From the sequence record SRR31156797_1193: a stretch of 64,000 bases of DNA, one strand, 5' to 3'. Numbering within the stretch: the stretch's first letter is position 1; every line of letters starts with the position of its first letter. Of the stretch, positions 1-64,000 are shown piece after piece. A program made the position numbers and the translations under genes. Below the pieces are notes generated by a model, which saw nothing but the letters and a program-made list of their open reading frames with translations, had not been told where the DNA came from and made no database searches.

Positions 1-95
1 AAGTTTGCTTAGCAGGCGAAAGCCCAGCGATTTAAAGATAATAAGTACAATTAATAGAAAGGAATTAGAAAAAGACAGATTTATCATACTTCTTT

Positions 96-1378
96 TCATG
101 CATACTTTGTTGATACAATTTTTGTCTCTACCTTAAATCCTATTATACCAACTAATATCATCATAATACCGCCTGATATTACCAGTATCCATGTGCTTAT
201 TACATCCAACAGCATTCCGGATAATGCTAATGCAAATGGCAGCACCAGTTTAATAATGCTTAAGCATATGCTTAGTACTCGCCCTCGAAATTCATCTGAT
301 ACTGTTTTCTGCAGGTACTGTAGGAATGGTATATCTATCATTGCAATTGTGAATCCAGTGAAAATCATTGCTATTACATAATATATTAGATAAAATACTG
401 AACTCATACCAATAAACACTGAAACAGGCAATCCCAGCAGGACTACATTTATCCCCAACAGAATACTTGCAAATAAAATGAGCTTAACAAATGGGATTTT
501 CTCTATTATTTTCTGAATAAATACTGCTCCGATGACAATACCAACGGAAAATCCGCCTTCAGTAATACCAAGACTTTTGGCAGACATCTTCAAAACTTCA
601 TTTACGATATATGGGATGGGTACTGCTGCTGATGCACCGAGGAAGAAATTGAAGCTAATAGCTATAATTATCACAAATGTTATATCTTTTCGCTTCTTTA
701 TATATTCCAATCCATCCTTTATATCTTTTCTGAAATTAATATCCTTAGAATCATCTTCCTCTGTATTTGCTACATTATATTTGAAGTCTATGAACATTTC
801 CATTACTGCTGAAAAAATAAATGAAATACCGTTAAACAGTATAAATGCCTTTATGTCAATGAGAACAAATACAATACCGCCAACTATCGGTGCAATAATA
901 TTAGAGAATGCATTTATAGCTGAGCTGACAGAGTTTAGGCTGATTAGTTTCTTCCTCTGTCACCAGATTTGGTTTAGCAGCCTCTATACATGTATTAAAG
1001 AGTACCGCCAGAGTGCTGGAAATAAATGTGCTTATATAGATTATCCACAAGTTGATATCTATATATTGACATATCAAAAAAACGAATATAAATAACAGAC
1101 CGTTCAGTATATCGGTTATAACTACTATTTGTTTCTTATTCAGCTTATCAACTAATACACCAGAAAATGGCGCAAAAAGAATAATTGGCAGATAACCGTA
1201 TATTAATGTTAGTGCATAATTTAGTCCAGAGCCAGTCAATTTTAATATATACAGTCCAATAGCAAAAGTATATACTGCTGAACCGATTACTGAAATAAAC
1301 TTACCAGCACAAAACAGTATATAGTTTGATGTTTCACGATTAGCTTTAAATAGTTTTTTGATTCTTGATAATCTCCAT
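96..1378 (-). pseudogene. MFS efflux transporter (DHA3/MefA-like), disrupted by two frameshifts
   Basis: ATG at 1378 reads MEIIKNQKTI* and a shifted frame continues FKANRETSNYILFCAGKFISVIGSAVYTFAIGLYILKLTGS. A second shift near 950 joins ...PNLVTEE to KLISLNSVSSAIN... and the 96..803 ORF. MFS motif GVLVDKLNKK and DEFRGRV are present. Confidence 0.8.
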
Positions 1379-1615
1379 ATGTTTCTTCACAATCAATAGC
1401 AAAGTTTATGGCACTTTTTACTATTGTACACCTCCAGATTACAGGTAGCAATCATTACTATATTTGACATAGTAATTTCACTCAATTTGACAGAATAATT
1501 TATGGTATAGTAGTTATGGCTTTAGTTAAGTGATAAAAAAGCATATTATAATATTTTGATATATAATAGTAGTAATGGTATACTTAAGCAAATAATATTT
1601 TTTGGGGAGAATATA

Positions 1616-2053
1616 ATGAGAAAAGCTAGTATGATATTGGGTATTGTAGGCGGCGTGATAGCAGTTTTGATAGCAATTTTGGCGATTGGCGGTGGTGCAC
1701 TATTTCGCGTTGCATACCCTGAAATAATTGAATCAAGTATTGATGAGGAGTCAGACTATTATGAAAACGCTGATTATGAAGAGAGCTTAGGTGTAGCAGG
1801 ATTTGTCTTTATGGGGGTTGGAAGTGTGATACTTATTGCGGGGATTTTAGGAATTGTCGGAGGAGCAATAGTTAAAAAGCACAATATTGCCGGCGGAGTG
1901 TTGATGTTTATTGGAAGTGTTATTTCTCTTTTTACTGTATGGGCAATTATATCTTTTATAATATTATTACTGGGTGGTATTTTTGCTGTTGTAAAAGACA
2001 ATTATACTAATTCAAATCAAGGCGAAGTAATGATGAATAATCCGTTAGAATAG
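1616..2053 (+). CDS. membrane protein (DUF4064-like)
   Basis: GGGGAG RBS before ATG 1616; several Gly-rich hydrophobic helices and an acidic loop. Confidence 0.7.
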   Translation: MRKASMILGIVGGVIAVLIAILAIGGGALFRVAYPEIIESSIDEESDYYENADYEESLGVAGFVFMGVGSVILIAGILGIVGGAIVKKHNIAGGVLMFIGSVISLFTVWAIISFIILLLGGIFAVVKDNYTNSNQGEVMMNNPLE

Positions 2054-2103
2054 ATAATCTTGATTGATATTTTAATGTGCAGCATAAAAAGAATAGGAAT
2101 GTG

Positions 2104-2817
2104 ATGAATAAAAAACAAAAGGGTAGAATAAAATTTGTTGCAGTATTTTTTGGGTTATTGATTATACTTGTTACTGTCTTTTACATATACGTATATGATT
2201 ATTATAGAGCAGATGAATATGCAAAAGAGATTATTGCACAGATTGATGAAAGTACCATAACGGATGATTACATAGTTTTTTATCCAGAGGTTAATGCAGA
2301 TAAACATAAAGGATTAATATTCTATCCTGGTGCAAAAGTTGAGCATACTGCTTATGCACCTCTTCTTAAGAATCTATCACAAGAGGGCATTACCTGTGTA
2401 CTTATTAGGATGCCATTTAATCTAGCTTTTTTTGGTATGAACTTAGCTGATGAAATATATAGTGAACTTCCAGAGATAACGGATTGGTATATTGGAGGAC
2501 ATTCACTAGGCGGAGCAATGGCTAGCAGCTATGCACGAGATAACACTGAAAAGTTAAGCGGAGTTATTCTGCTGGGAGCATATCCTGCAAGTCAATTGGA
2601 TATTCCTATTCTTACTGTTTATGGCAGCGAGGATGAAGTTTTGAATAAAACAAAGCTGATAAAAACTCATACAATGCTGGAAATTGTGGGAGGAAATCAT
2701 GCTTATTTTGGCAACTATGGTGAGCAGGAGGGCGACGGCATAGCTACTTTTACTAGAGAAGAGCAGCAGGAGGAGACGATAAATGCTATAATATCGTTTC
2801 TCAAACAGGAATACTAA
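2104..2817 (+). CDS. membrane-anchored alpha/beta hydrolase (carboxylesterase-like)
   Basis: N-terminal TM helix, FYPGA oxyanion motif, GHSLGG nucleophile elbow, GSED and GGNH catalytic motifs. Confidence 0.85.
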   Translation: MNKKQKGRIKFVAVFFGLLIILVTVFYIYVYDYYRADEYAKEIIAQIDESTITDDYIVFYPEVNADKHKGLIFYPGAKVEHTAYAPLLKNLSQEGITCVLIRMPFNLAFFGMNLADEIYSELPEITDWYIGGHSLGGAMASSYARDNTEKLSGVILLGAYPASQLDIPILTVYGSEDEVLNKTKLIKTHTMLEIVGGNHAYFGNYGEQEGDGIATFTREEQQEETINAIISFLKQEY

Positions 2818-2825
2818 TATAAATA

Positions 2826-2854
2826 TTGACATTATTTAGACTAAAAGTTACAAT
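2826..2854 (+). promoter_or_regulatory. sigma-A promoter
   Basis: TTGACA-17 nt-TACAAT. Confidence 0.8.
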
Positions 2855-2877
2855 AGTTCAAAATCAAAGGACAAAGA

Positions 2878-2958
2878 ATGAATTATAAAAAAACAGCATT
2901 ATATTCAACAACAACTAATCCGGCAAATCATTGGTGGGATTATTTGATATGCTGTTAA
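2878..2958 (+). CDS. putative Trp-Trp attenuation leader peptide MNYKKTALYSTTTNPANHWWDYLICC (26 aa)
   Basis: AAGGA RBS, ATG 2878, TGG TGG at 2932-2937, TAA 2956-2958; lies between the promoter and a terminator. Confidence 0.7.
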   Translation: MNYKKTALYSTTTNPANHWWDYLICC

Positions 2959-3020
2959 TTATTTGATTGAATTAAATATTAATTAATAGCAGTTAATTCT
3001 TTGTTAGCTGTTATTTTTTT
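2950..3020 (+). terminator. attenuator: antiterminator 2950-2991 overlapping intrinsic terminator 2985-3020
   Basis: Terminator AATAGCAGTTAA-TTCTTTG-TTAGCTGTTATT plus T run; TGCTGTTAATT (2950-2960) can pair with AATTAATAGCA (2981-2991). Confidence 0.7.
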
Positions 3021-3033
3021 AGGAGAATTTATT

Positions 3034-3819
3034 ATGGATAATAGTTTATTGGAGAGTTATTACAATAATTATGACGAGGAAAATCGATTAAAGTGCAGAC
3101 ATGGCATGGTAGAGTTCCTGACAACTGTTAGATATGTGGAGAAGTATCTGCAAAAGGGAATGAACATATGTGAAATTGGTGCAGGAACAGGACGCTACAG
3201 CCATTATTTCGCTGATAATGGATATGAAGTAGATGCTGTGGAGCTGGTAAACGCAAATATTGAGACCTTTAAGCAAAAAATGAATAATAGACAGAAGCTG
3301 ATTATAACTCAAGGCAATGCATTGGATTTATCTTACTTTGATGATGAAGCTTATGATATCACTTTGTTGTTTGGTCCAATGTATCATCTCTATAATGATA
3401 GTGATAAGTTAAAGGCTTTATCCGAGGCACTACGAATCACTGGCAAAAATGGTTTAGTTTTTGTGGCATACTGTATCAGTGATGCAACTCTTGTACAGTA
3501 TGGTTTTGTTCAGTAAAACATTCATAATTTAGTGCAGAAGAATATGCTTAATATGAATGATTATAGCACCATTTCAAAACCTGTTGACATTTTTGAAATG
3601 GTAAGAAAAGAAGATATTGATAAATTGAACAGTAAGTTTGCAGTGAAGAGACTGCATTATGTTTCAACTGATTTGTTTGCTAATTATATACGTGACACAA
3701 TTGAAAAAATGGATGATAAAACTTTTGAAATCTATATGAATTATCATTTCGCTGTTTGTGAGCGTGAAGATATGTATGGTATGACTAATCATACACTGGA
3801 TATTTTAAGAAAATTATAA
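3034..3819 (+). pseudogene. class I SAM-dependent methyltransferase split by an in-frame TAA (3514-3516)
   Basis: AGGAGA RBS, motif I EIGAGTG, GPMYHL; ORFs 3001..3516 and 3532..3819 are in the same frame and separated by a single stop. Confidence 0.8.
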
Positions 3820-3847
3820 TACAATATCTATAGATTGCGGAGGGAAC

Positions 3848-4501
3848 ATGGATTTAGAAAAGATAAACGAAATAGCATATAAATTAATGGGCAATAGAAA
3901 GGCGCACAATGAGAGAGAAATAGGGGGGATATATTATCATGGGCAGAGAACTGCCAGCCTTGCAATAGAACTTAGAAAGCTGATAAATCTAAACGATAAT
4001 TCTAATGATGATATTATCATGGCAGCTTGTATTCTGCACGACTGTGGAAAGGGAATAGAACCACATGGGATTTACGGCGCTATTATTGCAGAGGAAGCAA
4101 TAAAAGACATTGTAACGCCTTTAGAATCGACTGTAATTTGTGAAATCATTTATGAACACAATAATAGAAAGCCTGATTCATGTGATTTATCCGAGGCTAT
4201 AAAGATAGTACAGGATGCAGATATGATTGATCATTTTGGTACATATGAGATATGGATGAACATTAATTATTATGTGCATACAAATGGGACTATTCAGGAT
4301 ATGATTTATTATTATAGAGAACATCATGAATCATTTATTGAGAAAAACAGAAAGCTCATAAATTACGATATTAGTAAAAATATATTCGATGATAGAGTGA
4401 AATTTCAGAAATCATATATTTCAAGATTAACTGTGGAGGGTAACGGCGGTATATATCATAAAGACAGAATGATAAAAAACGAAGGACTAGGAGTAAAATG
4501 A
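3848..4501 (+). CDS. HD-domain metal-dependent phosphohydrolase
   Basis: YYHGQRT...LHDCGK...HG...EHN...QDAD signature. Confidence 0.85.
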   Translation: MDLEKINEIAYKLMGNRKAHNEREIGGIYYHGQRTASLAIELRKLINLNDNSNDDIIMAACILHDCGKGIEPHGIYGAIIAEEAIKDIVTPLESTVICEIIYEHNNRKPDSCDLSEAIKIVQDADMIDHFGTYEIWMNINYYVHTNGTIQDMIYYYREHHESFIEKNRKLINYDISKNIFDDRVKFQKSYISRLTVEGNGGIYHKDRMIKNEGLGVK

Positions 4502-4980
4502 ATTTAGTAAAGGAAAATATAAATAATGATATTGCTGCAATAATTGCTAAGTGGAGCTATACTGATGAATACTCTTTCTATAATATTATAAATGAAGAGG
4601 GGATAATGGATGAATTGCTTAATAGCGAGTACTATGCTGTTTGTGATGGAATTGAGCTAATTGGGTTTTACTGTATAGGCAAGGAATCACAAGTTCCAAA
4701 TGATGCTGTTAATGAAATATACGCAGATGATAGATATATTGATATTGGGCTGGGCATGAAACCGGAATTAACAGACAGAGGATATGGCAGAGAATTTGTA
4801 GGGTTCATTATGGAATGTACAAAGGAAGAATATGATAAAAAGAAGTTGAGACTGACAGTTGCGGCCTTTAATCAACGAGCCATGAAGGTATATAGGGCTT
4901 TGGGATTTAATCAAATAGCTAGTTTCGTAAGAGAAAGCGATAATATTGAATTTATCATTATGGTTTGTGATATTTTGTAA
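4498..4980 (+). CDS. GNAT family N-acetyltransferase
   Basis: IGLGMKPELTDRGYG acetyl-CoA motif, NQRAMKVYRALGF; ATGA overlap with the HD gene. Confidence 0.85.
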   Translation: MNLVKENINNDIAAIIAKWSYTDEYSFYNIINEEGIMDELLNSEYYAVCDGIELIGFYCIGKESQVPNDAVNEIYADDRYIDIGLGMKPELTDRGYGREFVGFIMECTKEEYDKKKLRLTVAAFNQRAMKVYRALGFNQIASFVRESDNIEFIIMVCDIL

Positions 4981-5001
4981 CAGATATTTTGTAATCTATG
5001 T

Positions 5002-5030
5002 TTGCAAATTATATTTACCTGTGATATACT
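5002..5030 (+). promoter_or_regulatory. sigma-A promoter with extended -10
   Basis: TTGCAA-17 nt-TATACT preceded by TGn. Confidence 0.7.
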
Positions 5031-5055
5031 AACTTAAATTTGTTAGGAAGTTTGT

Positions 5056-5115
5056 ATGAAAAATATTATATTAACAAGTGCAAAGTATTATTATTACATT
5101 ATGCCGTATGCGTAG
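5056..5115 (+). CDS. putative Tyr attenuation leader peptide MKNIILTSAKYYYYIMPYA (19 aa)
   Basis: AGGAAG RBS, ATG 5056, TAT TAT TAT TAC at 5086-5097, TAG 5113-5115; directly upstream of tyrS. Confidence 0.85.
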   Translation: MKNIILTSAKYYYYIMPYA

Positions 5116-5184
5116 TGTGATATTTTAGTGTAAAAATCGCAGAAGCAGTACGGCTTATTCAGTTAGTGAATAGGTCGTTTTTTT
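5103..5184 (+). terminator. attenuator: antiterminator 5103-5154 overlapping intrinsic terminator 5150-5184
   Basis: Terminator ACGGCTTATTCA-GTTAG-TGAATAGGTCGT plus T run; GCCGTATGC (5103-5111) can pair with GCAGTACGGC (5145-5154). Confidence 0.8.
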
Positions 5185-5248
5185 GTGTAAAAAACAGATT
5201 CTCATATTTGCAATAAATATATTGAATAAAAGAGTAAGGAGTAAGAAA

Positions 5249-6460
5249 ATGACTATTGATGAAAAGGTACAGATACTAGTAAAAGGAGCAAGCCAGCATT
5301 CGGATATTGATGAGATTAAAGAGAAATTCTTGAACGCTGAGACTGAGAACAGAAAGCTGATAGTGAAGCTGGGGCTTGATCCAACAGCCCCTGATATTCA
5401 TTTGGGGCATGCTGTGGTCTTGAGGAAAATCAAGCAGCTACAGGATATCGGATGTAAGGTGGTTATTGTAATTGGCGATTTTACTGGTGCTATTGGTGAT
5501 CCAACAGGTAAATCAAAGACTAGGAGACAACTCACAAAAGAGGAAATAGCAAAGAATGCTGAAACTTACCAGGAGCAGATATTCAAGATAATAAATTCTG
5601 ATTTATCTGATGTGCGTTTTAATAGTGAATGGCTGCAAAAACTAAATTTTCGTGATGTCATAGACTTAGCATCAAGAACCACAGTAGCCAGAATGCTGGA
5701 GAGAGAAGACTTTAAGAATAGATACACCAACAACATGCCTATTGGGCTCCATGAATTTTTCTATCCTTTAATGCAGGCATATGATTCTGTTGCCATTGAA
5801 GCAGATATTGAACTAGGCGGAACAGACCAGACATTTAATATCCTGATGGGTCGTAAGATTCAAAAGGAATTCGAGCAAAAGCAGCAGATTACAATCTTTA
5901 TGCCGCTTTTAGAGGGTATTGATGGAGTGAAAAAGATGAGCAAAAGTCTGGGCAATTATGTTGGAATATATGAAAAACCGTCTGTCATGTTTGAGAAGAT
6001 TATGAAAATTCCAGATGATCAGATAATAAAATATTTTGAACTTTGCACAGATATGATGCCTTGGGAGATTGAAGAGATAAAGGAACAGATGAAAGAGGGG
6101 ACGAATCCCCGAGATATAAAAATGAACTTAGCGAAAGAGATAGTAAAGCTTTATCATGATGATGATAAGGCTAATGAAGCGGTTGATAATTTTAAGTTGG
6201 CATTTCAAAAGGGAATAGCTCCAGATAATACACCAACGTTGTTAATATCAAATGAGGAAAATGCAGGTGAAAGTATAATAATTTCACTGATTGATGGAGG
6301 TTACTATTCTTCAAAAAGCGAACTACGTAGATTGTTTAAACAAAATGCCGTTTCTATTAATGGAAATAAGGTAACCGATGCCAGAGATATTAGGGGAATT
6401 AAAGATGAGGATATATTAAAAATCGGTAAGTCCAAGTATTTTAAACTATCATTGAAATAG
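5249..6460 (+). CDS. tyrS: tyrosine--tRNA ligase (type 2, TyrZ-like)
   Basis: KLGLDPTAPDIHLGH (HIGH), YPLMQAYD, GGTDQ, KMSKS, C-terminal S4 domain; AAGGAG RBS before ATG 5249. Confidence 0.97.
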   Translation: MTIDEKVQILVKGASQHSDIDEIKEKFLNAETENRKLIVKLGLDPTAPDIHLGHAVVLRKIKQLQDIGCKVVIVIGDFTGAIGDPTGKSKTRRQLTKEEIAKNAETYQEQIFKIINSDLSDVRFNSEWLQKLNFRDVIDLASRTTVARMLEREDFKNRYTNNMPIGLHEFFYPLMQAYDSVAIEADIELGGTDQTFNILMGRKIQKEFEQKQQITIFMPLLEGIDGVKKMSKSLGNYVGIYEKPSVMFEKIMKIPDDQIIKYFELCTDMMPWEIEEIKEQMKEGTNPRDIKMNLAKEIVKLYHDDDKANEAVDNFKLAFQKGIAPDNTPTLLISNEENAGESIIISLIDGGYYSSKSELRRLFKQNAVSINGNKVTDARDIRGIKDEDILKIGKSKYFKLSLK

Positions 6461-6485
6461 ACTTAAATTTTTATATAGTGGATAT

Positions 6486-6520
6486 AAAAATACCTAGCAG
6501 AAAATACTGCTAGGTTATTT
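6486..6520. terminator. bidirectional intrinsic terminator
   Basis: ACCTAGCAG-AAAATA-CTGCTAGGT between convergent genes. Confidence 0.8.
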
Positions 6521-6543
6521 ATGATTATATATTGTTTTTAGGT

Positions 6544-7329
6544 TTAAAGCCTGCCTGTAACTCTTTTCACTTTCCAGCCGCATTTTTGAGCTATATCGTT
6601 TATGGCATTTTGAAGAATTGTAGTGTCTAAATTAATATCCACAACCTTTCCGATTGAGCCGTCTTTTTTTCTGCCAATGACAATTTCCTTTTTCTTTGAT
6701 GTTGCTTTACCTTTGAATGTAGAGACTTCCATACCCATGCCGCCAAAGCCAAAGCTGGATTGCTTTGATAATAATTTATCTTTACAACGAAGTTCGCCAT
6801 TTTGCTCATCAAATTTTAGGAGAATATCAAACTCATCCTGCTGTTTATATTTGTTTAAGCCTAACATGCCAAGATACTCAGCATCTGAAAGCTTCCAATG
6901 GGCAATCATGTCAGCATTGTTTCCTTTGGTTTCTTGAAATGAAAAGGGAAGCCTTGTATCATTTAAGCCATGAAACATCTGTTTTAATTCATGCGCAGGT
7001 ATTCTAAATCCGTTAGTACTTTTTATGTTGTTTAGCTTTTGTGCTACTAACTCACGTATTTGTTGTAAGCTGATAGTTGATTGTTCAGGAGTGGATTTCT
7101 GCTGTGACATAGCTGGATCCTGTGAAGGCTGGATAGAATCAACGTGGTTACTGTTCTTAGATTTGTTTCTTACCAGTTTAATACCAAAAATTAACGGAAC
7201 AATACCTAAAACTACAACAAATATGCTAGCAAAAATATCAGTTCCAGATTCTGCATTAAAAGCCATTAATCCTCCAATAGCCCATATAGCACCTGCTATT
7301 ATTAATATGATGCCAAAAAACTTCTTCAT
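6544..7329 (-). CDS. hypothetical membrane protein (2 N-terminal TM helices plus soluble domain)
   Basis: AAGGAGG RBS, 261-aa ORF. Confidence 0.7.
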   Translation of the reverse strand: MKKFFGIILIIAGAIWAIGGLMAFNAESGTDIFASIFVVVLGIVPLIFGIKLVRNKSKNSNHVDSIQPSQDPAMSQQKSTPEQSTISLQQIRELVAQKLNNIKSTNGFRIPAHELKQMFHGLNDTRLPFSFQETKGNNADMIAHWKLSDAEYLGMLGLNKYKQQDEFDILLKFDEQNGELRCKDKLLSKQSSFGFGGMGMEVSTFKGKATSKKKEIVIGRKKDGSIGKVVDINLDTTILQNAINDIAQKCGWKVKRVTGRL

Positions 7330-7395
7330 AATTCATTTCCTCCTTAATGTTTAATATATCATAGTAAAATAATATATGCAATTTTTAAATATGGA

Positions 7396-7425
7396 AACGC
7401 CTAGCTGTTGAATCAGTTAGGCGTA
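7396..7425 (-). terminator. terminator of the rimP...coaD transcript
   Basis: ACGCCTAGCTG-TTGAAT-CAGTTAGGCGT hairpin. Confidence 0.6.
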
Positions 7426-7456
7426 TTAATGGATGAGTTATTATTTGCTTTTAATA

Positions 7457-7894
7457 TTATCCTCTCATCTGAGTTCTGTTTTGTCTTACTATATCTAGGT
7501 TTCTCTGGATGTAGCTCTCCAAATCAGACAGAATATCTTCGACATACTCATTTGCAGACTGACGGATTTCTTCGGCCTGATGTTGTGCAGTCTTTAGTAA
7601 TTGTTCTGACTTTTCATATGCTAATTTTGTAATTTCATCTTGGTCTACTAATTGCTCAACTTTGCGGTTTGCATCTTCGATAATGATTTCAGCTTCTTGT
7701 TCTGCATCTTTAAGGATTGTATCTTCACGGTTTTTAACATCTGCTGCTTCTAAGATTTCCTGAGGAAGATTATCCAAAACATCGTTTACTAAATTCACTA
7801 GTTTTTCTCTGTCTACGACAGCTTTGTTTCCGCCTCTGCCGCCTGAAACTTCAATCTCGTCTCTAATCATTTCTAATAGTGCAGTAATGTTCAT
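7457..7894 (-). CDS. conserved coiled-coil protein typically downstream of coaD (ATPase subunit b/H-like, DivIVA-like)
   Basis: Helical repeats AEQEAEIIIEDA; coupled to coaD. Confidence 0.75.
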   Translation of the reverse strand: MNITALLEMIRDEIEVSGGRGGNKAVVDREKLVNLVNDVLDNLPQEILEAADVKNREDTILKDAEQEAEIIIEDANRKVEQLVDQDEITKLAYEKSEQLLKTAQHQAEEIRQSANEYVEDILSDLESYIQRNLDIVRQNRTQMRG

Positions 7895-8382
7895 TATTTA
7901 TTCCTCCTGACATAAATATCAATTATATCTTGTTTTATTTCTTCGCTTACCAAATTGGTTACATCGCCTTTGTATTTTAATATCTCCTTCACAAAGCTGG
8001 ATGAAATGCATTGCATTTCCGCTCTGGAATTGATAAATATTGTATCTACTTTATTATTTAGTTTCCAGTTTATGTGGGCAAGATTTCCTTCGTATTCAAA
8101 GTCTGTCTGATTGCGAACACCACGAAGAATTGCATCTGCACCTACTGAGCTGGCATAGTCTACTAACAGAGTAGAAAAAGATTCGACTACTACATTGGGT
8201 ACATGCCTAATTGACCTTTTTATAAAGTCAATTCGTTCATCAATAGTATATACATGCTTTTTTGATAAATTATCCGTAACTGCTACATATAGCTTTGAGC
8301 AAAGCTTTGCACCACGCTCAATCATATCTATATGCCCTACTGTAACAGGGTCGAAGCTGCCAGGATATACCCAAACATTCAT
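7894..8382 (-). CDS. coaD: pantetheine-phosphate adenylyltransferase
   Basis: YPGSFDPVTVGH, LRGVR, ISSSFVKE. Confidence 0.97.
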   Translation of the reverse strand: MNVWVYPGSFDPVTVGHIDMIERGAKLCSKLYVAVTDNLSKKHVYTIDERIDFIKRSIRHVPNVVVESFSTLLVDYASSVGADAILRGVRNQTDFEYEGNLAHINWKLNNKVDTIFINSRAEMQCISSSFVKEILKYKGDVTNLVSEEIKQDIIDIYVRRNK

Positions 8383-8405
8383 AATATACCTTTCTGCAGA
8401 TCCTC

Positions 8406-8960
8406 TTAATTCTCGCCAATATACTTCAGGATTGTTATAATTTTGCTTCCGTATTTTCTCTGCTCCTGAAGCTGATATGACGGCACTAAATCGAATGTTA
8501 CTCGTTTTTCATGTTCTAGGAACACCATAGCATTATCATCCAGAACTGCTTGACAGGACTTTAATGCATCCGAGTACAGACCATCTTTATATGGCGGGTC
8601 GATATAGAGTATCTGTGCCTTTGTACCTAATGTCTTCATCTTATGCACTGCACGGCGAAAATCCATGTTGTATAGTGCATATTTATCCTTTGGAACATCA
8701 TATTCGTCCAGATAGTTATTAATGCTTTTAATATTTCTCCTGTCACTGTCGACAAAATGAACTATTGCTGCATCACGGCTTAAAGCCTCAAAGCCAATTC
8801 CACCAGAACCGGAAAATAAATCTATTATCTGTGCATCTACTACCTTATCATATATTATATTAAAGATGGCTTCTCTAATAATATTTGATGTAGGTCTGGC
8901 TGTACTGCCCTTTGCGGGATGAAAATTACGCCCCTTGTATTTGCCGCTGACAATTTTCAT
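8406..8960 (-). CDS. rsmD: 16S rRNA m2G966 methyltransferase
   Basis: MKIVSGKYKGR, RPT, DLFSGSG, EALSR, DPPY. Confidence 0.95.
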   Translation of the reverse strand: MKIVSGKYKGRNFHPAKGSTARPTSNIIREAIFNIIYDKVVDAQIIDLFSGSGGIGFEALSRDAAIVHFVDSDRRNIKSINNYLDEYDVPKDKYALYNMDFRRAVHKMKTLGTKAQILYIDPPYKDGLYSDALKSCQAVLDDNAMVFLEHEKRVTFDLVPSYQLQEQRKYGSKIITILKYIGEN

Positions 8961-9002
8961 ATTATCCTCCCACAGCGTTAATATACCCGATAGATGCCTC
9001 TG

Positions 9003-11864
9003 CTATCTTTTTATCTCTACTTTTTCATAGGCTTCAATGACGTCGCCGTCCTTAATATCATTGAAGTTTTCCACGCCGATACCACATTCGTAATTATGTG
9101 CTACTTCCTTGACATCATCCTTAAACCTTTTTAGAGATGAAACTTCACCTTCGAAGATAACAACACTGTCACGCAGTACTCTTACCAAGGCACTACGCTT
9201 TATAATACCATCTGTTACATAGCAGCCAGCAATATTGCCCACGCCTGATACCTTGAATACATTTCGTACCTGAGCATGCCCCAGTACCTCTTCTTTGAAC
9301 TGAGGAGCAAGTAGACCTTTCATAGCATTTTCTACATCCTGAATTGCTTCGTAGATGATTCTGTATGTATGTATGTCTACCCCTTGGCTATCGGCTGAAG
9401 CTCTGCCGTTGCTGTCAGGACGAACATTGAATCCGAGTATAATTGCATTGGATGCTTTTGCTAGCATTACATCAGTTTCATTAATACCGCCTACGCCAAC
9501 GTGGATACATCGAACACGAACTTCGTCGTTTGTAAGCTTTTCAAGAGACTGCTTGATAGCTTCGGCACTTCCTTGAACATCTGCTTTGAGAACAATATTC
9601 AGATCCTTTAGCTTGCCTTCCTCAATTTTACCGAATAAATCGTCTAATGAAACTGTCTGTGAAGATTGAATCATCTCTTCACGCTTCTTAGTCTTACGCT
9701 CTTCGGCAACCTTTCTGGATAGTTTATCATCTGCAGAATATAATACATCACCTGCGTCAGGTACTTCGGAGAATCCGATTACCTCAACTGGTGTTGCAGG
9801 ACCTGCTTCTTCAACTCTGTCGCCCTTATCATTAATCATTGCACGTACTCTGCCTGTTGCAAGACCTGCAACAACTGAGTCACCAATACGAAGAGTACCG
9901 TTTTTGATCAATACTGTAGCTACAGGACCACGTCCGATATCCAGCTTTGATTCTATGATTGTACCAACAGCCTGACCCTCTGGATTTGCACGAAGCTCCA
10001 GCATTTCTGACTGCAGAAGTATCATCTCAAGCAAATTATCTAATCCGTTGCCAGTATGGGCTGATACTTCAACCATAATGTGCTCGCCGCCCCATTCTTC
10101 TGAAACTATTCCGTGTTCAGTCAGCTCCTGCTTAACTCGTGCAGGATTTGCTGCAGGTAAGTCCATCTTGTTGATTGCAACGATTATTGGGACTTCAGCT
10201 GCCTTTGAGTGGTTGATAGCTTCTATTGTCTGTGGCATAACACCATCGTCTGCTGCTACTACAATGATTGCAATATCAGTAACCTTTGCACCACGGGCAC
10301 GCATTGCTGTAAACGCTTGGTGACCAGGAGTATCAATAAAGGTGATTCGTTTATCATTTTTAGTTACTGTGTACGCACCGATATGCTGTGTGATACCGCC
10401 AGCTTCGCCAGCCTGAACGTCAGCTTCACGGATAGCATCCAAAAGTGAAGTTTTACCGTGGTCAACGTGACCCATAACAGTAACAATTGGTGCACGCAAC
10501 TCCAGCAGCTCGTCATCAATATGAGATTCCTCGTGAATCTCTATCATCTGTTCTTCTTGTGTTTTTGCTATTTGCTGCTCTAGTGTTATACCAAACTCAG
10601 CAGCTACGACTTCTGCTGTATCAAAATCGATTGAATGATTTACAGTTGCTATTATGCCCAGCTTAAATAGCTGTCCGACAATTTCAGAAGACTGTTTACC
10701 GATTTTTTCTGCTAATTCTTTAATTGCTACATTTTCTGTCGTAATAACAGCGTTTTCAATAACGATTCTCTCAATTTGCTGTGATTGAACTTTCCTGTGT
10801 TTCTTTCTTCTAGAACCGGTTGGAACATACATATCTCCATAAGCAAAAGTTTTACTGTACTTAGACTGCTTTGGATTCTCATTAGTTTTCCTTTGACGTG
10901 TTTGGTCGGCTCTCTTCTCATCCTTAGACTTATCACGGCGTTTGTTATTATAGTTTGAATTAACCTTTGTAGGCTTAATTGCAATACTATCTCCAGATGA
11001 CTTTGGAGAACGTCCTTGAGTAGGGCGATTCTGTCCGCTCGGACGGGATTGTCCGCCAGAACGTTGTCCACCTGTACGAGATTGTCCACTTTGGTTTGAT
11101 CTGTTGTAATTTCCTCTAGCAGCATTATTCTGAGAATTATTGTAGTTTTTCCTCTGAGGTCTGTCACCCTGCTGACGATTGTCTCTTCTGCCGTCAGATT
11201 TTTGTGGTCTTTGCCCCATTACTTTTGCTTTACGTTCCTGATTTTTCTGCTGATGATGCTCTCTTTGTGCTTTTAATTTTTCAGCTTCTAAGCGTTTTTC
11301 TTCCTTCGTAGGAGCTCGCTTCACTACCCTGATACCTACTCTTGGTGCTTTAGTCGGCAGCTTTTCAACAGTCTTTGCTGTCTTTGATTTAGACTCATTT
11401 GTTTTGCTTGTTTTTTGCTTATCTTCGGATTTTTTTGTATCCTTTTTTGCAGCTGGTTTTGAAGCAGCACTAGCATTAGTCTTAGCTGATTTAGCAGCAG
11501 TTTTTTTCAAAGGTTCAGCTGGCTTTTCTGATTTAGCAGCTGTCTTTTCTTGCTTAGCAGTACTCTTTGTTTTGGTATCTGCTGTTCCTTTGCTTTTTCC
11601 TATTGCTTTCTTAGGAGTGGCAGCATTTGATTTTGACGTAGCTGATTTAGCTTTTACTGTCTTTTCTGCAGCATTAACAGCAGCCGTTTCTGCAATTTTC
11701 GCTGCTTTTTCCTCCTTCAGCCTCGCAGAAATCTGCTTTTCTACTTCCTGAAGCTGAGTTATTTGCTTTTGTACCCTGTCTTTTGAGGTTTTCACCTTTG
11801 ACAACATACTACCTGCATTTGCCTTTGTATCTTTTGTAAGTTTTTGTATGCTTACTTTGCTCAT
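9003..11864 (-). CDS. infB: translation initiation factor IF-2
   Basis: [17 protein letters not shown] and IF2 C-terminus; long K/A/Q-rich N-terminus; start ATG 11864 or GTG 11879. Confidence 0.98.
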
Positions 11865-11906
11865 GTAAAACCTACGCACTCCTTTTTAGTTATTTTAATA
11901 TATATT

Positions 11907-12194
11907 TTAATGCTTTTTAGCCTTAATTCCCTTAGCAAAGTTGATATCATTAACTGATATTACCTTCATTTCACCTCTTGCAGTCAGCTGAGTGAATATA
12001 TCGTTGAAATCACCAGTTATAATGTCTACATTATAATGACTGCATATGTCGTTGATATCCTTTTTGCTTCTATCAGATGCATTGTCTGATAATAATACTA
12101 ATTTAGCTTTATTGTTTCTTATAGATGATTTTACGCTGTCTGCTCCAAAAGAAACCTTGCCTGCTCTGATTGCTAACCCAAGTATTCCTTTCAT
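11907..12194 (-). CDS. ylxQ: L7Ae/YlxQ family RNA-binding protein
   Basis: LGLAIRAGKVSFG motif; position between ylxR and infB. Confidence 0.9.
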   Translation of the reverse strand: MKGILGLAIRAGKVSFGADSVKSSIRNNKAKLVLLSDNASDRSKKDINDICSHYNVDIITGDFNDIFTQLTARGEMKVISVNDINFAKGIKAKKH

Positions 12195-12475
12195 TGCGGT
12201 TGTCTGTCAATGTCTGATTTAAGCTGGTTCAAAACTAATTCATCAATATTAACTTCCAGAGCTCTGTTTAGTGCCTTTGACTTAATAGCTTTTTCTATGC
12301 ATTCGATTCTATCGCATACATATGCACCTCTGCCTGACAACTTACCTTTTTTGTCAATTTTTATTTCACCTTCAGGTGTACGAACAACTCGGATTAATTC
12401 TTTTTTCAGGAAACGTTCTCTGCAGCCAACACACATTCTGACTGGTTTTTTCCTTGGCGTTTTCTTTCCTGTCAT
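12191..12475 (-). CDS. ylxR: YlxR (RnpM) family protein
   Basis: PVRMCVGC, LIRVV, GRGAYVC. Confidence 0.93.
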   Translation of the reverse strand: MTGKKTPRKKPVRMCVGCRERFLKKELIRVVRTPEGEIKIDKKGKLSGRGAYVCDRIECIEKAIKSKALNRALEVNIDELVLNQLKSDIDRQPQ

Positions 12476-12484
12476 GAAAAGCTC

Positions 12485-13801
12485 CTACTCCTCATCCTCA
12501 TCTTCACTATCAAGGTCTAAGTCCATTTCAAGATCTACAGGAAGCTCTTCGTCTTCTAGAACTTCTTGGATATCATCCTCATCCTCATCACTTTCTTGTG
12601 CTTCGTCATCTCCGGTTTCTGTATCAAGCTCCGAATCAATTTCTTCGGTAACATCATCTAACTCGAAATCTTCAACATCATCATCTATATCAAAGTCTAA
12701 ATCATCATCAAAGTTATCATCGTCACTTTCATAATCATCAATGAAGTTGCCGTCCTCATCCACCAAGTCCATAATTTGAGTCTGGCTCTTGATGTCTATT
12801 TTCCAGCTTGTCAGCTTTGCAGCAAGACGGGCATTCTGACCCTCTTTACCAATTGCCAAAGACAGATGATTATCAGGTACAACTACCTTTGCCTCCTGCC
12901 TGTCTTCATATAAATATACCATAACAACTCGTGCAGGGCTTAAAGCATTTGCAATAAACTCAACAGGGTCATCGCTGTAGTCTACAACATCAATTTTTTC
13001 GCCCCGAAGTTCATCTACAACACGCTCTACACGGATACCTCTCTGCCCAACGCATGAACCAATAGCATCAATATTCTCATCGTCAGAGTATACTGCTATT
13101 TTGGTACGCTGACCAGCTTCACGTGCGACACTGACAATCTCAACAACTCCGGACTGCAGCTCAGGCACTTCCAGCTCAAATAGTCGCTTTACCAGACCAG
13201 GATGTGAACGGGACACTACAATTTGAGGTCCTTTCTTGGTCTTTCTGACTTCCATTACATATACTTTAATTCTGTCATTTGCATATAGTCTTTCATGACG
13301 CATCTGTTCAGATGGAGGCAGGTAGCCGTCAGTTTTGCCTAATTCAACAAATACATTGTTATTCTCTACTCTTTGTACAGTAGCTGTTATTACTTCATCT
13401 TTTTTCTCTTCGAATTCATCGCATATCATATCACGTTCGGCTTCACGAATTTTTTGTACTACTACCTGCTTTGCAGCCTGTGCAGCAATACGACCGAAGC
13501 TTACGTTCTCAATCTTAGTTTCCCATACGTCACCAACATCATAGTTAGGATTATCTTGTCTTGCATCTTCAAGTGTAATTTCACACTCTTCATCTATTAC
13601 TTCTTCAACAACGTCTTTTAATGCATAGATAGAAATATCACCTGTTTCCCTATCTACTTCTATTCTGGTATCGTGTGCTGGACCGACACTTTTTTTGTAT
13701 GCAGAAAAAATTGCTGACTCTACAGCCTGTATAATAATTTCCTTACTGATATTCTTTTCTTTTTCTAATGCTTCCAGCGCATTTATGAATTCTGCATTCA
13801 T
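12485..13801 (-). CDS. nusA: transcription factor NusA with long acidic tail
   Basis: FGRIAAQAAKQV, S1 and KH domains, AIGKEGQNARLAAKLT. Confidence 0.98.
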   Translation of the reverse strand: MNAEFINALEALEKEKNISKEIIIQAVESAIFSAYKKSVGPAHDTRIEVDRETGDISIYALKDVVEEVIDEECEITLEDARQDNPNYDVGDVWETKIENVSFGRIAAQAAKQVVVQKIREAERDMICDEFEEKKDEVITATVQRVENNNVFVELGKTDGYLPPSEQMRHERLYANDRIKVYVMEVRKTKKGPQIVVSRSHPGLVKRLFELEVPELQSGVVEIVSVAREAGQRTKIAVYSDDENIDAIGSCVGQRGIRVERVVDELRGEKIDVVDYSDDPVEFIANALSPARVVMVYLYEDRQEAKVVVPDNHLSLAIGKEGQNARLAAKLTSWKIDIKSQTQIMDLVDEDGNFIDDYESDDDNFDDDLDFDIDDDVEDFELDDVTEEIDSELDTETGDDEAQESDEDEDDIQEVLEDEELPVDLEMDLDLDSEDEDEE

Positions 13802-13830
13802 TAAATAAATCCTTCCTGTATTAAAATAAA

Positions 13831-14301
13831 CTAATTGAATTTAATAGCCAGATTTGCTTTGGCTATCTGATTAGTTGGTATTGAGAGCTCTTCGCCTTCC
13901 ATATTGACAGTGATTGTATATTCTGTCGCACTCAGCAACTTTGCTTCGAATTTCTTATTACCGTTTATGGGAGCGAAAAGGCTGATTTCTAAATCGTTAT
14001 CTAAATATCTTTTAAAATCTTTAAGTGTCTTGATAGGTCTGTCAAGTCCTGGAGAGGATACTTGCAAAAAATCGTATCTACCCAGAACAAATTCATCTTC
14101 ATCCAGCATAGGGTCAATGGTTCGGGAAACTAATTCACAGTCCTCGAATGAAATTCCGTCCTTCTTATATATATATATTATCAATCTCCAGATTCCTCCT
14201 GGATTTTTGTACTCTACGTCAACTAATTCATAGCCCAGCTCATTAATCTTGGGTTCGATAAGCTCAGCAACATAATCCTTTAATGATGATTTTTTAGTCA
14301 A
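13831..14301 (-). CDS. rimP: ribosome maturation factor RimP
   Basis: GYELVDVEY, DCELVS, LQVSSPGLDRP; TTG start after AAGGAG. Confidence 0.95.
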   Translation of the reverse strand: MTKKSSLKDYVAELIEPKINELGYELVDVEYKNPGGIWRLIIYIYKKDGISFEDCELVSRTIDPMLDEDEFVLGRYDFLQVSSPGLDRPIKTLKDFKRYLDNDLEISLFAPINGNKKFEAKLLSATEYTITVNMEGEELSIPTNQIAKANLAIKFN

Positions 14302-14339
14302 TAGCGTCTCCTTATTCTGTTATGAAAATGTATTGCGAC

Positions 14340-14372
14340 ACAAAGATAAAGAGTGGGTTTTCCCACTCCTTA
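14340..14372 (-). promoter_or_regulatory. rimP-leader terminator-like hairpin
   Basis: Minus strand GAGTGGG-AAAA-CCCACTC followed by TTTATCTTT upstream of rimP, matching the described rimP leader motif. Confidence 0.75.
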
Positions 14373-14739
14373 GCTACACTTTCATCTTTCAACATTAACA
14401 TTATACCACAATAATAAATTATTACAACTAATTTTTTCAAGTATGTAAATTTACTAATTATGTATAAAAATAGTATTAATATTAACTGGTTAAATATCTT
14501 TTGCTTAACTGAAAAACATATTTAAAACTGATATATACTAAATAGCTATATGCACTGCACTATTATATATGATAAAGAAGTATATTGCTATTATTTTTTA
14601 TCAATTCAGTATCCTATATTTAGTTGTTAATACTACTACTTGTAATTAACTAAAACAAGTTTTATATTGTTTTTATATTGCTGGTAAATCATTTGTGTGA
14701 AATCCGATTAATCAAGACAGTGATTTTGTGTAAAAATTC

Positions 14740-14768
14740 TTGACAATATAGTATTCGTTTGCTATAAT
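14740..14768 (+). promoter_or_regulatory. consensus sigma-A promoter of the ilv-leu operon
   Basis: TTGACA-17 nt-TATAAT with TGn. Confidence 0.9.
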
Positions 14769-14784
14769 TTTTTTAATTTAATAG

Positions 14785-15058
14785 GATAAAGTGTTGACGG
14801 AGATAGGCAATATCTTAGGATATCTATAGAGAGCTGGCGGTTGGTGGAAAGCTGGTGCTATCATTATTGCAATCACTCTTGAGCTGTTCCTTGAAATTAC
14901 GTTTGGTAAAAGTAGAGGACACCGGTTAATCCCGATATAGATTTGTGGGCTTGATAGAGCCTAGAGGTGGTTTTTTTATTTATAAAAAAACAAGATGAGT
15001 GGTACCGCGTAGTTAATAACTGCGTCTCTTCATAGGATGTTGAGACGTGGTTTTTTTG
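14785..15058 (+). ncRNA. T-box riboswitch, specifier probably ATC (Ile)
   Basis: GA motif, AGAGA bulge (14828-14832), GGTGGAA apical loop, specifier A-ATC-A-CTCTTGAG (ATC 14872-14874), stem II AGTA/GAA, T-box AAGATGAGTGGTACCGCG (14992-15009), terminator CTGCGTCTC...GAGACGTGG-T7. Confidence 0.92.
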
Positions 15059-15136
15059 GTATTATCAGGAGAATTATTCATTTAGTTTTGAGTAAACTCT
15101 AATAATATATGGATTAAGTAAGGAGCAATAGAAAAT

Positions 15137-15622
15137 ATGCAAAGGATTATTTCATTTTTAGCTGCAAATGAAGTTGGTGTACTTAGCAGGGTTTCCGGAT
15201 TACTAAGCAAAAGAGGCTTTAATGTGGAGAGCGTGACTGCCGGTGTTACCAGTGACCCAAATGTCAGCAGGATTACATTGATGCTGCATGCAGATGACAA
15301 GATTATTGAACAGGTAATAAAGCAGTTTGCAAAATTACTGGATGTCATTGCAATCAAGGAACTTCCTGTTGAAAAATCCACATCCAGAGAATTAGCTCTT
15401 ATTAAAATGTCAACAATAGGAGTGGATAAAGAAGTATTATGTGATAGTATTATAACCAAAAAAGGTATGATAGTGTCTATGGGTGATGATTACGTTACTG
15501 CACAGTTCACAGGCTCTGCAGAAGGAATTAACAATTGCATTGCTGCAATGAGTGAAAATAAGATTATAGAAATAGCCAGAACGGGATTAATAGCGATGGA
15601 ATCCAGTAGTGTTAAGCTATAG
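15137..15622 (+). CDS. ilvN: acetolactate synthase small subunit
   Basis: ACT domain NEVGVLSRVSGLLSKRGFNVES; EIARTG. Confidence 0.93.
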   Translation: MQRIISFLAANEVGVLSRVSGLLSKRGFNVESVTAGVTSDPNVSRITLMLHADDKIIEQVIKQFAKLLDVIAIKELPVEKSTSRELALIKMSTIGVDKEVLCDSIITKKGMIVSMGDDYVTAQFTGSAEGINNCIAAMSENKIIEIARTGLIAMESSSVKL

Positions 15623-15640
15623 GCAATAAGGAGAATTCTG

Positions 15641-17206
15641 ATGAAAAAGATTCAAATATTCGACTCTACTCTTCGTGATGGAGCTCAGGCAAGGAGCATA
15701 AATTTCTCTGTGCCTGATAAAATTAATATACTTAAGATACTTGATGAGTTCGGATTAGACTATATTGAAGCCGGTAATCCAGCGTCAAACCCAAAAGAAA
15801 GAGAATTCTTTGCATCTGCCAAAGAGTTAGAGCTAAAGAATGCAAAACTGGTTGCATTTGGTTCTACCAGAAGAAAGAACTTAAAGGCTGAAGATGATGC
15901 AGGAGTTCAGGCTCTTTATTCAGCAGGAACGAAGTGTGTCGCAATCTTTGGCAAGACTTGGGATTTGCATGTGACAGATGTGATTAATACCACTTTGGAA
16001 GAAAATCTAGCTATGATTGAAGATACAGTTTCTTTCTTTAAAGATAAGGGAATAGAAGTAATATTCGACGCTGAACATTTTTTTGATGGCTATAAGGCAA
16101 ACAAGGATTATGCAATCAAGGTATTGCAAGCCGCAGAAAGAGCAGGTGCTGATTGCGTAGCTCTATGTGATACCAATGGTGGTGCTACGCCACAATTAAT
16201 TCGTGATGGTGTAAGAGACAGCGTAGAAGCAGTAAATATTCAAGTCGGCATACATGCTCATAACGATAGTGAAATGGCAGTGGCTAATTCCATAAGTGCA
16301 GTTGAGCTAGGTGCAACTCACGTGCAGGGTACTTTTATTGGATTTGGAGAGCGATGCGGCAATGCAAGGCTTTCATCAATAATTCCGAATTTACAGTTGA
16401 AAATGGGATATAGCTGTATTCCGGAAGAAAAGATGGCTCAATTATATTCTGTCAGCAGACAGATTGGCGAGATTTCAAACATTTTCTTTGATGAATCACT
16501 GCCTTACGTAGGCAGAAATGCATTTGCTCATAAAGGCGGTATGCATATTGATGGTATTCAGAAAGCTAAGGGTTCATTTGAACATATTGAACCAGCTCTT
16601 GTGGGCGGAGAGAGAGAATTCCTATTATCAGAGGTTGCAGGTAAATCTGCTATGAGTGCAAAGCTCCAAAAGGATTTCCCAGAGGTTGCAAATGATAAGG
16701 AAAAGGTTGCACACCTGATGAATCTGCTCAAAGAGCTAGAGACCAAAGGTCACAGCTATGAAGGAGCAGAGGGAAGTTTTAAGATGCTGGTTATGAAAGA
16801 ACTTGATATGTACGAACCTCCGTTTAAGCTGATTCATTTCAAAGTGTTTGATGAACCAATGCACCATAACACATTTGGAGCATACGCTGTGGTAAAGGTT
16901 GAGGTTGGTGGAAAGACAAAGATGACAGCAGCAGACGGCAATGGTCCTGTTAATGCATTGGATAAGGCATTGAGAGAAGCACTTTCCGAATTTTTCCCAG
17001 AGCTTAACAATGTTTCGCTGACAGACTACAAGGTAAGAGTATTTGAAACTCATCACGCAACTGAATCAACAGTTCGTGTAATTATAGAATCACACGATGG
17101 AGATGAGTATTGGCGCACAATGGGCGTATCAACAGACGTAATAGAAGCGAGTCTAATTGCTTTAATTGACTCAATTGACTATAAACTTTTAATGAAAGAG
17201 GTGTAA
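15641..17206 (+). CDS. cimA: citramalate synthase
   Basis: DSTLRDGAQ, EAGNPASNPK, AFGST, GKTWDLHV, FDAEHFFDGY: signatures of bacterial CimA rather than LeuA. Confidence 0.9.
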   Translation: MKKIQIFDSTLRDGAQARSINFSVPDKINILKILDEFGLDYIEAGNPASNPKEREFFASAKELELKNAKLVAFGSTRRKNLKAEDDAGVQALYSAGTKCVAIFGKTWDLHVTDVINTTLEENLAMIEDTVSFFKDKGIEVIFDAEHFFDGYKANKDYAIKVLQAAERAGADCVALCDTNGGATPQLIRDGVRDSVEAVNIQVGIHAHNDSEMAVANSISAVELGATHVQGTFIGFGERCGNARLSSIIPNLQLKMGYSCIPEEKMAQLYSVSRQIGEISNIFFDESLPYVGRNAFAHKGGMHIDGIQKAKGSFEHIEPALVGGEREFLLSEVAGKSAMSAKLQKDFPEVANDKEKVAHLMNLLKELETKGHSYEGAEGSFKMLVMKELDMYEPPFKLIHFKVFDEPMHHNTFGAYAVVKVEVGGKTKMTAADGNGPVNALDKALREALSEFFPELNNVSLTDYKVRVFETHHATESTVRVIIESHDGDEYWRTMGVSTDVIEASLIALIDSIDYKLLMKEV

Positions 17207-17209
17207 CAA

Positions 17210-18472
17210 ATGGGAATGACAATGACCCAAAAGATTTTGGCAGACAAGAGTCATTTGGATAAGGTAGAAGTAGGGCAGTTTATTAACTGTGACTTATCTC
17301 TGGTATTAGGTAATGATATTACCACTCCAGTAGCTATCAAGGAATTTGATAAGATGGGATGCAATTGCGTCTATAACAAGTCTAAAGTTGCAATAGTACC
17401 AGATCACTTCACTCCAAACAGAGATATTGAATCTGCGAAGCAATGTAAGTTAATCAGAGAGTTTGCTCACGATAAAGATGTGGAGAACTACTTTGAAGTT
17501 GGTGAGCTGGGCATTGAGCACGCACTGCTTCCTGAAAAGGGATTGGTAGTTGCTGGTGATGTAGTAATAGGAGCTGACTCCCACACATGTACTTATGGAG
17601 CACTTGGTGCATTCTCTACAGGTATTGGTTCAACTGATATGGCTGCTGGTATGGCAACAGGAAAGTGCTGGTTCAGAGTTCCTGCGGCTATTAAGTTCAA
17701 TCTAACAGGTAAATTCTCAAAGCACGTCAGCGGTAAGGACTTAATCCTTCACATAATCGGTATGATTGGTGTTGACGGTGCTCTTTACAAATCAATGGAA
17801 TTTACAGGTCCCGGAGTAGCTAATTTATCAATGGATGACAGATTTACAGTTGCTAATATGGCAATTGAAGCAGGTGCTAAGAATGGTATCTTTGATGTAG
17901 ATGAAAAGACATTAGAATATATTAAGGATCATTCTGATAAAGAACCAAAAGTATTTAAGGCAGATGAAGATGCAGAGTATGAAAGGGTAATAGACATTGA
18001 TTTAGCAGAAGTGCCATTGACAGTTTCATATCCTCACTTACCTGATAACACACGTACTTTTGACCAAATGAAGGAAAAAGTAGAAGTTGACCAAGTCGTT
18101 ATCGGCTCATGTACAAACGGCAGAATATCTGACCTGAAAGCAGCAGCAGATATCTTCCGTGGAAAGAAAGTAAAAAAGGGTGTAAGGGTTATCGTATTCC
18201 CAGGCACACAAAAGATTTATCTGGAAGCTATGGAGTTAGGATATTTCAAGGATATGGTAGAAGCTGGTGTAGTTGTATCTGCTCCAACATGCGGACCATG
18301 CTTAGGTGGACATATGGGAGTGCTGGCAGCTGGTGAGAAATGTGTATCTACAACCAATAGAAACTTCGTAGGCAGAATGGGTGACCCAAAATCAGAGGTT
18401 TACCTAGCAAGTCCTGCGGTAGCTGCAGCCAGTGCATTGACAGGATACATCACTGACCCTAATACATTATAG
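17210..18472 (+). CDS. leuC: 3-isopropylmalate dehydratase large subunit
   Basis: GADSHT, GSCTNGR, CGPCLG, STTNRNF. Confidence 0.96.
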
Positions 18473-18624
18473 AACTTTTATGTAATAAAAGCAGCTAAAG
18501 TGCATGTAATAAAAATGCAGCGATAATCTGACTGCAAAAACGAGGCATACAAATAGCGGTTATACGCCTTATACCGAATATACCGAATTATGACTTGAGA
18601 ATATATTATAAAAGGAGAGATAAC

Positions 18625-19122
18625 ATGATACTAAAAGGAAATGTTTTTAAATACGGTGACCATGTGGATACCGATGTAATTATACCTGCTCAGTACTTAA
18701 CTACAGCAGATCCAGAAGAACTTGCAAAACACTGCATGGCAGATATTGATTTATCATTTGCAGATGAGGTAAAACCAGGGGATATTATTGTTGCTGGGAT
18801 TAACTTTGGCTGCGGATCATCCCGTGAACATGCACCACTTGCTATTAAGGGAAGCGAAGTAAGCTGCATTATTGCAAAGAATTTCGCTAGGATTTTCTTC
18901 CGCAATGCTATTAATATCGGCTTGCCAATCCTGGAGTGCCCTGAAGCAGTAGATGAAATAAACAAAGGTGATGTCTTGGAAGTTGACACTGATAATGGAA
19001 TAATCAAGAATGTTACACAAGGCAAGGAATATACTACACAGCCGTTCCCAGAATTTTTGCAGAATATTATTGCATCAGGCGGCTTAGTCAACTCAATCAA
19101 GAAAGCAAATGGTGAATGCTAA
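18625..19122 (+). CDS. leuD: 3-isopropylmalate dehydratase small subunit
   Basis: [41 protein letters not shown] before ATG 18625. Confidence 0.96.
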
Positions 19123-20189
19123 TGAAAACATTTAATATTGCAGTAATAAAGGGTGACGGTATCGGACCTGAGGTTGTAGATGCAACTATCAAAGTACTAG
19201 ATTATGTAGCCCAAAAGAGAGATATAAAGTTCGAATATAAATACTATCTGGCTGGCGGCTGTGCTATTGATGAAATGAATACGCCTCTGCCACAGGAAAC
19301 TATCGACGGCTGTAAGGCAAGCGACTCAGTACTGCTAGGTGCAGTAGGTGGTGAGAAGTGGGATACACTTCCAAGTCATATGCGCCCAGAGACAGGTCTT
19401 CTTGGTCTCCGTGAAGCTCTGGGACTATTTGCTAATCTGCGTCCTGCAAAGCTGTTTTCTGAATTAGCTGATGCATGTCCGCTAAAGGACAGACTGACAG
19501 AAGGCGGACTGGATATACTGGTTGTTCGTGAGCTGACAGGCGGTATCTATTTCGGTGAAAAGGATAGGAATGATACAGAAGGCTATGATACTCTAAAGTA
19601 TGCTGATTATGAAATCAAACGTATTGCAGATGTAGCATTCAAGGCTGCCCAAAAGAGAAACAGCAAAGTTACATCAGTAGATAAAGCAAATGTATTGGAA
19701 TCATCTAGAGTATGGAGACAATATGTAGCTGAAACTCACAAAAATTATCCTGATGTTGAACTAAATAATATGTATGTTGATAACGCTGCAATGCAGCTGG
19801 TACGCTATCCGCAGCAGTTTGATGTAATAGTTACTGGTAATATGTTCGGTGATATTTTGTCAGACGAAGCTGCAATGATTACAGGTTCTATTGGTATGCT
19901 TCCATCAGCTAGCTTAAGTGCAGGAAAAGTAGGCATGTATGAGCCTGTTCACGGCTCTGCACCAGATATAGCTGGACAGGGAATTGCAAACCCATTGGCA
20001 ACAATTATGTCAGCGGCAATGATGCTTCGCTATTCATTGGATTTGGATGAGGAAGCTGATATAATAGAAGCGGCTGTTAATGAGACTATTGCTAAAGGTG
20101 CCAGAACTAAAGATATTGCTTTGGCAGGCGAAAGCTGTATTTCTACAGAAGAGATGACTCAAAAGGTATTAGAAAACATTAATGCATAA
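19122..20189 (+). CDS. leuB: 3-isopropylmalate dehydrogenase
   Basis: [44 protein letters not shown] overlap with leuD. Confidence 0.97.
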
Positions 20190-20209
20190 TAAACTTGGAG
20201 GATGAATAA

Positions 20210-21871
20210 ATGATTAGTGACAGTGTAAAAAAAGGAATTGACAGAACTCCGCACAGGTCATTGTTCAAGGCAATGGGCTATACAGATAGTGAACTAGAAA
20301 AACCGCTGATTGCTGTAGTACATGCTCACAGCGAGATTGTACCGGGGCATATTCACCTTGACAAGATTGCTAAGGCTGTTTCCGATGGCATTCGTGCTGC
20401 AGGCGGTACACCTGTTATGATGGGAACAATTGGCGTATGCGATGGTATTGCGATGGGTCATGAGGGAATGAGATATTCTCTGCCATCCAGAGAAATTGTT
20501 GCTGACAGCATTGAGTCAATGATTAAGGGTCATGCATTTGACGCTGTGGCTTTTGTACCTAACTGTGATAAAATTGTACCAGGAATGCTAATGGCTGCAG
20601 CAAGAATAAATAGACCATCAATTTTTTGCAGCGGTGGTCCAATGATGCCGGGCAAAGATGCGTGCGGACATGACATTAGTCTGTCAACAGCATTTGAAGC
20701 AGTAGGTAAATATGCTGCTGGGAAAATAACAAAAGAAGAACTAAAAGCATACGAGAATTCTTCATGCCCAGGCTGCGGTTCTTGCTCAGGTATGTTTACT
20801 GCTAATTCTATGAACTGCTTGTGTGAATCATTAGGAATGGCTTTATCAGGTAATGGTACAATCCCAGCTGTTGAGGCTGCCAGAATCCGCTTTGCCAAGG
20901 AAAGCGGCGAACAGCTCATGAAGGTTTTGAAAAAGAAGATTAAGCCAAAAGACATAATGAAGCCAGCATCATTTGAGAATGCACTAAGGCTGGATATGGC
21001 ATTAGGCTGTTCTACCAATTCAGTTCTGCATCTACCAGCTATTGCAAATGAATGCGGTATCGAGCTTAGCCTTGATACAGTAGATATGATTAGTAAAACT
21101 ACACCAAATCTTTGCAAACTATCTCCAGCTTCTTCAATGCATATTGTCGATTTGTACTATGCAGGCGGAGTACAGGCTGTACTAAATCAATTACAGGAGG
21201 CAGGATTGCTGAATGCAGACTGTATGACAGTCAGCGGCAAGAAGATTGGTGAATATGTAGCAGATAAGAAAGTATTTGATATAAAAGTTATCCGTCCTCT
21301 AGATAATCCATATTCAAAGGAAGGCGGTATTGCAGTATTGCGAGGTAATATAGCACCTGATGGGTGTGTAGTTAAGCAGTCAGCAGTAGCACCAGAAATG
21401 ATGGTACACACTGGAAGTGCCAGAGTATTTAACAGTGAAGAGGACAGCATCGCAGCTATCACATCTGGTCAGATAAAGAAAGGCGACGTTGTTGTTATTC
21501 GATATGAAGGTCCATCAGGTGGTCCGGGTATGAGAGAAATGCTTTCACCTACATCAGCAGTAGCAGGTATGGGGCTAGACAAGGAAGTAGCACTTATTAC
21601 AGACGGTCGCTTCTCTGGAGCAACTAGAGGAGCATCAATCGGTCATATTTCACCAGAAGCTGCATCAGGCGGACTAATTAGACTGGTGGAAGATGGTGAC
21701 AAGATAGCTATTGATATACCTAATAGAAATATCGAACTAATCGTTGAAGAAGATATTTTAGACGAAAGGGAGAAGAACTTTAAGAAACCTAAAAAGGCAA
21801 AACTTACCGGCTGGCTAAAAAGGTATGCTAAATTGGTATCATCTGCTGATAAGGGTGCTGTAATCAACTAA
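20210..21871 (+). CDS. ilvD: dihydroxy-acid dehydratase
   Basis: [30 protein letters not shown]. Confidence 0.97.
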
Positions 21872-21884
21872 CAGGAGTAATTAT

Positions 21885-23537
21885 ATGAAGATAAATGGTT
21901 CAAAAATAGTAGTTGAAAGCTTAAAGGCACAGGGCGTTGATACAGTATTTGGTTACCCGGGAGGTGCTGTAATTCCACTATATGATGCTCTTTACGATGA
22001 GCCAGCAATAAAGAATATTCTGCCTGCTCATGAGCAGGGGGCTAGCCATGCAGCTGACGGATATGCCAGAGCAACTGGTAAGGTAGGAGTAGTAATCGCT
22101 ACCTCTGGTCCTGGAGCAACTAATCTGGTAACTGGACTTGCAACAGCATATATGGATTCAGTTCCTGTTGTTGCTATCACAGGTAATGTTCCAAGTGTAT
22201 TACACGGCAAAGACAGCTTCCAAGAGGTTGATATTGTAGGCGTTACAATGCCGATTACTAAGCACAACTATAGAATTACAGATGTAGAGAAGATTTCGGA
22301 TATAATTAACGAAGCTTTTGAGTTTGCCCAAAGCGGCAGACCCGGTCCTGTATTAATTGATATACCAAAGGATATTTTCTATAAGGAATGTGAGTATAAT
22401 GGAGAATATAAAAGCAGAATTGTAAAGGACGAAATGGTTTTGCCTCTAGAGGATATTGTTACAACAATTTCAGAGGCTAATAAACCGGTTATATTCTGCG
22501 GCGGTGGTGTAGTCACATCTGGAGCAGAAGATTTGCTATATGATTTTGCAAAGAAGATTGGTGCACCTGTTGCGTGTTCACTTATGGGTACTGGTGCATT
22601 CCCAAGCGATGATGAGCTATATATGGGAATGGTAGGTATGCATGGTACTATGGCAAGCAATATGGCATTTACAAATTGTGATTTACTGATTGTATTGGGT
22701 GCTCGATTCTCTGACAGAGTAACAGGCAATCCTGATGAATTTGCAAAACATGCAAAGATTATACAAGTTGATATTGATAATTCTGAAATAAATAAAAACA
22801 TTGCGACTACGTACTATGCACTAGGAGATTTAAGCGAAGTGCTTAGTGAAATTTACGAAGCAGTACCTGAAAAAGACCATTCAGATTGGATAGATACCGT
22901 GCATCAATGGAGACAGCAGGATTTGGAGCACACTGATAGTAATCATGTGCCAAAGAAGATATTGGAAGCATCCAGCAAATATCTAGGTGAAAATACCCTT
23001 GTTGTTACTGATGTTGGCCAGCATCAGATGTGGACAGCTCAGTATTTCAAATTTGAAAGACATGACAAATTCTTGACTTCTGGCGGCTTAGGTACTATGG
23101 GCTATGGCTTCGGTGCAGCTGTTGGTGCTCAGGTTGGAAGATTGGACAGGAATGTAATGCATTTTACAGGTGACGGCAGTTTCCGTATGAATATGAATGA
23201 GATGGCTACGGCAGTTAAGTACAGCTTACCTATTGTTACTGTTCTGTTTGATAATAATACTCTAGGAATGGTGCGTCAGTGGCAGACATTATTTTGCAAT
23301 AGCAGATGGTCACAGACTGATTTGCCGCCTATGGATTTTGCAGCAATTGCATTAGCCTACGGTTATAAAAATGCTTGGCATGTAAATACTGTAGAAGAAT
23401 ATGAAAATGCTTTACAGGAAGCATTAAAAGGTGATGGACCAGCACTTATTCAGTGCCATATAGACATTGACACAATGGTTCTTCCAATCGTTCCTCCGGG
23501 AAAAGCTTTGGACAAAATAGTTATGACCAAGACTTGA
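21885..23537 (+). CDS. ilvB: acetolactate synthase large subunit
   Basis: FGYPGG, HEQGA, TSGPGATN, DVGQHQMW, GDGSF...N, GMVRQWQ. Confidence 0.96.
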   Translation: MKINGSKIVVESLKAQGVDTVFGYPGGAVIPLYDALYDEPAIKNILPAHEQGASHAADGYARATGKVGVVIATSGPGATNLVTGLATAYMDSVPVVAITGNVPSVLHGKDSFQEVDIVGVTMPITKHNYRITDVEKISDIINEAFEFAQSGRPGPVLIDIPKDIFYKECEYNGEYKSRIVKDEMVLPLEDIVTTISEANKPVIFCGGGVVTSGAEDLLYDFAKKIGAPVACSLMGTGAFPSDDELYMGMVGMHGTMASNMAFTNCDLLIVLGARFSDRVTGNPDEFAKHAKIIQVDIDNSEINKNIATTYYALGDLSEVLSEIYEAVPEKDHSDWIDTVHQWRQQDLEHTDSNHVPKKILEASSKYLGENTLVVTDVGQHQMWTAQYFKFERHDKFLTSGGLGTMGYGFGAAVGAQVGRLDRNVMHFTGDGSFRMNMNEMATAVKYSLPIVTVLFDNNTLGMVRQWQTLFCNSRWSQTDLPPMDFAAIALAYGYKNAWHVNTVEEYENALQEALKGDGPALIQCHIDIDTMVLPIVPPGKALDKIVMTKT

Positions 23538-23560
23538 TAATAAAAGCAGTATAAATTATT

Positions 23561-23595
23561 AAAGCAGGAAGCCGTAATAACGTTTCCTGCTTTTT
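23561..23595. terminator. intrinsic terminator
   Basis: AAAGCAGGAA...TTCCTGCTTTTT. Confidence 0.8.
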
Positions 23596-23622
23596 AAATT
23601 TTCTTATTAACCATTTGACTGA

Positions 23623-24327
23623 CTAAATGTATTCTATTTCATCAGATAGTTTGATTGCTTTAAAATCATTACCAAGGGCAAGAATTATATGTATTATTAG
23701 GGCAACCCACATAGAATTAGTGTAGTAAGTGATAATACACAATACAATTCCTAGGAAGAACGCTCCGAATGCTTCCATTTTACCTTTATAAATATGTACT
23801 AAACTATAGATTACACTGATTATAATTACTGCAGCAGCTAATCCATAGGCATTTAGCAAGGTAAAGAACATTAATCCACGGAACATGTATTCATAACCTA
23901 GTAAATATAGTATCCATATAAGGCTGTTGATTATTATGTCTTTTTTTCTCCACTTTTTTATCCTAGCCTGTGGATAAAAATCTGTATTTATATTATTACG
24001 GGGTAGAAAGCTCCCTAATAGAAAGAATGCAATTGGGATACCGCACCATAGCAGTAAATTATCTCCAGATGGTATCGGCAGACCATACAAACAGACGTTA
24101 CCGAAAAATGCCATTGTTAAAATAAAAGGGATTATACCTAATGTTACAAAACCGATTATTTTCTGCAAGTATGCTTCTCGTATTAGTACTTTGCCTTTTG
24201 CAGTCCTTAAGTCTCTAATTTTATTTAGAATTTTGCTATCGATTGAGAAGAAATAGATTAAGTAGCCAAATAAAAATAACATCATTACTACTAATTCTTC
24301 TTTAAAAAAATCCGTTATATTTATCAT
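23623..24327 (-). CDS. CPBP (CAAX/Abi) family intramembrane glutamic protease
   Basis: YEYMFRG, YSLVH, HIILALGND in a multi-TM protein. Confidence 0.85.
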   Translation of the reverse strand: MINITDFFKEELVVMMLFLFGYLIYFFSIDSKILNKIRDLRTAKGKVLIREAYLQKIIGFVTLGIIPFILTMAFFGNVCLYGLPIPSGDNLLLWCGIPIAFFLLGSFLPRNNINTDFYPQARIKKWRKKDIIINSLIWILYLLGYEYMFRGLMFFTLLNAYGLAAAVIIISVIYSLVHIYKGKMEAFGAFFLGIVLCIITYYTNSMWVALIIHIILALGNDFKAIKLSDEIEYI

Positions 24328-24336
24328 ATTAATGCC

Positions 24337-25128
24337 TCACTTCTTTTTATACCCATTAAGTGCAGCCCTGCAGAGGATATAATCAGATAATCTTGGGAAT
24401 ATCCTGTAAACAAAATGAGTTATCTTGCCCAAAGTAGTCAGATAAATTTGATTCCTGCGGTTTTTGACACAATTGTATATTGATTGGGCAACGCTCTTTT
24501 GAGTATCATTGTTCTTTCTTTTGTTGATATTTACTCTGTTACCTGTTGCAGTGTATATGGTTTTGTCAGCGTCATTTTCTGTAAAACCAACATATAAGAT
24601 ACCAACATGAACGCCCATATTATCTAATTCACAGCGCAGAGATTGAGCAAATCCAGTCAGTGCCATTTTTGCTGTACCATATGGTGCAATACAAGGCAAT
24701 CCTTTTAGTCCTGACAGGCTGGATATAAATATGATGCTTCCCTTGTTCTCCGTGATAGTTTCCAAAGCAAATTTTGAGAAGTTTACAGCTCCTTGGAAAT
24801 TGATGTCAATAATTTTTTTAAATAGGTCCAGCGTTGTCTCACTAAACAGACCTCTCATGCTCATACCAGCATTATTTATCAATATATCGATTCTGCCATA
24901 CTCGGCGATTACATTTTCTACAATTTGCTGACATTCTTTTTCGCTTGTTACATCGCCTATATAATACCCACACTTGCCGCCTGATATATTTATTTCTTTG
25001 GCAGTTTTGATAAGCGCATCCTCACTTCTGCCAGTAATGATTACAGTATTTTCTTTGGCAAATAGCTTTGCAGTCTCTCTGCCTATGCCTTTGCCGCCGC
25101 CGGTTATAAGTACGATTTTGTTGTCCAT
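24337..25128 (-). CDS. SDR family oxidoreductase
   Basis: TGGGKGIG, NNAG, YGTAK. Confidence 0.93.
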   Translation of the reverse strand: MDNKIVLITGGGKGIGRETAKLFAKENTVIITGRSEDALIKTAKEINISGGKCGYYIGDVTSEKECQQIVENVIAEYGRIDILINNAGMSMRGLFSETTLDLFKKIIDINFQGAVNFSKFALETITENKGSIIFISSLSGLKGLPCIAPYGTAKMALTGFAQSLRCELDNMGVHVGILYVGFTENDADKTIYTATGNRVNINKRKNNDTQKSVAQSIYNCVKNRRNQIYLTTLGKITHFVYRIFPRLSDYILCRAALNGYKKK

Positions 25129-25150
25129 ATTGTATTCTCCAGAATCTGAT

Positions 25151-26134
25151 TTATAGATAATTATTTTCTTTTAACCAATTGTATGATTTTTTTATTGCTA
25201 TTTCAGGTAGTGTAGATGGCATATTAAGCTCATTTCGTGCTTTCGTATTATCATAATAGTGACCATCTGCAGAGATTCTCGCCATTGCAATAGTGAGTGC
25301 AGGCTTTTTCTTAGTCAGTTTCGATATTAATTCAAATAATGCCCCAGCTATAACGCAAGCAAAAGTAGGAGCTTTAATTTTTGGTGCTTTGACATTTGCT
25401 GTTTTAGCAATCATTGTAAATAATTCTTTGTAATCCATATTAGTGCCTGACGCAATGTAACATTCGCCTGTTTTACCCAATGAAATTGCATTAACTGCCG
25501 CTTGTGCGACATCTCCTACGTAGGTTACGCTTCTGCCTCCCGGGGCATAAAAGGATAATTTTCCCTTTGCAATTGAAATAATCATTTCGCCTGTACCCGG
25601 CTTGGTATCACATTCACCAATCATAAATGATGGGTTTATAATAACTACTGGAAAGTTGGATTTCTTATGCAAATCCAGAAGATAATCCTGAGCAGCTTTC
25701 TTTGAATCCATATAGTCAAGTCCATATTTGCTGCAATTGTATGGGGTATCCTCATTGCCTCCTATATCTTTTGTTCCAAAGCCAAAAGAATTGGCAGTAC
25801 CAACATGGATAAACCTCTTAATCTTATTATCAATTGCTGTTTCAACTAATATCTTTACAGCATCATAATTGATTTTCCAGCTTATTTTACTCTTGGTAGG
25901 CCAGATGTTTGTAATAGCGGCTGTATGTATTATTATGTCACAGTCTTCTACAGCCCTTTTGATATCACTAATATTTAATAAATCACCATAGACAGGCTCA
26001 TAGTCAAGCCCCTCAATAACTTTATGATTTCTACCTTTTTGCAAAAAACCACGAACCTTATAACCATTATCAAGTAATTTTTTCATAATGCTGGAACCGA
26101 GGAAACCGTCTGCCCCTGTCAATAGTACCTTCAA
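25151..26134 (-). CDS. extended SDR, NAD-dependent epimerase/dehydratase (HpnA/3-beta-HSD-like)
   Basis: TGADGFLG, HTAA, YMDSK; TTG start after GGAGG. Confidence 0.88.
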   Translation of the reverse strand: MKVLLTGADGFLGSSIMKKLLDNGYKVRGFLQKGRNHKVIEGLDYEPVYGDLLNISDIKRAVEDCDIIIHTAAITNIWPTKSKISWKINYDAVKILVETAIDNKIKRFIHVGTANSFGFGTKDIGGNEDTPYNCSKYGLDYMDSKKAAQDYLLDLHKKSNFPVVIINPSFMIGECDTKPGTGEMIISIAKGKLSFYAPGGRSVTYVGDVAQAAVNAISLGKTGECYIASGTNMDYKELFTMIAKTANVKAPKIKAPTFACVIAGALFELISKLTKKKPALTIAMARISADGHYYDNTKARNELNMPSTLPEIAIKKSYNWLKENNYL

Positions 26135-26530
26135 AAGCCTGCCTCCATAATAGAAAATTAGAAAATGTTGTATCTATATTATTAATACACAATGAATCCA
26201 TTATACAGGATATTGAACCAAAAGGCATTAATAAATTTATTTTATTCGGTAAAGTATTGTATTAGAGGTACATGATTCGAGATTTTTCGTAATATTATGT
26301 TATATTTTAAATATATTATTGTTTTGAATAAGAATAATATGAAGTTTATGTTACTAATTGCGAAAATAAAATTACTAGTATTACAAATATTGAACAAAAG
26401 AAATAAGTATCTACAATATAAAAAAAATTAACACGATTTAATACACTGTTAGTTAATAAATGCTTTTCATTGCCATAATTTATGTTATAATTATTCTATT
26501 CAATTTTTTAGATAAGGAGAAATATAAGAA

Positions 26531-27613
26531 ATGAAAAAAATACTACTTTTAGTTTTTGTAGCTATTTTAGTAGTGGGATCGCTGACAGGTTGCGGTTCAC
26601 AAAAAGACAAAGCTGAAATCGCTATGATTACAGACGCAGGTGAAATTGATGACAGATCTTTCAACCAAAGTACATATGATGGCATCAAGGAATATGCAGA
26701 AGAAAATGGTAAGACTTATAAGTATTACAAACCAACAGAAGTTTCTGATGATGCATATATGGCTGCAATTGATCTAGCTGTAAAAGCGGGTGCTAAAATT
26801 ATTGTAACTCCAGGTTACTTGTTTGAGCCAGCAATTTACTATTCACAAGAAAAGTATCCAGAAGTTAAATTCGTATTAATTGATGGTAGTCCAAATGACG
26901 GTGACTATAGCTCAGGCTCACCAACATATAGAATAGACGAAAACACATATTCTATTTTCTTTGCTGAAGAAGAATCAGGTTTCTTAGCTGGTTATGCTGC
27001 AGTTAAAGACGGCTATACAAAATTAGGCTTTATGGGTGGTATGGCTGTTCCTGCAGTTATTCGTTATGGATATGGTTTTGTTCAAGGTGCTGAATATGCT
27101 GCACAGGAAATGGGTATTGAATCAGTAGAAATCAAGTATCATTACACAGGCGACTTCGCAGCTACTCCAAAGAACCAAACAACAGCTGCTTCATGGTACG
27201 CTGACGGTACAGAAGCAATCTTCGCATGTGGTGGTAACGTATTCGGTTCAGTTGCTGCAGCTGCTGAAGCTACAGAAAACGGACAAATTATCGGTGTTGA
27301 CATTGACCAATCTAACCTATCAGAGAGAGTTATCACTTCTGCTATGAAAGAACTTGGTGTTGCTGTTCAAATTGCTTTGGCAGATTTCTATGCTGATACA
27401 TTCAAGGGCGGCGTAGTAGATACATATGATATTTCAGTTGGCAGTGTTGGTCTTCCATTCGCAAATTCAAAATTCAGCACATTTACAGAAGCTGATTATG
27501 AAGCAATCTATGCTAAATTAGTCGCTGGCGAAGTTGAAATCCTTGGCGATGCAGATGCTGACGATGCAACTGGTCTTCCAGCAGAAATCGTTGCTGTTAC
27601 TCTAGTAGAGTAA
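26531..27613 (+). CDS. BMP family ABC substrate-binding lipoprotein (nucleoside-binding, PnrA-like)
   Basis: Lipobox LTGC, DDRSFNQ, GFLAGYAA, IIGVDIDQ, ITSAMK. Confidence 0.92.
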   Translation: MKKILLLVFVAILVVGSLTGCGSQKDKAEIAMITDAGEIDDRSFNQSTYDGIKEYAEENGKTYKYYKPTEVSDDAYMAAIDLAVKAGAKIIVTPGYLFEPAIYYSQEKYPEVKFVLIDGSPNDGDYSSGSPTYRIDENTYSIFFAEEESGFLAGYAAVKDGYTKLGFMGGMAVPAVIRYGYGFVQGAEYAAQEMGIESVEIKYHYTGDFAATPKNQTTAASWYADGTEAIFACGGNVFGSVAAAAEATENGQIIGVDIDQSNLSERVITSAMKELGVAVQIALADFYADTFKGGVVDTYDISVGSVGLPFANSKFSTFTEADYEAIYAKLVAGEVEILGDADADDATGLPAEIVAVTLVE

Positions 27614-27645
27614 TAATCAATTAAATTGAAATAGTTTACTATTTG

Positions 27646-27720
27646 TCCAGCACTTTTTTGTGCTGGATTTTTTATACTTCAATAAAAGAATTAGCCATCG
27701 CAAAAATGCAGATGGCTAAT
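27646..27720. terminator. two intrinsic terminators between the convergent BMP and argG genes
   Basis: TCCAGCAC-T6-GTGCTGGA-T6 and ATTAGCCATC...GATGGCTAAT. Confidence 0.75.
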
Positions 27721-27758
27721 TATATAATGATGCTATTAGTAATATATCAAAATACTGA

Positions 27759-28964
27759 CTATTTAATTTTTTCTTTCATAAGTGCTGCGACTTTTAGTGG
27801 CAGACCATACAGATTTATGAAGCCTTCACTATCTTTTTGATTATATACTTCATCCTCGCTAAATGTTGCCAATTCCTCGCTGTACAGGCTGTATTTAGAT
27901 GAGATAGATGTAGGAGATATGTTACCTTTGTATAGTTTTACTTTTACATCGCCTGTTACATTTTCTTGAGTTGAGTCAATAAATGCACTCATTGCTTCTC
28001 TTATTGGAGTATACCATTTACCATTGTAAACTAAGTCAGCGAAATCAAGAGACATCTTTTGCTTGTAATGCATTGTGTCTTTATCCAATGTAATTGATTC
28101 CAGCAGAGTATGTGCTTCATAGAGAATTGATCCGGCAGGGTTCTCATACACACCACGGGATTTCATACCTACTAATCTATTTTCCACGATGTCATCAATT
28201 CCGATTGCGTGCTTTGCACCAATTTCATTTAACTTGGTTAGTAGACTAATGCAGTCTAGCTTATCTCCGTTAACGGATGTTGGGATACCTTTTTCAAATG
28301 ATATAGTAACGTACTCAGGCTCGTTTGGAGCATCTACTAGATTGTTACATATCAGATTCAAGTCTGATTTTGGCTCATTTTCCGGGTTTTCCAGATCAGC
28401 ACCTTCATGACTTAAGTGCCAGATGTTCCTATCCATAGAATACGGTGACTTCTTAGTTACAGGCAGAGGAATACCACGCTCTGATGCGTAATCAATTGCT
28501 TCCTCACGGGATTTGATATCCCATATACGCCAAGGTGCAATTATCTTCATATGTGGGCTTAGAGCCTTAATTGTCAGCTCAAAGCGAACCTGGTCATTTC
28601 CCTTACCAGTACAGCCGTGGCAGATTGCTACAGCTCCTTCTTTTTCAGCTATATCTACTAGACGTTTTGCTATTACTGGACGTGCAAATGAAGTTCCCAG
28701 CAGGTATTTATTTTCGTACTTTGCACCGGCTTTTAATGTTGGCCAGATGAAATCTTCAACGAATTCTTCCTGTATGTTCTCGATATAGATTTTGCTTGCA
28801 CCAGACTTAATTGCCTTTTCATTTAAAGGCTCAAGTTCCTCACCCTGACCTACGTCAGCAGCTACAGCAATTACATCATAATCATAGTTCTCTTTTAGCC
28901 ATGGTATTATAATAGAGGTGTCTAATCCACCTGAATATGCTAAAACTACTTTTTCTTTTGCCAT
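27759..28964 (-). CDS. argG: argininosuccinate synthase
   Basis: [39 protein letters not shown]. Confidence 0.98.
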
Positions 28965-28976
28965 TGTTTCCTCCCA

Positions 28977-29060
28977 ATGTATAGTATACTAATAATTATA
29001 CATAACAATGCATAAAATGCAAGCAAAATTTATAAATACAAATGTTTTTATGCATAATTT
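28977..29060 (-). promoter_or_regulatory. argG promoter with ARG-box-like (ArgR) half sites
   Basis: Minus strand TTGCAT-16 nt-TATAAT embedded in repeated TGCATA/TGTATA motifs. Confidence 0.5.
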
Positions 29061-29175
29061 TACTATTTGAATACAAATTGCCCATATTTTTTAGTATTTA
29101 TACATAAAAAAAATAGGAATAACTTTGCTGATTGCAGATATTCCTATTATTATTAAAATAATATATGTTAGAATG

Positions 29176-30789
29176 TTAGTCGCTGGACTTCTTATAATGC
29201 CTTTTTATAAGTAAAACAGATACATAGATTACTGTTATTATCAGCAGCAATGCTATTATCAAAGTGATTATTTTACTCTTTGTTTCAATATTGTTTGCCT
29301 TCACACTCTTTGATGCGGCAGGCAGCGGTGTACTAGTGGTATCAGGAGTCGGAGAAGGTGTTGCAGTAGGAGCAGGAGCTATTTGCCCAGATGCATTTGA
29401 CAGATATTTCAGATTAACTACCGGGTACGTATCAATGGAGAGAACCAATATCACTTCCCAATCAATACTTTGATTTTCAGTAAAGACATCCTCCACTGTA
29501 ACTTTTATATTATTGCCATCTATTGTACATTCATCAATTACATATAGTAAATCTTTGGTGGAGTTATCTAGAATAATTATCTCTTTAACAAAATAGTCAA
29601 TGTCTGAAAGCTCATTAAAGTTATCAAAATCTCCGTTTATATTAATTTCTACGTTTTCGGTGTCAGCAGTTTCCAAGCTGCTTGTAATCGTACCATTTTT
29701 CTGTATTCCGCCTGTATTGTGATTTTCCTCAAGTATCTCCAATGTAGTAGGATCATTCAGGTCAAGACGATTGTACGTAAAACTTAACTGATATGAGAAT
29801 GGTATTTCAAATTCTGAGTATGTAACAAGTGATGTGAAGTCATTGCTGGTAAACGATAATCTCTTTAAATCTGTCAGTATACCTAGACCTGGTGATACAT
29901 CTTTTAGGAGATTATATCCCATCATCAGTACATCTAAATCACGATATGTCAGGACTTCTGTAGGGAACTCCCTGAAAAGGTTGTCAGTAAGTACTACCTG
30001 CTCCATTCTGGAGAAGTTAATATAGCTGTCTGGGATATCATCCAGATAATTATATGAAGCGTCAAGTCGCTTTAATCTATAAATTGATAGATAATCTGGC
30101 AGTGTGGTCAGGCTATTGTCTGCTAAATATATATACTCTAAATTAATATTTTGTGTTAGGTTAGGAACATCATCTAGGTCACAGCTGCTTAAATTGATTA
30201 ATTCCAATTCTGGCAATCCATATAGAAATGAATAATCATTCTGTGGATTTCCAGGCATTACAAGCCATTCCAAGGTATCACCTAATCCATCTAAAGAACC
30301 AATATCTTCTATTCCGCAGTAATCTATCATCAGCCATCTTAGTTTATCACAGTCATTAATATCTGAGGGCAGCTGTTTAATAGGATTATTACTAATGTCT
30401 AACTGCTTTAGATATTCAAGTGAGCTTAAGCCTACTGGTATTTCTGTGATATTATTTAGGTTTACGCTGATTTCCTTTATGTATTCTAAATCATATAGAG
30501 GGGAAATATTTGTGATTTTATTGTTGGTCAGGACTATTTCGTCAGCACGTATCAGGTATTTGATTCCTACTAAGCTTGTGATTCCTTTGCTGCTTAAGTC
30601 AACTGTACCGTCTAGCTCGCCTAGATTTTCCTCAGTTAAAATCTCATCCTCTGTTAGTACGAGAAGTGCATTTCGCAGGTTCTCACACTCAATATATACG
30701 CCGTCTTCTTTATCATCGGCGAGGGCTGAAACACCTATTAGTGTGTTTATAATAAGTACTATAATAATTACTCGTTTTAAAATTCTCAA
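29176..30789 (-). CDS. secreted, membrane-anchored leucine-rich-repeat (internalin-like) protein
   Basis: Signal peptide ending ALA, many LxxLxLxxNxL repeats, P/T-rich linker, C-terminal TM helix plus basic tail. Confidence 0.9.
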   Translation of the reverse strand: MRILKRVIIIVLIINTLIGVSALADDKEDGVYIECENLRNALLVLTEDEILTEENLGELDGTVDLSSKGITSLVGIKYLIRADEIVLTNNKITNISPLYDLEYIKEISVNLNNITEIPVGLSSLEYLKQLDISNNPIKQLPSDINDCDKLRWLMIDYCGIEDIGSLDGLGDTLEWLVMPGNPQNDYSFLYGLPELELINLSSCDLDDVPNLTQNINLEYIYLADNSLTTLPDYLSIYRLKRLDASYNYLDDIPDSYINFSRMEQVVLTDNLFREFPTEVLTYRDLDVLMMGYNLLKDVSPGLGILTDLKRLSFTSNDFTSLVTYSEFEIPFSYQLSFTYNRLDLNDPTTLEILEENHNTGGIQKNGTITSSLETADTENVEININGDFDNFNELSDIDYFVKEIIILDNSTKDLLYVIDECTIDGNNIKVTVEDVFTENQSIDWEVILVLSIDTYPVVNLKYLSNASGQIAPAPTATPSPTPDTTSTPLPAASKSVKANNIETKSKIITLIIALLLIITVIYVSVLLIKRHYKKSSD

Positions 30790-30840
30790 ATCTACATATC
30801 CTTAAATAATAATACTTCGCTGATTATAACATATTATGCA

Positions 30841-32403
30841 TTAAAATGTCATATTTTCAATAAATAAATTATTAAATGTCATATCCATTGAAAGTTCAAC
30901 ATATTGAACATGGTTGGTGATTATTTTTGCTTTGGAGAGTTCTTTGTCTGATAATAACATTTTTATTGAACCTGTACCTGCAGAGTTTCCTATTGTAATG
31001 CATTTCTTTTCTAATTCCTTTGGAATTAATCCGATATTTGCTCCGCTTACTATGTTCATGTATGAACCGAATCCACCTGAAACGTAGACGTTATCAATAT
31101 CATCATAGGAGATTTTCATATATTTTATCAGAGTATCAATGCCAGCTGAAATTGCTGATTTAGCCAACTGAACCTCACGAATATCTTTCTGTGTTAGATA
31201 TATGTCATCTGTAATAGGGTAAACCATTTCATCATCAATTAATGTAAGATAGCTTTCATTCAGTGCACCTGTTTCATCCATTACACCCAAATTCTTTAGA
31301 TTTGATACAATGTCAAGCAGCCCGGAGCCGCATATACCAATGGCTTTCATATTGTTAATTGTATTGTAATTCATCGTATTACCTTCAATACTGGCTTTAT
31401 TGATTGCTCCGTTAACACCACCGATACCATGCTTGATATGAGCACCTTCAAAGGCTGGTCCAGCTGCAACTGAACATCCCATCATCGTGTATTTATTGCC
31501 TAGAATAATCTCTCCGTTTGTTCCGATATCGATTAGCAGGTTAATTTTTTCGCTTTCCATCATATTAGCTGAAACCATTCCCGCTACTATATCACCGCCG
31601 ACATATCCTGCTATGGAATTGGTAATGTAGACATCTGCATTTTTACTTATGTTCAGATTTATTTCATTTGCTAAAGCATGCTTTTGTTCTATAAATTCAG
31701 GTGTAAATGGAGCAACGCTGATATTATATGGGTCAACACCCAGGAAAATATGCTCCATGATTGTATTTCCGCTAAAAACAGCACGAATAATTTGTGAAGT
31801 GTTTATCTGAGCTTTTTTGCTTGCAAGCAAAGTCAATTTGTTTATTTCATTTATTACAGCATTCTGCAGAATTTCCAGCCCGTCAGAATTGCTGTGAATA
31901 TATTCACAGCGGGATATTACATTATCGCCATAGCTTCTTTGAGGATTAATAGAAGATTCCGTAGCTATTATGTTACCGTTTAGGATATTTACAAGATAGA
32001 CAACGATAGTAGTAGTACCAATATCAACTGCGATGCCGTAGTTATTAGGGCTAGAAATATTATCTAATTGAACATTGAATGTGGAGGTTTCCCCAGCAGT
32101 TAAAATCTTCTGCTCAGAATATTTATCAGTAATTTTTATCGTACTGTCAGATGTAATAATTGCTTTACAGGATAGGCGATAGCCGTCCATCAATTCATTC
32201 GCAGTTAAGAGTCTCTTATCAAATTCATTAGCTTCCGGCGGATTTTCTATGAATTTAACTTTACATTTGCCGCATATTCCCTGACCAGCACAAGGTCTGT
32301 CTATATTTATACTTGATGTCAGCAGAGCTTCTGAAACATATGTGTTTTTATCAATATTGACTTCAATAGTTTGCTCATTGTGTATTACTTTCAAAATCGC
32401 CAT
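30841..32403 (-). CDS. ASKHA-domain reductive activator of corrinoid proteins (RACo/DUF4445) with N-terminal 2Fe-2S ferredoxin
   Basis: CAGQGICGKC...RLSC, VDIGTTT, GYVGGD, IDIGTNGE, AAGPAFEG, GICGSG, DIREVQLAK. Confidence 0.92.
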   Translation of the reverse strand: MAILKVIHNEQTIEVNIDKNTYVSEALLTSSINIDRPCAGQGICGKCKVKFIENPPEANEFDKRLLTANELMDGYRLSCKAIITSDSTIKITDKYSEQKILTAGETSTFNVQLDNISSPNNYGIAVDIGTTTIVVYLVNILNGNIIATESSINPQRSYGDNVISRCEYIHSNSDGLEILQNAVINEINKLTLLASKKAQINTSQIIRAVFSGNTIMEHIFLGVDPYNISVAPFTPEFIEQKHALANEINLNISKNADVYITNSIAGYVGGDIVAGMVSANMMESEKINLLIDIGTNGEIILGNKYTMMGCSVAAGPAFEGAHIKHGIGGVNGAINKASIEGNTMNYNTINNMKAIGICGSGLLDIVSNLKNLGVMDETGALNESYLTLIDDEMVYPITDDIYLTQKDIREVQLAKSAISAGIDTLIKYMKISYDDIDNVYVSGGFGSYMNIVSGANIGLIPKELEKKCITIGNSAGTGSIKMLLSDKELSKAKIITNHVQYVELSMDMTFNNLFIENMTF

Positions 32404-32567
32404 TTAGGTTGGTCTCCTTGTCCATAGTACTTAAGATTATACAACACATTATTAGAGAATTAAACGATTAAAAGGATAAATGAACAATGAGAAGCAAGAT
32501 ATTACAAAATATAATAATAAAACACAAACACTTTAATTAAATTTAATGCTTTTAAATGGAATTTATG

Positions 32568-33005
32568 TTACTTATTTAATACTGAAATATAACTCATATA
32601 GCTTTCTGGAATGTGTCCTAGTACTAATATTAATGATGCTATGATTATTAATTTTGATTCCAGTAGTACTCTCGCTGCAAGTAAGTAGATAATCGGCATT
32701 ACTGCCATAGGGATTGGTATAAAGAATAGATTTTTAAATAGTAATATATATTCTCTGACCATTATTAGATACCTTGCCCAGCAGACATAGTAGATTATAG
32801 CTGTTACCAGCATTATTACTAGTGCTAATTTCTTTGTAGGTGTATTAATAGTAACTTTGTAGAAAAAGGGCAGAAGAAAGACTAATATTCGCCTAATATT
32901 TTCTAGGATAAGTACCACATTCCACCAGTCAGGTATTAAGTTGTTTATATTTTCTGTAACTGGCGGAAAGAGAAGATACACTAGATTAGGAAGCAGGATA
33001 ATCAA
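32568..33005 (-). CDS. hypothetical integral membrane protein (5' end uncertain)
   Basis: Hydrophobic 145-aa ORF with a TTG start and no clear RBS. Confidence 0.55.
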   Translation of the reverse strand: MIILLPNLVYLLFPPVTENINNLIPDWWNVVLILENIRRILVFLLPFFYKVTINTPTKKLALVIMLVTAIIYYVCWARYLIMVREYILLFKNLFFIPIPMAVMPIIYLLAARVLLESKLIIIASLILVLGHIPESYMSYISVLNK

Positions 33006-33042
33006 TACTATCCAGAAGTTTTAATACAGAACAAATGACTTG

Positions 33043-33786
33043 TTACTTAAATACCTTATTGTTGAATTTGATTTCTAGTATATCCTTTGGACATATATCT
33101 ACGCAGGTAAAGCATTTATTGCATTCAGCATCCTTAATCTCTCCTGTTTTTACCAATTCATGTACGTCAAGAGATTTTGGACATGCTTTTGTACATTTTT
33201 GACATCCAATGCATTTGTCACTATTGGCTTTGATTCTAAGGCGAGGGATATTCAGCTTCTGTGAAATCCATTGACCAATTACCATAAACGGTGCCATCCA
33301 GCATAACATATAACAGCCAGCTCTTTTACCAAAAATTAATGACAGTACGATAAAGAGTATTATAATACCGTAATAGATGATGTAGCTAAGTGGCTGATGA
33401 GATACGCTGATACCGTTCTCTGTCATATAGAAGAAATCTATACCCTTTATGCCGCCAGCGTTGATAAACATGAATATCACTAAGCCTAACCAAATTGTAT
33501 ATGTAATATACTTTAGAAATCGAAGCCATTTCGGAGCAAATCGTTTTGGCTGTATTAATGAACATGCTTCACCTAATGAGCCTGCAGGACATAGCCATCC
33601 ACACCAAAATCGTCCTAAAAACAGTGACAGCAGGAATATGAAGGCAAATACTATCAGACTTCCGTTTACTATTCCTTGGCTTGGACCCATTATCGATAGA
33701 TATGGCGAGTAATAGTAAAGTGTGATTGGAAACAGTAGAAAAAAGAACAATAGTGAGGCAAATCTAAGGCGTTGTCTTGTTTTCAT
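33043..33786 (-). CDS. membrane-bound 4Fe-4S binding protein (NapH/polyferredoxin-like)
   Basis: GRFWCGWLCPAG and two CxxCxxCxxxCP motifs. Confidence 0.88.
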   Translation of the reverse strand: MKTRQRLRFASLLFFFLLFPITLYYYSPYLSIMGPSQGIVNGSLIVFAFIFLLSLFLGRFWCGWLCPAGSLGEACSLIQPKRFAPKWLRFLKYITYTIWLGLVIFMFINAGGIKGIDFFYMTENGISVSHQPLSYIIYYGIIILFIVLSLIFGKRAGCYMLCWMAPFMVIGQWISQKLNIPRLRIKANSDKCIGCQKCTKACPKSLDVHELVKTGEIKDAECNKCFTCVDICPKDILEIKFNNKVFK

Positions 33787-33849
33787 TTAAATTCTCCTTT
33801 ATATATAGTAGTTAAAGTTTTATATTATCCCATATGGGTAAGTCGTGGA

Positions 33850-34479
33850 TTAAACACTTTTGTGTATTTCTTTTCTCTCAAATCTAAACTTGATTTTTGT
33901 TGGCTGCAGTGTAGAGTTGAGGAGATACTCCGCAGAGCGCAGGAACCTGACATGATAGTCTGTATCTACAAATTTGTTAGTGTTCGCATGAAGAAAACTA
34001 TCAAATCCACGACTCATAATCTCAAAGGGAATTTCGGGTTCTGTTATATTAAGAAGCCCTTTTTCAATTCCATCTAGTACCAATTCCAGCATTGCTGGAA
34101 TTACAGTATCATGCCTTGCCCTATCAATTGAGTGATGGAACTTATCTGGTATATCCCCTTCAAAATAACCATAGGAAAAATGAAGAGAATCTCTTGCGTT
34201 AAACATTTTGTCAAATATCTGGAATAAAATAATATCAGGCGAAATGTTCGTGTCCAGATTGATTATCATGCTGAATCTTTTACAAAATAGATCGTATAAG
34301 ATTTCATTTACCAGACCTTCCTTTGAATCAAAATGATAGAATACCAGCCCCTTTGCTACACCTGCATCATCTGCAATATCAATAACTTTTACATTATCAT
34401 ATCCATGAGTGCTGAAAAGATTATGAGCTGATGTCATTATTTTTTCTTTTACGTCTTTTGTTTTTGAATATTCTGCCAT
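33850..34479 (-). CDS. TetR/AcrR family regulator
   Basis: HTH IADDAGVAKGLVFYHFDSKE; GAGG RBS before ATG 34479. Confidence 0.9.
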   Translation of the reverse strand: MAEYSKTKDVKEKIMTSAHNLFSTHGYDNVKVIDIADDAGVAKGLVFYHFDSKEGLVNEILYDLFCKRFSMIINLDTNISPDIILFQIFDKMFNARDSLHFSYGYFEGDIPDKFHHSIDRARHDTVIPAMLELVLDGIEKGLLNITEPEIPFEIMSRGFDSFLHANTNKFVDTDYHVRFLRSAEYLLNSTLQPTKIKFRFERKEIHKSV

Positions 34480-34489
34480 AATACCTCTA

Positions 34490-34539
34490 AAGTTGACCTG
34501 AGTCAAATTGTATTATATCAGATATATTCATTTTGTCAA
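34490..34539 (-). promoter_or_regulatory. tetR promoter and palindromic operator
   Basis: TTGACA-16 nt-TATAAT (34539-34512) followed by TTGAC-N4-GTCAA near 34493-34507. Confidence 0.65.
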
Positions 34540-34695
34540 TTGAATTAAGTGAAGATAAAGTGTATAATTGTATGGATTAATCATCTCACAATACATTTTC
34601 ATTCCACCAAAAACAAATTATAAAACGCATATATATATGTATAATATTTATTACTGTCAGATTAGAATATTTGGCGTAAAAACAAGGAGATTATA

Positions 34696-37600
34696 ATGCA
34701 GGATAATTATACCAGAGAGCTGCTGCAGGAATTGGTTGCTCTTAGATTAAAGATAAAAACGAAAATAAAGCAGGAAAAGGGGAAAGTACCAGTAGTATGT
34801 TCAGATGAAGCACTGATGAATATCTGTAAATTTCAGCCTAAAAAGCTGGAGGATTTCTATTCGATTGCTGGGGTTGGTAAGGCTTTTATCCAGAACTATG
34901 GCGAAGTGTTTCTGGAAGTTGTACTGGCTAAGCAGCCTGAAGCATCAAAGACTGTATCCCTAAGTGATGATATTACAAAAACTTTAAAAGAGTTAGAAAA
35001 ACGTTTGGTCAATATTAACAGACGAAACAGGTTATTAAGGCTTGCTAAGACCTCCAGAAGACATTCATTTGATTTGTACTCTTCTGCAAAGAATGACGAG
35101 CTTAAGGAATTTTTATTTGGGAAAAAGCGTACATTACGCATCTGTGACCTTCGATATTGTACTGATAAAGATGCTGAGCGAGCAAAATATAGGAGACTTA
35201 CTACATTAATAAGAGAAGCGAATATTTCATTGCGTGAAAAGGGGCAGTTTGACCTTTATATAGGCTATCCATTTGTAATTGGTATGCTTAGTAATGCAGA
35301 CTTTCCAATTCGGGCACCATTAGCACTGTTTCCAATTAAAATAAGTAAAGAACCTACCTATATTTCTTTGTCAATCGATACAGATAAAGATATTTTGTAC
35401 AATAATACAATTGTCTTGGCTCACAATAAATTCAACAACCTTCTAAAATCATTGCCTGATAATGAGATTGAGGATATGGACGGTGAACACTTTATAGAGT
35501 TTGTACTGAAATATTATTACAATGAGAAGATAAATATCAGGTATCAGGAGCATGGTATTATACCATTTCACGAATATATGGCTAGTGAATTTCCTAAGTT
35601 TAGTCATGGTGAATTGTATCTGGAGAATTGTGCTGTTCTAGGCGATTTCCCTGTGTATGCCAGCTCGTTGCAGAGAGATTTTAACAGTTTGATTGATAAG
35701 GGAACAGTGAATAAACTTCTTGTTAAGCTGCTGGATGATTTTCAGGAGGCTGATTTATCAGATGATGCTTTCTATGAAGAAAGAACAGAGAATGATAATA
35801 GCGTTGAAATTGATGAAACAAAAATAACTTATATTAACGATTTAAATAATTCTCAGGAAAAGGTCCTAGCGGCTATTAATGAATCTGATGAACTGGTTGT
35901 TCAGGGACCGCCGGGAACAGGTAAATCCCAGACTATTACCAGCATTATTGTGGATTCTGCCTTAAAGGGGAAGAATGTACTGATGGTATCAGAAAAAAAA
36001 GCAGCACTGGATGTAATTCATTCAAGATTAGGCGAGATTTCATCCTATTCACTGCTTCTTGATGACACAAAGAACAAATCTTTATTCTATAATCAATTGG
36101 ACAGAATTCTAAATATACATGGGGAATATATCGCAAGCAGCGAGCTGGAGAATCTATCATCAAGCATAAACGAGAGTTTATCATCATTGAAAACAATCGC
36201 AGATGCATTGTATTCAGCTAATGAATTTGGCGTTGAGATGTATAAGCTCTTTAGAGATAATATGGGTTATGATTTTGCAGAGAAAGAGGATTTTGTAAAG
36301 TATCAATTGCTAAGGGACAATATAGATTCTAGGATGTATGAGTTGGATTATTCTGCGTTGTCTGGCATATATGAAATGTTTGCAAACAAAAAGACAGTTG
36401 GCACGTTGCTTTCATATATCAATATAGGAAAGAAAAATTATTTTCTGCGTCGCATAAAGGAGAACTTGACCGATTTCGAGGTGGCAAGCCTTGCATATGA
36501 CTGGCAGCAGGTTAGGCAGAGTATACTTGATTATAAATCAAAGCCATTCTTTGTCAGATTGTTTAGCAAGGGTAAGTATATTCAGAATGTAAAGCACTAC
36601 TTGGAAAAATATTTTGATAAAGTGGATGCATCATTTACAAAGAATATGACTGAAACTATTGAGAAATCTGATTGTACTATTGATTTAGATAAATATAATG
36701 AATTTTTTGACAGCAAGAAGCTATATAGCGGATTAAGCACACTGGAAAAGAAATATTTCAAAATGATAAGAGGCTTATGTAATAAATTAGAAAGCGACAT
36801 CTATGGTGCAAATGAAGCTGTTTATAATCATATTATTTATACTCATATAGAAAAATTCAGGCATGATAACAAAGACTCACTGTCTATGGTTGATAATTTT
36901 GATATGGTGGTCAGGGAAATTCTGCAGCTGATGGGAAATAAAAAATTACAGACAAAGAAGCTGGCACTATCTAATATGTATACATCTTTACACGATAACA
37001 TGTTTATGTCAAAGAGGTTCAGTGAGATTAAGCGTCAGGCACAGAGCAGACGAAAAATCAGCGTGCATAAATTTGTTGAAAAGTTTAGATTCGAACTATT
37101 TAAGGGGGTTAAGATATGGCTACTAACACCAGAAGTTGTATCTGAAATACTGCCATTGGAATGTGGTATATTCGATCTCGTCATTTTTGACGAAGCATCT
37201 CAGATGTTTATTGAGAAGGGAATACCTTCAATATTTAGAGCGAAGAAAGTTGTTATTTCCGGTGATCATAAGCAATTGCGCCCATCAAACCTAGGAAAGG
37301 GCAGGATAGATTATGATGATGATACAATGATAAACAGCGAAACCAATGCTGCAATAGAGGAAGAAAGTTTGCTTGATTTGGCTAGATTTAAATTTGATGA
37401 AGTTATGCTGAACTATCACTACAGGTCAAAGTATGAGGAACTTATAGCCTTCTCCAACTATGCATTCTACAAGTCCAAGCTGTATGTAACACCTAATGTA
37501 GACATCCCTGATGAACCGCCTATAGGAGTAATCAAGGTGAATGACGGCATGTGGCAGGACAGATGCAATATTTCAGAAGCCAGAGAGGTAGTTAATCAGC

Positions 37601-38463
37601 TTAAGAAATTCTTTGCTCAAAGAAAGCATAATGAAACTATTGGAATAATTACATTTAACAGCAATCAGCGAGATATGATTCTGGATATTATTGATGAAGA
37701 AGCAAGGCAGGACGACGAATTCCGCCTGATGATAACCGAGGAAATAAACAGAGAAGAGAACGGTGAGGACATTGGGCTATTTATCAAGAATATTGAAAAT
37801 GTTCAGGGTGATGAACGTGATGTAATCGTGTTCTCAATCGGTTATGCAAAAAATGAACAGGGCAGAGTGGTGCGGAATTTCGGCTGGCTCAATCAGCGTG
37901 CAGGTGAAAACAGATTGAACGTAGCAATATCCAGAGCTAAGAAAAAAATATTAATAGTAACATCTATCCATCCAACTGAGTTAAGGGTAGACGATTTGCG
38001 AAATGATGGACCAAAATTGTTGAAAAAATATCTGGAGTTTTGCTTTGCAATAAGTTCAGGAAATAAATTGGAAGCGGAGCAGATACTTTCTTCACTGTAT
38101 GATGCAGAGGAGTCAATAGCAAGTATAGGAGATGATGAAGCATTTGCGCAAATCATCAAGGAGTCTTTACAGAGCAAAGGTTATACGGTGAAAGAACAGG
38201 TAGGTATCGGCGGCTACAAGATTGATTTAGCAGTAGTAAACGATGAAACTGGTGAATTTATATTAGGCATTGAGTGCGACGGTAAGCTTTATGGTATGTC
38301 AAAAACTACAAGAGAGAGGGACATTCATAGACAGAAATACTTAGAATCTAGAGGATGGAATATCTACCGTGTGTGGAGCACTAACTGGTGGGAAAATCCA
38401 GAAAGTGAAATTGAAAAGATTATAACGTATATGAACCAGTTGCTAGATAGCAAAGATAAATAA
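34696..38463 (+). CDS. HRDC + DUF4011 + SF1 (Upf1/DNA2-like) helicase + Vsr/MTES_1575-like nuclease fusion
   Basis: N-terminal HRDC-like helices (SDEALMNI...IAGVGKAFIQNYGEVFL), LVNINRRNRLL, RAPLALFP, QGPPGTGKSQT, DEASQ, GDHKQL, HYRS, QGDERD, RLNVAISRAK, C-terminal YKIDLAV...IECDG...RDIHRQKYLESRGW. Confidence 0.88.
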   Translation: MQDNYTRELLQELVALRLKIKTKIKQEKGKVPVVCSDEALMNICKFQPKKLEDFYSIAGVGKAFIQNYGEVFLEVVLAKQPEASKTVSLSDDITKTLKELEKRLVNINRRNRLLRLAKTSRRHSFDLYSSAKNDELKEFLFGKKRTLRICDLRYCTDKDAERAKYRRLTTLIREANISLREKGQFDLYIGYPFVIGMLSNADFPIRAPLALFPIKISKEPTYISLSIDTDKDILYNNTIVLAHNKFNNLLKSLPDNEIEDMDGEHFIEFVLKYYYNEKINIRYQEHGIIPFHEYMASEFPKFSHGELYLENCAVLGDFPVYASSLQRDFNSLIDKGTVNKLLVKLLDDFQEADLSDDAFYEERTENDNSVEIDETKITYINDLNNSQEKVLAAINESDELVVQGPPGTGKSQTITSIIVDSALKGKNVLMVSEKKAALDVIHSRLGEISSYSLLLDDTKNKSLFYNQLDRILNIHGEYIASSELENLSSSINESLSSLKTIADALYSANEFGVEMYKLFRDNMGYDFAEKEDFVKYQLLRDNIDSRMYELDYSALSGIYEMFANKKTVGTLLSYINIGKKNYFLRRIKENLTDFEVASLAYDWQQVRQSILDYKSKPFFVRLFSKGKYIQNVKHYLEKYFDKVDASFTKNMTETIEKSDCTIDLDKYNEFFDSKKLYSGLSTLEKKYFKMIRGLCNKLESDIYGANEAVYNHIIYTHIEKFRHDNKDSLSMVDNFDMVVREILQLMGNKKLQTKKLALSNMYTSLHDNMFMSKRFSEIKRQAQSRRKISVHKFVEKFRFELFKGVKIWLLTPEVVSEILPLECGIFDLVIFDEASQMFIEKGIPSIFRAKKVVISGDHKQLRPSNLGKGRIDYDDDTMINSETNAAIEEESLLDLARFKFDEVMLNYHYRSKYEELIAFSNYAFYKSKLYVTPNVDIPDEPPIGVIKVNDGMWQDRCNISEAREVVNQLKKFFAQRKHNETIGIITFNSNQRDMILDIIDEEARQDDEFRLMITEEINREENGEDIGLFIKNIENVQGDERDVIVFSIGYAKNEQGRVVRNFGWLNQRAGENRLNVAISRAKKKILIVTSIHPTELRVDDLRNDGPKLLKKYLEFCFAISSGNKLEAEQILSSLYDAEESIASIGDDEAFAQIIKESLQSKGYTVKEQVGIGGYKIDLAVVNDETGEFILGIECDGKLYGMSKTTRERDIHRQKYLESRGWNIYRVWSTNWWENPESEIEKIITYMNQLLDSKDK

Positions 38464-38475
38464 AAGGTTAAGAGA

Positions 38476-39282
38476 ATGAGCAATGTTTTAGGTGTGTCAG
38501 GTAGTACAATTATGTCGCAGAAAGAGCTTTTTGGTGAGCTTTTTACCTATGGCGTAAGTCATCTGGAGATTGGAGAATTTAAGGATAAGAATGAATACAA
38601 TTTGATGATGAATCTGATTGATGAGAATAATTACTCCCATGGCATTCATTCTCCTATCATTCGGAATATGTCGAAGTATGATTTAGCTGAGGAAGTGTTT
38701 TATTCTCCCAAGATTGCACTAAACCAGATTACAGATGAAGCAAAGAAGCTGAGCATTACCCAAGCTAAATACCTGCTGGTTCATTTTCCTTATTTTGAGA
38801 ATGAATTAATGGAAAGCCGGCTGGATGTTATAGAAGATAGACTGATAAAATTAAAAAACATAAAGGATAAATATAATATTGAGATTGTCTGTGAGCCAAA
38901 GCTAAACGGATACATGTCACCATATTCCATTAATATGATGAACAGCATTCCTATCTCTATGTGGGATGAATACGACATTAAGGTGTGTATAGATTTAGGA
39001 GATTACCTCATTGCCGCAAAGGAGCGGCTAAAAGAAATGGTATATAAGTGGATGGATTATATTGCGGTGGTTCATATGCACAATGTGGCATTTGGTGAGA
39101 GATATAGATGGATTCCTATTCATCCGAAAGATGAACAGACAGTTGAATACGAACTAGAGGAAATCATCAGAAACATTGGTGAAAAGAATAATGTTCATTT
39201 TATAATGGAACCTACACCGCATATATATAAATCAAAGGAGTATATGCTAGAGGGATTGGAGTGGGTTAGGAGTATTATCTAG
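38476..39282 (+). CDS. xylose isomerase/AP endonuclease 2-like TIM-barrel protein
   Basis: LEIG, GIHSP, LVHFP, VCEP, CIDLGD, VHMHN, IMEP metal-ligand pattern. Confidence 0.75.
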   Translation: MSNVLGVSGSTIMSQKELFGELFTYGVSHLEIGEFKDKNEYNLMMNLIDENNYSHGIHSPIIRNMSKYDLAEEVFYSPKIALNQITDEAKKLSITQAKYLLVHFPYFENELMESRLDVIEDRLIKLKNIKDKYNIEIVCEPKLNGYMSPYSINMMNSIPISMWDEYDIKVCIDLGDYLIAAKERLKEMVYKWMDYIAVVHMHNVAFGERYRWIPIHPKDEQTVEYELEEIIRNIGEKNNVHFIMEPTPHIYKSKEYMLEGLEWVRSII

Positions 39283-39300
39283 TCCTGACATATAATGATA

Positions 39301-39326
39301 AAAGAAGCAGTTTTAGCTGCTTCTTA
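39301..39326. terminator. bidirectional terminator
   Basis: AAGAAGCAG-TTTTAG-CTGCTTCTT. Confidence 0.75.
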
Positions 39327-39331
39327 CTGTC

Positions 39332-40081
39332 TTATAGCTTAATCAGTTTATCAAATTTCCCAGGAGTAAGTATTTCATTAGTTACAAATTCACCCTTGTA
39401 AAATAACGAGTAAATAGTAAAAGGAGTAGGAGAGGACTTCGCCTGCTTTACTGTTTCTATTTTTGTGACTTTCATGTTAAATCCCTTTGATTCAGCATGC
39501 TCCTTAATAATAGGAACATACTTATCTGTATGCGGGCATCCATTGGAATAGTATAGCACTAAGCCATCATTATCTATTGTGCCAGATTTTGCACATTCAT
39601 TGAACTTTGGTGCAATTGCATCATTGGTAAATGGCAGATAAAGCAACTCAAAATAGGGAGGTGCAGTGTCTATGGTTCTGAAACCTTTATACTTTAGGTA
39701 CTTAGGGTCAGATAGGAATGTTCGCTTCTTGTCTGAGGATAATGTTACTAAACCTATTTTCCCATTTGATTTAGCATCCTTTATACATTCCTCCAAAAGT
39801 CTGTTAGCATATCCTTGTCCTTTATACTTGCCAGATACCCAAAAGCAATTGATATACATATATCTATCAGCAGTTACAGGTGCAAATGCATATTCAGCAG
39901 GTATGTATTCAATAAATACTTTGCCCCTTGCATCTAGCTTCTTGAAGACAAGACCATCTTTAATTCGCTCAGTCATCCATGCCTTTTTGCTGCCAACACA
40001 ATTTTCACCTTTCTTTTCAGAAATCGCACAGCAGATATGTTCATATGATATGTTTTGGGGTGTGATGTTTATAATATTCAT
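39332..40081 (-). CDS. GNAT acetyltransferase with YoaP domain
   Basis: EHICCAI, FIEYIPAE, CFWVSGKYKGQGY, C-terminal CPHT...FYKGEFVTNEI. Confidence 0.88.
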   Translation of the reverse strand: MNIINITPQNISYEHICCAISEKKGENCVGSKKAWMTERIKDGLVFKKLDARGKVFIEYIPAEYAFAPVTADRYMYINCFWVSGKYKGQGYANRLLEECIKDAKSNGKIGLVTLSSDKKRTFLSDPKYLKYKGFRTIDTAPPYFELLYLPFTNDAIAPKFNECAKSGTIDNDGLVLYYSNGCPHTDKYVPIIKEHAESKGFNMKVTKIETVKQAKSSPTPFTIYSLFYKGEFVTNEILTPGKFDKLIKL

Positions 40082-40115
40082 AATATTCCCCTTTGATTAT
40101 AGCGGTAGATATTCA

Positions 40116-40568
40116 TTATTTTATTGCAATATAGATATCAATAGTTTGATTACTCATATCAGGGCTATCATTGTGATAATGCTCAAAGTCACAGGTGAAC
40201 TTCCTATCCAAATCCATGTTCCAGATTTCTCCCCATGCTTTGCCGACAGATTCTGCCATATCGCCGACTACAGTAAATTTTGCATATTTTCCAGCTGGAA
40301 TTGTTATAGTATCAAAACCTTTTGTTTCGCCCTTTACCTCACATCCGCACATAAATGTGTATGGAGCGTCTGCTCCTCCTGAGTACTCTGTATATAGACC
40401 GATTGCCATGTTATCAGCTTTGTTCTCAATCTTTTCATACAGATTATTGCTCATTAATTTTTGCCATAGACTGCCTATATCGGCAATTGCTTTGTTGTTC
40501 TCATTAGTTGTTCTTGTTTTAAGACCAGCTACTTTTTTTGTCTCAATTGTTACGATTTCATAGTTCAT
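40116..40568 (-). CDS. GyrI-like small-molecule effector-binding protein
   Basis: RTTN, IGSLW, IPAGKYAKF, DFEHY, IDIYIAI; GAGG RBS before ATG 40568. Confidence 0.88.
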   Translation of the reverse strand: MNYEIVTIETKKVAGLKTRTTNENNKAIADIGSLWQKLMSNNLYEKIENKADNMAIGLYTEYSGGADAPYTFMCGCEVKGETKGFDTITIPAGKYAKFTVVGDMAESVGKAWGEIWNMDLDRKFTCDFEHYHNDSPDMSNQTIDIYIAIK

Positions 40569-40618
40569 AGGTTTACCTCGCTTAAGTTTTTTACTATCAT
40601 AACAAGGTAAATGTGACA

Positions 40619-41536
40619 TCAGAACGTCATATTAATATAATTATTTATGGTTTTGTGCAAAGTATTTTTTATTTTGTTTTTTAAGTGGATAGGAGATAAG
40701 CATTCAATAGCTGCACCGTAGGATAGGATATATTGCTCAATCCAATGACTGTCATATTGCTTGGTCTCGACAATAAAATTATTATTTTCATCTGTGCTGA
40801 TGTCTTTCATTGGGAAATCGTCATACACTTTAAACGCCATTGACTTGTCTATTTTCAGGATAATTGTTTCGTTCTTATCTATATTAACTATTTCGTAGTC
40901 TGCATTTTTCGGAATATTCTGATATGAATTAAATATGATATCAGTTTCCTCAATATTTGTAATACGATTAATCTTAAACACACGGAAATCCTCTTTTTCA
41001 GTGCAAAAAGCATATAGATACCAGCTTATACCTCTGAATTGAAGCTTGATAGGGTGAATAATTCGGTCTGTAGTTTGCCCCTTCAAACTGGAATAAGTGA
41101 TTTTGATAGCTTTACGATTAAGAATGTATTTTTTTAGCTTCTCAAATTTATTTTTGAAATTCGTATTACTTCCCCAGAATGAGAAATCAATATCAATCCA
41201 ATTGGCAGCATTCTCATTAAAGAAACTGGATAATTTACTTAAAGCTGAATTACCTGCATCCACGTCAGTAGCTTTTATCCCCTGTAGTGCAGCGATTATT
41301 TCGCTTTGCTCATCCTTGGTTAGAAGTGTTTTATCAATTTTAAATCCGTCCAGCAGTGAGATGCCACCGCCTTTGCCCTTGTTGGTGTATATTGGGATAC
41401 CACAGGAGGAGAGAACGTCAATATCTCTGTAAATAGTTCTGGTAGAGACTTCAAATTTTTCTGCCAATTCTTTTGCAGTAACTGTAGGCTTATCCAGCAG
41501 TATGTAGACTATTTCAAATAAACGTGCGATTTTCAT
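40619..41536 (-). CDS. YafY-family HTH-WYL transcriptional regulator
   Basis: AKELAEKFEVSTRTIYRDI HTH; SWYLYAFC...FRVFKINRI WYL domain; WCX-like C-terminus. Confidence 0.93.
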   Translation of the reverse strand: MKIARLFEIVYILLDKPTVTAKELAEKFEVSTRTIYRDIDVLSSCGIPIYTNKGKGGGISLLDGFKIDKTLLTKDEQSEIIAALQGIKATDVDAGNSALSKLSSFFNENAANWIDIDFSFWGSNTNFKNKFEKLKKYILNRKAIKITYSSLKGQTTDRIIHPIKLQFRGISWYLYAFCTEKEDFRVFKINRITNIEETDIIFNSYQNIPKNADYEIVNIDKNETIILKIDKSMAFKVYDDFPMKDISTDENNNFIVETKQYDSHWIEQYILSYGAAIECLSPIHLKNKIKNTLHKTINNYINMTF

Positions 41537-41658
41537 ATTCTTTTCCTAATACTTTTAATTCGCATTATAGTATACCATATAAATGGGACAAATGCTTGTC
41601 ATATTATGAATTATAGCCGTTTTGTTACTATTTATACACAATTTATAAAAAATATTGG

Positions 41659-42435
41659 TTAACTTCCTGTGCTGTGATATTTACGCACTCCATATTGCCA
41701 TATCAATAGACATGGAATAATAAAAATAATACTAAATATTGGTGCGATAGCATGTAGTACATTATCCGACCTTCCTAAAATATATAGGAATGGATAGTAT
41801 TGAAAGCATGCAAAGGGTATGACATATGTAAAGAATTTGAGGTAATTTTGACCAAAAACAGAGAGAGGATATGCTCCAAAGGAACGTCCTCCGTCAGTTA
41901 AAACATGCATAAATTCTAAGCCTTCAATTGTGAAGATGCTTAATGCTGCATAAATTATAAATAAACCTGCAAAGTACACTACACCGCCTAACACAATGAA
42001 TATTAGCAGCATTACTTTCTCAAAACTCCATAGAATATCAGATGATGAGAAGACATAAATAATAACTACTAAGCCTTGAATGAGCCTTCCAGCCCTAGCT
42101 ATATTCATTTTCATCCCAAGTATTTGCAGTATCGCATTCCTTGGTCTAGTAAGAACCCTATCAAAATCGCCGGTCTTTATCATTGATGGGAAGCGGTCAA
42201 AGCCACGAAATACAGTTTCAGCAATAGAAAAAGCCATTAATACTGTTGAATAGCATATCAGGACTTCGTTTATTGTAAAGTCATTTACACTACCAAACCT
42301 CATAAATAGAAATTTGATTCCCACAAATACTAATAATGCTTCTGTTAGCTGTCCGGTAAGAGATAACAAAAAAGATGCTTTATATTCAGCTATTGAACGA
42401 ATATGTATTCTAAGATATTTTAAGAATAATTTCAT
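41659..42435 (-). CDS. ABC-2 family exporter permease (DUF990-like)
   Basis: GDFDRVLTRP, YPLSVF, YHSTGS end. Confidence 0.88.
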   Translation of the reverse strand: MKLFLKYLRIHIRSIAEYKASFLLSLTGQLTEALLVFVGIKFLFMRFGSVNDFTINEVLICYSTVLMAFSIAETVFRGFDRFPSMIKTGDFDRVLTRPRNAILQILGMKMNIARAGRLIQGLVVIIYVFSSSDILWSFEKVMLLIFIVLGGVVYFAGLFIIYAALSIFTIEGLEFMHVLTDGGRSFGAYPLSVFGQNYLKFFTYVIPFACFQYYPFLYILGRSDNVLHAIAPIFSIIFIIPCLLIWQYGVRKYHSTGS

Positions 42436-42595
42436 TTATTTCTCCTTGTACAATGCACATAGGTAAGAATACTGTATTACACATATTCGCTAATGTATGT
42501 CTAGTCGTTAGATTTTTGGGTAGAGTAGTGATTAGCTATACCATTACTATGTATTTCATCTCCTAGCTACAGCTTAGCTTTATTTCATTAAGTTC

Positions 42596-43399
42596 TTATC
42601 CACCCTGTACAACAACTCGTGTAATACACCGAGTAAACATGTATCTGCCTATAAATAGTAGTATAATGAGCCAAATAAGCTGTAAGCCCATATAGTAAGG
42701 TAATTGATTTGACTCTATTCCGCCAATATAAATCATAAAGGGAACATTCATTATTGAGGAAAATGGAAGCAACTCGGCAATTTTCCTGAATGTATCTGGC
42801 CAAAATGCCAGCGGAAGTACACTGCCTGCGAGAAAATCAGCAATTACTGCTACATAGATTTTCATCCCATAAGCAGATATTGTATAGAATGATGATGCGT
42901 ATATAATCAGGCTGAATGTAATCAATACACAAACGCCTAGTGCCAGAGATATAATGAATAAAACAAAATGGAGTATATCAGGTGGTAGTCCCAGATTGTA
43001 TGGTTCGGGTAAAAAACTGGCTATGAGTACTACTGGGATAAATCGCAGCACTGCTTTTGATAGTCTTGTGGCAAGAAGCCTTGAGAACCACATTTTGTAT
43101 AAATCAACTGGTCTGGTAAGTTCATATGCAATATTGCCTGATTCAATCAAAATAAACAAATCATTATCCCAAAACCATACAAATACCAGCATAATCAGGC
43201 TCTGCACAAGCCAAATGTATGATGATAGCTGCTCAAATTCCATTGGAATTGAATTAGAATTAGCTTCATAAAATGCCTTGTATAAAAGCAAGTACATAAA
43301 ACCCCAGAAAAATTGAGTAATAACGCCAGCCGCTGCGGCGATTCTATACTGAAAGCCTGCTTTAAACTTAATCTTAAAGAATGTAAGATACTTTCTCAT
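42596..43399 (-). CDS. ABC-2 family exporter permease
   Basis: FQYR, GNIAYELTRP, GSVLPLAFWP, VVQGG end. Confidence 0.88.
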   Translation of the reverse strand: MRKYLTFFKIKFKAGFQYRIAAAAGVITQFFWGFMYLLLYKAFYEANSNSIPMEFEQLSSYIWLVQSLIMLVFVWFWDNDLFILIESGNIAYELTRPVDLYKMWFSRLLATRLSKAVLRFIPVVLIASFLPEPYNLGLPPDILHFVLFIISLALGVCVLITFSLIIYASSFYTISAYGMKIYVAVIADFLAGSVLPLAFWPDTFRKIAELLPFSSIMNVPFMIYIGGIESNQLPYYMGLQLIWLIILLFIGRYMFTRCITRVVVQGG

Positions 43400-44379
43400 A
43401 TTGACATCTTTTTGTACATAGCTGCAATAATCTCATCAATATTTTTTTCTTTTACATACATATCATTTACAGGTAGTTCCTTAGCAGCATTTGCCATGAC
43501 TTCTTGTACAGTTGTTTTATCAGGATTAAAATATATATTGCATCCATCTATTGTCTTTTCGGATTTTATGGTATCAGGAATATTTATACAGTGTACATCA
43601 TTATCTAAGCTTACATGAATACAGCGTGTATCAGAGTATCTGCGTTTTAATTCTTCCAGCTTTCCATCATAGAGGAGATTACCTCTTCCAATGACCATAA
43701 CTCTGCTGCAAAGTGCCTCAATGTCATGCATATCATGAGTTGTTAAAATCATTGTTACACCTTTTTGCTTATTTTCCTCTAGGAGAAACTTCCTGAGAGC
43801 AAGCTTTGATACTGCATCCAGACCAATTGTAGGTTCATCCAGAAATAATAACTTTGGCTCATGAAGAACTGACGCAGCTATTTCGCATCTCATACGCTGC
43901 CCTAATGAAAGCTGACGAACTGGAGTCTTTAAATAATCCCCTATATCCAATGTGTCAATTAATTGTTCCAGTCTTTTCTTATATTTAGTATCATCAATAC
44001 GATATATATCCTTTAGCAAATCAAAGCTGTCATCTACTGCTACGTCCCACCATAGCTGTGACCTCTGACCGAATACAACTCCTATATCGGCAACATGCTT
44101 TATACGCTCTTTCCATGGCGTTCTACCAAGTATTGTACATTCACCTTCATCTGGTGTCAGGATACCGCACATTATCTTTATTGTTGTTGATTTGCCTGCA
44201 CCATTTGGACCTATATATCCTATCAATTCTCCTTTATTGATTTCTAAGGATAGGGCTTTTAGTGCATGTATTTCTTTTTTGTTTCTCTTTACCAACGACT
44301 TGATTCCAGCATGTTTACCATTTAACTTTTCTCGTACAATAAATGTTTTTGAAATGTTGTTTAATGAAATTTGCGGCAT
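43396..44379 (-). CDS. ABC exporter ATP-binding protein
   Basis: GPNGAGKST, FGQRSQLWWD, LSLGQRMR, LDEPT. Confidence 0.93.
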   Translation of the reverse strand: MPQISLNNISKTFIVREKLNGKHAGIKSLVKRNKKEIHALKALSLEINKGELIGYIGPNGAGKSTTIKIMCGILTPDEGECTILGRTPWKERIKHVADIGVVFGQRSQLWWDVAVDDSFDLLKDIYRIDDTKYKKRLEQLIDTLDIGDYLKTPVRQLSLGQRMRCEIAASVLHEPKLLFLDEPTIGLDAVSKLALRKFLLEENKQKGVTMILTTHDMHDIEALCSRVMVIGRGNLLYDGKLEELKRRYSDTRCIHVSLDNDVHCINIPDTIKSEKTIDGCNIYFNPDKTTVQEVMANAAKELPVNDMYVKEKNIDEIIAAMYKKMSI

Positions 44380-44404
44380 AATTCACCTCTTTTGCAGGGT
44401 CACT

Positions 44405-44433
44405 ATTATACTTGCGTCATTTTTGTTTGTCAA
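44405..44433 (-). promoter_or_regulatory. consensus sigma-A promoter of the ABC operon
   Basis: TTGACA-17 nt-TATAAT on the minus strand. Confidence 0.8.
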
Positions 44434-44464
44434 TACTTGTCTTAAGCGAAATATTTGCGCATAA

Positions 44465-44492
44465 AAAATATGGGGGCATTTCACCCCCATAT
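44465..44492 (-). terminator. terminator after the SASP gene
   Basis: TATGGGGG-CATTTCA-CCCCCATA-type hairpin with adjacent A run. Confidence 0.7.
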
Positions 44493-44519
44493 TATATCCT
44501 TATTACTAATTACCCGTAA

Positions 44520-44723
44520 TTAGTAAGATGATTTTCCACTCATGCTGTTTTCTGCTTGTTGGATCATACGTTTAACCATTTCACCACCGATTGAACCAGC
44601 TTGACGTGATGTCAGGTCACCGTTGTAACCTTGTTGGAATTTAACACCTAGTTCATTAGCGATTTCATATTTCATGTTGTCTAATGCTCCGCGTGCTTCT
44701 GGTACTAGCTTACTATTTGCCAT
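44520..44723 (-). CDS. alpha/beta-type small acid-soluble spore protein
   Basis: LVPEAR, KYEIANELGV, GDLTSRQAGSIGGEMVKRMI; GGAGGTG RBS. Confidence 0.95.
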   Translation of the reverse strand: MANSKLVPEARGALDNMKYEIANELGVKFQQGYNGDLTSRQAGSIGGEMVKRMIQQAENSMSGKSSY

Positions 44724-44850
44724 CGTGTTTCACCTCCGAGTTATTTTATTATGAGATTTTACATTTAGTTTTGTAATCTCATTAATTATTCTATCTAATA
44801 ACTCATAATAAAACCGTGGTAATTCTTAATAATTAATGAAAAATATGAAA

Positions 44851-45081
44851 CTACATTCCAGAAACCATCTTGTATGTTATTTCTAAAATTTTGTTTGCTT
44901 TTTTCTGTAGTGGTATGCCATTTTCGCAGTTTTCATTTCCGCATATTACAGTTATGAATTCATTAACTGAACATTTTCCATTTCTAACTAAATCATCATA
45001 CATAATTGATAATATTATGTTTTCCATATCATCAGTTATATTTTCATCTAGTTTTTTTATTTGACTTTTTATCCAACACAT
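44851..45081 (-). CDS. small hypothetical protein
   Basis: AAAGGG RBS; follows the methyltransferase on the same strand. Confidence 0.5.
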   Translation of the reverse strand: MCWIKSQIKKLDENITDDMENIILSIMYDDLVRNGKCSVNEFITVICGNENCENGIPLQKKANKILEITYKMVSGM

Positions 45082-45121
45082 AATATACCCTTTCTTTTTA
45101 CTTTTTATTTATAATAAAAAA

Positions 45122-45856
45122 TCATTTTTTTTCACACATCAGCATTATTGTATATGACATGCCTTTATCTTCAATAGGCCAGGCAAATACTCTGCTGAAG
45201 TAATAGAGGTCCTCAATTCCCTTTGTCATCTTTTTTGCATAGTAGCTATCTTTTTTCAGGTCTCTTAATGCTCTTGTCTCATTCCTGTACAAAGATGCTG
45301 ACGTGGGTTGATAAAGTTTCCTGAATACTTTGAATCCTGCTTTTATTACAAGTTCCACTAATTGTTCTTCTGTGAATGAATGCTTGTGGTACTCATTCAC
45401 AGATTGTCCCATCTCATCTTTCTTCTCCATTTTCCCATTTGGTACTGAAAGAAACAGTAATCCATTACGCCTAAGCATAGAATATATATTATTAAGAAAT
45501 ACCGTAGGGGTTGCCACATGTTCAAGGGTCTCAAAACAGACTACAGCATCTACAGGTTTATCCATAGGCAGACTTTTGGCAAAGTCTTCTCTGTTGACAT
45601 TGCACTTAATGTAAGTGGCATTATTAATTTTTATTTTTGAGGGTGTAAATTGATCGACTGCATAGACATTTTCTACATATTTGGCTAATTCCATGCTACC
45701 GTAACCGCTGCCGCATGCTACATCAATTGCAGTCTTTGCTCGCCTTTTTCTTAGTTGTTCACTGGCATATATGTATCTGGCGAGATGTTCACATCGTATA
45801 AATATGGATATCTCGGAGTTATTAATGTCAATGAATTCAAAATCATCACCTTGCAT
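45122..45856 (-). CDS. class I SAM-dependent methyltransferase
   Basis: EHLARY, DVACGSGYG, CFETLEHV, LSVPN. Confidence 0.88.
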   Translation of the reverse strand: MQGDDFEFIDINNSEISIFIRCEHLARYIYASEQLRKRRAKTAIDVACGSGYGSMELAKYVENVYAVDQFTPSKIKINNATYIKCNVNREDFAKSLPMDKPVDAVVCFETLEHVATPTVFLNNIYSMLRRNGLLFLSVPNGKMEKKDEMGQSVNEYHKHSFTEEQLVELVIKAGFKVFRKLYQPTSASLYRNETRALRDLKKDSYYAKKMTKGIEDLYYFSRVFAWPIEDKGMSYTIMLMCEKK

Positions 45857-46069
45857 TTATTGTTTTGGCTTTCTCTTTAATGGCTTAACAGTTCCGTCAG
45901 TCTCTTTGATTGCTACATTATCTAATATAGATGAAAGATTTGTTCTGAAAGACTTGACGTATTCCTGACGAAGCTCCTGCTGTTCTTTAGCTTCTTCATT
46001 TGTTAGCCCAACTGATTTTGATTTTTTGCTCAACTCATTAATTCTGGCGATTTGCTCATCGGTGACCAT
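45857..46069 (-). CDS. DUF896/YnzC family protein
   Basis: IARINELSKKSKSVGLTNEEAKEQQELRQEY. Confidence 0.9.
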   Translation of the reverse strand: MVTDEQIARINELSKKSKSVGLTNEEAKEQQELRQEYVKSFRTNLSSILDNVAIKETDGTVKPLKRKPKQ

Positions 46070-46413
46070 ATCATTCCCCCAACATTTAACTAAAAATAAC
46101 CAACACGGTATTTAGTTACCCATATACTAGTATATAAAAACAGAAAATTCTCATCAAGTATTTCCCCGTCTTCGTAGCATTACTATACTAAGTAGTTAGG
46201 ACTTTGTCAATATGGATATTGGGGTTTCGACAATATCAATCATAATGATAAAAAAATGGTCACGTTTTGGTGGTATAAAATGCTAAAAAATGGAATATAC
46301 TAACTTGCTTTAAATAAGCATTAAAGAAACATTATTAAAAAAACACAATAATTGATTTAAAATCATCTAGTATTTCATATTATTATTAAACAAATTTAAC
46401 ATAAAAATAACAT

Positions 46414-46584
46414 CTACAAGCTGATGATTAGAATTCCTAAGGTTATTAGTAATAATCCCAGAATGGCAAACCAGAACTTAACAGGCACAAAAATAATAAG
46501 TAATATAACTCCAATTGCTATAAAACCATATCCAATCCACTTGAGCTTTGGATGGCAGAAGAGTCTCTTTAGCCAACATAACAT
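46414..46584 (-). CDS. small two-TM membrane protein (56 aa, not in the ORF track)
   Basis: GGGGTGA RBS; MLCWLKRLFCHPKLKWIGYGFIAIGVILLIIFVPVKFWFAILGLLLITLGILIISL*. Confidence 0.7.
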   Translation of the reverse strand: MLCWLKRLFCHPKLKWIGYGFIAIGVILLIIFVPVKFWFAILGLLLITLGILIISL

Positions 46585-46647
46585 AAAATCACCCCACTCT
46601 ACAATATACGTAAAGCAAGGTGAAAATGATACATTAAATTATGGTAT

Positions 46648-48267
46648 TTACAATGAATTTTCTTCGCTGGAAACATAACATTCCAACAAATATACTCCAT
46701 CATATTCCAACATGTCAGCAATTGCTTTCTCTGCTTCGGTCAGATTATATATCTTCTGTGAAGGAATACCATAAGCTCCAGCTATTGCTGATACATCTAT
46801 TACGTCTTTGCCTAGATCTATTCCAGAATAACGTTTTTTAAATGCATTTTTCTGCGCTTCACGCACCATGCCCAGCTTATTGTTTTTCATAACTACAACT
46901 TTTATATTAATACCGTATTGTACAGCTGTTGCCAGCTCAGCCATTGCCATCTGGAATGCTCCGTCTCCTACAACAGCAACAACCTGCTTATCGGGGTTTG
47001 CTACTTTTGCACCTATTGCAGCGGGTATCGCATAACCCATTGTTCCCATGCCGCCGGATGTAAGGAATCTGCCGCCTCTCATAATCACATTATTTGATGA
47101 CCAGATTTGATTTTGACCAACATCAGCACAGTAGATGCTGTCATCATTCATCATTATGCTCATCATGCGTACAAAAGCTTTTGGGTTGAGAAGTTCTTTT
47201 CTTTCATCAAAGTCAAACTTATATTTAGCTTTTTCTTTGTTAAGAGTGTTTATCCATTCGCTATGTTCCTTTTCGAAGTCTTTTTCCATTAGCTGCCTAA
47301 CAGCATATTTCAAATCACCGATAACTGGAATGTTCGCAATAACATTCTTATCAATTTCTGCAGGGTCGATATCAAAATGGATAATGGTTATATCTTTGCT
47401 GAAATTCTTTGGCTTAACAAATGCCCTGTTGCCTACTCGTGCACCAAAAATAATGACTGCATCACATTTCCTTATTGCAAAATTTGCATAAGGTTTGCCG
47501 TGTGAGCCTAACATCCCGAAATAATTCTTGTGCAGTGTTGGGAATGTACCAATACCCATCATTGTAGATATTGCTGGTATATCGAATTTTTCACTGAATG
47601 CTACAATATCATCTCTGCATTCAGACAGGTGAACACCGCCGCCTACGCAGATAAGCGGACGTGTACTCTTTTTGATAGCATCTATTGCTTCCTGCAAGAC
47701 AGCCGGATCGGCTTCTTTTGGTACATAGTATCCTCTGACATGCTGGATGACAGAATCAGGTACATTGATTTCCTCCATCTGAACATCCATCGGAATGTCA
47801 ATTAGTACCGGTCCTTTACGACCTGTAGATGCAAGATAATATGCATCTTCCAGCACCTGAGGTATATCCTCAGATTTCATTACCATATAGCTGTGCTTAA
47901 CAAAAGGCTGTGTACAGCCGAATACGTCAGCTTCCTGAAAGCTGTCAGTACCTATTAAATCTCTTTTTACCTGACCTGTTATGGCAATAAGCGGAATAGA
48001 ATCTGTGTATGCTGTAGCAAGAGCCGTAATCAGGTTGGTAGCTCCCGGTCCTGATGTAGTCATACAGGCACCTACTTTACCGCTTATTCTGGAATATCCA
48101 TTGGCTGCATGACCTGCATTCTGTTCATGACGAACTAAAATGTGATCGATTTGGGAGTCATATATACTGTCGTATACGGGACAGATTGCAAGTCCAGGGT
48201 ATCCGAATATCTGCTTAACTCCCTTGTCTTCAAAAAATTTAATTATATACTGTGCTACTGTTGGCAT
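46648..48267 (-). CDS. ilvB: second acetolactate synthase large subunit (ThDP enzyme)
   Basis: FGYPG, RHEQNAGHAA, TSGPGATN, DVGQNQIW, GDGAF, LGMVRE. Confidence 0.85.
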   Translation of the reverse strand: MPTVAQYIIKFFEDKGVKQIFGYPGLAICPVYDSIYDSQIDHILVRHEQNAGHAANGYSRISGKVGACMTTSGPGATNLITALATAYTDSIPLIAITGQVKRDLIGTDSFQEADVFGCTQPFVKHSYMVMKSEDIPQVLEDAYYLASTGRKGPVLIDIPMDVQMEEINVPDSVIQHVRGYYVPKEADPAVLQEAIDAIKKSTRPLICVGGGVHLSECRDDIVAFSEKFDIPAISTMMGIGTFPTLHKNYFGMLGSHGKPYANFAIRKCDAVIIFGARVGNRAFVKPKNFSKDITIIHFDIDPAEIDKNVIANIPVIGDLKYAVRQLMEKDFEKEHSEWINTLNKEKAKYKFDFDERKELLNPKAFVRMMSIMMNDDSIYCADVGQNQIWSSNNVIMRGGRFLTSGGMGTMGYAIPAAIGAKVANPDKQVVAVVGDGAFQMAMAELATAVQYGINIKVVVMKNNKLGMVREAQKNAFKKRYSGIDLGKDVIDVSAIAGAYGIPSQKIYNLTEAEKAIADMLEYDGVYLLECYVSSEENSL

Positions 48268-48276
48268 ATATTACTC

Positions 48277-48795
48277 CTAATTCTTATTTATTTCTAATTG
48301 CATTATTGTTACTGATCTAATTTTACCAAACTTTTTACCAATATTTCTTAGTTCACCACATGTTATAAAATTCAGCTTCTTGTGAAAGTTAATGCTATTA
48401 ATATTCTCTGAATCTACCCAAGCGGTTATAACATTAATCTTTGAAGATTTGGTATGATTTATAATAGCGTCCATTAGCTTTTTACCGATACCTAATCCAA
48501 GAAATTTCGAATTAACATATACAGAATTTTCTGCTACATGCTGATATCCCTGCCTGCCTCGAAATACGGAAAGTGATGAGTAGCCAACAATATTGCCACT
48601 ATAATCCTTGGCAACAAAAATGGGGTGATACTCCATATTGTGAGCATCATACCATTTATAAGCAGCTTCTAGTGACCTATCATCCCATGACCAGTGTGCA
48701 CTTGATGTCCTGATATAGTGGTTGACGATATCATTTATTTGAGGGATATCTTCTCTAGTAGCATAGACAATATTAAAACCATTATTCACTTTCAT
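48277..48795 (-). CDS. GNAT N-acetyltransferase (Pat/YncA-like)
   Basis: ENSVYV, GLGIGKKL, NINSINFHKKLNF, GKKFG. Confidence 0.85.
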   Translation of the reverse strand: MKVNNGFNIVYATREDIPQINDIVNHYIRTSSAHWSWDDRSLEAAYKWYDAHNMEYHPIFVAKDYSGNIVGYSSLSVFRGRQGYQHVAENSVYVNSKFLGLGIGKKLMDAIINHTKSSKINVITAWVDSENINSINFHKKLNFITCGELRNIGKKFGKIRSVTIMQLEINKN

Positions 48796-48984
48796 ATAGT
48801 CCCCAAAATATATTTCCAAATAGTATAACACAATTCATTAGGATTTTGCACATCTTTATATGTATTTTTTATTAATTTAACTTGTTGAAGTTTATCGTGA
48901 TAATGAGTATATTCTATTTAATAATATTAAGCACAGAAAAAGCACACCTATTAGATGTGCTTCTTGATAGTTGTTACTTTTGCC

Positions 48985-49212
48985 TTATGCGCCTTTGATA
49001 GCTCCGAATATCAGCAGGAATACACCTGCAGCACCTACAACTGCTGCAGCCCATAAGCATACCTTTGCAGCTGTCTCGTCGCTCATATTCTTGTTTAGTT
49101 TCATTTTAACCAGTTTTAGCAGCCCTGGTGTCTTTTTTATACCTCCGAAGTAACCAACACTTGCCGTGTAGATTAAGCATGCTAATCCGCCTAATAGATA
49201 ACCTGTTCCCAT
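48985..49212 (-). CDS. small membrane protein at the end of the ABC operon
   Basis: AAGGAGG RBS; two hydrophobic helices. Confidence 0.75.
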   Translation of the reverse strand: MGTGYLLGGLACLIYTASVGYFGGIKKTPGLLKLVKMKLNKNMSDETAAKVCLWAAAVVGAAGVFLLIFGAIKGA

Positions 49213-49243
49213 AATAAACCTCCTTCATTGTTATAATAATTGA

Positions 49244-50245
49244 TTAACTCAAACCTTTACGTATCTTAGGCATAGCGATGAAATATACAATCATTGAAAG
49301 AGCAAACACCATGCCAGCACATAGAAGAACCGATGGCCAGTCAGCCGTATTTGATAGTATCATATCGTTTGCCTTGTATGCCCAGTAGAATGGACTCCAG
49401 TACATTGTCCACTGCCAATTGTCAGCCAGCAGATGGTATCCGACGATTGAGCCAGCTACAGGTAAGAACAGCATCTTAACTCCCGATGCGGCTTCTATTA
49501 CGTCTTCACTTGATATGCCCTGCAGGAATCCTACCAATATACTAAGTATCAAGGAAGTAAATCCTACAAGCAATATCATAAGCCAATTAACATCTGTAAA
49601 GCCAGTTATAATTAATGCTAATACAATACCAATCAGGGCCGATATCCCTCCCAACATTGATTTGCCCAGTATAAATCCTGTCTGTGAAATAGGTGTTACA
49701 TTAATAGCATTAACCGTATTGCTTGCTTTCTCCTCTACAATGCTTAGAGCTATAAGCATACCTGATAATATAACTACCATTGATATCAGCATCAGTGTAA
49801 GCATCTTTTTGACCGGCGGAATAGTCTTGCCGAAACTCATAAGTTCTGCTGTAGTTTCTTCATTTGAATAGTCCAGTTCGTAGAACGCATTAAGCATTGT
49901 AGCATAGCCTTCAGTCATCTCTGACTCATTGCCCTGCAGGACTATTTCATACTTATCTCCTACAGGTACAATACCAGCTATTTCGTCTCTCTTCAGCACA
50001 CGATTCTCTAATGCTTCTATATCTTCAAACAACTCAACTTTTGCATAGTCTTTTATGAAGTCAATATGCTCTTGATTGTCTGTTTCAAGCATTGCCAGAT
50101 TGATAGTTGTATCATTTAGTCCAGGTGCAAACAGAGCTATAAGCACTGCCAGTATGGCAGGCATAATTAATATATATAGTGCTAATGCATCTCTTGTAGA
50201 GGAGATAGTATCTCTAACAAATGTATAAAATATTCTTTTCATCAT
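49244..50245 (-). CDS. ABC exporter permease
   Basis: IVEEK, VTPIS, multi-TM, SPFYW. Confidence 0.85.
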   Translation of the reverse strand: MMKRIFYTFVRDTISSTRDALALYILIMPAILAVLIALFAPGLNDTTINLAMLETDNQEHIDFIKDYAKVELFEDIEALENRVLKRDEIAGIVPVGDKYEIVLQGNESEMTEGYATMLNAFYELDYSNEETTAELMSFGKTIPPVKKMLTLMLISMVVILSGMLIALSIVEEKASNTVNAINVTPISQTGFILGKSMLGGISALIGIVLALIITGFTDVNWLMILLVGFTSLILSILVGFLQGISSEDVIEAASGVKMLFLPVAGSIVGYHLLADNWQWTMYWSPFYWAYKANDMILSNTADWPSVLLCAGMVFALSMIVYFIAMPKIRKGLS

Positions 50246-50253
50246 TGTACCTC

Positions 50254-51447
50254 CTAAACTGTTAATGTTAATCTGTATCTGATTTTAGCAAGTACAAATA
50301 ATATAAATGCACCTACCAGATAGATACCTGAGTACATCAGTACATAGCCAGTATCACAGTTTGCCATCATTATTTCCTTGAAGCCGTGAAGCATAGAGTA
50401 TGTTGGGAAAAACTTCATCCATGCAGGGTCAAAGCTAGGGATATAATATGAGAAGCCCGGCAGCATCAGTATTATCATCATCGCATACAGTACGCCGAAT
50501 GACTTAGTCATTGAGTCAAAGAAACTTCCTATTAATAATCCTAGTGTAGACATTGCTGTAGTTGATGTAATCATGAAAAGCAGCAACAGCAGATAGTTGG
50601 GCTTTGCACCCATTACAGGGATAGTTACAATCAAAGACGCTATTACATTCGTAGTAAGTACTACTCCGATTTTTGACAGCAGATATGCATTTATATCCAC
50701 AGGGGTTACTGCCAGAGCCTTGATGACTCCTTCATCCTTATCAAGGAATACATATGCCATAATAATAAATATACACATTACAGCTCCTGAGAATGCTAAA
50801 TACAAGGGAATAAAGTTCTCTCTATTGTTTAGCCTTTCTACTATGCCTAAGTTTCTTATTTGCTGTTCATCAGCTTTTGCAGCTAAAGTATCTAAATCAT
50901 CATTGTGGACAACATATAGTATATTCCTGTATCTGTCGGTTTCATAGCCCTGAGTATAATACACATATTTTGCTTCATAACTTTCGTCAATGGTTATGAT
51001 AGCTCCAATATTCTTTTCGGTATATGACATCCTAACTGTGTCCTCGATACTATTCATTTTGTACAGAGTTTTCTCGAATTCACCAGTTTCTACGTCATAC
51101 ATTTCCAGAGTTTCAGCAGTTATTACAGTTTCATCATCGAAATTGTAAGTAGTAGTCTTACCAGTATCTAGACTCTCTACTGTAACTTCACCGATAGCTT
51201 TCACCTCAAATTCTGTATCCTCTGCAATTACAACTGAACCATCGTCAATATCTTCCTTTATAATATAGTCAAATACTTCTTCGCTCATATCATAGTAAAT
51301 GAATTCTTTTTCTTTGCTCTCTGGTTCAGGCTTAACCGCCACAAGGACAATGATAAGAACAACCACAGCCATAAATATTTCAATAAAGAAATAAAAGCCT
51401 CGTGCCGCTATCTTCATCTCCTTTAAATAATCGTACCAAAGTTTCAT
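50254..51447 (-). CDS. ABC exporter permease with large extracellular loop
   Basis: FLDKDEGVIKALAVTP, YLLSK, FFPTY; start ATG 51447 after GGAAGGGG. Confidence 0.85.
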   Translation of the reverse strand: MKLWYDYLKEMKIAARGFYFFIEIFMAVVVLIIVLVAVKPEPESKEKEFIYYDMSEEVFDYIIKEDIDDGSVVIAEDTEFEVKAIGEVTVESLDTGKTTTYNFDDETVITAETLEMYDVETGEFEKTLYKMNSIEDTVRMSYTEKNIGAIITIDESYEAKYVYYTQGYETDRYRNILYVVHNDDLDTLAAKADEQQIRNLGIVERLNNRENFIPLYLAFSGAVMCIFIIMAYVFLDKDEGVIKALAVTPVDINAYLLSKIGVVLTTNVIASLIVTIPVMGAKPNYLLLLLFMITSTTAMSTLGLLIGSFFDSMTKSFGVLYAMMIILMLPGFSYYIPSFDPAWMKFFPTYSMLHGFKEIMMANCDTGYVLMYSGIYLVGAFILFVLAKIRYRLTLTV

Positions 51448-51448
51448 G

Positions 51449-52309
51449 CTATACAAGCCCCCTTCCGGTTACTTGAATGAAAATCTCTTCCAATGTTGCT
51501 TCCTTAGTATGCATAGTCTGGATATTGTGATTCTTTATAATATCAGCTAGTTTTGCTCTGTCAGCTTCTTCGATAGTCTTATAAGTCTCTGAAACTACTT
51601 TATCGCCGTCAAAGTATTCAATATCCACCAGCTTTTGTCCATACTGCAGCTTTAAGTTCTTTGGTGTGTCAATCAGCTTGATTTCGCCATCAATAATGAA
51701 GGCTACACGATTACATAATTCATCAGCAATGTACATATTGTGTGTTGTCAAAAAGCATGTTGTACCACCTGCTGCCTGTTCTCTAATAACATTTTTGATA
51801 GTTGCAGCAATTGTTGGGTCCAGACCTGTTGTAGGTTCATCTAGGAACCAAAGCTCAGGGTTGTTTATCATTGATCTGGCAAAAGTCAGCCTGTGTTTCA
51901 TACCTTTGGAGAATTCTGCTGCACGGGTATTTTCCTTTCCAGTCAGCCCAACCAAATCAATCAACTCCTGTGTATCTCTTGTTGGTACATCAAACATCTT
52001 TGCATAGTGGACGAGGTTCTCCTTGGCTGTTAACTTACCATAGACATTTGACTGCTCGAATGATACGCCGATTTTGTTGAAGCGTTCATTCTGTACTTTC
52101 ATTACGTCATAGCCAGCTACCTTAACCTCTCCGCTTTGCTGCTTTAAGAGGCCAGTTAAAACACCCTGAGTAGTTGACTTACCTGCTCCTGAAGGTCCTA
52201 AAAATCCAAATGTTTCACCATTTTCTACCTCGAAGCTAATGTTGTTTACAGCAAGGACTCCATCCTTGTTGTATGAGTGGGATAAATTCTTTACTGAAAT
52301 CATATGCAA
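51449..52309 (-). CDS. ABC exporter ATP-binding protein
   Basis: GPSGAGKST, FSKGMK, LDEPTTGLD, EATLEEIFI. Confidence 0.93.
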   Translation of the reverse strand: MHMISVKNLSHSYNKDGVLAVNNISFEVENGETFGFLGPSGAGKSTTQGVLTGLLKQQSGEVKVAGYDVMKVQNERFNKIGVSFEQSNVYGKLTAKENLVHYAKMFDVPTRDTQELIDLVGLTGKENTRAAEFSKGMKHRLTFARSMINNPELWFLDEPTTGLDPTIAATIKNVIREQAAGGTTCFLTTHNMYIADELCNRVAFIIDGEIKLIDTPKNLKLQYGQKLVDIEYFDGDKVVSETYKTIEEADRAKLADIIKNHNIQTMHTKEATLEEIFIQVTGRGLV

Positions 52310-52315
52310 ATCCTC

Positions 52316-52954
52316 CTAAATTTTTTTCAAACCATTTTTTAATAAATCCATTAACAGATTTGTTGTTGCAATAATATTTTCTTCATCATCTGCAATATTC
52401 TCTACAGTGTCATTTTTTGAAGCATAGTATTCCATAGTATGAACCATAAGTGTTTGCATTATATAGGCAGTGAAGTCAATATCAATATCACTTCTAAGCT
52501 CTCCTCGTGATACTCCAAGCTTTATCAGCTTAGTATAAATGTTGTTTGCCAAATCGCTGGTTCCATCAAGTATTTCCTTAAAAACAGGATGATTTAGATT
52601 ACTCATCATCCAGGTTCCTACGGCAGATAGCTTTCTGTTGTCTTTCGCAAATTTAAACCCTGAATGAAATAATTCGTTCATTAGTGTAAAGAAATCATAT
52701 TCCATTGGATTTTGCAGAGTAGGGGTTACATACTCCATTTTCTTCTGCAGAGTTATTTCCATGATAATGTATAAGAACAAATCCTTTTTATCATTGAAAT
52801 ACTGATAAAAGCTTCCCTTTGATATACCTGATTTTTCAACTATTGTATTTATTGATGCCTTGTCAAAACCTAGTTCTGCAAACTCGTCTATTGCAACATC
52901 TTCCAATACTTTTCGCTTATCTTCAGGCAAATTATAAAACGTTTGCTTTGGCAT
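52316..52954 (-). CDS. TetR/AcrR family regulator
   Basis: MPKQTFYNL..., SGISKGSFYQYF; GGAG RBS before ATG 52954. Confidence 0.93.
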   Translation of the reverse strand: MPKQTFYNLPEDKRKVLEDVAIDEFAELGFDKASINTIVEKSGISKGSFYQYFNDKKDLFLYIIMEITLQKKMEYVTPTLQNPMEYDFFTLMNELFHSGFKFAKDNRKLSAVGTWMMSNLNHPVFKEILDGTSDLANNIYTKLIKLGVSRGELRSDIDIDFTAYIMQTLMVHTMEYYASKNDTVENIADDEENIIATTNLLMDLLKNGLKKI

Positions 52955-52970
52955 TTTTACCACTCCCATC

Positions 52971-53034
52971 GATGTGACCAGCAAGTCATATGACCTGATA
53001 GTCACATCATATTCCTATTTATTTAAGTTGTCAA
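52971..53034 (-). promoter_or_regulatory. promoter with tandem palindromic TetR operator
   Basis: TTGACA-17 nt-TATGAT (53034-53006) overlapping GATGTGAC-N6-GTCATATGAC-N6-GTCACATC (52971-53008). Confidence 0.8.
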
Positions 53035-53241
53035 TAGTTTGGAAAAATAATTTTTTCATATAGTATTTTTTTATTTTTTATTTACATTTGATAAGTTATT
53101 CGAAAATATTGATTACAATATGAATAAATGTAAACACGTATCTTTCTTATGTAATTTTATCTTGGATGAAATTCAGCAAAATATTTTATATGTAAAATAA
53201 TGTTTACGTTAATAATTAATAGATTGTTAAAATTTATACTA

Positions 53242-53298
53242 TTGACACTAAAAGTTAGTTATGTTAAACTTCCATTGAAAGCGTTAGATATAACTAAC
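53242..53298 (+). promoter_or_regulatory. feo promoter with DtxR-family-like boxes
   Basis: TTGACA-17 nt-TAAACT; GTTAG-N6-TAAAC (53254-53269) and GTTAG-N6-CTAAC (53283-53298). Confidence 0.7.
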
Positions 53299-53318
53299 TT
53301 ATGAAGTGGAGTGGGATA

Positions 53319-53534
53319 ATGAGTTTGTCAAATGGAAAAGCAAATATGACCTATACAGTGCGAGAGGTCGCAACAGACAAAGAGGATATGAAGGAATTTC
53401 TGTTTTCATTAGGATGTTATCCCGGTGAAAGAATCACTATCATTTCTAAATTTTCATCTAATTATATCATTAATGTAAAGGATTCAAGATATAGCATTGA
53501 TGATGAGCTTGCAAAGGTTATAATTATTCACTGA
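53319..53534 (+). CDS. feoA: ferrous iron transport protein A
   Basis: FLFSLGCYPGERIT, VKDSRYSIDDELAK; upstream of feoB. Confidence 0.88.
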   Translation: MSLSNGKANMTYTVREVATDKEDMKEFLFSLGCYPGERITIISKFSSNYIINVKDSRYSIDDELAKVIIIH

Positions 53535-53578
53535 TCTTTATGAACTGCATTTAATGCGATTAATTTTTAGGGAAACGA

Positions 53579-53594
53579 GTTAGCTGAAGCTAAC
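53579..53594. promoter_or_regulatory. third GTTAG-N6-CTAAC box between feoA and feoB
   Basis: GTTAGCTGAAGCTAAC. Confidence 0.6.
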
Positions 53595-53610
53595 AGCGAA
53601 AGGCACTATC

Positions 53611-55605
53611 ATGAAGATAGCACTGACAGGCAATCCGAATAGCGGTAAAACTACACTGTTTAATGCAATTACAGGAAAAATAGAATATGTTGGTAACTGG
53701 GCAGGCGTTACTGTTGAGAAAAAAGAGGCGAAAATCAAATCCAGCCTGAATTCAGATAATCTGGAATTAATAGCAGTAGATTTGCCAGGTGCGTATTCAA
53801 TGTCACCATACACCAGCGAAGAAAGCGTTACAAAGGATTTTATTATAGAAGAAAATCCTGATGTAATAATAAACGTGGTTGACTCTACTAATTTAAGCAG
53901 AAGTCTTTTTTTTACTACACAATTACTAGAGTTAGGCATTCCTGTAGTCATTGCTTTGAATAAATACGATATTACCAAGCGAAAAGGAAATATTATTAAT
54001 GCAGGTGAACTTAGCTTGTTGCTTCATTGTCCTGTTATAGAGACATGTGCAACAGCTGGTAATAGCAGCGGAATGAAGCTATTGATATCTGAGACTATAC
54101 GTCATGCTAAAAATCCTCATAAACAGATTCCTCCTAAAATTGACGGTGTCAAAGAGGCTAAATCAAAGAAACACTCTGAAGCAATTGACAAGAAAAGATA
54201 TGCATTCGTAAACAGGGTAGTATCCATTGCTGTAAAAAAGAAAGTAGATGCTACTAAGCTGACTAAGCAGGATGCTATTGACAGAATAATTGCAAATAAG
54301 TATTTTGGTATTCCAATATTTATCGGTATGATTTGGTTGATTTTTTCCATATCCCAAAGCTGGGTTGGACCGTGGTTTGCAGATATTATTGGAGATATAA
54401 TAAATAGTTTTTACTCACTTGTTGAGGGATGGATGGACAATAACGTAAATCCAGTATTAAAATCACTGTTGCTTGATGGAATTATTGGCGGTGTCGGTGC
54501 AGTATTGGGATTTTTACCGCTAATAATGACATTGTTCTTTTGCTTGGCGTTATTGGAGGACTGCGGTTATATGGCACGTGTTGCAGTAGTAATGGATAGA
54601 TATTTTAAAAAAGTCGGCTTATCAGGCAGAAGCGTAATACCTATGGTTGTTGGAACTGGATGTGCTGTACCCGGCATTATGGCAACAAGAACTATAAAAA
54701 GTGAAAGACAGCGAAAGACAACAGCACTTTTGACACCGTTTATGCCCTGTAGTGCAAAACTGCCTGTAATTGGTTTATTTGCAGGTACATTCTTTGCAGG
54801 TAATGCATGGATAGGTACATCAATGTATTTTGTCGGTATATTGGTAATAATTTTAGGTGCTGTAATTATACGACGCATAACAGGTGATACATCAAAATCC
54901 TATTTCATAATTGAATTACCAGAATATAGATTTCCCAGCATAAAAAGAGCTGCTATCTCAATGATGGATAGAGCAAAAGAATTTATTATAAAAGCCGGCA
55001 CGATTATTCTTATCTGCAATGTTATTATTCACATGACACAGGAATCCACATGGAGTTTTACCATTGCAGAAACTGCTAGTGAAAGCATTTTAGCATCGCT
55101 GGCAAACCCCGTGGCACTGCTCTTTATCCCTCTAGGATTTGGAATGTGGCAGTTTGCAGCAGCAACTATCACAGGCTTTATTGCCAAGGAAAACTTGGTT
55201 GGAACATTAGCTGTATGCTTCTCAATAACTAGTTTTGCCAGTGTTCAAGCAGCAGAAGGAGCAGCAGGTGTAGCTGGGATATTGGGAATAGGAACAGTTG
55301 CAGCATTGTCATATCTGATTTTTAATCTGTTTTCACCTCCATGCTTCGCTGCAATCGGAGCAATGAATGCAGAAATGGAATCAAGTAAATGGCTGTTTGG
55401 TGCTATAGCATTTCAACTGGCAATGGGATATACCTTGGCGTTTTTTGTATATCAGATAGGTACACTTATCATAACAGGAACAGTAGGAGAGGGATTTGTC
55501 GGTGGTGCAATAGCAGTTGCTATTATTGCAGGTATTATAGCTTACTTAATGCATAAGGGTACAAAAAGTGCAAAAGAGGAGCACACCAGAAAAGAGGCGG
55601 CATAA
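53611..55605 (+). CDS. feoB: ferrous iron transporter B
   Basis: GNPNSGKT, GNWAGVTVE, DLPG, NKYD, LEDCGYMAR, PFMPCSAK, PCFAAI. Confidence 0.97.
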   Translation: MKIALTGNPNSGKTTLFNAITGKIEYVGNWAGVTVEKKEAKIKSSLNSDNLELIAVDLPGAYSMSPYTSEESVTKDFIIEENPDVIINVVDSTNLSRSLFFTTQLLELGIPVVIALNKYDITKRKGNIINAGELSLLLHCPVIETCATAGNSSGMKLLISETIRHAKNPHKQIPPKIDGVKEAKSKKHSEAIDKKRYAFVNRVVSIAVKKKVDATKLTKQDAIDRIIANKYFGIPIFIGMIWLIFSISQSWVGPWFADIIGDIINSFYSLVEGWMDNNVNPVLKSLLLDGIIGGVGAVLGFLPLIMTLFFCLALLEDCGYMARVAVVMDRYFKKVGLSGRSVIPMVVGTGCAVPGIMATRTIKSERQRKTTALLTPFMPCSAKLPVIGLFAGTFFAGNAWIGTSMYFVGILVIILGAVIIRRITGDTSKSYFIIELPEYRFPSIKRAAISMMDRAKEFIIKAGTIILICNVIIHMTQESTWSFTIAETASESILASLANPVALLFIPLGFGMWQFAAATITGFIAKENLVGTLAVCFSITSFASVQAAEGAAGVAGILGIGTVAALSYLIFNLFSPPCFAAIGAMNAEMESSKWLFGAIAFQLAMGYTLAFFVYQIGTLIITGTVGEGFVGGAIAVAIIAGIIAYLMHKGTKSAKEEHTRKEAA

Positions 55606-55751
55606 TGAGCAGCGGTGATCTGATAGTTATTGGGGTTATAGCAATTATTATTTCTCTGGCTCTAATAAAGATTATAAAAGATAAAAAAAGAGGAAAATGC
55701 AGTACTGGATGTTCTAACTGTCCGTATAATGGTAAATGCCATGATATTTAA
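55605..55751 (+). CDS. FeoB-associated Cys-rich membrane protein (48 aa, not in the ORF track)
   Basis: TAATG overlap with feoB; TM helix then KKRGKCSTGCSNCPYNGKCH. Confidence 0.88.
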   Translation: MSSGDLIVIGVIAIIISLALIKIIKDKKRGKCSTGCSNCPYNGKCHDI

Positions 55752-55767
55752 TAAAAAGTATATATAA

Positions 55768-55801
55768 AAAATCCTTCTCATTTTTTGGGAAGGATTTTTT
55801 T
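55768..55801 (+). terminator. feo operon terminator
   Basis: AAATCCTTCTCA-TTTT-TGGGAAGGATTT plus T run. Confidence 0.8.
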
Positions 55802-55869
55802 GATTTTGTGGTATAATGGCTATTATTAATTAATTTAGGAATAATATTTAATACAATTACGGCTAAAGG

Positions 55870-56322
55870 GTGTATATGATGTTTAATAAAATATATGGAT
55901 TTATGAAATACTTAGGACTTACCATTGCAATAGCAGCAGTTGGACTATATATTAGGAATGGTGTATATAACAACTTAGGGTATAGTGTATTAATGCTAGT
56001 TTTGATAGTGCTGATACTTCTGACAGGGGTAGCAGATATACTCTCCAAACTCAGAAGAATAACATTTATAAAAGAACAAAATAGTGCATTAATAATTGGT
56101 CATATATCTATGATGCTGGGAGTTAGTGCAATGATAGCTTCCTTAATGAGCAGCAGAAATTATGAGCTGTCTTCCGCACTGAGCATAATTGCTATACTGA
56201 TAGTGTTTATGATAATTATGCTTTATATTTTACTTAGGATTTTTAATACACTGACTGCTTTGGTAGACTCAGCAAATGATAATAAGGAAACAGAAAGTGA
56301 GACAGATAATATAGATGAATGA
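55870..56322 (+). CDS. hypothetical four-TM membrane protein
   Basis: Hydrophobic ORF overlapping the hflX start; start codon uncertain (55870-55879). Confidence 0.65.
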   Translation: MYMMFNKIYGFMKYLGLTIAIAAVGLYIRNGVYNNLGYSVLMLVLIVLILLTGVADILSKLRRITFIKEQNSALIIGHISMMLGVSAMIASLMSSRNYELSSALSIIAILIVFMIIMLYILLRIFNTLTALVDSANDNKETESETDNIDE

Positions 56323-58132
56323 TAATGAGTATGGAAAAGTTCATGGTAATATTGACGGAATAAAGAAATCCACTCTTCGGAGATTAGAGGAATTATATTC
56401 CGCTGATATGGAATTATTGCGTCATAAATTTATCACAGATGACGTGACATTTGAACTTTGCCAGATAACGCAGCAGATAAATAGGGAAATTAGTATATAT
56501 ATTGCCAGAGACGGTATGGTTATGGATGTATCTATTGGTTCTCACGATAGAGTAGGACTGCCGGATATTAAGCTAAGGAGAGGTAAGCACAGGCTTATTG
56601 GTATTCGATGTATTCATACACATCCTAATTCCAGCGGAACTCTCTCTATGGTAGATATCAAGACACTAAAGCGTATGCGTTTTGACTCCATGGCGGCAAT
56701 AGGTGTAAAGGGTGGATTAGCTACTAGTTTTCAGGCAGCAATGCTGACAGAGTTATTGGAAGATGGTGATTATAATTGTACATTGTATGGACCATATCAG
56801 TACACAAGTATTCCTCATCAGCAGCTCTTAGATGAGATAGATTATGCTGCCAGTCAGATTGATGCATCAGCCAGAATATTAGATAAGATTGAAGATGTCA
56901 GTGAGAAGGCAATACTAGTCGGTGTTGATATGAATGGCACTGGCGAGGAATCTCTTGAGGAGTTAGAAAGGCTGGCAGATACGGCAGGAGCAATTGTTGT
57001 ACATAAGGAATTGCAAAATAGAAGTAAAATAGATATTGCCACATATATTGGCAGAGGCAAAGCGGAGGAATTATCTCTCCTTCGTCAGAGTATTGAAGCG
57101 AATCTATTTATATTTGATGAAGAGTTAACAGGTGCACAGCTAAAGAATCTTGAAAGTTTATTAGGCTGTGATGTAATCGACAGAACTGCACTGATATTGG
57201 ATATTTTCGCCGGTAGAGCAACTACTCAAGAGGGAAAACTTCAGGTGGAATTGGCTCAATATAAATACAGACTGCCAAGGCTTTCGGGTATCGGTCATGA
57301 GCTTTCCAGGCTAGGAGGCGGAATTGGTACCAGAGGACCTGGTGAAACCAAGCTGGAAACAGACAGGCGAAATATCAGAAACCGTATACATGACTTGGAA
57401 ATGCAGGTTAAGAAGTTAAAAAAACGCAGAGATATCAACAGAGCACAAAGAATAAAGAATAAAGTTCCAATCATTGCATTGGTGGGATATACTAATGCTG
57501 GAAAGTCCACTTTGCTAAATGCTATGACAGACAGCGATGTATTTGCTGAAGATAAATTGTTTGCTACACTTGATCCAGTGACAAGGAGTACTACGATGCC
57601 AAACGGTACTGAAATATTAGTGACTGATACCGTTGGATTTGTAAACAAACTGCCACATGATTTGATAGACGCTTTTCGCTCTACATTAGAGGAAGCTACA
57701 TTTGCAGATGTATTAATTCATGTAGTTGATGCCAGCTCCAGCCAATCAGAGATGCAGTTCAAGGTAGCTCTTGATGTGTTATCATCTTTAGGAGCAGGGG
57801 AGAAGAAGCGAATATTAGCACTTAATAAAATTGATTTAATTGGGGATGATACGCTATCTTTGTTTGAAAATGAAAAAGTCGTTGAAATTAGTGCAAAGAC
57901 TAAAGACGGTATTGATACGCTGTATGAAGCAATAGAGGAAATACTGAACGAAGGTACAGAGGAAATCGAATTAGTTGTACCATATGCTAATGGCGCATTG
58001 ACAAATTACATTCACCAGAATGCTGAGGTGATTTCTCAGGAATTTATTGATTCAGGCACTAAATTCCTCATTAGAGTAGATAATGAAGCTAAGATGAAAA
58101 TAAAGAGCATGCTAGATGATTCAAATATCTAA
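56315..58132 (+). CDS. hflX: ribosome-splitting GTPase HflX, long form
   Basis: DRTALILDIFA, GGGIGTRGPGE, GYTNAGKST, LFATLD, DTVGF, NKID; about 190-aa N-terminal extension. Confidence 0.95.
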   Translation: MNDNEYGKVHGNIDGIKKSTLRRLEELYSADMELLRHKFITDDVTFELCQITQQINREISIYIARDGMVMDVSIGSHDRVGLPDIKLRRGKHRLIGIRCIHTHPNSSGTLSMVDIKTLKRMRFDSMAAIGVKGGLATSFQAAMLTELLEDGDYNCTLYGPYQYTSIPHQQLLDEIDYAASQIDASARILDKIEDVSEKAILVGVDMNGTGEESLEELERLADTAGAIVVHKELQNRSKIDIATYIGRGKAEELSLLRQSIEANLFIFDEELTGAQLKNLESLLGCDVIDRTALILDIFAGRATTQEGKLQVELAQYKYRLPRLSGIGHELSRLGGGIGTRGPGETKLETDRRNIRNRIHDLEMQVKKLKKRRDINRAQRIKNKVPIIALVGYTNAGKSTLLNAMTDSDVFAEDKLFATLDPVTRSTTMPNGTEILVTDTVGFVNKLPHDLIDAFRSTLEEATFADVLIHVVDASSSQSEMQFKVALDVLSSLGAGEKKRILALNKIDLIGDDTLSLFENEKVVEISAKTKDGIDTLYEAIEEILNEGTEEIELVVPYANGALTNYIHQNAEVISQEFIDSGTKFLIRVDNEAKMKIKSMLDDSNI

Positions 58133-59849
58133 GAATAAAATATGTCTGGTAGCAATAAATGCCCAGTATATCCATACCAATCTGGCAGTCAGGCTGCTTA
58201 AGAATCTGGATACTAATGATAGGACACTGGTGCTGGAACATACTATAAATACAAATATCAACAATATATTGGATGATATTATGCTTCGAGAGCCTGTATG
58301 CGTAATGTTTTCCGTCTATATTTGGAATATTAATTATGTGATGATTCTTGCAGACAGCATCAAGAAGATCTCACCAGAAACAATAATAATAGTATCAGGT
58401 CCTGAAGTCAGTCATAATGGAATATCAATACTAGAACAGCATCAAGCTGTTGATATTGTATCTTTTGCTATCGGTGAGATTAACTTTACCAGCATAATCG
58501 ATGCAGTATATAATAAGGATTTCTCTAATGTTGATGGTATTTTTTATCGTGAAAATGATAAAATACTGCATAATGATGTAATGACCACATACAGCATAAA
58601 TCAACAGGAATTCCCTTATTATGATATCGAGAATGTAAAGGATAAAATCCTGTATTTTGAAACTAGCAGGGGATGTCCATTTAACTGTAGTTATTGTATG
58701 TCAGGCGATTCAGCAAAGATAGATTTGATGAATCTAGATATTGTAAGAAAAATGCTAAAGCGATTTGTAGAAAGTAATTGTAAGCAAGTTAAATTTGTTG
58801 ACAGAACGTTTAATTATCCTATACAAAGAGCTATTGAAATAATCAGGATAATAAATGAGTTAAAAAAGGAATACCCTGACAGTCCTACTTCATTTCATTG
58901 CGAGATTAATCCCAGTATAATAACCAAAGAATTCCTAGACGTACTTTCTACGCTTCCCAAAAATCTAGTACAATTCGAAATTGGTATACAATCAACTAAT
59001 GATGATACGCTGGAGGCAATATCCAGGAAATGCAATGTCAAAAAGCAGATTGAGAATATTAAAAAAATTATTGCTTTGAATAACATAAAAACCTATGTGG
59101 ATTTGATAGCAGGACTGCCCTATGAAACCTATAATATTTTCAAAGATTCATTTAATGCGGTATATAAAACAAACTGTGATGTAATTCATCTTGGCTTCCT
59201 CAAAATCTTAAAAGGTTCGAAAATGGAAAAAGAGTGCGAAGAGCATGGCATTATCTACAGGGACTATCCTCCCTATGAGATACTGAGGAGCGATTATATA
59301 AGCTATAGTAAACTCAGTAAATTGAAAAAAATTGAACAGCTGGTAGATACATATAAGAATTCTGGCAATTTTGCCAACACTCTAAATTATGCTATCAGTA
59401 ATTTTGAAACATCATTTATGTTCTTTGAAATGTATTGTGGATTTCTGCTAGATAATGATTACTTTGGCAGACCTCATAAATTCACATATTATTATGACAT
59501 GATTTTTGATTTTCTTTCCTGTATCAGCAGTGTGGATATTGATTATCTAAAGGAAATAATTCTTCATGATTATTCATTAAATTCAAAACCTAGAAATTAT
59601 CCTCAATGTTTAGGTGAAGTTGTAAGTGATTATAAGAAAGAAGTTATTAGAGAATTCTATAATAATGAGGAACTGACAACAAAGCATTTGCCTGAGTATG
59701 CCGGTCTTACACCTAGTACAATGAGCCGTCAATGCAATATCGAGATATTTAATTATGATTTGTATAACTGTAAGCATCTAGATAAACCCTACCTTATACT
59801 CTATAAATATAAAGGGGAAAAGTCGTTTACTATAATTGAAGATTATTAA
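58116..59849 (+). CDS. B12-binding radical SAM protein with DUF4080-like C-terminus
   Basis: YIHTNLA, SVYIWN, GPEVS, RGCPFNCSYC, FVDRTFN, EIGIQS. Confidence 0.9.
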   Translation: MIQISKNKICLVAINAQYIHTNLAVRLLKNLDTNDRTLVLEHTINTNINNILDDIMLREPVCVMFSVYIWNINYVMILADSIKKISPETIIIVSGPEVSHNGISILEQHQAVDIVSFAIGEINFTSIIDAVYNKDFSNVDGIFYRENDKILHNDVMTTYSINQQEFPYYDIENVKDKILYFETSRGCPFNCSYCMSGDSAKIDLMNLDIVRKMLKRFVESNCKQVKFVDRTFNYPIQRAIEIIRIINELKKEYPDSPTSFHCEINPSIITKEFLDVLSTLPKNLVQFEIGIQSTNDDTLEAISRKCNVKKQIENIKKIIALNNIKTYVDLIAGLPYETYNIFKDSFNAVYKTNCDVIHLGFLKILKGSKMEKECEEHGIIYRDYPPYEILRSDYISYSKLSKLKKIEQLVDTYKNSGNFANTLNYAISNFETSFMFFEMYCGFLLDNDYFGRPHKFTYYYDMIFDFLSCISSVDIDYLKEIILHDYSLNSKPRNYPQCLGEVVSDYKKEVIREFYNNEELTTKHLPEYAGLTPSTMSRQCNIEIFNYDLYNCKHLDKPYLILYKYKGEKSFTIIEDY

Positions 59850-59880
59850 AGGCACACTAACTTAATAGCGTGCCTTTTCT
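59848..59880. terminator. bidirectional terminator
   Basis: AAAGGCACACTA-ACTTAA-TAGCGTGCCTTTT. Confidence 0.75.
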
Positions 59881-59890
59881 TTTAATATGT

Positions 59891-61603
59891 TTATTGCAGT
59901 GCATCTGCTAATTCTGCCAATTGTATGAATTCTGCTCGATAACCAAATTCATCTTCTCCTTTGGAATCTTTAGCTCTTTCAATTAAGCTGTCAAAACTGG
60001 CATCTCCCGCATAATCTGAACCCTTTAATATTAATGCATATTCCGCCACTGCTGATGCGAACATAAAATCCTCATCAGGACGCTTTGTATAGTTATCCAC
60101 ACCTGCCATTTGTGTAAATAATGTGCTTTCGTCTTCGTCAGGAAGTTTGTATCTTAGCTTAACGTACATCCAGTCTTCTACATCAAATGCATCTTTGTCT
60201 CGATTTTCCAATAGTGAATTATTATCATCATCATTATTTCCAAATACCAGATCATCAATATTGGATGACTCTTCATCTGTACCCTGCAGAATTAATTCAT
60301 AGAATACTGTAACAGTGTGACCGGCACCGATTTCTCCTGCGTCTTTTTTGTCATCGTTAAAATCTTCGGCATTTAGTCTTCTGTTGTCATAACCGACTAA
60401 TCTATATTCCTTGACAGCTTCTGGGTTAAATTCAATTTGGATTTTTACATCTTTTGCAATTGTGTATAGTGTAGATGTCATATCATCAATCAAAACTTTC
60501 TTCGCTTCTAAGATGTTATCAATATATGCATAGTTGCCGTTTCCCTTATCAGCTAATGTCTCCATCATATTGTCCTTTGTGTTGCCTGTTCCGAAGCCAA
60601 GTACTGAAAGGAATACTCCTGATTCTCTTTTTTTCTCAATTAATTTTTCCAGTTCATCAGTGGTTGATGGACCTACATTGAAGTCTCCATCGGTGCATAG
60701 TATTACACGATTGTTGCCGTCCTCTATGAAATAATCCTCTGCTATTTCATATGCAAGCATTATGCCTTCACCGCCTGCTGTACTACCGCCTGCAGAAAGT
60801 TTATTTAATGCTCTTTCAATTTTGGAGGTATCATCGCCGTCACATCCCTCTAGGATAACGCCTGATGCACCAGCATAGACTACAATAGATACTTTATCTT
60901 CTGAAGATAATTGCTTGCTAAGCATTGACATAGCTGATTTAACCAATGGTAGTTTATTGGAGTCATTCATTGAGCCTGAAACATCAAGTAAAAATACTAA
61001 GTTACTTGGAACTTGCTGAAATACATTCATATCTTCGCCCTGTATTGCAACTCTGGCTAAGTAACGCCCTTCATTCCAAGGACAGTCACTGATAGTAATG
61101 TCAGCATTTATTGGATGTTCGTCCGGCTGGTCGTAATCATAGGAGAAATAATTAATGCATTCTTCTACTCTCACAGCATCAGCTGGAGGAAGCATTCCAC
61201 TTTGCAGATATCGTCTGATATTGCTGTATGAAGCCGTATCCACATCAATTGAAAGAGTTGACAAAGGATCATCACTAGGATTCAAGAAATTACTCTCCTC
61301 ATATTCACCATACTCTTCTGTATTTTGATCATCACGTGCGTAGGCGATTGAGTAATTATCTCCAGCTGCCATTGGAGCTTCTTCTTCCTTTGCTCCATCT
61401 GTCATTACTGCCTCTGCTACAGTTTCTTCTTCTACTGCCTCTGTGTTGGTATAGTCTGCTTCCCCCTTTTCTTCTTGTGCACCAATGCTAATAGACTGTT
61501 CTTCAGTTTGGGGACTTTCCTTAGCAGTACATCCTGATAATAATAGAGCAGATATGATAGCTGCTGCGAATACTGAATTTCTTATCATTCTTATTTTCTT
61601 CAT
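59891..61603 (-). CDS. von Willebrand factor A domain lipoprotein (YfbK/DUF3520-like)
   Basis: Lipobox LSGC, SIDVDTASY, MIDAS DVSGS, TDGDFNVG, AGEIGAGH; GGAGG RBS before ATG 61603. Confidence 0.9.
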   Translation of the reverse strand: MKKIRMIRNSVFAAAIISALLLSGCTAKESPQTEEQSISIGAQEEKGEADYTNTEAVEEETVAEAVMTDGAKEEEAPMAAGDNYSIAYARDDQNTEEYGEYEESNFLNPSDDPLSTLSIDVDTASYSNIRRYLQSGMLPPADAVRVEECINYFSYDYDQPDEHPINADITISDCPWNEGRYLARVAIQGEDMNVFQQVPSNLVFLLDVSGSMNDSNKLPLVKSAMSMLSKQLSSEDKVSIVVYAGASGVILEGCDGDDTSKIERALNKLSAGGSTAGGEGIMLAYEIAEDYFIEDGNNRVILCTDGDFNVGPSTTDELEKLIEKKRESGVFLSVLGFGTGNTKDNMMETLADKGNGNYAYIDNILEAKKVLIDDMTSTLYTIAKDVKIQIEFNPEAVKEYRLVGYDNRRLNAEDFNDDKKDAGEIGAGHTVTVFYELILQGTDEESSNIDDLVFGNNDDDNNSLLENRDKDAFDVEDWMYVKLRYKLPDEDESTLFTQMAGVDNYTKRPDEDFMFASAVAEYALILKGSDYAGDASFDSLIERAKDSKGEDEFGYRAEFIQLAELADALQ

Positions 61604-61722
61604 GATACTTTCCTCCGTTAATTGTGAATTATATCTATATGACGCTTCATTAAACCAAATAGTTCCATGTGTATGAAAAATTTCTATTATCAAAACTATA
61701 TTTTTGTGGTAATATGTCTTAA

Positions 61723-62583
61723 ATGAATAACATTAAGAATGAAAATATTACAATTGTCGGTCTGGGTCTTATGGGCGGCTCTTATGCTAAAGCTCTGAAG
61801 AGAGCAGGGTATAAGAATATTTTTGCTGTTGATTTAGATGAAAATGTATTAGAGTTAAGCTGTCGACAGGGCGTAATAAATGAAGGATATATTAATCCTG
61901 ATAAGATACTGCCTGATACTGATATATTGATAATATCATTGTATCCTCACGATACTATTGATTTTATGAAGAATAACTATAAACACTTTAAGCAGGATTC
62001 ACTTGTAATTGATATTTGCGGTGTTAAGTCCATGATAGTTAATGAATTTCCCAAGGAAATGCTTGACAGATGCGACTTCGTTCCTACTCATCCTATGGCA
62101 GGCAGAGAGAAGAAGGGCTATGAAATGTCTGTAGAAGATTTATTTGATGGCAGTTCATATGTAATTACACCTCTTTTAACAAATAATGATTCCAACATTG
62201 AAGTAGTCAGAACTTTGGCAAGGGATATTGGTGCAAAGAAGATATTGACGTGCAGCGAAGGAGAGCATGATGAATATATTTCTTATGTTTCTCAATTACC
62301 TCATGTTTTGGCATGTGCATATATGGCTTCCTCAAAGGAACGCCCTTTAAGTGAATATGCCGCTGGCAGCTTTCGTGATGTATCTCGTGTAGCTCTGATA
62401 AACGAAGTTATTTGGCAGGAATTATTTAACCTTAATAAGGACTTCCTATGCGAAGAGATTTCCCAACTGATAGTTGAGCTGGATAAATTTCGTACTATGA
62501 TTAAAGGCGAAGAGAAAGACATGGCAATTGACTATATGAAAAAAGCCAGACGAATTAAGGAAAATTACGATAATATAGACTAA
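61723..62583 (+). CDS. tyrA: prephenate dehydrogenase
   Basis: GLGLMGGS, DICGVK, HPMAGRE, HD...SQLPH, GSFRDVSRVA. Confidence 0.92.
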   Translation: MNNIKNENITIVGLGLMGGSYAKALKRAGYKNIFAVDLDENVLELSCRQGVINEGYINPDKILPDTDILIISLYPHDTIDFMKNNYKHFKQDSLVIDICGVKSMIVNEFPKEMLDRCDFVPTHPMAGREKKGYEMSVEDLFDGSSYVITPLLTNNDSNIEVVRTLARDIGAKKILTCSEGEHDEYISYVSQLPHVLACAYMASSKERPLSEYAAGSFRDVSRVALINEVIWQELFNLNKDFLCEEISQLIVELDKFRTMIKGEEKDMAIDYMKKARRIKENYDNID

Positions 62584-64000
62584 TTAATAATTAAATCTAT
62601 TTCTACTGTTTCTGAGTTTATGCTTAGTGCAGAAATATCGAAAAGATTACGTGGGATAGTAGAGCCAACATCAAAATTTATGGTTATATCTTCATTAAAT
62701 ATCTCTTCAATATCATTTTTTGGTACAGTATGCCCATTTATAGAGAATTGAGTAGGCGTTTTGCCCAGCAAGTATATTTTGCTCTTGTGGGCGGATATTT
62801 GATACGGTATTTCAATATTGATTTCAACATTTGGGTATGCTATTAAAATATTTGAACTTATATTATTATCATCAATTTTTATAGTAACTGATTGTAATTC
62901 TTTGCTCTCTTCAGATATTTTCTCACATTCTGTTTGCAAGTAGCTATTGAATTCGTTAAGAGGAATACTAAATGGAATTATATCGCCCTTTTTGTATCCA
63001 ATCACTGTAAATGCCTCACTGCTATTTGAATTATACATCCTATCTGCATCAATTGAATATACTACTTCTGTTATATCAGGATTAATAACAAGGCTGTTTA
63101 CTGTAATCCAATCTGGTACACCGATAGTATTTAAATCCAGAGTAAATTCGGATATGAACTGCTTAACAATATTTGAAGCAAGTTCATTGACAGAAGTTAT
63201 TCTCACAACACTTACATGAAGTATATTGTCAGAAATATAAATATTACATTCGACAGGTACAAGTATTTTTATACCCAAAGCATTTAGTACTAGTTTGATT
63301 GTATTGTTTTCAGTATGGAAATAAGCTGATTCGATTTTGAACATTCCTTCCTCGGAGTTATTATTCAAATATTCATTTAAGTACTTGTTTACATTTTCTT
63401 CTACTATTAAGCTATCAATTTTCAATGTCTGATTATTAATATCACTAAGCTTTGTACTGGATGATATTTCTGAAACATTTTCCTTAAGAAAATCATACAG
63501 AGTTTTACTGGCGTAATCATTATTTAGCGTCAAACCAGCTTTAAGATAGTCATTTGTAATATCAAGACTATTAATAGCTACAGGCAATTCCTGTTGGGAT
63601 AAATCAATAGTGAACTCTGCTTTTTCTATGATTTTTTTCCACTGAATAGGGATTATGCCAAGCTTCACTTTGGTTGTTCTCAGGTGTATTTTATTGTTAG
63701 CAGCATCTGCATTGATAAATACTCTAACAGGTATTATGATCCATTTTTTCTGATAAACAGCTTGTACAATAATAGAGTTTTCATTTAGACTGATACCTGT
63801 GATTGTTGTATCTTCTAATCCCTCTATATTTTTCTGATTATCTCTGATAAGACCTAAAATAATAGGTTCAATTGTTTTATCATCAATTTCTAGTGTGTAT
63901 TGATTCCAGTCTGTTATCTCCAGATTATCTATAAGCTGATTGTATTGCATGTCAGAGGAATCCATATATATTATCTCTTTTGATTTAGTAAGAGAGAAAT
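62580..64000 (-). CDS. hypothetical protein, 5'-partial (frame open to the window edge)
   Basis: More than 461 aa with repeated beta-rich segments; no stop upstream of 63965 in frame. Confidence 0.65.
   Translation of the reverse strand, partial: FSLTKSKEIIYMDSSDMQYNQLIDNLEITDWNQYTLEIDDKTIEPIILGLIRDNQKNIEGLEDTTITGISLNENSIIVQAVYQKKWIIIPVRVFINADAANNKIHLRTTKVKLGIIPIQWKKIIEKAEFTIDLSQQELPVAINSLDITNDYLKAGLTLNNDYASKTLYDFLKENVSEISSSTKLSDINNQTLKIDSLIVEENVNKYLNEYLNNNSEEGMFKIESAYFHTENNTIKLVLNALGIKILVPVECNIYISDNILHVSVVRITSVNELASNIVKQFISEFTLDLNTIGVPDWITVNSLVINPDITEVVYSIDADRMYNSNSSEAFTVIGYKKGDIIPFSIPLNEFNSYLQTECEKISEESKELQSVTIKIDDNNISSNILIAYPNVEINIEIPYQISAHKSKIYLLGKTPTQFSINGHTVPKNDIEEIFNEDITINFDVGSTIPRNLFDISALSINSETVEIDLIIN

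Follow-up and report, generated by a model that had tools for sequence, protein, structure and literature searches.

Trp-codon leader peptide and alternative RNA helices upstream of a methyltransferase operon suggest ribosome-mediated attenuation in a Clostridia-like genome

An operon encoding a methyltransferase, an HD-domain phosphohydrolase and a GNAT acetyltransferase is preceded by a small leader ORF that contains a Trp-Trp codon pair and is set among three alternative RNA helices. We conclude that this leader probably acts by classical ribosome-mediated attenuation of transcription in response to the level of charged tRNA-Trp, and that it probably controls a new regulon. A preliminary description of the window (the whole stretch of 64,000 nucleotides analysed) had proposed a Trp-codon leader-peptide transcription attenuator at this position. 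Comparison largely supports that proposal: orthologous methyltransferase (MTase) genes are preceded by an equivalent ORF with a Trp codon in frame and by three helices (1:2, 2:3 and 3:4) that covary, and the window contains the corresponding anatomy and alternative helices (Table 1).

Table 1 Features of the leader and of the operon that follows it. Positions are those of the window.
Feature	Position	Strand	Description
Sigma-70-type promoter of the leader transcript	2826..2854	+	TTGACA 2826-2831, 17-nt spacer, TACAAT 2849-2854
Leader-ORF Shine-Dalgarno (SD) AAAGGA	2866..2871	+	6 nt 5' of ATG; read from sequence
Leader ORF	2878..2958	+	26 codons and TAA stop; product MNYKKTALYSTTTNPANHWWDYLICC
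Tandem TGG TGG (codons 19-20)	2932..2937	+	Proposed sensing codons, 12 nt 5' of region 2
Region 1	2892..2899	+	5' strand of anti-antiterminator, within leader codons 5-8; MFE structures
Region 2	2949..2960	+	Pairs with region 1 (2949-2956) or region 3 (2950-2960); holds stop 2956-2958
Region 3	2981..2997	+	2981-2991 antiterminator strand; 2985-2997 terminator 5' arm
Region 4	3003..3020	+	Terminator 3' arm 3003-3015; T7 tract 3014-3020
Class I SAM-dependent MTase gene	3034..3819	+	261 codons if read through; Pfam Methyltransf_11/25
HD-domain phosphohydrolase gene	3848..4501	+	Pfam HD, E 5.1e-10; 28 nt past MTase stop
GNAT acetyltransferase gene	4498..4980	+	Pfam Acetyltransf_1, E 5.2e-8; start overlaps HD stop (ATGA)

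In a classical attenuator, a short ORF with a ribosome-binding site lies close to the promoter and has, near its 3' end, clustered codons for one amino acid. The window leader shows both features, the TGG TGG pair standing at codons 19-20 of 26. The near-consensus promoter and the 26-codon WW ORF of the preliminary description were borne out, with coordinates right to within 2 nt: the ORF is SD-preceded, and the promoter matches the consensus at 11 of 12 positions, ranking first among 27 promoter-like sites in a scan of 2400-5400. Among 126 SD-preceded ATG ORFs (8-45 codons, both strands, whole window), WW occurred in just one, the leader ORF. The 13 small ORFs with WW or with three identical residues in a row were checked for a downstream hairpin and T-run, which were found 3' of only two, the WW leader and an ORF at 5056-5115 with four consecutive Tyr codons (YYYY).

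The three helices of the leader RNA are mutually exclusive. The terminator 3:4 (2985-2997 with 3003-3015, a 13-pair stem followed by seven T; -12.5 kcal/mol) has 2985-2991 in common with the antiterminator 2:3 (2950-2960 with 2981-2991; -11.2 kcal/mol), which has 2950-2956 in common with helix 1:2 (2892-2899 with 2949-2956; -17.4 kcal/mol, inner hairpin counted). This antiterminator/terminator overlap had been described before; the Trp codons end 12 nt 5' of region 2, and the leader stop codon lies inside it. The leader therefore has the exclusive antiterminator and anti-antiterminator of a classical attenuator, placed such that ribosome position would set the choice between them. Folding of the 179-nt leader gave z = -2.72, with 2 of 200 shuffles as stable. 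The T7 tract ends at 3020 and abuts the MTase RBS (AGGAG, 3021-3025; ATG at 3034), which puts an intrinsic terminator directly 5' of the regulated gene, though its stem is weak. The antiterminator and terminator states differ little in energy, and a consensus terminator scan of the region did not list the terminator because its stem is AT-rich, with only 2 G-C pairs. An Rfam search of 2780-3100 at E <= 10 returned no family, Trp_leader included, and T-box RF00230 had no match in that interval.

From this layout we infer a stall at the Trp codons, a dependence on Trp-tRNA and a direction of regulation. Transcription would start at about 2861, and a ribosome would load on the leader ORF. With ample Trp-tRNA it would reach the stop at 2956-2958 and, because that codon lies within region 2, would cover region 2; in an untranslated leader, region 1 would hold region 2. 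With region 2 covered or held, 3:4 would form and polymerase would terminate at 3014-3020, just 5' of the MTase RBS. If Trp ran short or TrpRS were inhibited, so that little Trp-tRNA was available, the ribosome would pause while codon 19 or 20 occupied its A site. Its front edge would then be at about 2945-2948, so that 1:2 would be broken and 2950-2960 would be free to pair with 2981-2991. Once 2:3 had formed there would be no terminator, and MTase-HD-GNAT would be transcribed.

We compared the window with 80 related MTase loci, whose MTases are 57-64% identical to that of the window. A conserved region-2 motif was found at most 300 nt upstream of the MTase at 45 of the 80, and 43 of these leaders were aligned (alignment A2). 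A covariance model built from A2 (R1; sequence plus helices 1:2 and 3:4) found seven more leaders at E <= 0.013 among the other 37 loci, so a leader with the same layout is present at 50 of 80 MTase loci; R1 also found a second leader-MTase-GNAT copy in locus L058. Helix 1:2 was paired in 88% of A2 cells, with 28 compensatory cells and compensatory change at 7 of 10 pairs; the values were 89%, 26 and 7 of 13 for helix 2:3, and 92%, 49 and 8 of 11 for helix 3:4. For each helix, none of 500 shuffles reached the observed level, and shifting the helix partners by 1-3 columns dropped pairing to 20-51% of cells. A terminator of -15 to -30 kcal/mol, stronger than that of the window leader, is present in 43/43 A2 leaders, with a T-run that starts 16-40 nt (38 leaders) or 63-79 nt (five leaders) upstream of the MTase ATG. 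An AAAGGA-type SD also stands 5' of the leader ORFs at related loci.

Strong covariation in three helices would also be expected of a protein-independent, riboswitch-like structured RNA in which the ORF is incidental. Region 2 is kept at the nucleotide level though different subgroups read it in two frames, and a small hairpin, judged by eye, overlaps the TGG in related leaders, so part of the TGG conservation could be RNA-level. The coding evidence argues against such an RNA. The SD-preceded ORF, its SD and start conserved, is open from the start through region 2 in 43/43 leaders, compared to 9/43 and 10/43 for the other frames. In-frame W occurs in 40/43 leader peptides (50 of 1474 residues, 3.4%; the exceptions are L026, L030 and L080), and an in-frame TGG stands 6-14 nt 5' of region 2 in 37/43. 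This TGG keeps its frame over nine or more spacing classes, whichever frame region 2 is read in. The stretch from region 1 to the TGG is variable in sequence and length, and the RNA is without a conserved ligand-pocket-like core. Rfam gave no fit to the related leaders (20 loci at gathering score; matches at E 0.25-10 were noise). We therefore consider a riboswitch-like RNA very unlikely.

The preliminary description had looked to the upstream regions of homologous MTases for a conserved WW ORF and covarying stems. Alignment bore out the ORF, a Trp codon and the stems, and did not bear out the tandem WW: a WW ORF was found in 1/80 upstream regions (L033), and of the 43 leaders, eight of which have two or more W, L033 alone has them adjacent. 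Most related leaders thus carry a single W, which makes for a thin sensor. Related leader ORFs have 29-42 codons and a stop 24-45 nt past the region-2 start, and their last W lies 9 nt from region 2 in 23 leaders and 8 nt in seven. Outside W the peptide drifts freely: among 11 pairs of equal length, the first, second and third codon positions differed 65/57/70 times, and codon changes were 114 nonsynonymous versus 30 synonymous.

This drift bears on two further explanations, both of which give the peptide sequence itself a role. In the first, the leader encodes an arrest peptide like those of ermC, cat or tnaC, whose nascent chain stalls translation jointly with a drug or metabolite bound in the ribosome, and W belongs to an arrest motif rather than acting as a hungry codon. 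The short ORF, alternative helices and terminator match the layout of drug-inducible attenuators, MTase and GNAT are typical resistance enzyme classes, and P or A often stands 1-4 residues ahead of W in related peptides. In addition, region 1 of the related leaders is formed by their SD and start codon, and a ribosome trapped at initiation would therefore also free region 2. Because this region 1 lies 13-24 codons 5' of W, a W-stalled ribosome alone would leave it uncovered, a point against the Trp-tRNA reading. A drug acting on the ribosome had been one of the possible triggers in the preliminary description. Neutral drift outside W nevertheless speaks against sequence-specific arrest. P or A stands at varying distances from W, and past W the two reading frames of region 2 give different residues. 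The MTase scored far below the cut-off of the Erm model NF000499 (22.1 bits versus 212) and is not Erm; its score against Pfam RrnaAD was likewise below threshold (17.8 bits, cut-off 24). Finally, trpS in four leader operons and an adjoining trpA in one locus, described below, point to Trp-tRNA and not to a drug. Taken together, we judge an arrest peptide unlikely.

In the second, the 26-residue product has a function of its own, for instance as a signal or as the CC-terminated precursor of a modified peptide. A dedicated promoter, SD and terminator, the C-terminal Cys-Cys and an aromatic-rich tail would suit such a role. Amino-acid conservation in the related peptides is limited to W, however, no modifying-enzyme, exporter or receptor gene adjoins, and the terminator abuts the RBS of the next gene as in an attenuator, making this explanation extremely improbable.

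Pfam agreed with the earlier gene labels of methyltransferase, HD and GNAT, although an in-frame TAA at 3514-3516 breaks the reading frame of the MTase. MTase homologues are 262 aa long and run across the position of this TAA, and the window segment past it is still 36-59% identical to them. The in-frame stop may point to decay of the operon; neither the HD nor the GNAT frame is broken. A nearby transporter gene is also split.

The window leader itself was not recognized by R1. With default filters there was no match at 2860-3025, and with filters off the best score was 2.4 bits, from the terminator alone, compared to 65-165 bits for members and 22-41 bits for divergent members. Conservation is thus established for same-position analogues and not for the window sequence: the window leader is an analogue at the same position, and homology to the R1 family is not detectable. 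The window does share the setting of the family, namely a promoter, a leader ORF with in-frame Trp just 5' of the antiterminator strand, and an orthologous 262-aa class I MTase. It follows the family in its order of promoter, SD, ORF, Trp codon, region 2, terminator and MTase RBS, in its three-helix logic and in its AAAGGA-type SD. It differs in that region 1 lies at codons 5-8 and not at the leader SD and start codon, in that its 26-codon ORF stops within region 2 and not beyond it, and in carrying WW where the family mostly has one W.

These observations are relevant to the possibility that the small ORF arose by chance in the interval from the terminator of an upstream hydrolase gene (2077..2817) to the MTase, or else that the arrangement is a decaying remnant without present function. 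The weak terminator missed by the scan, the failure of R1, the in-frame stop in the MTase and the split transporter gene would all fit. Against this stand the 11/12 promoter between the hydrolase stop and the ORF, the rarity of WW among the 126 small ORFs, the positioning of stop codon, region 2 and terminator as in a working attenuator, the same-logic leaders before orthologous genes and the intact HD and GNAT frames. On balance, chance or decay seems to us quite unlikely, and attenuation by Trp-tRNA supply remains the preferred reading.

The MTase is very common (more than 7,900 relatives at E <= 0.001 among 7,999 candidates scored), and searches of PDB sequences, NCBIfam, the ESM Atlas and Foldseek for a specific role returned generic class I MTases only. 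The best Foldseek fold matches were generic class I MTases and CmoM (TMq 0.76), a likeness that may serve as a lead and is no assignment. No role in Trp metabolism is known for the regulated enzymes from their Pfam, NCBIfam, PDB sequence or Foldseek matches. The earlier statement that the operon has no obvious Trp function nevertheless needs softening, because trpS lies 3' of the MTase in four leader operons (L033, L052, L076 and L046; TIGR00233, 335-362 bits, cut-off 177) and one MTase, leaderless, begins 5 nt past trpA (L012). In L033, L052 and L076 there is no terminator-like hairpin between MTase and trpS, while in L046 trpS follows after a 237-nt insert. The leaders at all four trpS-bearing loci have two W.

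The three-enzyme module suggested by the preliminary description, with a putative detoxification role, was not conserved as such. Some GNAT lies 3' of the MTase in 22 of 49 cases, whereas no close homologue of the window HD or GNAT was found in the 80 loci (tblastn, 0/80 at E <= 1e-5). BLASTP of the window HD against the MTase loci gave no match at E <= 1, and the window GNAT showed no more than superfamily-level likeness to the GNATs that follow MTases (best BLASTP E 0.004).

The next gene in the window, tyrS, has a leader of its own. Its 19-codon ORF is the YYYY ORF described above, and a terminator follows it, 5' of tyrS. Neither a T-box nor any other Rfam family matched 4960-5270; the sole T-box in the window, at 14785-15032, is on an ilv-leu operon. 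The tyrS YYYY leader is a further amino-acid-codon leader peptide standing in for a T-box in Bacillota.

A wider and speculative interpretation, to which we give only a small chance, is that many gut and rumen Clostridia possess a 'TrpRS-distress' regulon in which a Trp-codon leader senses uncharged tRNA-Trp and induces enzymes that neutralise inhibitors of Trp charging. These amine- or nucleotide-modifying enzymes may be an MTase and a GNAT, variously accompanied by HD, NUDIX, HIT or nucleoside-phosphorylase proteins, with an extra TrpRS in some species; Trp synthesis would not be their job. Candidate targets may include tryptamine from neighbouring gut bacteria, Trp analogues and tryptophanyl-adenylate mimics. 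The tyrS YYYY leader may then be a second sign of a swap from T-box to leader peptide in aaRS-linked genes. If the enzymes do act on Trp mimics such as tryptamine, bacterial translation control would be tied to a host-relevant metabolite.

Of the 80 Clostridia genomes sampled, 50 show this attenuator logic, in a leader absent from Rfam that sits before a very common uncharacterised MTase, often paired with GNAT and sometimes with trpS. The function of this MTase family gains a handle because its members should switch on when tRNA-Trp charging fails. The related leaders are a collection of gut-anaerobe regulatory RNAs amenable to testing, and the tyrS leader is a second example in the window. 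Within the results of our literature search, there was no description of a clostridial class I MTase gene preceded by a Trp-codon leader.

Classical leader-peptide attenuation is textbook knowledge, mainly from Proteobacteria and Actinobacteria and mainly from amino-acid biosynthesis. Its model, the E. coli trpL leader (Rfam Trp_leader), has a short ORF that carries a Trp-Trp codon pair close to its end. The window leader resembles it in the WW near the ORF end, the 1:2, 2:3 and 3:4 helices, a terminator just before the first structural gene and a stop codon placed for a finishing ribosome to block region 2. It differs in lacking similarity to Trp_leader and in its genes, an MTase, an HD hydrolase and a GNAT, where trpL regulates Trp biosynthesis. 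The host differs as well, being low-G+C and Clostridia-like (36% G+C) with a T-box on its ilv-leu operon. T-boxes, which usually control trpS and tyrS in Bacillota, sense uncharged tRNA and so respond to the signal proposed here, whereas the window leader is about 160 nt long with a translated ORF.

Experimental work on the indolmycin-resistant trpRS1 of Streptomyces has reportedly been carried out. Classical attenuators have been predicted upstream of trpS and leuS in Streptomyces (PMC1262725). The predicted trpS attenuator is likewise a Trp-codon leader on a gene of the translation apparatus, and trpS is present in four of our related operons. It belongs to another phylum, however; in our leaders the constant first gene is an uncharacterised MTase with trpS occasional, and the window operon is without trpS. 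Within Bacillota, the accessible parts of two reports describe a His leader that precedes hisZ and paralogues of hisS in bacilli (PMC2965389) and a Leu-rich attenuator peptide at ilvB of S. aureus (PMC5794164). Those portions mention neither a Trp leader nor this MTase, and concern other amino acids and other genes; what these systems appear to have in common with the window leader is an amino-acid-codon peptide replacing a T-box in Bacillota.

The leader in front of the MTase gene, which encodes a class I SAM-dependent methyltransferase, had been described from sequence as a Trp-Trp leader-peptide attenuator, and a reading of 2500-5300 together with an ORF listing bore out that preliminary description of the region. 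The promoter ranked above all other promoter-like sites in a scan of 2400-5400, and the three helices, termed 1:2 (anti-antiterminator), 2:3 (antiterminator) and 3:4 (terminator), were mutually exclusive on folding. Region 2, within which the stop codon (2956-2958) lies, starts 12 nt after the end of the second Trp codon. As a whole, the 179-nt leader folded better than 198 of 200 shuffled sequences (z = -2.72). Over its two strands the window contains 126 Shine-Dalgarno-preceded ORFs of 8-45 codons that start with ATG, and only one of them has tandem Trp codons. Thirteen of the 126 encode WW or the same residue three times in a row; these 13 were tested for a hairpin with a T-run behind them, and besides the leader ORF just the ORF at 5056-5115 has one. 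With two G-C pairs, the AT-rich terminator is weak, and it was absent from the list returned by a terminator scan of 2400-5400.

Features of the window and helices of the related leaders (A2, alignment of 43 leaders)
Feature	Position	Strand	Details
Promoter	TTGACA 2826-2831, 17 nt, TACAAT 2849-2854	+	11/12 matches
Leader Shine-Dalgarno	AAAGGA 2866-2871	+	6 nt ahead of ATG at 2878
Leader ORF	2878..2958	+	product MNYKKTALYSTTTNPANHWWDYLICC
Tandem Trp codons	2932-2937	+	codons 19 and 20
Helix 1:2	2892-2899 with 2949-2956	+	-17.4 kcal/mol including inner hairpin (folding)
Helix 2:3	2950-2960 with 2981-2991	+	-11.2 kcal/mol (folding)
Helix 3:4	2985-2997 with 3003-3015, then T7 3014-3020	+	-12.5 kcal/mol (folding)
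MTase RBS AGGAG	3021-3025	+	directly after T7; MTase ATG 3034
MTase, class I SAM methyltransferase	starts 3034	+	Pfam Methyltransf_11/25
HD-domain protein	3848..4501	+	Pfam
GNAT	4498..4980	+	Pfam; start overlaps HD stop
tyrS leader ORF	5056..5115	+	19 codons, SD-preceded, between GNAT and tyrS; product MKNIILTSAKYYYYIMPYA
tyrS leader hairpin	5092-5122	+	
Possible tyrS antiterminator	5103-5111 with 5144-5153	+	alternative pairing
tyrS leader terminator	5150-5178 + T7	+	
tyrS	5249..6460	+	TIGR00234, E 2.5e-112
T-box	14785-15032	+	Rfam, 97.9 bits; heads ilv-leu operon
ilvN, citramalate synthase, leuC, leuD, leuB, ilvD, ilvB operon	15137-23534	+	
Family helix 1:2	A2 columns 16-25 with 126-135		88% of cells paired; 28 compensatory cells; compensatory change in 7/10 pairs
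Family helix 2:3	A2 columns 120-132 with 203-215		89% of cells paired; 26 compensatory cells; compensatory change in 7/13 pairs
Family helix 3:4	A2 columns 203-213 with 233-243		92% of cells paired; 49 compensatory cells; compensatory change in 8/11 pairs

We examined 80 loci with orthologous MTases from one scan of species-representative genomes (57-64% identical to the window's enzyme, none closer). A WW ORF, whose conservation the preliminary description had proposed to check, lay upstream of the gene in only 1 of the 80. Many loci instead carried a strong terminator 20-40 nt ahead of the MTase start, and reading them gave a common order of promoter, AAAGGA-type Shine-Dalgarno sequence, start codon, ORF of 29-42 codons, conserved element and terminator, with the start codon inside a conserved stretch. 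The conserved element (A2 consensus GGGCTTACATTGTCATAC) was present within 300 nt upstream of the MTase in 45 loci, 43 of which entered A2; L037 was left out as its leader lies further upstream, and L053 as the 5' half is missing. R1, the covariance model built from A2, detected leaders at E <= 0.013 in a further seven loci out of the 37 not in A2 (L037, L064, L053, L075, L065, L054, L016), while L011 scored E 0.25 and L006 showed, by eye only, a further short W-containing ORF and terminator. In L075 the leader heads another MTase gene, itself upstream of the family member. L058 contains a second leader on the opposite strand, heading a second MTase and GNAT; the two units are convergent (4734-6257, minus strand; 2793-4331, plus strand), so the leader-MTase-GNAT unit duplicates en bloc.

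The A2 leader ORFs start with ATG (41) or GTG (2), and the frame from the conserved start was open through region 2 in all 43, compared with 9 and 10 for the other two frames. Such conservation of ORF and frame argues against a switch made of RNA alone, which we regard as very unlikely. Region 2 is itself read in two different frames, depending on subgroup, which means that what is conserved there is the RNA; the TGG just upstream nevertheless keeps frame with the start. Trp is present in 40 of 43 peptides (50 of 1474 residues, 3.4%; two or more in 8). In 37 of these 40 leaders a gap of 6-14 nt separates the end of the last in-frame Trp codon from region 2; the gap is 9 nt in 23 leaders and 8 nt in 7. 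The first base of the stop codon comes 24-45 nt after the start of region 2. Across 11 pairs of same-length peptides, differences were spread over the codon positions (65/57/70), with 114 nonsynonymous and 30 synonymous codon changes, so that outside Trp the peptide is under no amino-acid selection. Judged from sequence, this pattern matches a classical leader peptide, in which translation, regulatory-codon position and stop position alone would matter, and does not resemble that of a sequence-specific arrest peptide or a functional small protein; the latter is barely credible here. Three observations count against the classical reading, however: Trp is absent from the leaders of L026, L030 and L080, many leaders have a small hairpin that overlaps TGG, and region 1 of the family consists of the leader's own Shine-Dalgarno sequence and start, a long way upstream of any ribosome paused at Trp. 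If 1:2 is to stay open during such a stall, ribosomes would have to queue or re-initiate.

Each of the three helices was tested by itself on A2. The covariation score of each was matched by none of 500 shuffles, counts which are not probabilities since the sequences are related. The stronger argument for the helices is the occurrence of several pair types per column combined with slid controls, in which partners were shifted by 1-3 columns and just 20-51% of cells paired. A terminator was present in 43/43 leaders, with energies between -15 and -30 kcal/mol.

With default filters R1 left the window's leader unmatched, giving two unrelated matches (E 0.12 and 0.62), and on 2780-3060 with filters off its best score was 2.4 bits, from the terminator alone, compared to 65-165 bits for family members and 22-41 bits for divergent ones. 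The window's leader is therefore an analogue that occupies the corresponding place in the genome and shares logic and regulatory amino acid with the family, rather than an established homologue; it is either too diverged, in a genome of 36% G+C, or of separate origin. This failure, the weak terminator and a broken MTase would fit a leader produced by chance or in decay, which promoter placement, leader geometry and the analogues at related loci make distinctly unlikely. The MTase frame is interrupted by an in-frame TAA (3514-3516) after codon 160 of about 261; homologues of 262 aa are uninterrupted there, and the 100 codons past the TAA remain in frame with 36-59% identity to them, so the TAA is either a sequence error or a nonsense mutation of recent date. 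Adjacent ORFs at 99-803 and 904-1239 (minus strand) both match TIGR00900, a family of MFS antiporters, and the N-terminal piece has a weak match to Mef(A) as well. This suggests one split transporter gene, in which case 4 kb would hold two disrupted genes.

By Pfam and NCBIfam the genes behind the window's leader encode MTase, HD and GNAT proteins. Structure comparison and sequence searches (NCBIfam, PDB, ESM Atlas) assigned no specific MTase function: the confident model (pLDDT 90) best matched generic class I enzymes, with a top TM-score of 0.76 to the tRNA methyltransferase CmoM. Pfam was run on the same-strand neighbours of the MTase, 49 downstream and 19 upstream, and placed GNAT downstream in 22 of 49, PNP_UDP_1 in 3, NUDIX in 2, and HIT, phosphoribosyltransferase, type I phosphodiesterase and a 2H-phosphoesterase-GNAT fusion in one each. 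By tblastn the window's HD and GNAT had no close homologue in any of the 80 loci, and BLASTP related its GNAT to the other downstream GNATs at superfamily level only. The exact trio is thus not kept. What is conserved is the leader with the MTase, usually joined by a GNAT of some kind and often by an enzyme that handles nucleotides.

Four of the 49 downstream neighbours (L033, L046, L052, L076) are class I W/Y tRNA synthetases, identified as trpS by NCBIfam (335-362 bits, cut-off 177), and each of these leaders has two Trp codons. Their hosts are three Faecousia and one uncultured Oscillospiraceae bacterium, so the linkage may be a single event. The 57-67-nt MTase-trpS spacers of L033, L052 and L076 contain no terminator-like hairpin. 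By eye they share a TTGCAC...TAAAAT-like stretch (L033 1748-1804, L052 3775-3841, L076 3775-3833), which could be an internal promoter giving basal trpS expression beside leader-controlled read-through. The 237-nt spacer of L046 (3772-4008) folds as a hairpin that is perfect and very long (-94.8 kcal/mol), and it looks like an inserted inverted-repeat element. In leaderless L012 the MTase starts 5 nt after trpA (TIGR00262). The trpS and trpA links, together with the neutral drift of the family peptide, speak against a ligand- or drug-dependent arrest peptide, which we consider unlikely. In L073 (2453-5209) the MTase lies between rimM and a gene in which TrmD, the tRNA m1G37 methyltransferase, is fused to a GNAT domain, which hints at a possible action of MTase and GNAT together on the translation machinery.

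The window provides a second case of this kind. The ORF preceding tyrS (MKNIILTSAKYYYYIMPYA) holds four consecutive Tyr codons, its leader folds with z = -4.44, and Rfam found no T-box in the region; 5056-5249 has the look of an attenuator that controls an aminoacyl-tRNA synthetase gene through a leader peptide with Tyr codons, here in a Bacillota-like genome. The organism would thus use amino-acid-codon leader peptides near synthetase-linked genes, which increases the prior probability of the WW leader being a genuine Trp sensor, and the T-box at 14785-15032 indicates that both kinds of control coexist in the genome. Elsewhere, 34696-38460 (plus strand) encodes a 1255-aa helicase-like protein with partial matches to ProA/Hhe anti-phage models (550 and 409 bits, well below cut-offs).

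The best-supported reading of the window's leader is classical attenuation by Trp-tRNA supply, which we consider probable here and likelier still for the family. The observation and the Trp-codon attenuator at the core of the preliminary description hold, the latter by analogy across many genomes; tandem Trp, a three-enzyme module and a stalling-induced detoxification role are unsupported. The boldest reading, an unlikely one in which the MTase-GNAT regulon would neutralise TrpRS inhibitors such as tryptamine, builds on the competitive inhibition of TrpRS by tryptamine described, in a mammalian context, in an excerpt of PMC12607914.

Among the matches listed by full-text literature searches, none described a Trp leader ahead of this MTase. 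Experimental work on the Streptomyces trpRS1 attenuator reportedly exists. In the excerpts consulted, classical attenuators are predicted ahead of Streptomyces trpS and leuS (PMC1262725), the His leader peptides that precede hisS paralogues of bacilli are presented as the first such regular peptides reported for Firmicutes (PMC2965389), and a Leu-rich attenuator peptide is described in S. aureus (PMC5794164). Set beside these systems, the leader family is undescribed and its regulon unexplained, and it places an already known, textbook attenuation logic in an unusual phylum.

Follow-up and report, generated by a model that had tools for sequence, protein, structure and literature searches.

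In Escherichia coli, the aminoacyl-tRNA synthetase (aaRS) genes pheST are preceded by the pheM leader peptide, encoded by an ORF rich in Phe codons, and then by a terminator with which an antiterminator competes, and they are induced when charged tRNA is low. Leader-peptide attenuation of this kind is a textbook mechanism, regarded as mainly proteobacterial and actinobacterial and uncommon in the bacterial group considered here. The aaRS genes of Firmicutes are the home ground of T-boxes, and tyrS of Bacillus subtilis has a T-box leader. In such leaders (RF00230), uncharged tRNA is bound directly by an RNA of ~220 nt.

Known examples of aaRS genes under leader peptides are pheST, hisS paralogs in Bacillus, and trpS2 and leuS of Streptomyces. 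Attenuation of pheST is mentioned in the available part of PMC1262725, where leader-peptide attenuators of Streptomyces trpS2 and leuS are predicted from few genomes. The accessible text of PMC2965389 places His-leader peptides upstream of hisZ and of a hisS paralog in bacilli, and that of PMC9413887 describes His-leader attenuators at his genes of the B. cereus group, Peptostreptococcaceae, Lutispora and Erysipelotrichales. Given these His leaders in bacilli and other Firmicutes, the initial annotation of the present locus overstated the rule in saying that aaRS genes of Bacillota use T-boxes. No literature report of Tyr-specific leader-peptide attenuation was found, though the supplementary gene-family lists of PMC2965389 could include tyrS leaders.

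The locus described here lies in a 64,000-nucleotide stretch of DNA, the window, from a rarely sampled Clostridia-like bacterium. The only TyrRS locus within the window is tyrS (5249-6460, plus strand), encoding a tyrosine--tRNA ligase of 403 aa with HLGH and KMSKS motifs (TIGR00234, 376 bits, cut-off 113.8). Its Shine-Dalgarno sequence, AAGGAG (5236-5241, plus strand), is followed 7 nt further on by the ATG, and a bidirectional terminator-like hairpin (6492-6515) ends both tyrS and a convergent gene (6544-7329). The best solved relatives of the enzyme are 6bqy, 6byq and 1h3e (E 1e-95 to 1e-108), with 1jii and 2ts1 at only 1e-34 and 1e-32. Judged by its sequence, the window TyrRS is of the Thermus-like kind, here labelled type 2, a label coined in this analysis.

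Upstream of tyrS, the plus strand carries a promoter (5002-5030) with a -35 element TTGCAA (5002-5007), a 17-nt spacer and an extended -10 element TG-n-TATACT (5022-5030), which scores 9 of 12 matches plus the TG ahead of the -10. Its position predicts a transcription start at ~5037 and a leader of ~150 nt, 60 nt of which are taken up by an ORF. This leader ORF (5056-5115, plus strand) comprises 19 codons and a TAG stop, its product would be MKNIILTSAKYYYYIMPYA, and its ATG at 5056 lies 5 nt beyond a Shine-Dalgarno sequence, AGGAAG (5045-5050, plus strand). The ORF cannot begin further upstream, since a TAG lies in frame at 5044-5046. The proposed sensor is a run of four tandem Tyr codons, TAT TAT TAT TAC (5086-5097, plus strand); a fifth Tyr codon follows at 5107-5109. 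The promoter, ribosome-binding site, 19-codon ORF and Tyr run had all been described in the initial annotation and are indeed present there. (TAY)4 occurs four times on both strands of the window (128 kb), against 0.69 expected under a first-order Markov model. Low-depth Logan contigs of a DNA run, X1, are identical to the window across 5009-5395; this match is not independent support, because X1 is probably the source sample. X1 is the one DNA run found to carry the region, and the listing contains no RNA run.

The leader can fold into three hairpins. Hairpin 1:2 (5092-5122, plus strand), with 13 pairs, a 5-nt loop and -13.1 kcal/mol, is followed by UUUUAG and holds Tyr codons 3 and 4 within its 5' arm. 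The antiterminator, 2:3 (5103-5154, plus strand; -18.9 kcal/mol), consists of an outer stem (5103-5111/5145-5154) and an inner stem (5116-5121/5135-5140); it has 5103-5122 in common with hairpin 1:2, so that the two compete. The intrinsic terminator, 3:4 (5150-5184, plus strand), is built from a stem of 12 pairs (5150-5178, -14.0 kcal/mol) and a U-tract (TTTTTT, 5179-5184). Since 5150-5154 belongs to both antiterminator and terminator, these structures are mutually exclusive, and folding confirms the two of them as they were initially proposed; the 13-bp hairpin 5092-5122, an anti-antiterminator and possibly a pause hairpin too, had been overlooked. The fold of 5035-5200 has a z of -4.4, and none of 200 shuffles is equally stable. 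Full-length leader RNA folds, in the absence of a ribosome, into hairpin 1:2 plus terminator (-37.4 kcal/mol), and within 5103-5178 the antiterminator and terminator states are nearly isoenergetic (-24.4 vs -23.5 kcal/mol).

These elements probably form a ribosome-mediated, Tyr-sensing transcription attenuator, by which tyrS expression would be set by the supply of charged tRNA-Tyr. Transcription would begin at ~5037, and a ribosome would translate the ORF before RNA polymerase has left the leader; the 5092-5122 hairpin and the U-rich stretch behind it may hold the polymerase there. When Tyr-tRNA is plentiful, the ribosome would reach the stop codon (5113-5115) and cover 5103-5124, thereby blocking the antiterminator; the terminator at 5150-5184 would then form and transcription would end ahead of tyrS. 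When Tyr-tRNA is scarce, the ribosome would stall with Tyr codon 1 or 2, perhaps 3, in the A site, masking the 5' arm of hairpin 1:2 and leaving 5103 onward free. Once made, 5145-5154 would pair with 5103-5111, so that 5150-5154 at the foot of the terminator would be taken and polymerase would read through into tyrS.

Nascent-RNA folds of 5037-5160, with a ribosome parked on each codon at three footprints, show how the outer antiterminator stem depends on the site of the stall. With Tyr1 in the A site, 9/9 pairs form at all three footprints; with Tyr2, 9/9 pairs form at two of the three and 7/9 at the third. With Tyr3 the stem has 8/9, 6/9 or 0/9 pairs depending on the footprint, and with Tyr4, where the ribosome masks part of the arm, 1-3/9. 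Only 0-1/9 pairs are seen with Ile, Met, Pro or stop in the A site, the stop itself giving 0/9. The spacing is tight, such that stalls at Tyr4, or at Tyr3 with a long footprint, mask the antiterminator arm. The geometry of an attenuator is thus found in these folds for Tyr1 and Tyr2, partly for Tyr3 and not for Tyr4, and the proposal that a Tyr-codon stall frees 5103 onward stands for the first two or three codons and falls for the fourth.

When the entire leader is folded at equilibrium with a ribosome footprint masked, the switch seen in nascent folds is not reproduced: the terminator persists in 57 of the 60 combinations, and the switch appears in three. The attenuator model therefore needs kinetic, co-transcriptional folding. 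On nascent RNA without a ribosome, the antiterminator (-18.9) is favoured over hairpin 1:2 (-13.1), and untranslated transcripts may consequently read through, unlike in trp superattenuation. The RNA polymerase of B. subtilis runs ahead of the ribosomes, according to PMC13323073; if this were true here as well, ribosome-mediated attenuation would be hampered.

An Rfam scan of 4900-5320 at E<=10 returns neither a T-box nor any other family, which bears out the absence of a T-box upstream of tyrS noted initially. The T-box reported at 14.8 kb is real (RF00230, 14785-15032, 97.9 bits) and is the sole Rfam gathering-level match in the 64-kb window. Promoter-like sites are absent from the plus strand between 5100 and 5991, and hence from 5185-5248 between terminator and tyrS; tyrS would therefore depend on read-through. 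The central proposal of the initial annotation, that a Tyr leader-peptide attenuator and not a T-box controls tyrS, is thus supported in silico by the anatomy of the leader, the blank Rfam scan, the lack of a promoter-like site after the terminator and the nascent folds.

The leader resembles that of pheST in placing an aaRS gene behind a short ORF rich in cognate codons and a terminator/antiterminator pair. It differs in that pheST concerns Phe and a gammaproteobacterium, shares no sequence relationship with the window and is proven by experiment, whereas the window locus is known by sequence. With the tyrS T-box leader it has in common a choice between terminator and antiterminator upstream of tyrS that answers tRNA-Tyr charging, but the proposed sensor is a ribosome on a 60-nt ORF instead of the leader RNA itself. 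As far as described in the available text of PMC2965389 and PMC9413887, the His leaders of Firmicutes are likewise sporadic and lineage-specific, replace T-boxes or repressors and carry 3-5 tandem cognate codons just before the hairpins; they contain His codons, however, and rest on aligned sequences from related genomes, against a single sequence for the window leader. The Streptomyces trpS2 and leuS leaders, in the available portion of PMC1262725, are similarly classical leader-peptide attenuators ahead of Gram-positive aaRS genes, but belong to Actinobacteria and use Trp or Leu codons.

The nearest TyrRS proteins in a search of 5.8 billion proteins (P0002-P0005) share 73-76% identity with that of the window. 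As to the initial suggestion that the window gene might encode an inducible second or an inhibitor-resistant TyrRS, the five genomes with the nearest TyrRS among the matches listed contain a single TyrRS each, and the uORF-led tyrS genes described below are second copies. Scans of genome contigs and metagenome contigs yielded at least 80 tyrS homolog loci each; among the matches listed, the best reach 63% in genomes and 73% in metagenomes, the latter (L081) with just 22 nt of upstream sequence. None of the 160 homolog loci listed, five of them with 24 nt or less upstream, has a Tyr-run uORF with a normally spaced Shine-Dalgarno sequence; Tyr-run matches without one occur at L040 and L094 (one contig), L148 and L156. 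The five closest homologs with readable leaders (61-63% identity, among the matches listed) have short plain leaders, and those listed at 57-63% have either plain short leaders or T-boxes. The window leader is a single sequence, compared with leaders that come from TyrRS at 63% identity or less. With IF-2 as a marker, identity tops out at 60-65% both in the order of G004, where 38 of 39 genomes gave a match, and in a 399-genome sample of the class, with no close relative among them. In the TyrRS tree, the window protein branches with plain-leader homologs, nested in a wider clade some of whose genes have T-boxes (100/99 and 98/97). The leader-peptide design seems to be an acquisition of the window's lineage, where it stands in place of the T-box that occurs in this wider clade.

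The attenuator reading gains independent support from other tyrS genes in Clostridia, whose leaders are unrelated to that of the window but laid out alike. The upstream regions of 30 type-2 tyrS genes from the 399-genome Clostridia sample were surveyed, with T-boxes called by Rfam, a simple regex being too strict and missing Rfam-called loci. Sixteen have a T-box, nine have neither element and five, belonging to four lineages in four other Clostridia orders, have a Tyr-run uORF and a terminator (genomes G106, G326, G351, G080 and G066; leaders L182, 442-531; L183, 425-508; L184, 424-507; L186, 423-518; and L187, 302-418, minus strand). These tyrS genes are second copies alongside a type-1 TyrRS. 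Their leaders begin with a promoter and a uORF containing 3-6 Tyr codons and end in a terminator ahead of type-2 tyrS. In all five, the antiterminator 5' arm falls within the 3' portion of the uORF and pairs with the terminator 5' arm; pairing is seen in 34 of 36 cells, whereas slid registers give 11-62%. Covariation in this antiterminator is indistinguishable from shuffles (291/500, with only four distinct sequences). The uORF-led second copies form a separate TyrRS clade (100/100), and Tyr runs occur in five of its six sampled members. No further uORF-led tyrS was found in the orders of G080, G106 and G066, and in G429 the region just before tyrS holds a long ORF, with no uORF within 700 nt.

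The second-copy leaders share with the window the order of Tyr-run uORF, arm, terminator and type-2 tyrS. Counted from where the Tyr run starts, the arm begins 17 nt further on in three of the four lineages, which is also the spacing seen in the window (from 5086 to 5103). They differ by a conserved AGGCTTGGGC-type stem arm, which the window does not have. R1, a covariance model built from the five leaders, finds its best match in the window at exactly 5083-5184 (22 bits, E 0.034), with the next at 21.2 bits in an unrelated place and its own members at 74-116; the alignment to 5083-5184 covers the Tyr codons and terminator only. The TyrRS of the window lies outside the protein clade of the uORF-led second copies, in a well-supported clade of its own kin. 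On balance, the comparison tips towards at least two independent origins of Tyr leader attenuation of tyrS in Clostridia, one in the window's lineage and one in the second-copy clade of four orders, which would have converged on the 17-nt spacing.

The attenuator could be genuine and yet be governed by something other than a ribosome, for instance a small molecule, a tRNA or a protein that binds the RNA, perhaps TyrRS; the ORF and its Tyr run would then be incidental. Such a sensor would fit the absence of a comparable ORF from the homolog loci listed and the indifference of 57 of the 60 equilibrium folds to ribosome masks, and E. coli ThrRS autoregulates by RNA binding (PMC2965389, available text). 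This explanation is nevertheless unlikely: the ORF has a properly spaced Shine-Dalgarno sequence, its four cognate codons sit exactly at the 5' arm of hairpin 1:2 with the 17-nt spacing of three independent Tyr-uORF lineages, and both the Tyr run and the uORF-terminator combination have a low chance expectation. Moreover, no known riboswitch or T-box matches at E<=10, and the ORF occupies 60 nt of a leader of just ~150 nt. That the uORF responds to translation stress of any kind, for example from an antibiotic or from slowed elongation as at ermC or vmlR-type leaders, and not to Tyr-tRNA in particular, is highly improbable, since it stands ahead of tyrS, its codon run is for Tyr and a separate uORF-led tyrS clade carries Tyr runs too, even though inhibitor-responsive, ribosome-dependent attenuators are the better-known uORF class in Firmicutes (available text of PMC2965389, on ermC, and PMC9226507).

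It is very unlikely that 5150-5184 is instead the terminator of an upstream operon, with tyrS transcribed from its own unrecognised promoter and the uORF and alternative folds arising by chance in AT-rich DNA. The upstream genes (3848-4980, the last a GNAT gene ending at 4980) are indeed co-directional and have no earlier terminator before 5150, and weak promoter-like sites are plentiful in such DNA (8 found vs 8.7 expected in shuffles). However, a good extended -10 promoter lies between the GNAT stop and the terminator, 5185-5248 is without a promoter-like site, and the best weak candidate, judged by eye, would start transcription within coding sequence. The fold z of -4.4 and the improbability of a cognate codon run by chance also argue against this explanation.

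If the Tyr-sensing attenuator is real, tyrosine joins the amino acids sensed by leader peptides, and, if the two origins hold, there is a Tyr-specific leader class that is missing from Rfam. The window leader and the independent second-copy clade would then indicate that two sensors are exchangeable on one terminator/antiterminator output. Ribosomes would also have to track RNA polymerase closely enough in these Clostridia, unlike the runaway transcription of B. subtilis. Because the terminator 60-90 nt downstream needs a ribosome close behind the polymerase, the leader offers a natural test case for transcription-translation coupling in Clostridia.

Such uORFs escape annotation pipelines and Rfam. 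Within the window, Shine-Dalgarno-led ORFs of 6-40 codons with a run of at least three identical residues, followed by a terminator-like hairpin, occur twice, the tyrS leader included. The other, at 2878-2958, carries a Thr run and lies upstream of a methyltransferase gene.

The tyrS leader in the window matches the initial annotation base for base when 4700-6600 is read and its ORFs are translated. On the plus strand, a sigma-70-type promoter with an extended -10 (5002-5030; TTGCAA, 17 nt, TG-n-TATACT) precedes the Shine-Dalgarno sequence AGGAAG (5045-5050) and, five bases further on, the ATG of a 19-codon leader ORF, which extends from 5056 to a TAG at 5113-5115 and translates as MKNIILTSAKYYYYIMPYA. 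A longer leader ORF is excluded by an in-frame TAG at 5044-5046. Codons 11-14 form the Tyr run TAT TAT TAT TAC (5086-5097), and the tyrosine--tRNA ligase gene tyrS (403 aa; TIGR00234, 376 bits), also on the plus strand, has its start codon at 5249, preceded by AAGGAG. The motif (TAY)4 occurs four times over the two window strands taken together, against 0.69 expected from a first-order Markov model. A screen of the whole window for short ORFs (6-40 codons) that follow a Shine-Dalgarno sequence, repeat one residue at least three times in succession and have a terminator-like hairpin no more than about 130 nt away yields the Tyr-run leader and one unrelated ORF (2878-2958). The latter comprises 26 codons with Thr-Thr-Thr, is located between hydrolase and methyltransferase genes, and its hairpin is probably just the terminator of the hydrolase gene.

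Among solved structures, 6bqy, 6byq and 1h3e, the last from Thermus, are the best relatives of the tyrS product (E 1e-95 to 1e-108), while 1jii and 2ts1 reach only about E 1e-32 to 1e-34; this Thermus-like kind of TyrRS is labelled type 2 in this analysis. The 64-kb window contains one TyrRS locus only. Only 29 nt separate the starts of a tyrA-like prephenate dehydrogenase gene (61723-62583) and a divergent vWA-domain gene, which leaves no room for a leader, T-box or upstream ORF (uORF); Tyr biosynthesis thus lacks the tyrS leader.

Folding with ViennaRNA shows three overlapping hairpins in the leader: an anti-antiterminator, 1:2 (5092-5122; 13 pairs, -13.1 kcal/mol), the 2:3 antiterminator (5103-5154; -18.9 kcal/mol) and the 3:4 terminator (5150-5178; 12 pairs, -14.0 kcal/mol) with its tail of six U. 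The latter two had been proposed in the initial annotation, which overlooked the 1:2 hairpin. The fold of 5035-5200 is unusually stable (z = -4.4; 0 of 200 shuffles as stable), and the free full-length leader adopts 1:2 plus terminator at -37.4 kcal/mol. Antiterminator and terminator overlap only at 5150-5154, the foot of the stem adjoining the U-tract, which the terminator needs. Because a promoter scan detects no promoter-like site between terminator and tyrS, transcription of tyrS must read through the terminator. In the stretch 5092-5132, UUUUAG comes after the 1:2 hairpin, which a consensus scan flagged as terminator-like; the hairpin could plausibly serve as a pause site for synchronising ribosome and polymerase.

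Whether a stalled ribosome could operate this switch depends on the RNA considered. In equilibrium folds of the complete leader with the ribosome footprint masked, the terminator stays in 57 of 60 combinations and the proposed switch is not seen. Much of this persistence is due to the U-tract and far-upstream AU-rich pairings, which are absent at the moment of decision. The switch does appear in nascent RNA (5037-5160, with the terminator's 3' arm still to be transcribed), where the nine outer antiterminator stem pairs were counted under three ribosome footprints. With Tyr1, the first codon of the run, in the A site, all nine pairs form under every footprint; with Tyr2 the counts are 9, 9 and 7, with Tyr3 8, 6 and 0, and with Tyr4 3, 3 and 1, while Ile, Met, Pro or stop in the A site leaves 0-1. 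By these counts, effective sensing falls to the first two or three codons of the Tyr run, and in this model a ribosome beyond the Tyr run would prevent the antiterminator. The model has two weak points. Since the antiterminator is more stable than the 1:2 hairpin on nascent RNA without a ribosome, the 'off' state rests mainly on the translating ribosome. Over 5103-5178 the antiterminator and terminator states are nearly isoenergetic (-24.4 vs -23.5 kcal/mol), and as modelled the switch would have to be kinetic. Kinetic switching also characterises classical attenuators.

A permissive Rfam scan (E<=10) of 4900-5320 gives only four chance-level matches and no T-box, in line with the initial annotation, whose T-box near 14.8 kb is equally real: at gathering thresholds, the single Rfam element in the window is a T-box at 14785-15032 (97.9 bits). 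The operon behind it encodes an acetolactate synthase small subunit, 2-isopropylmalate/citramalate synthase, leuC/leuD-like proteins and isopropylmalate dehydrogenase, together with ilvD and ilvB-like genes. Among Rfam-scanned homolog loci, 7 of 20 carry a T-box before tyrS, all at 50-57% TyrRS identity, and the five closest loci among the matches listed (61-63%) combine a promoter with a short plain leader. A convincing Tyr-run uORF occurs in none of the 160 homolog loci among the matches listed. The best species-representative homologs among those matches reach 63% identity, the best metagenome contig 73% with only 22 nt upstream, and a collection of 5.8 billion proteins contains four singletons at 73-76%; with so few close homologs, the lineage of the window is very sparsely sampled. 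Five genomes with TyrRS 57-63% identical to that of the window (G001-G005) encode one TyrRS each above the family cut-off, and in these the type-2 enzyme is the housekeeping one.

Tyr-run leaders do occur elsewhere in Clostridia. Among 399 evenly drawn genomes, 31 have a type-2 TyrRS, and 30 upstream regions were examined (29 fetched, plus locus L005): 16 carry a T-box, nine are plain or operonic with neither element (two being contig ends and one partly masked), and five have a short Tyr-run ORF, then a terminator, then tyrS. In the coordinates of the fetched loci, the uORFs lie at 442-531 (L182, genome G106), 425-508 (L183, G326), 424-507 (L184, G351), 423-518 (L186, G080) and, on the minus strand, 302-418 (L187, G066), with terminator U-runs from 576, 558, 557, 572 and 254 (the last on the minus strand), respectively. 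They represent four lineages, L183 and L184 being near-identical, and their runs (YYY, YYYNYYY or YVYAYSYYY) hold 3-6 Tyr codons. A Shine-Dalgarno sequence is recognisable ahead of the uORF in three of the four lineages, L187 being without. The type-2 tyrS in the part-masked locus L174 (G136) follows tandem ATCAATGG-type G-rich units of roughly 100 nt (260-560).

In nascent-RNA folds of all five leaders, the terminator's 5' arm is taken up by pairing with the 3' portion of the uORF, and an antiterminator arm of AGGCTTGGGC type is conserved. Of the 36 cells of a nine-pair core, 34 are paired, vs 11-62% in slid registers. Compensatory changes affect 8 of 17 terminator pairs; antiterminator covariation among the only four distinct sequences is indistinguishable from shuffles. 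The antiterminator arm begins 17 nt downstream of the base that opens the Tyr run in L183/L184, L186, L187 and the window (5086 to 5103), and 29 nt downstream in L182. Rfam matches none of the five leaders at E<=0.01. R1, a covariance model based on the five, finds one match per genome, solely ahead of the uORF-led tyrS, in four of the five genomes (74-116 bits). Its best match in the window is exactly 5083-5184, at only 22 bits (E 0.034 over 64 kb), covering just Tyr codons and terminator, and the second-best, at an unrelated site, scores 21.2 bits. Judged by sequence, the window leader and this family appear to have a common architecture, homology not being demonstrable.

A maximum-likelihood tree of 43 TyrRS proteins places the uORF-led enzymes and that of G135 in a clade of their own (100/100), present in only six of the 399 genomes; five of these six members, from four orders, have the uORF leader. 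The window TyrRS is sister to a plain-leader group (L001-L004, L007, L053; 100/99), and both are nested in a clade with T-box-controlled genes (98/97). From this placement the window leader is most simply an independent invention within a wider clade including T-box-controlled genes, the direction of change being inferred from midpoint rooting only. All five genomes with a uORF-led tyrS also encode a type-1 TyrRS, the uORF-led one being the second copy there. Four type-1 upstream regions (L193-L196; G106, G351, G326, G066) were examined, leaving out the G080 copy, split over two contig ends; they contain no T-box at E<=0.01, and the genes lie directly behind another gene or a plain promoter. 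Charging-responsive control therefore appears confined to the second copy. The G135 member (L185/L202) has neither terminator nor Tyr run; by eye, a Tyr-rich small ORF about 90 nt upstream ends inside the tyrS ribosome-binding site and could be a translational variant. In L190 (G429, reverse strand), of the same clade, a long ORF ends about 100 nt upstream and no Tyr-run uORF occurs within 700 nt upstream; an insertion may have displaced the leader.

The window feature is real, and a Tyr-sensing leader-peptide attenuator of tyrS is predicted as its best explanation, with good probability. The independently evolved, analogous leaders of other Clostridia corroborate this reading. In this phylum, the chief conceptual objection to ribosome-mediated attenuation is runaway transcription, as described for B. 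subtilis in PMC13323073. Leader-peptide attenuation itself is well known; reported examples are His-leader attenuators in the B. cereus group, Peptostreptococcaceae, Lutispora and Erysipelotrichales (PMC9413887), a leucine-rich attenuator peptide in S. aureus (PMC5794164) and attenuators ahead of trpS2 and leuS in Streptomyces (PMC1262725). At its date, the last source knew of classical attenuation for no Firmicutes aaRS gene. A literature search for a tyrosine or tyrS leader peptide, with supplements outside its scope, found only T-box work on tyrS. The window leader would bring a new amino-acid specificity, Tyr, in an unusual host group. The only public run with 4900-6500, X1, represents it by short contigs, whose depth is about 3-5, in a background of far deeper unrelated contigs, and the source organism is a minor member of this mixed sample.
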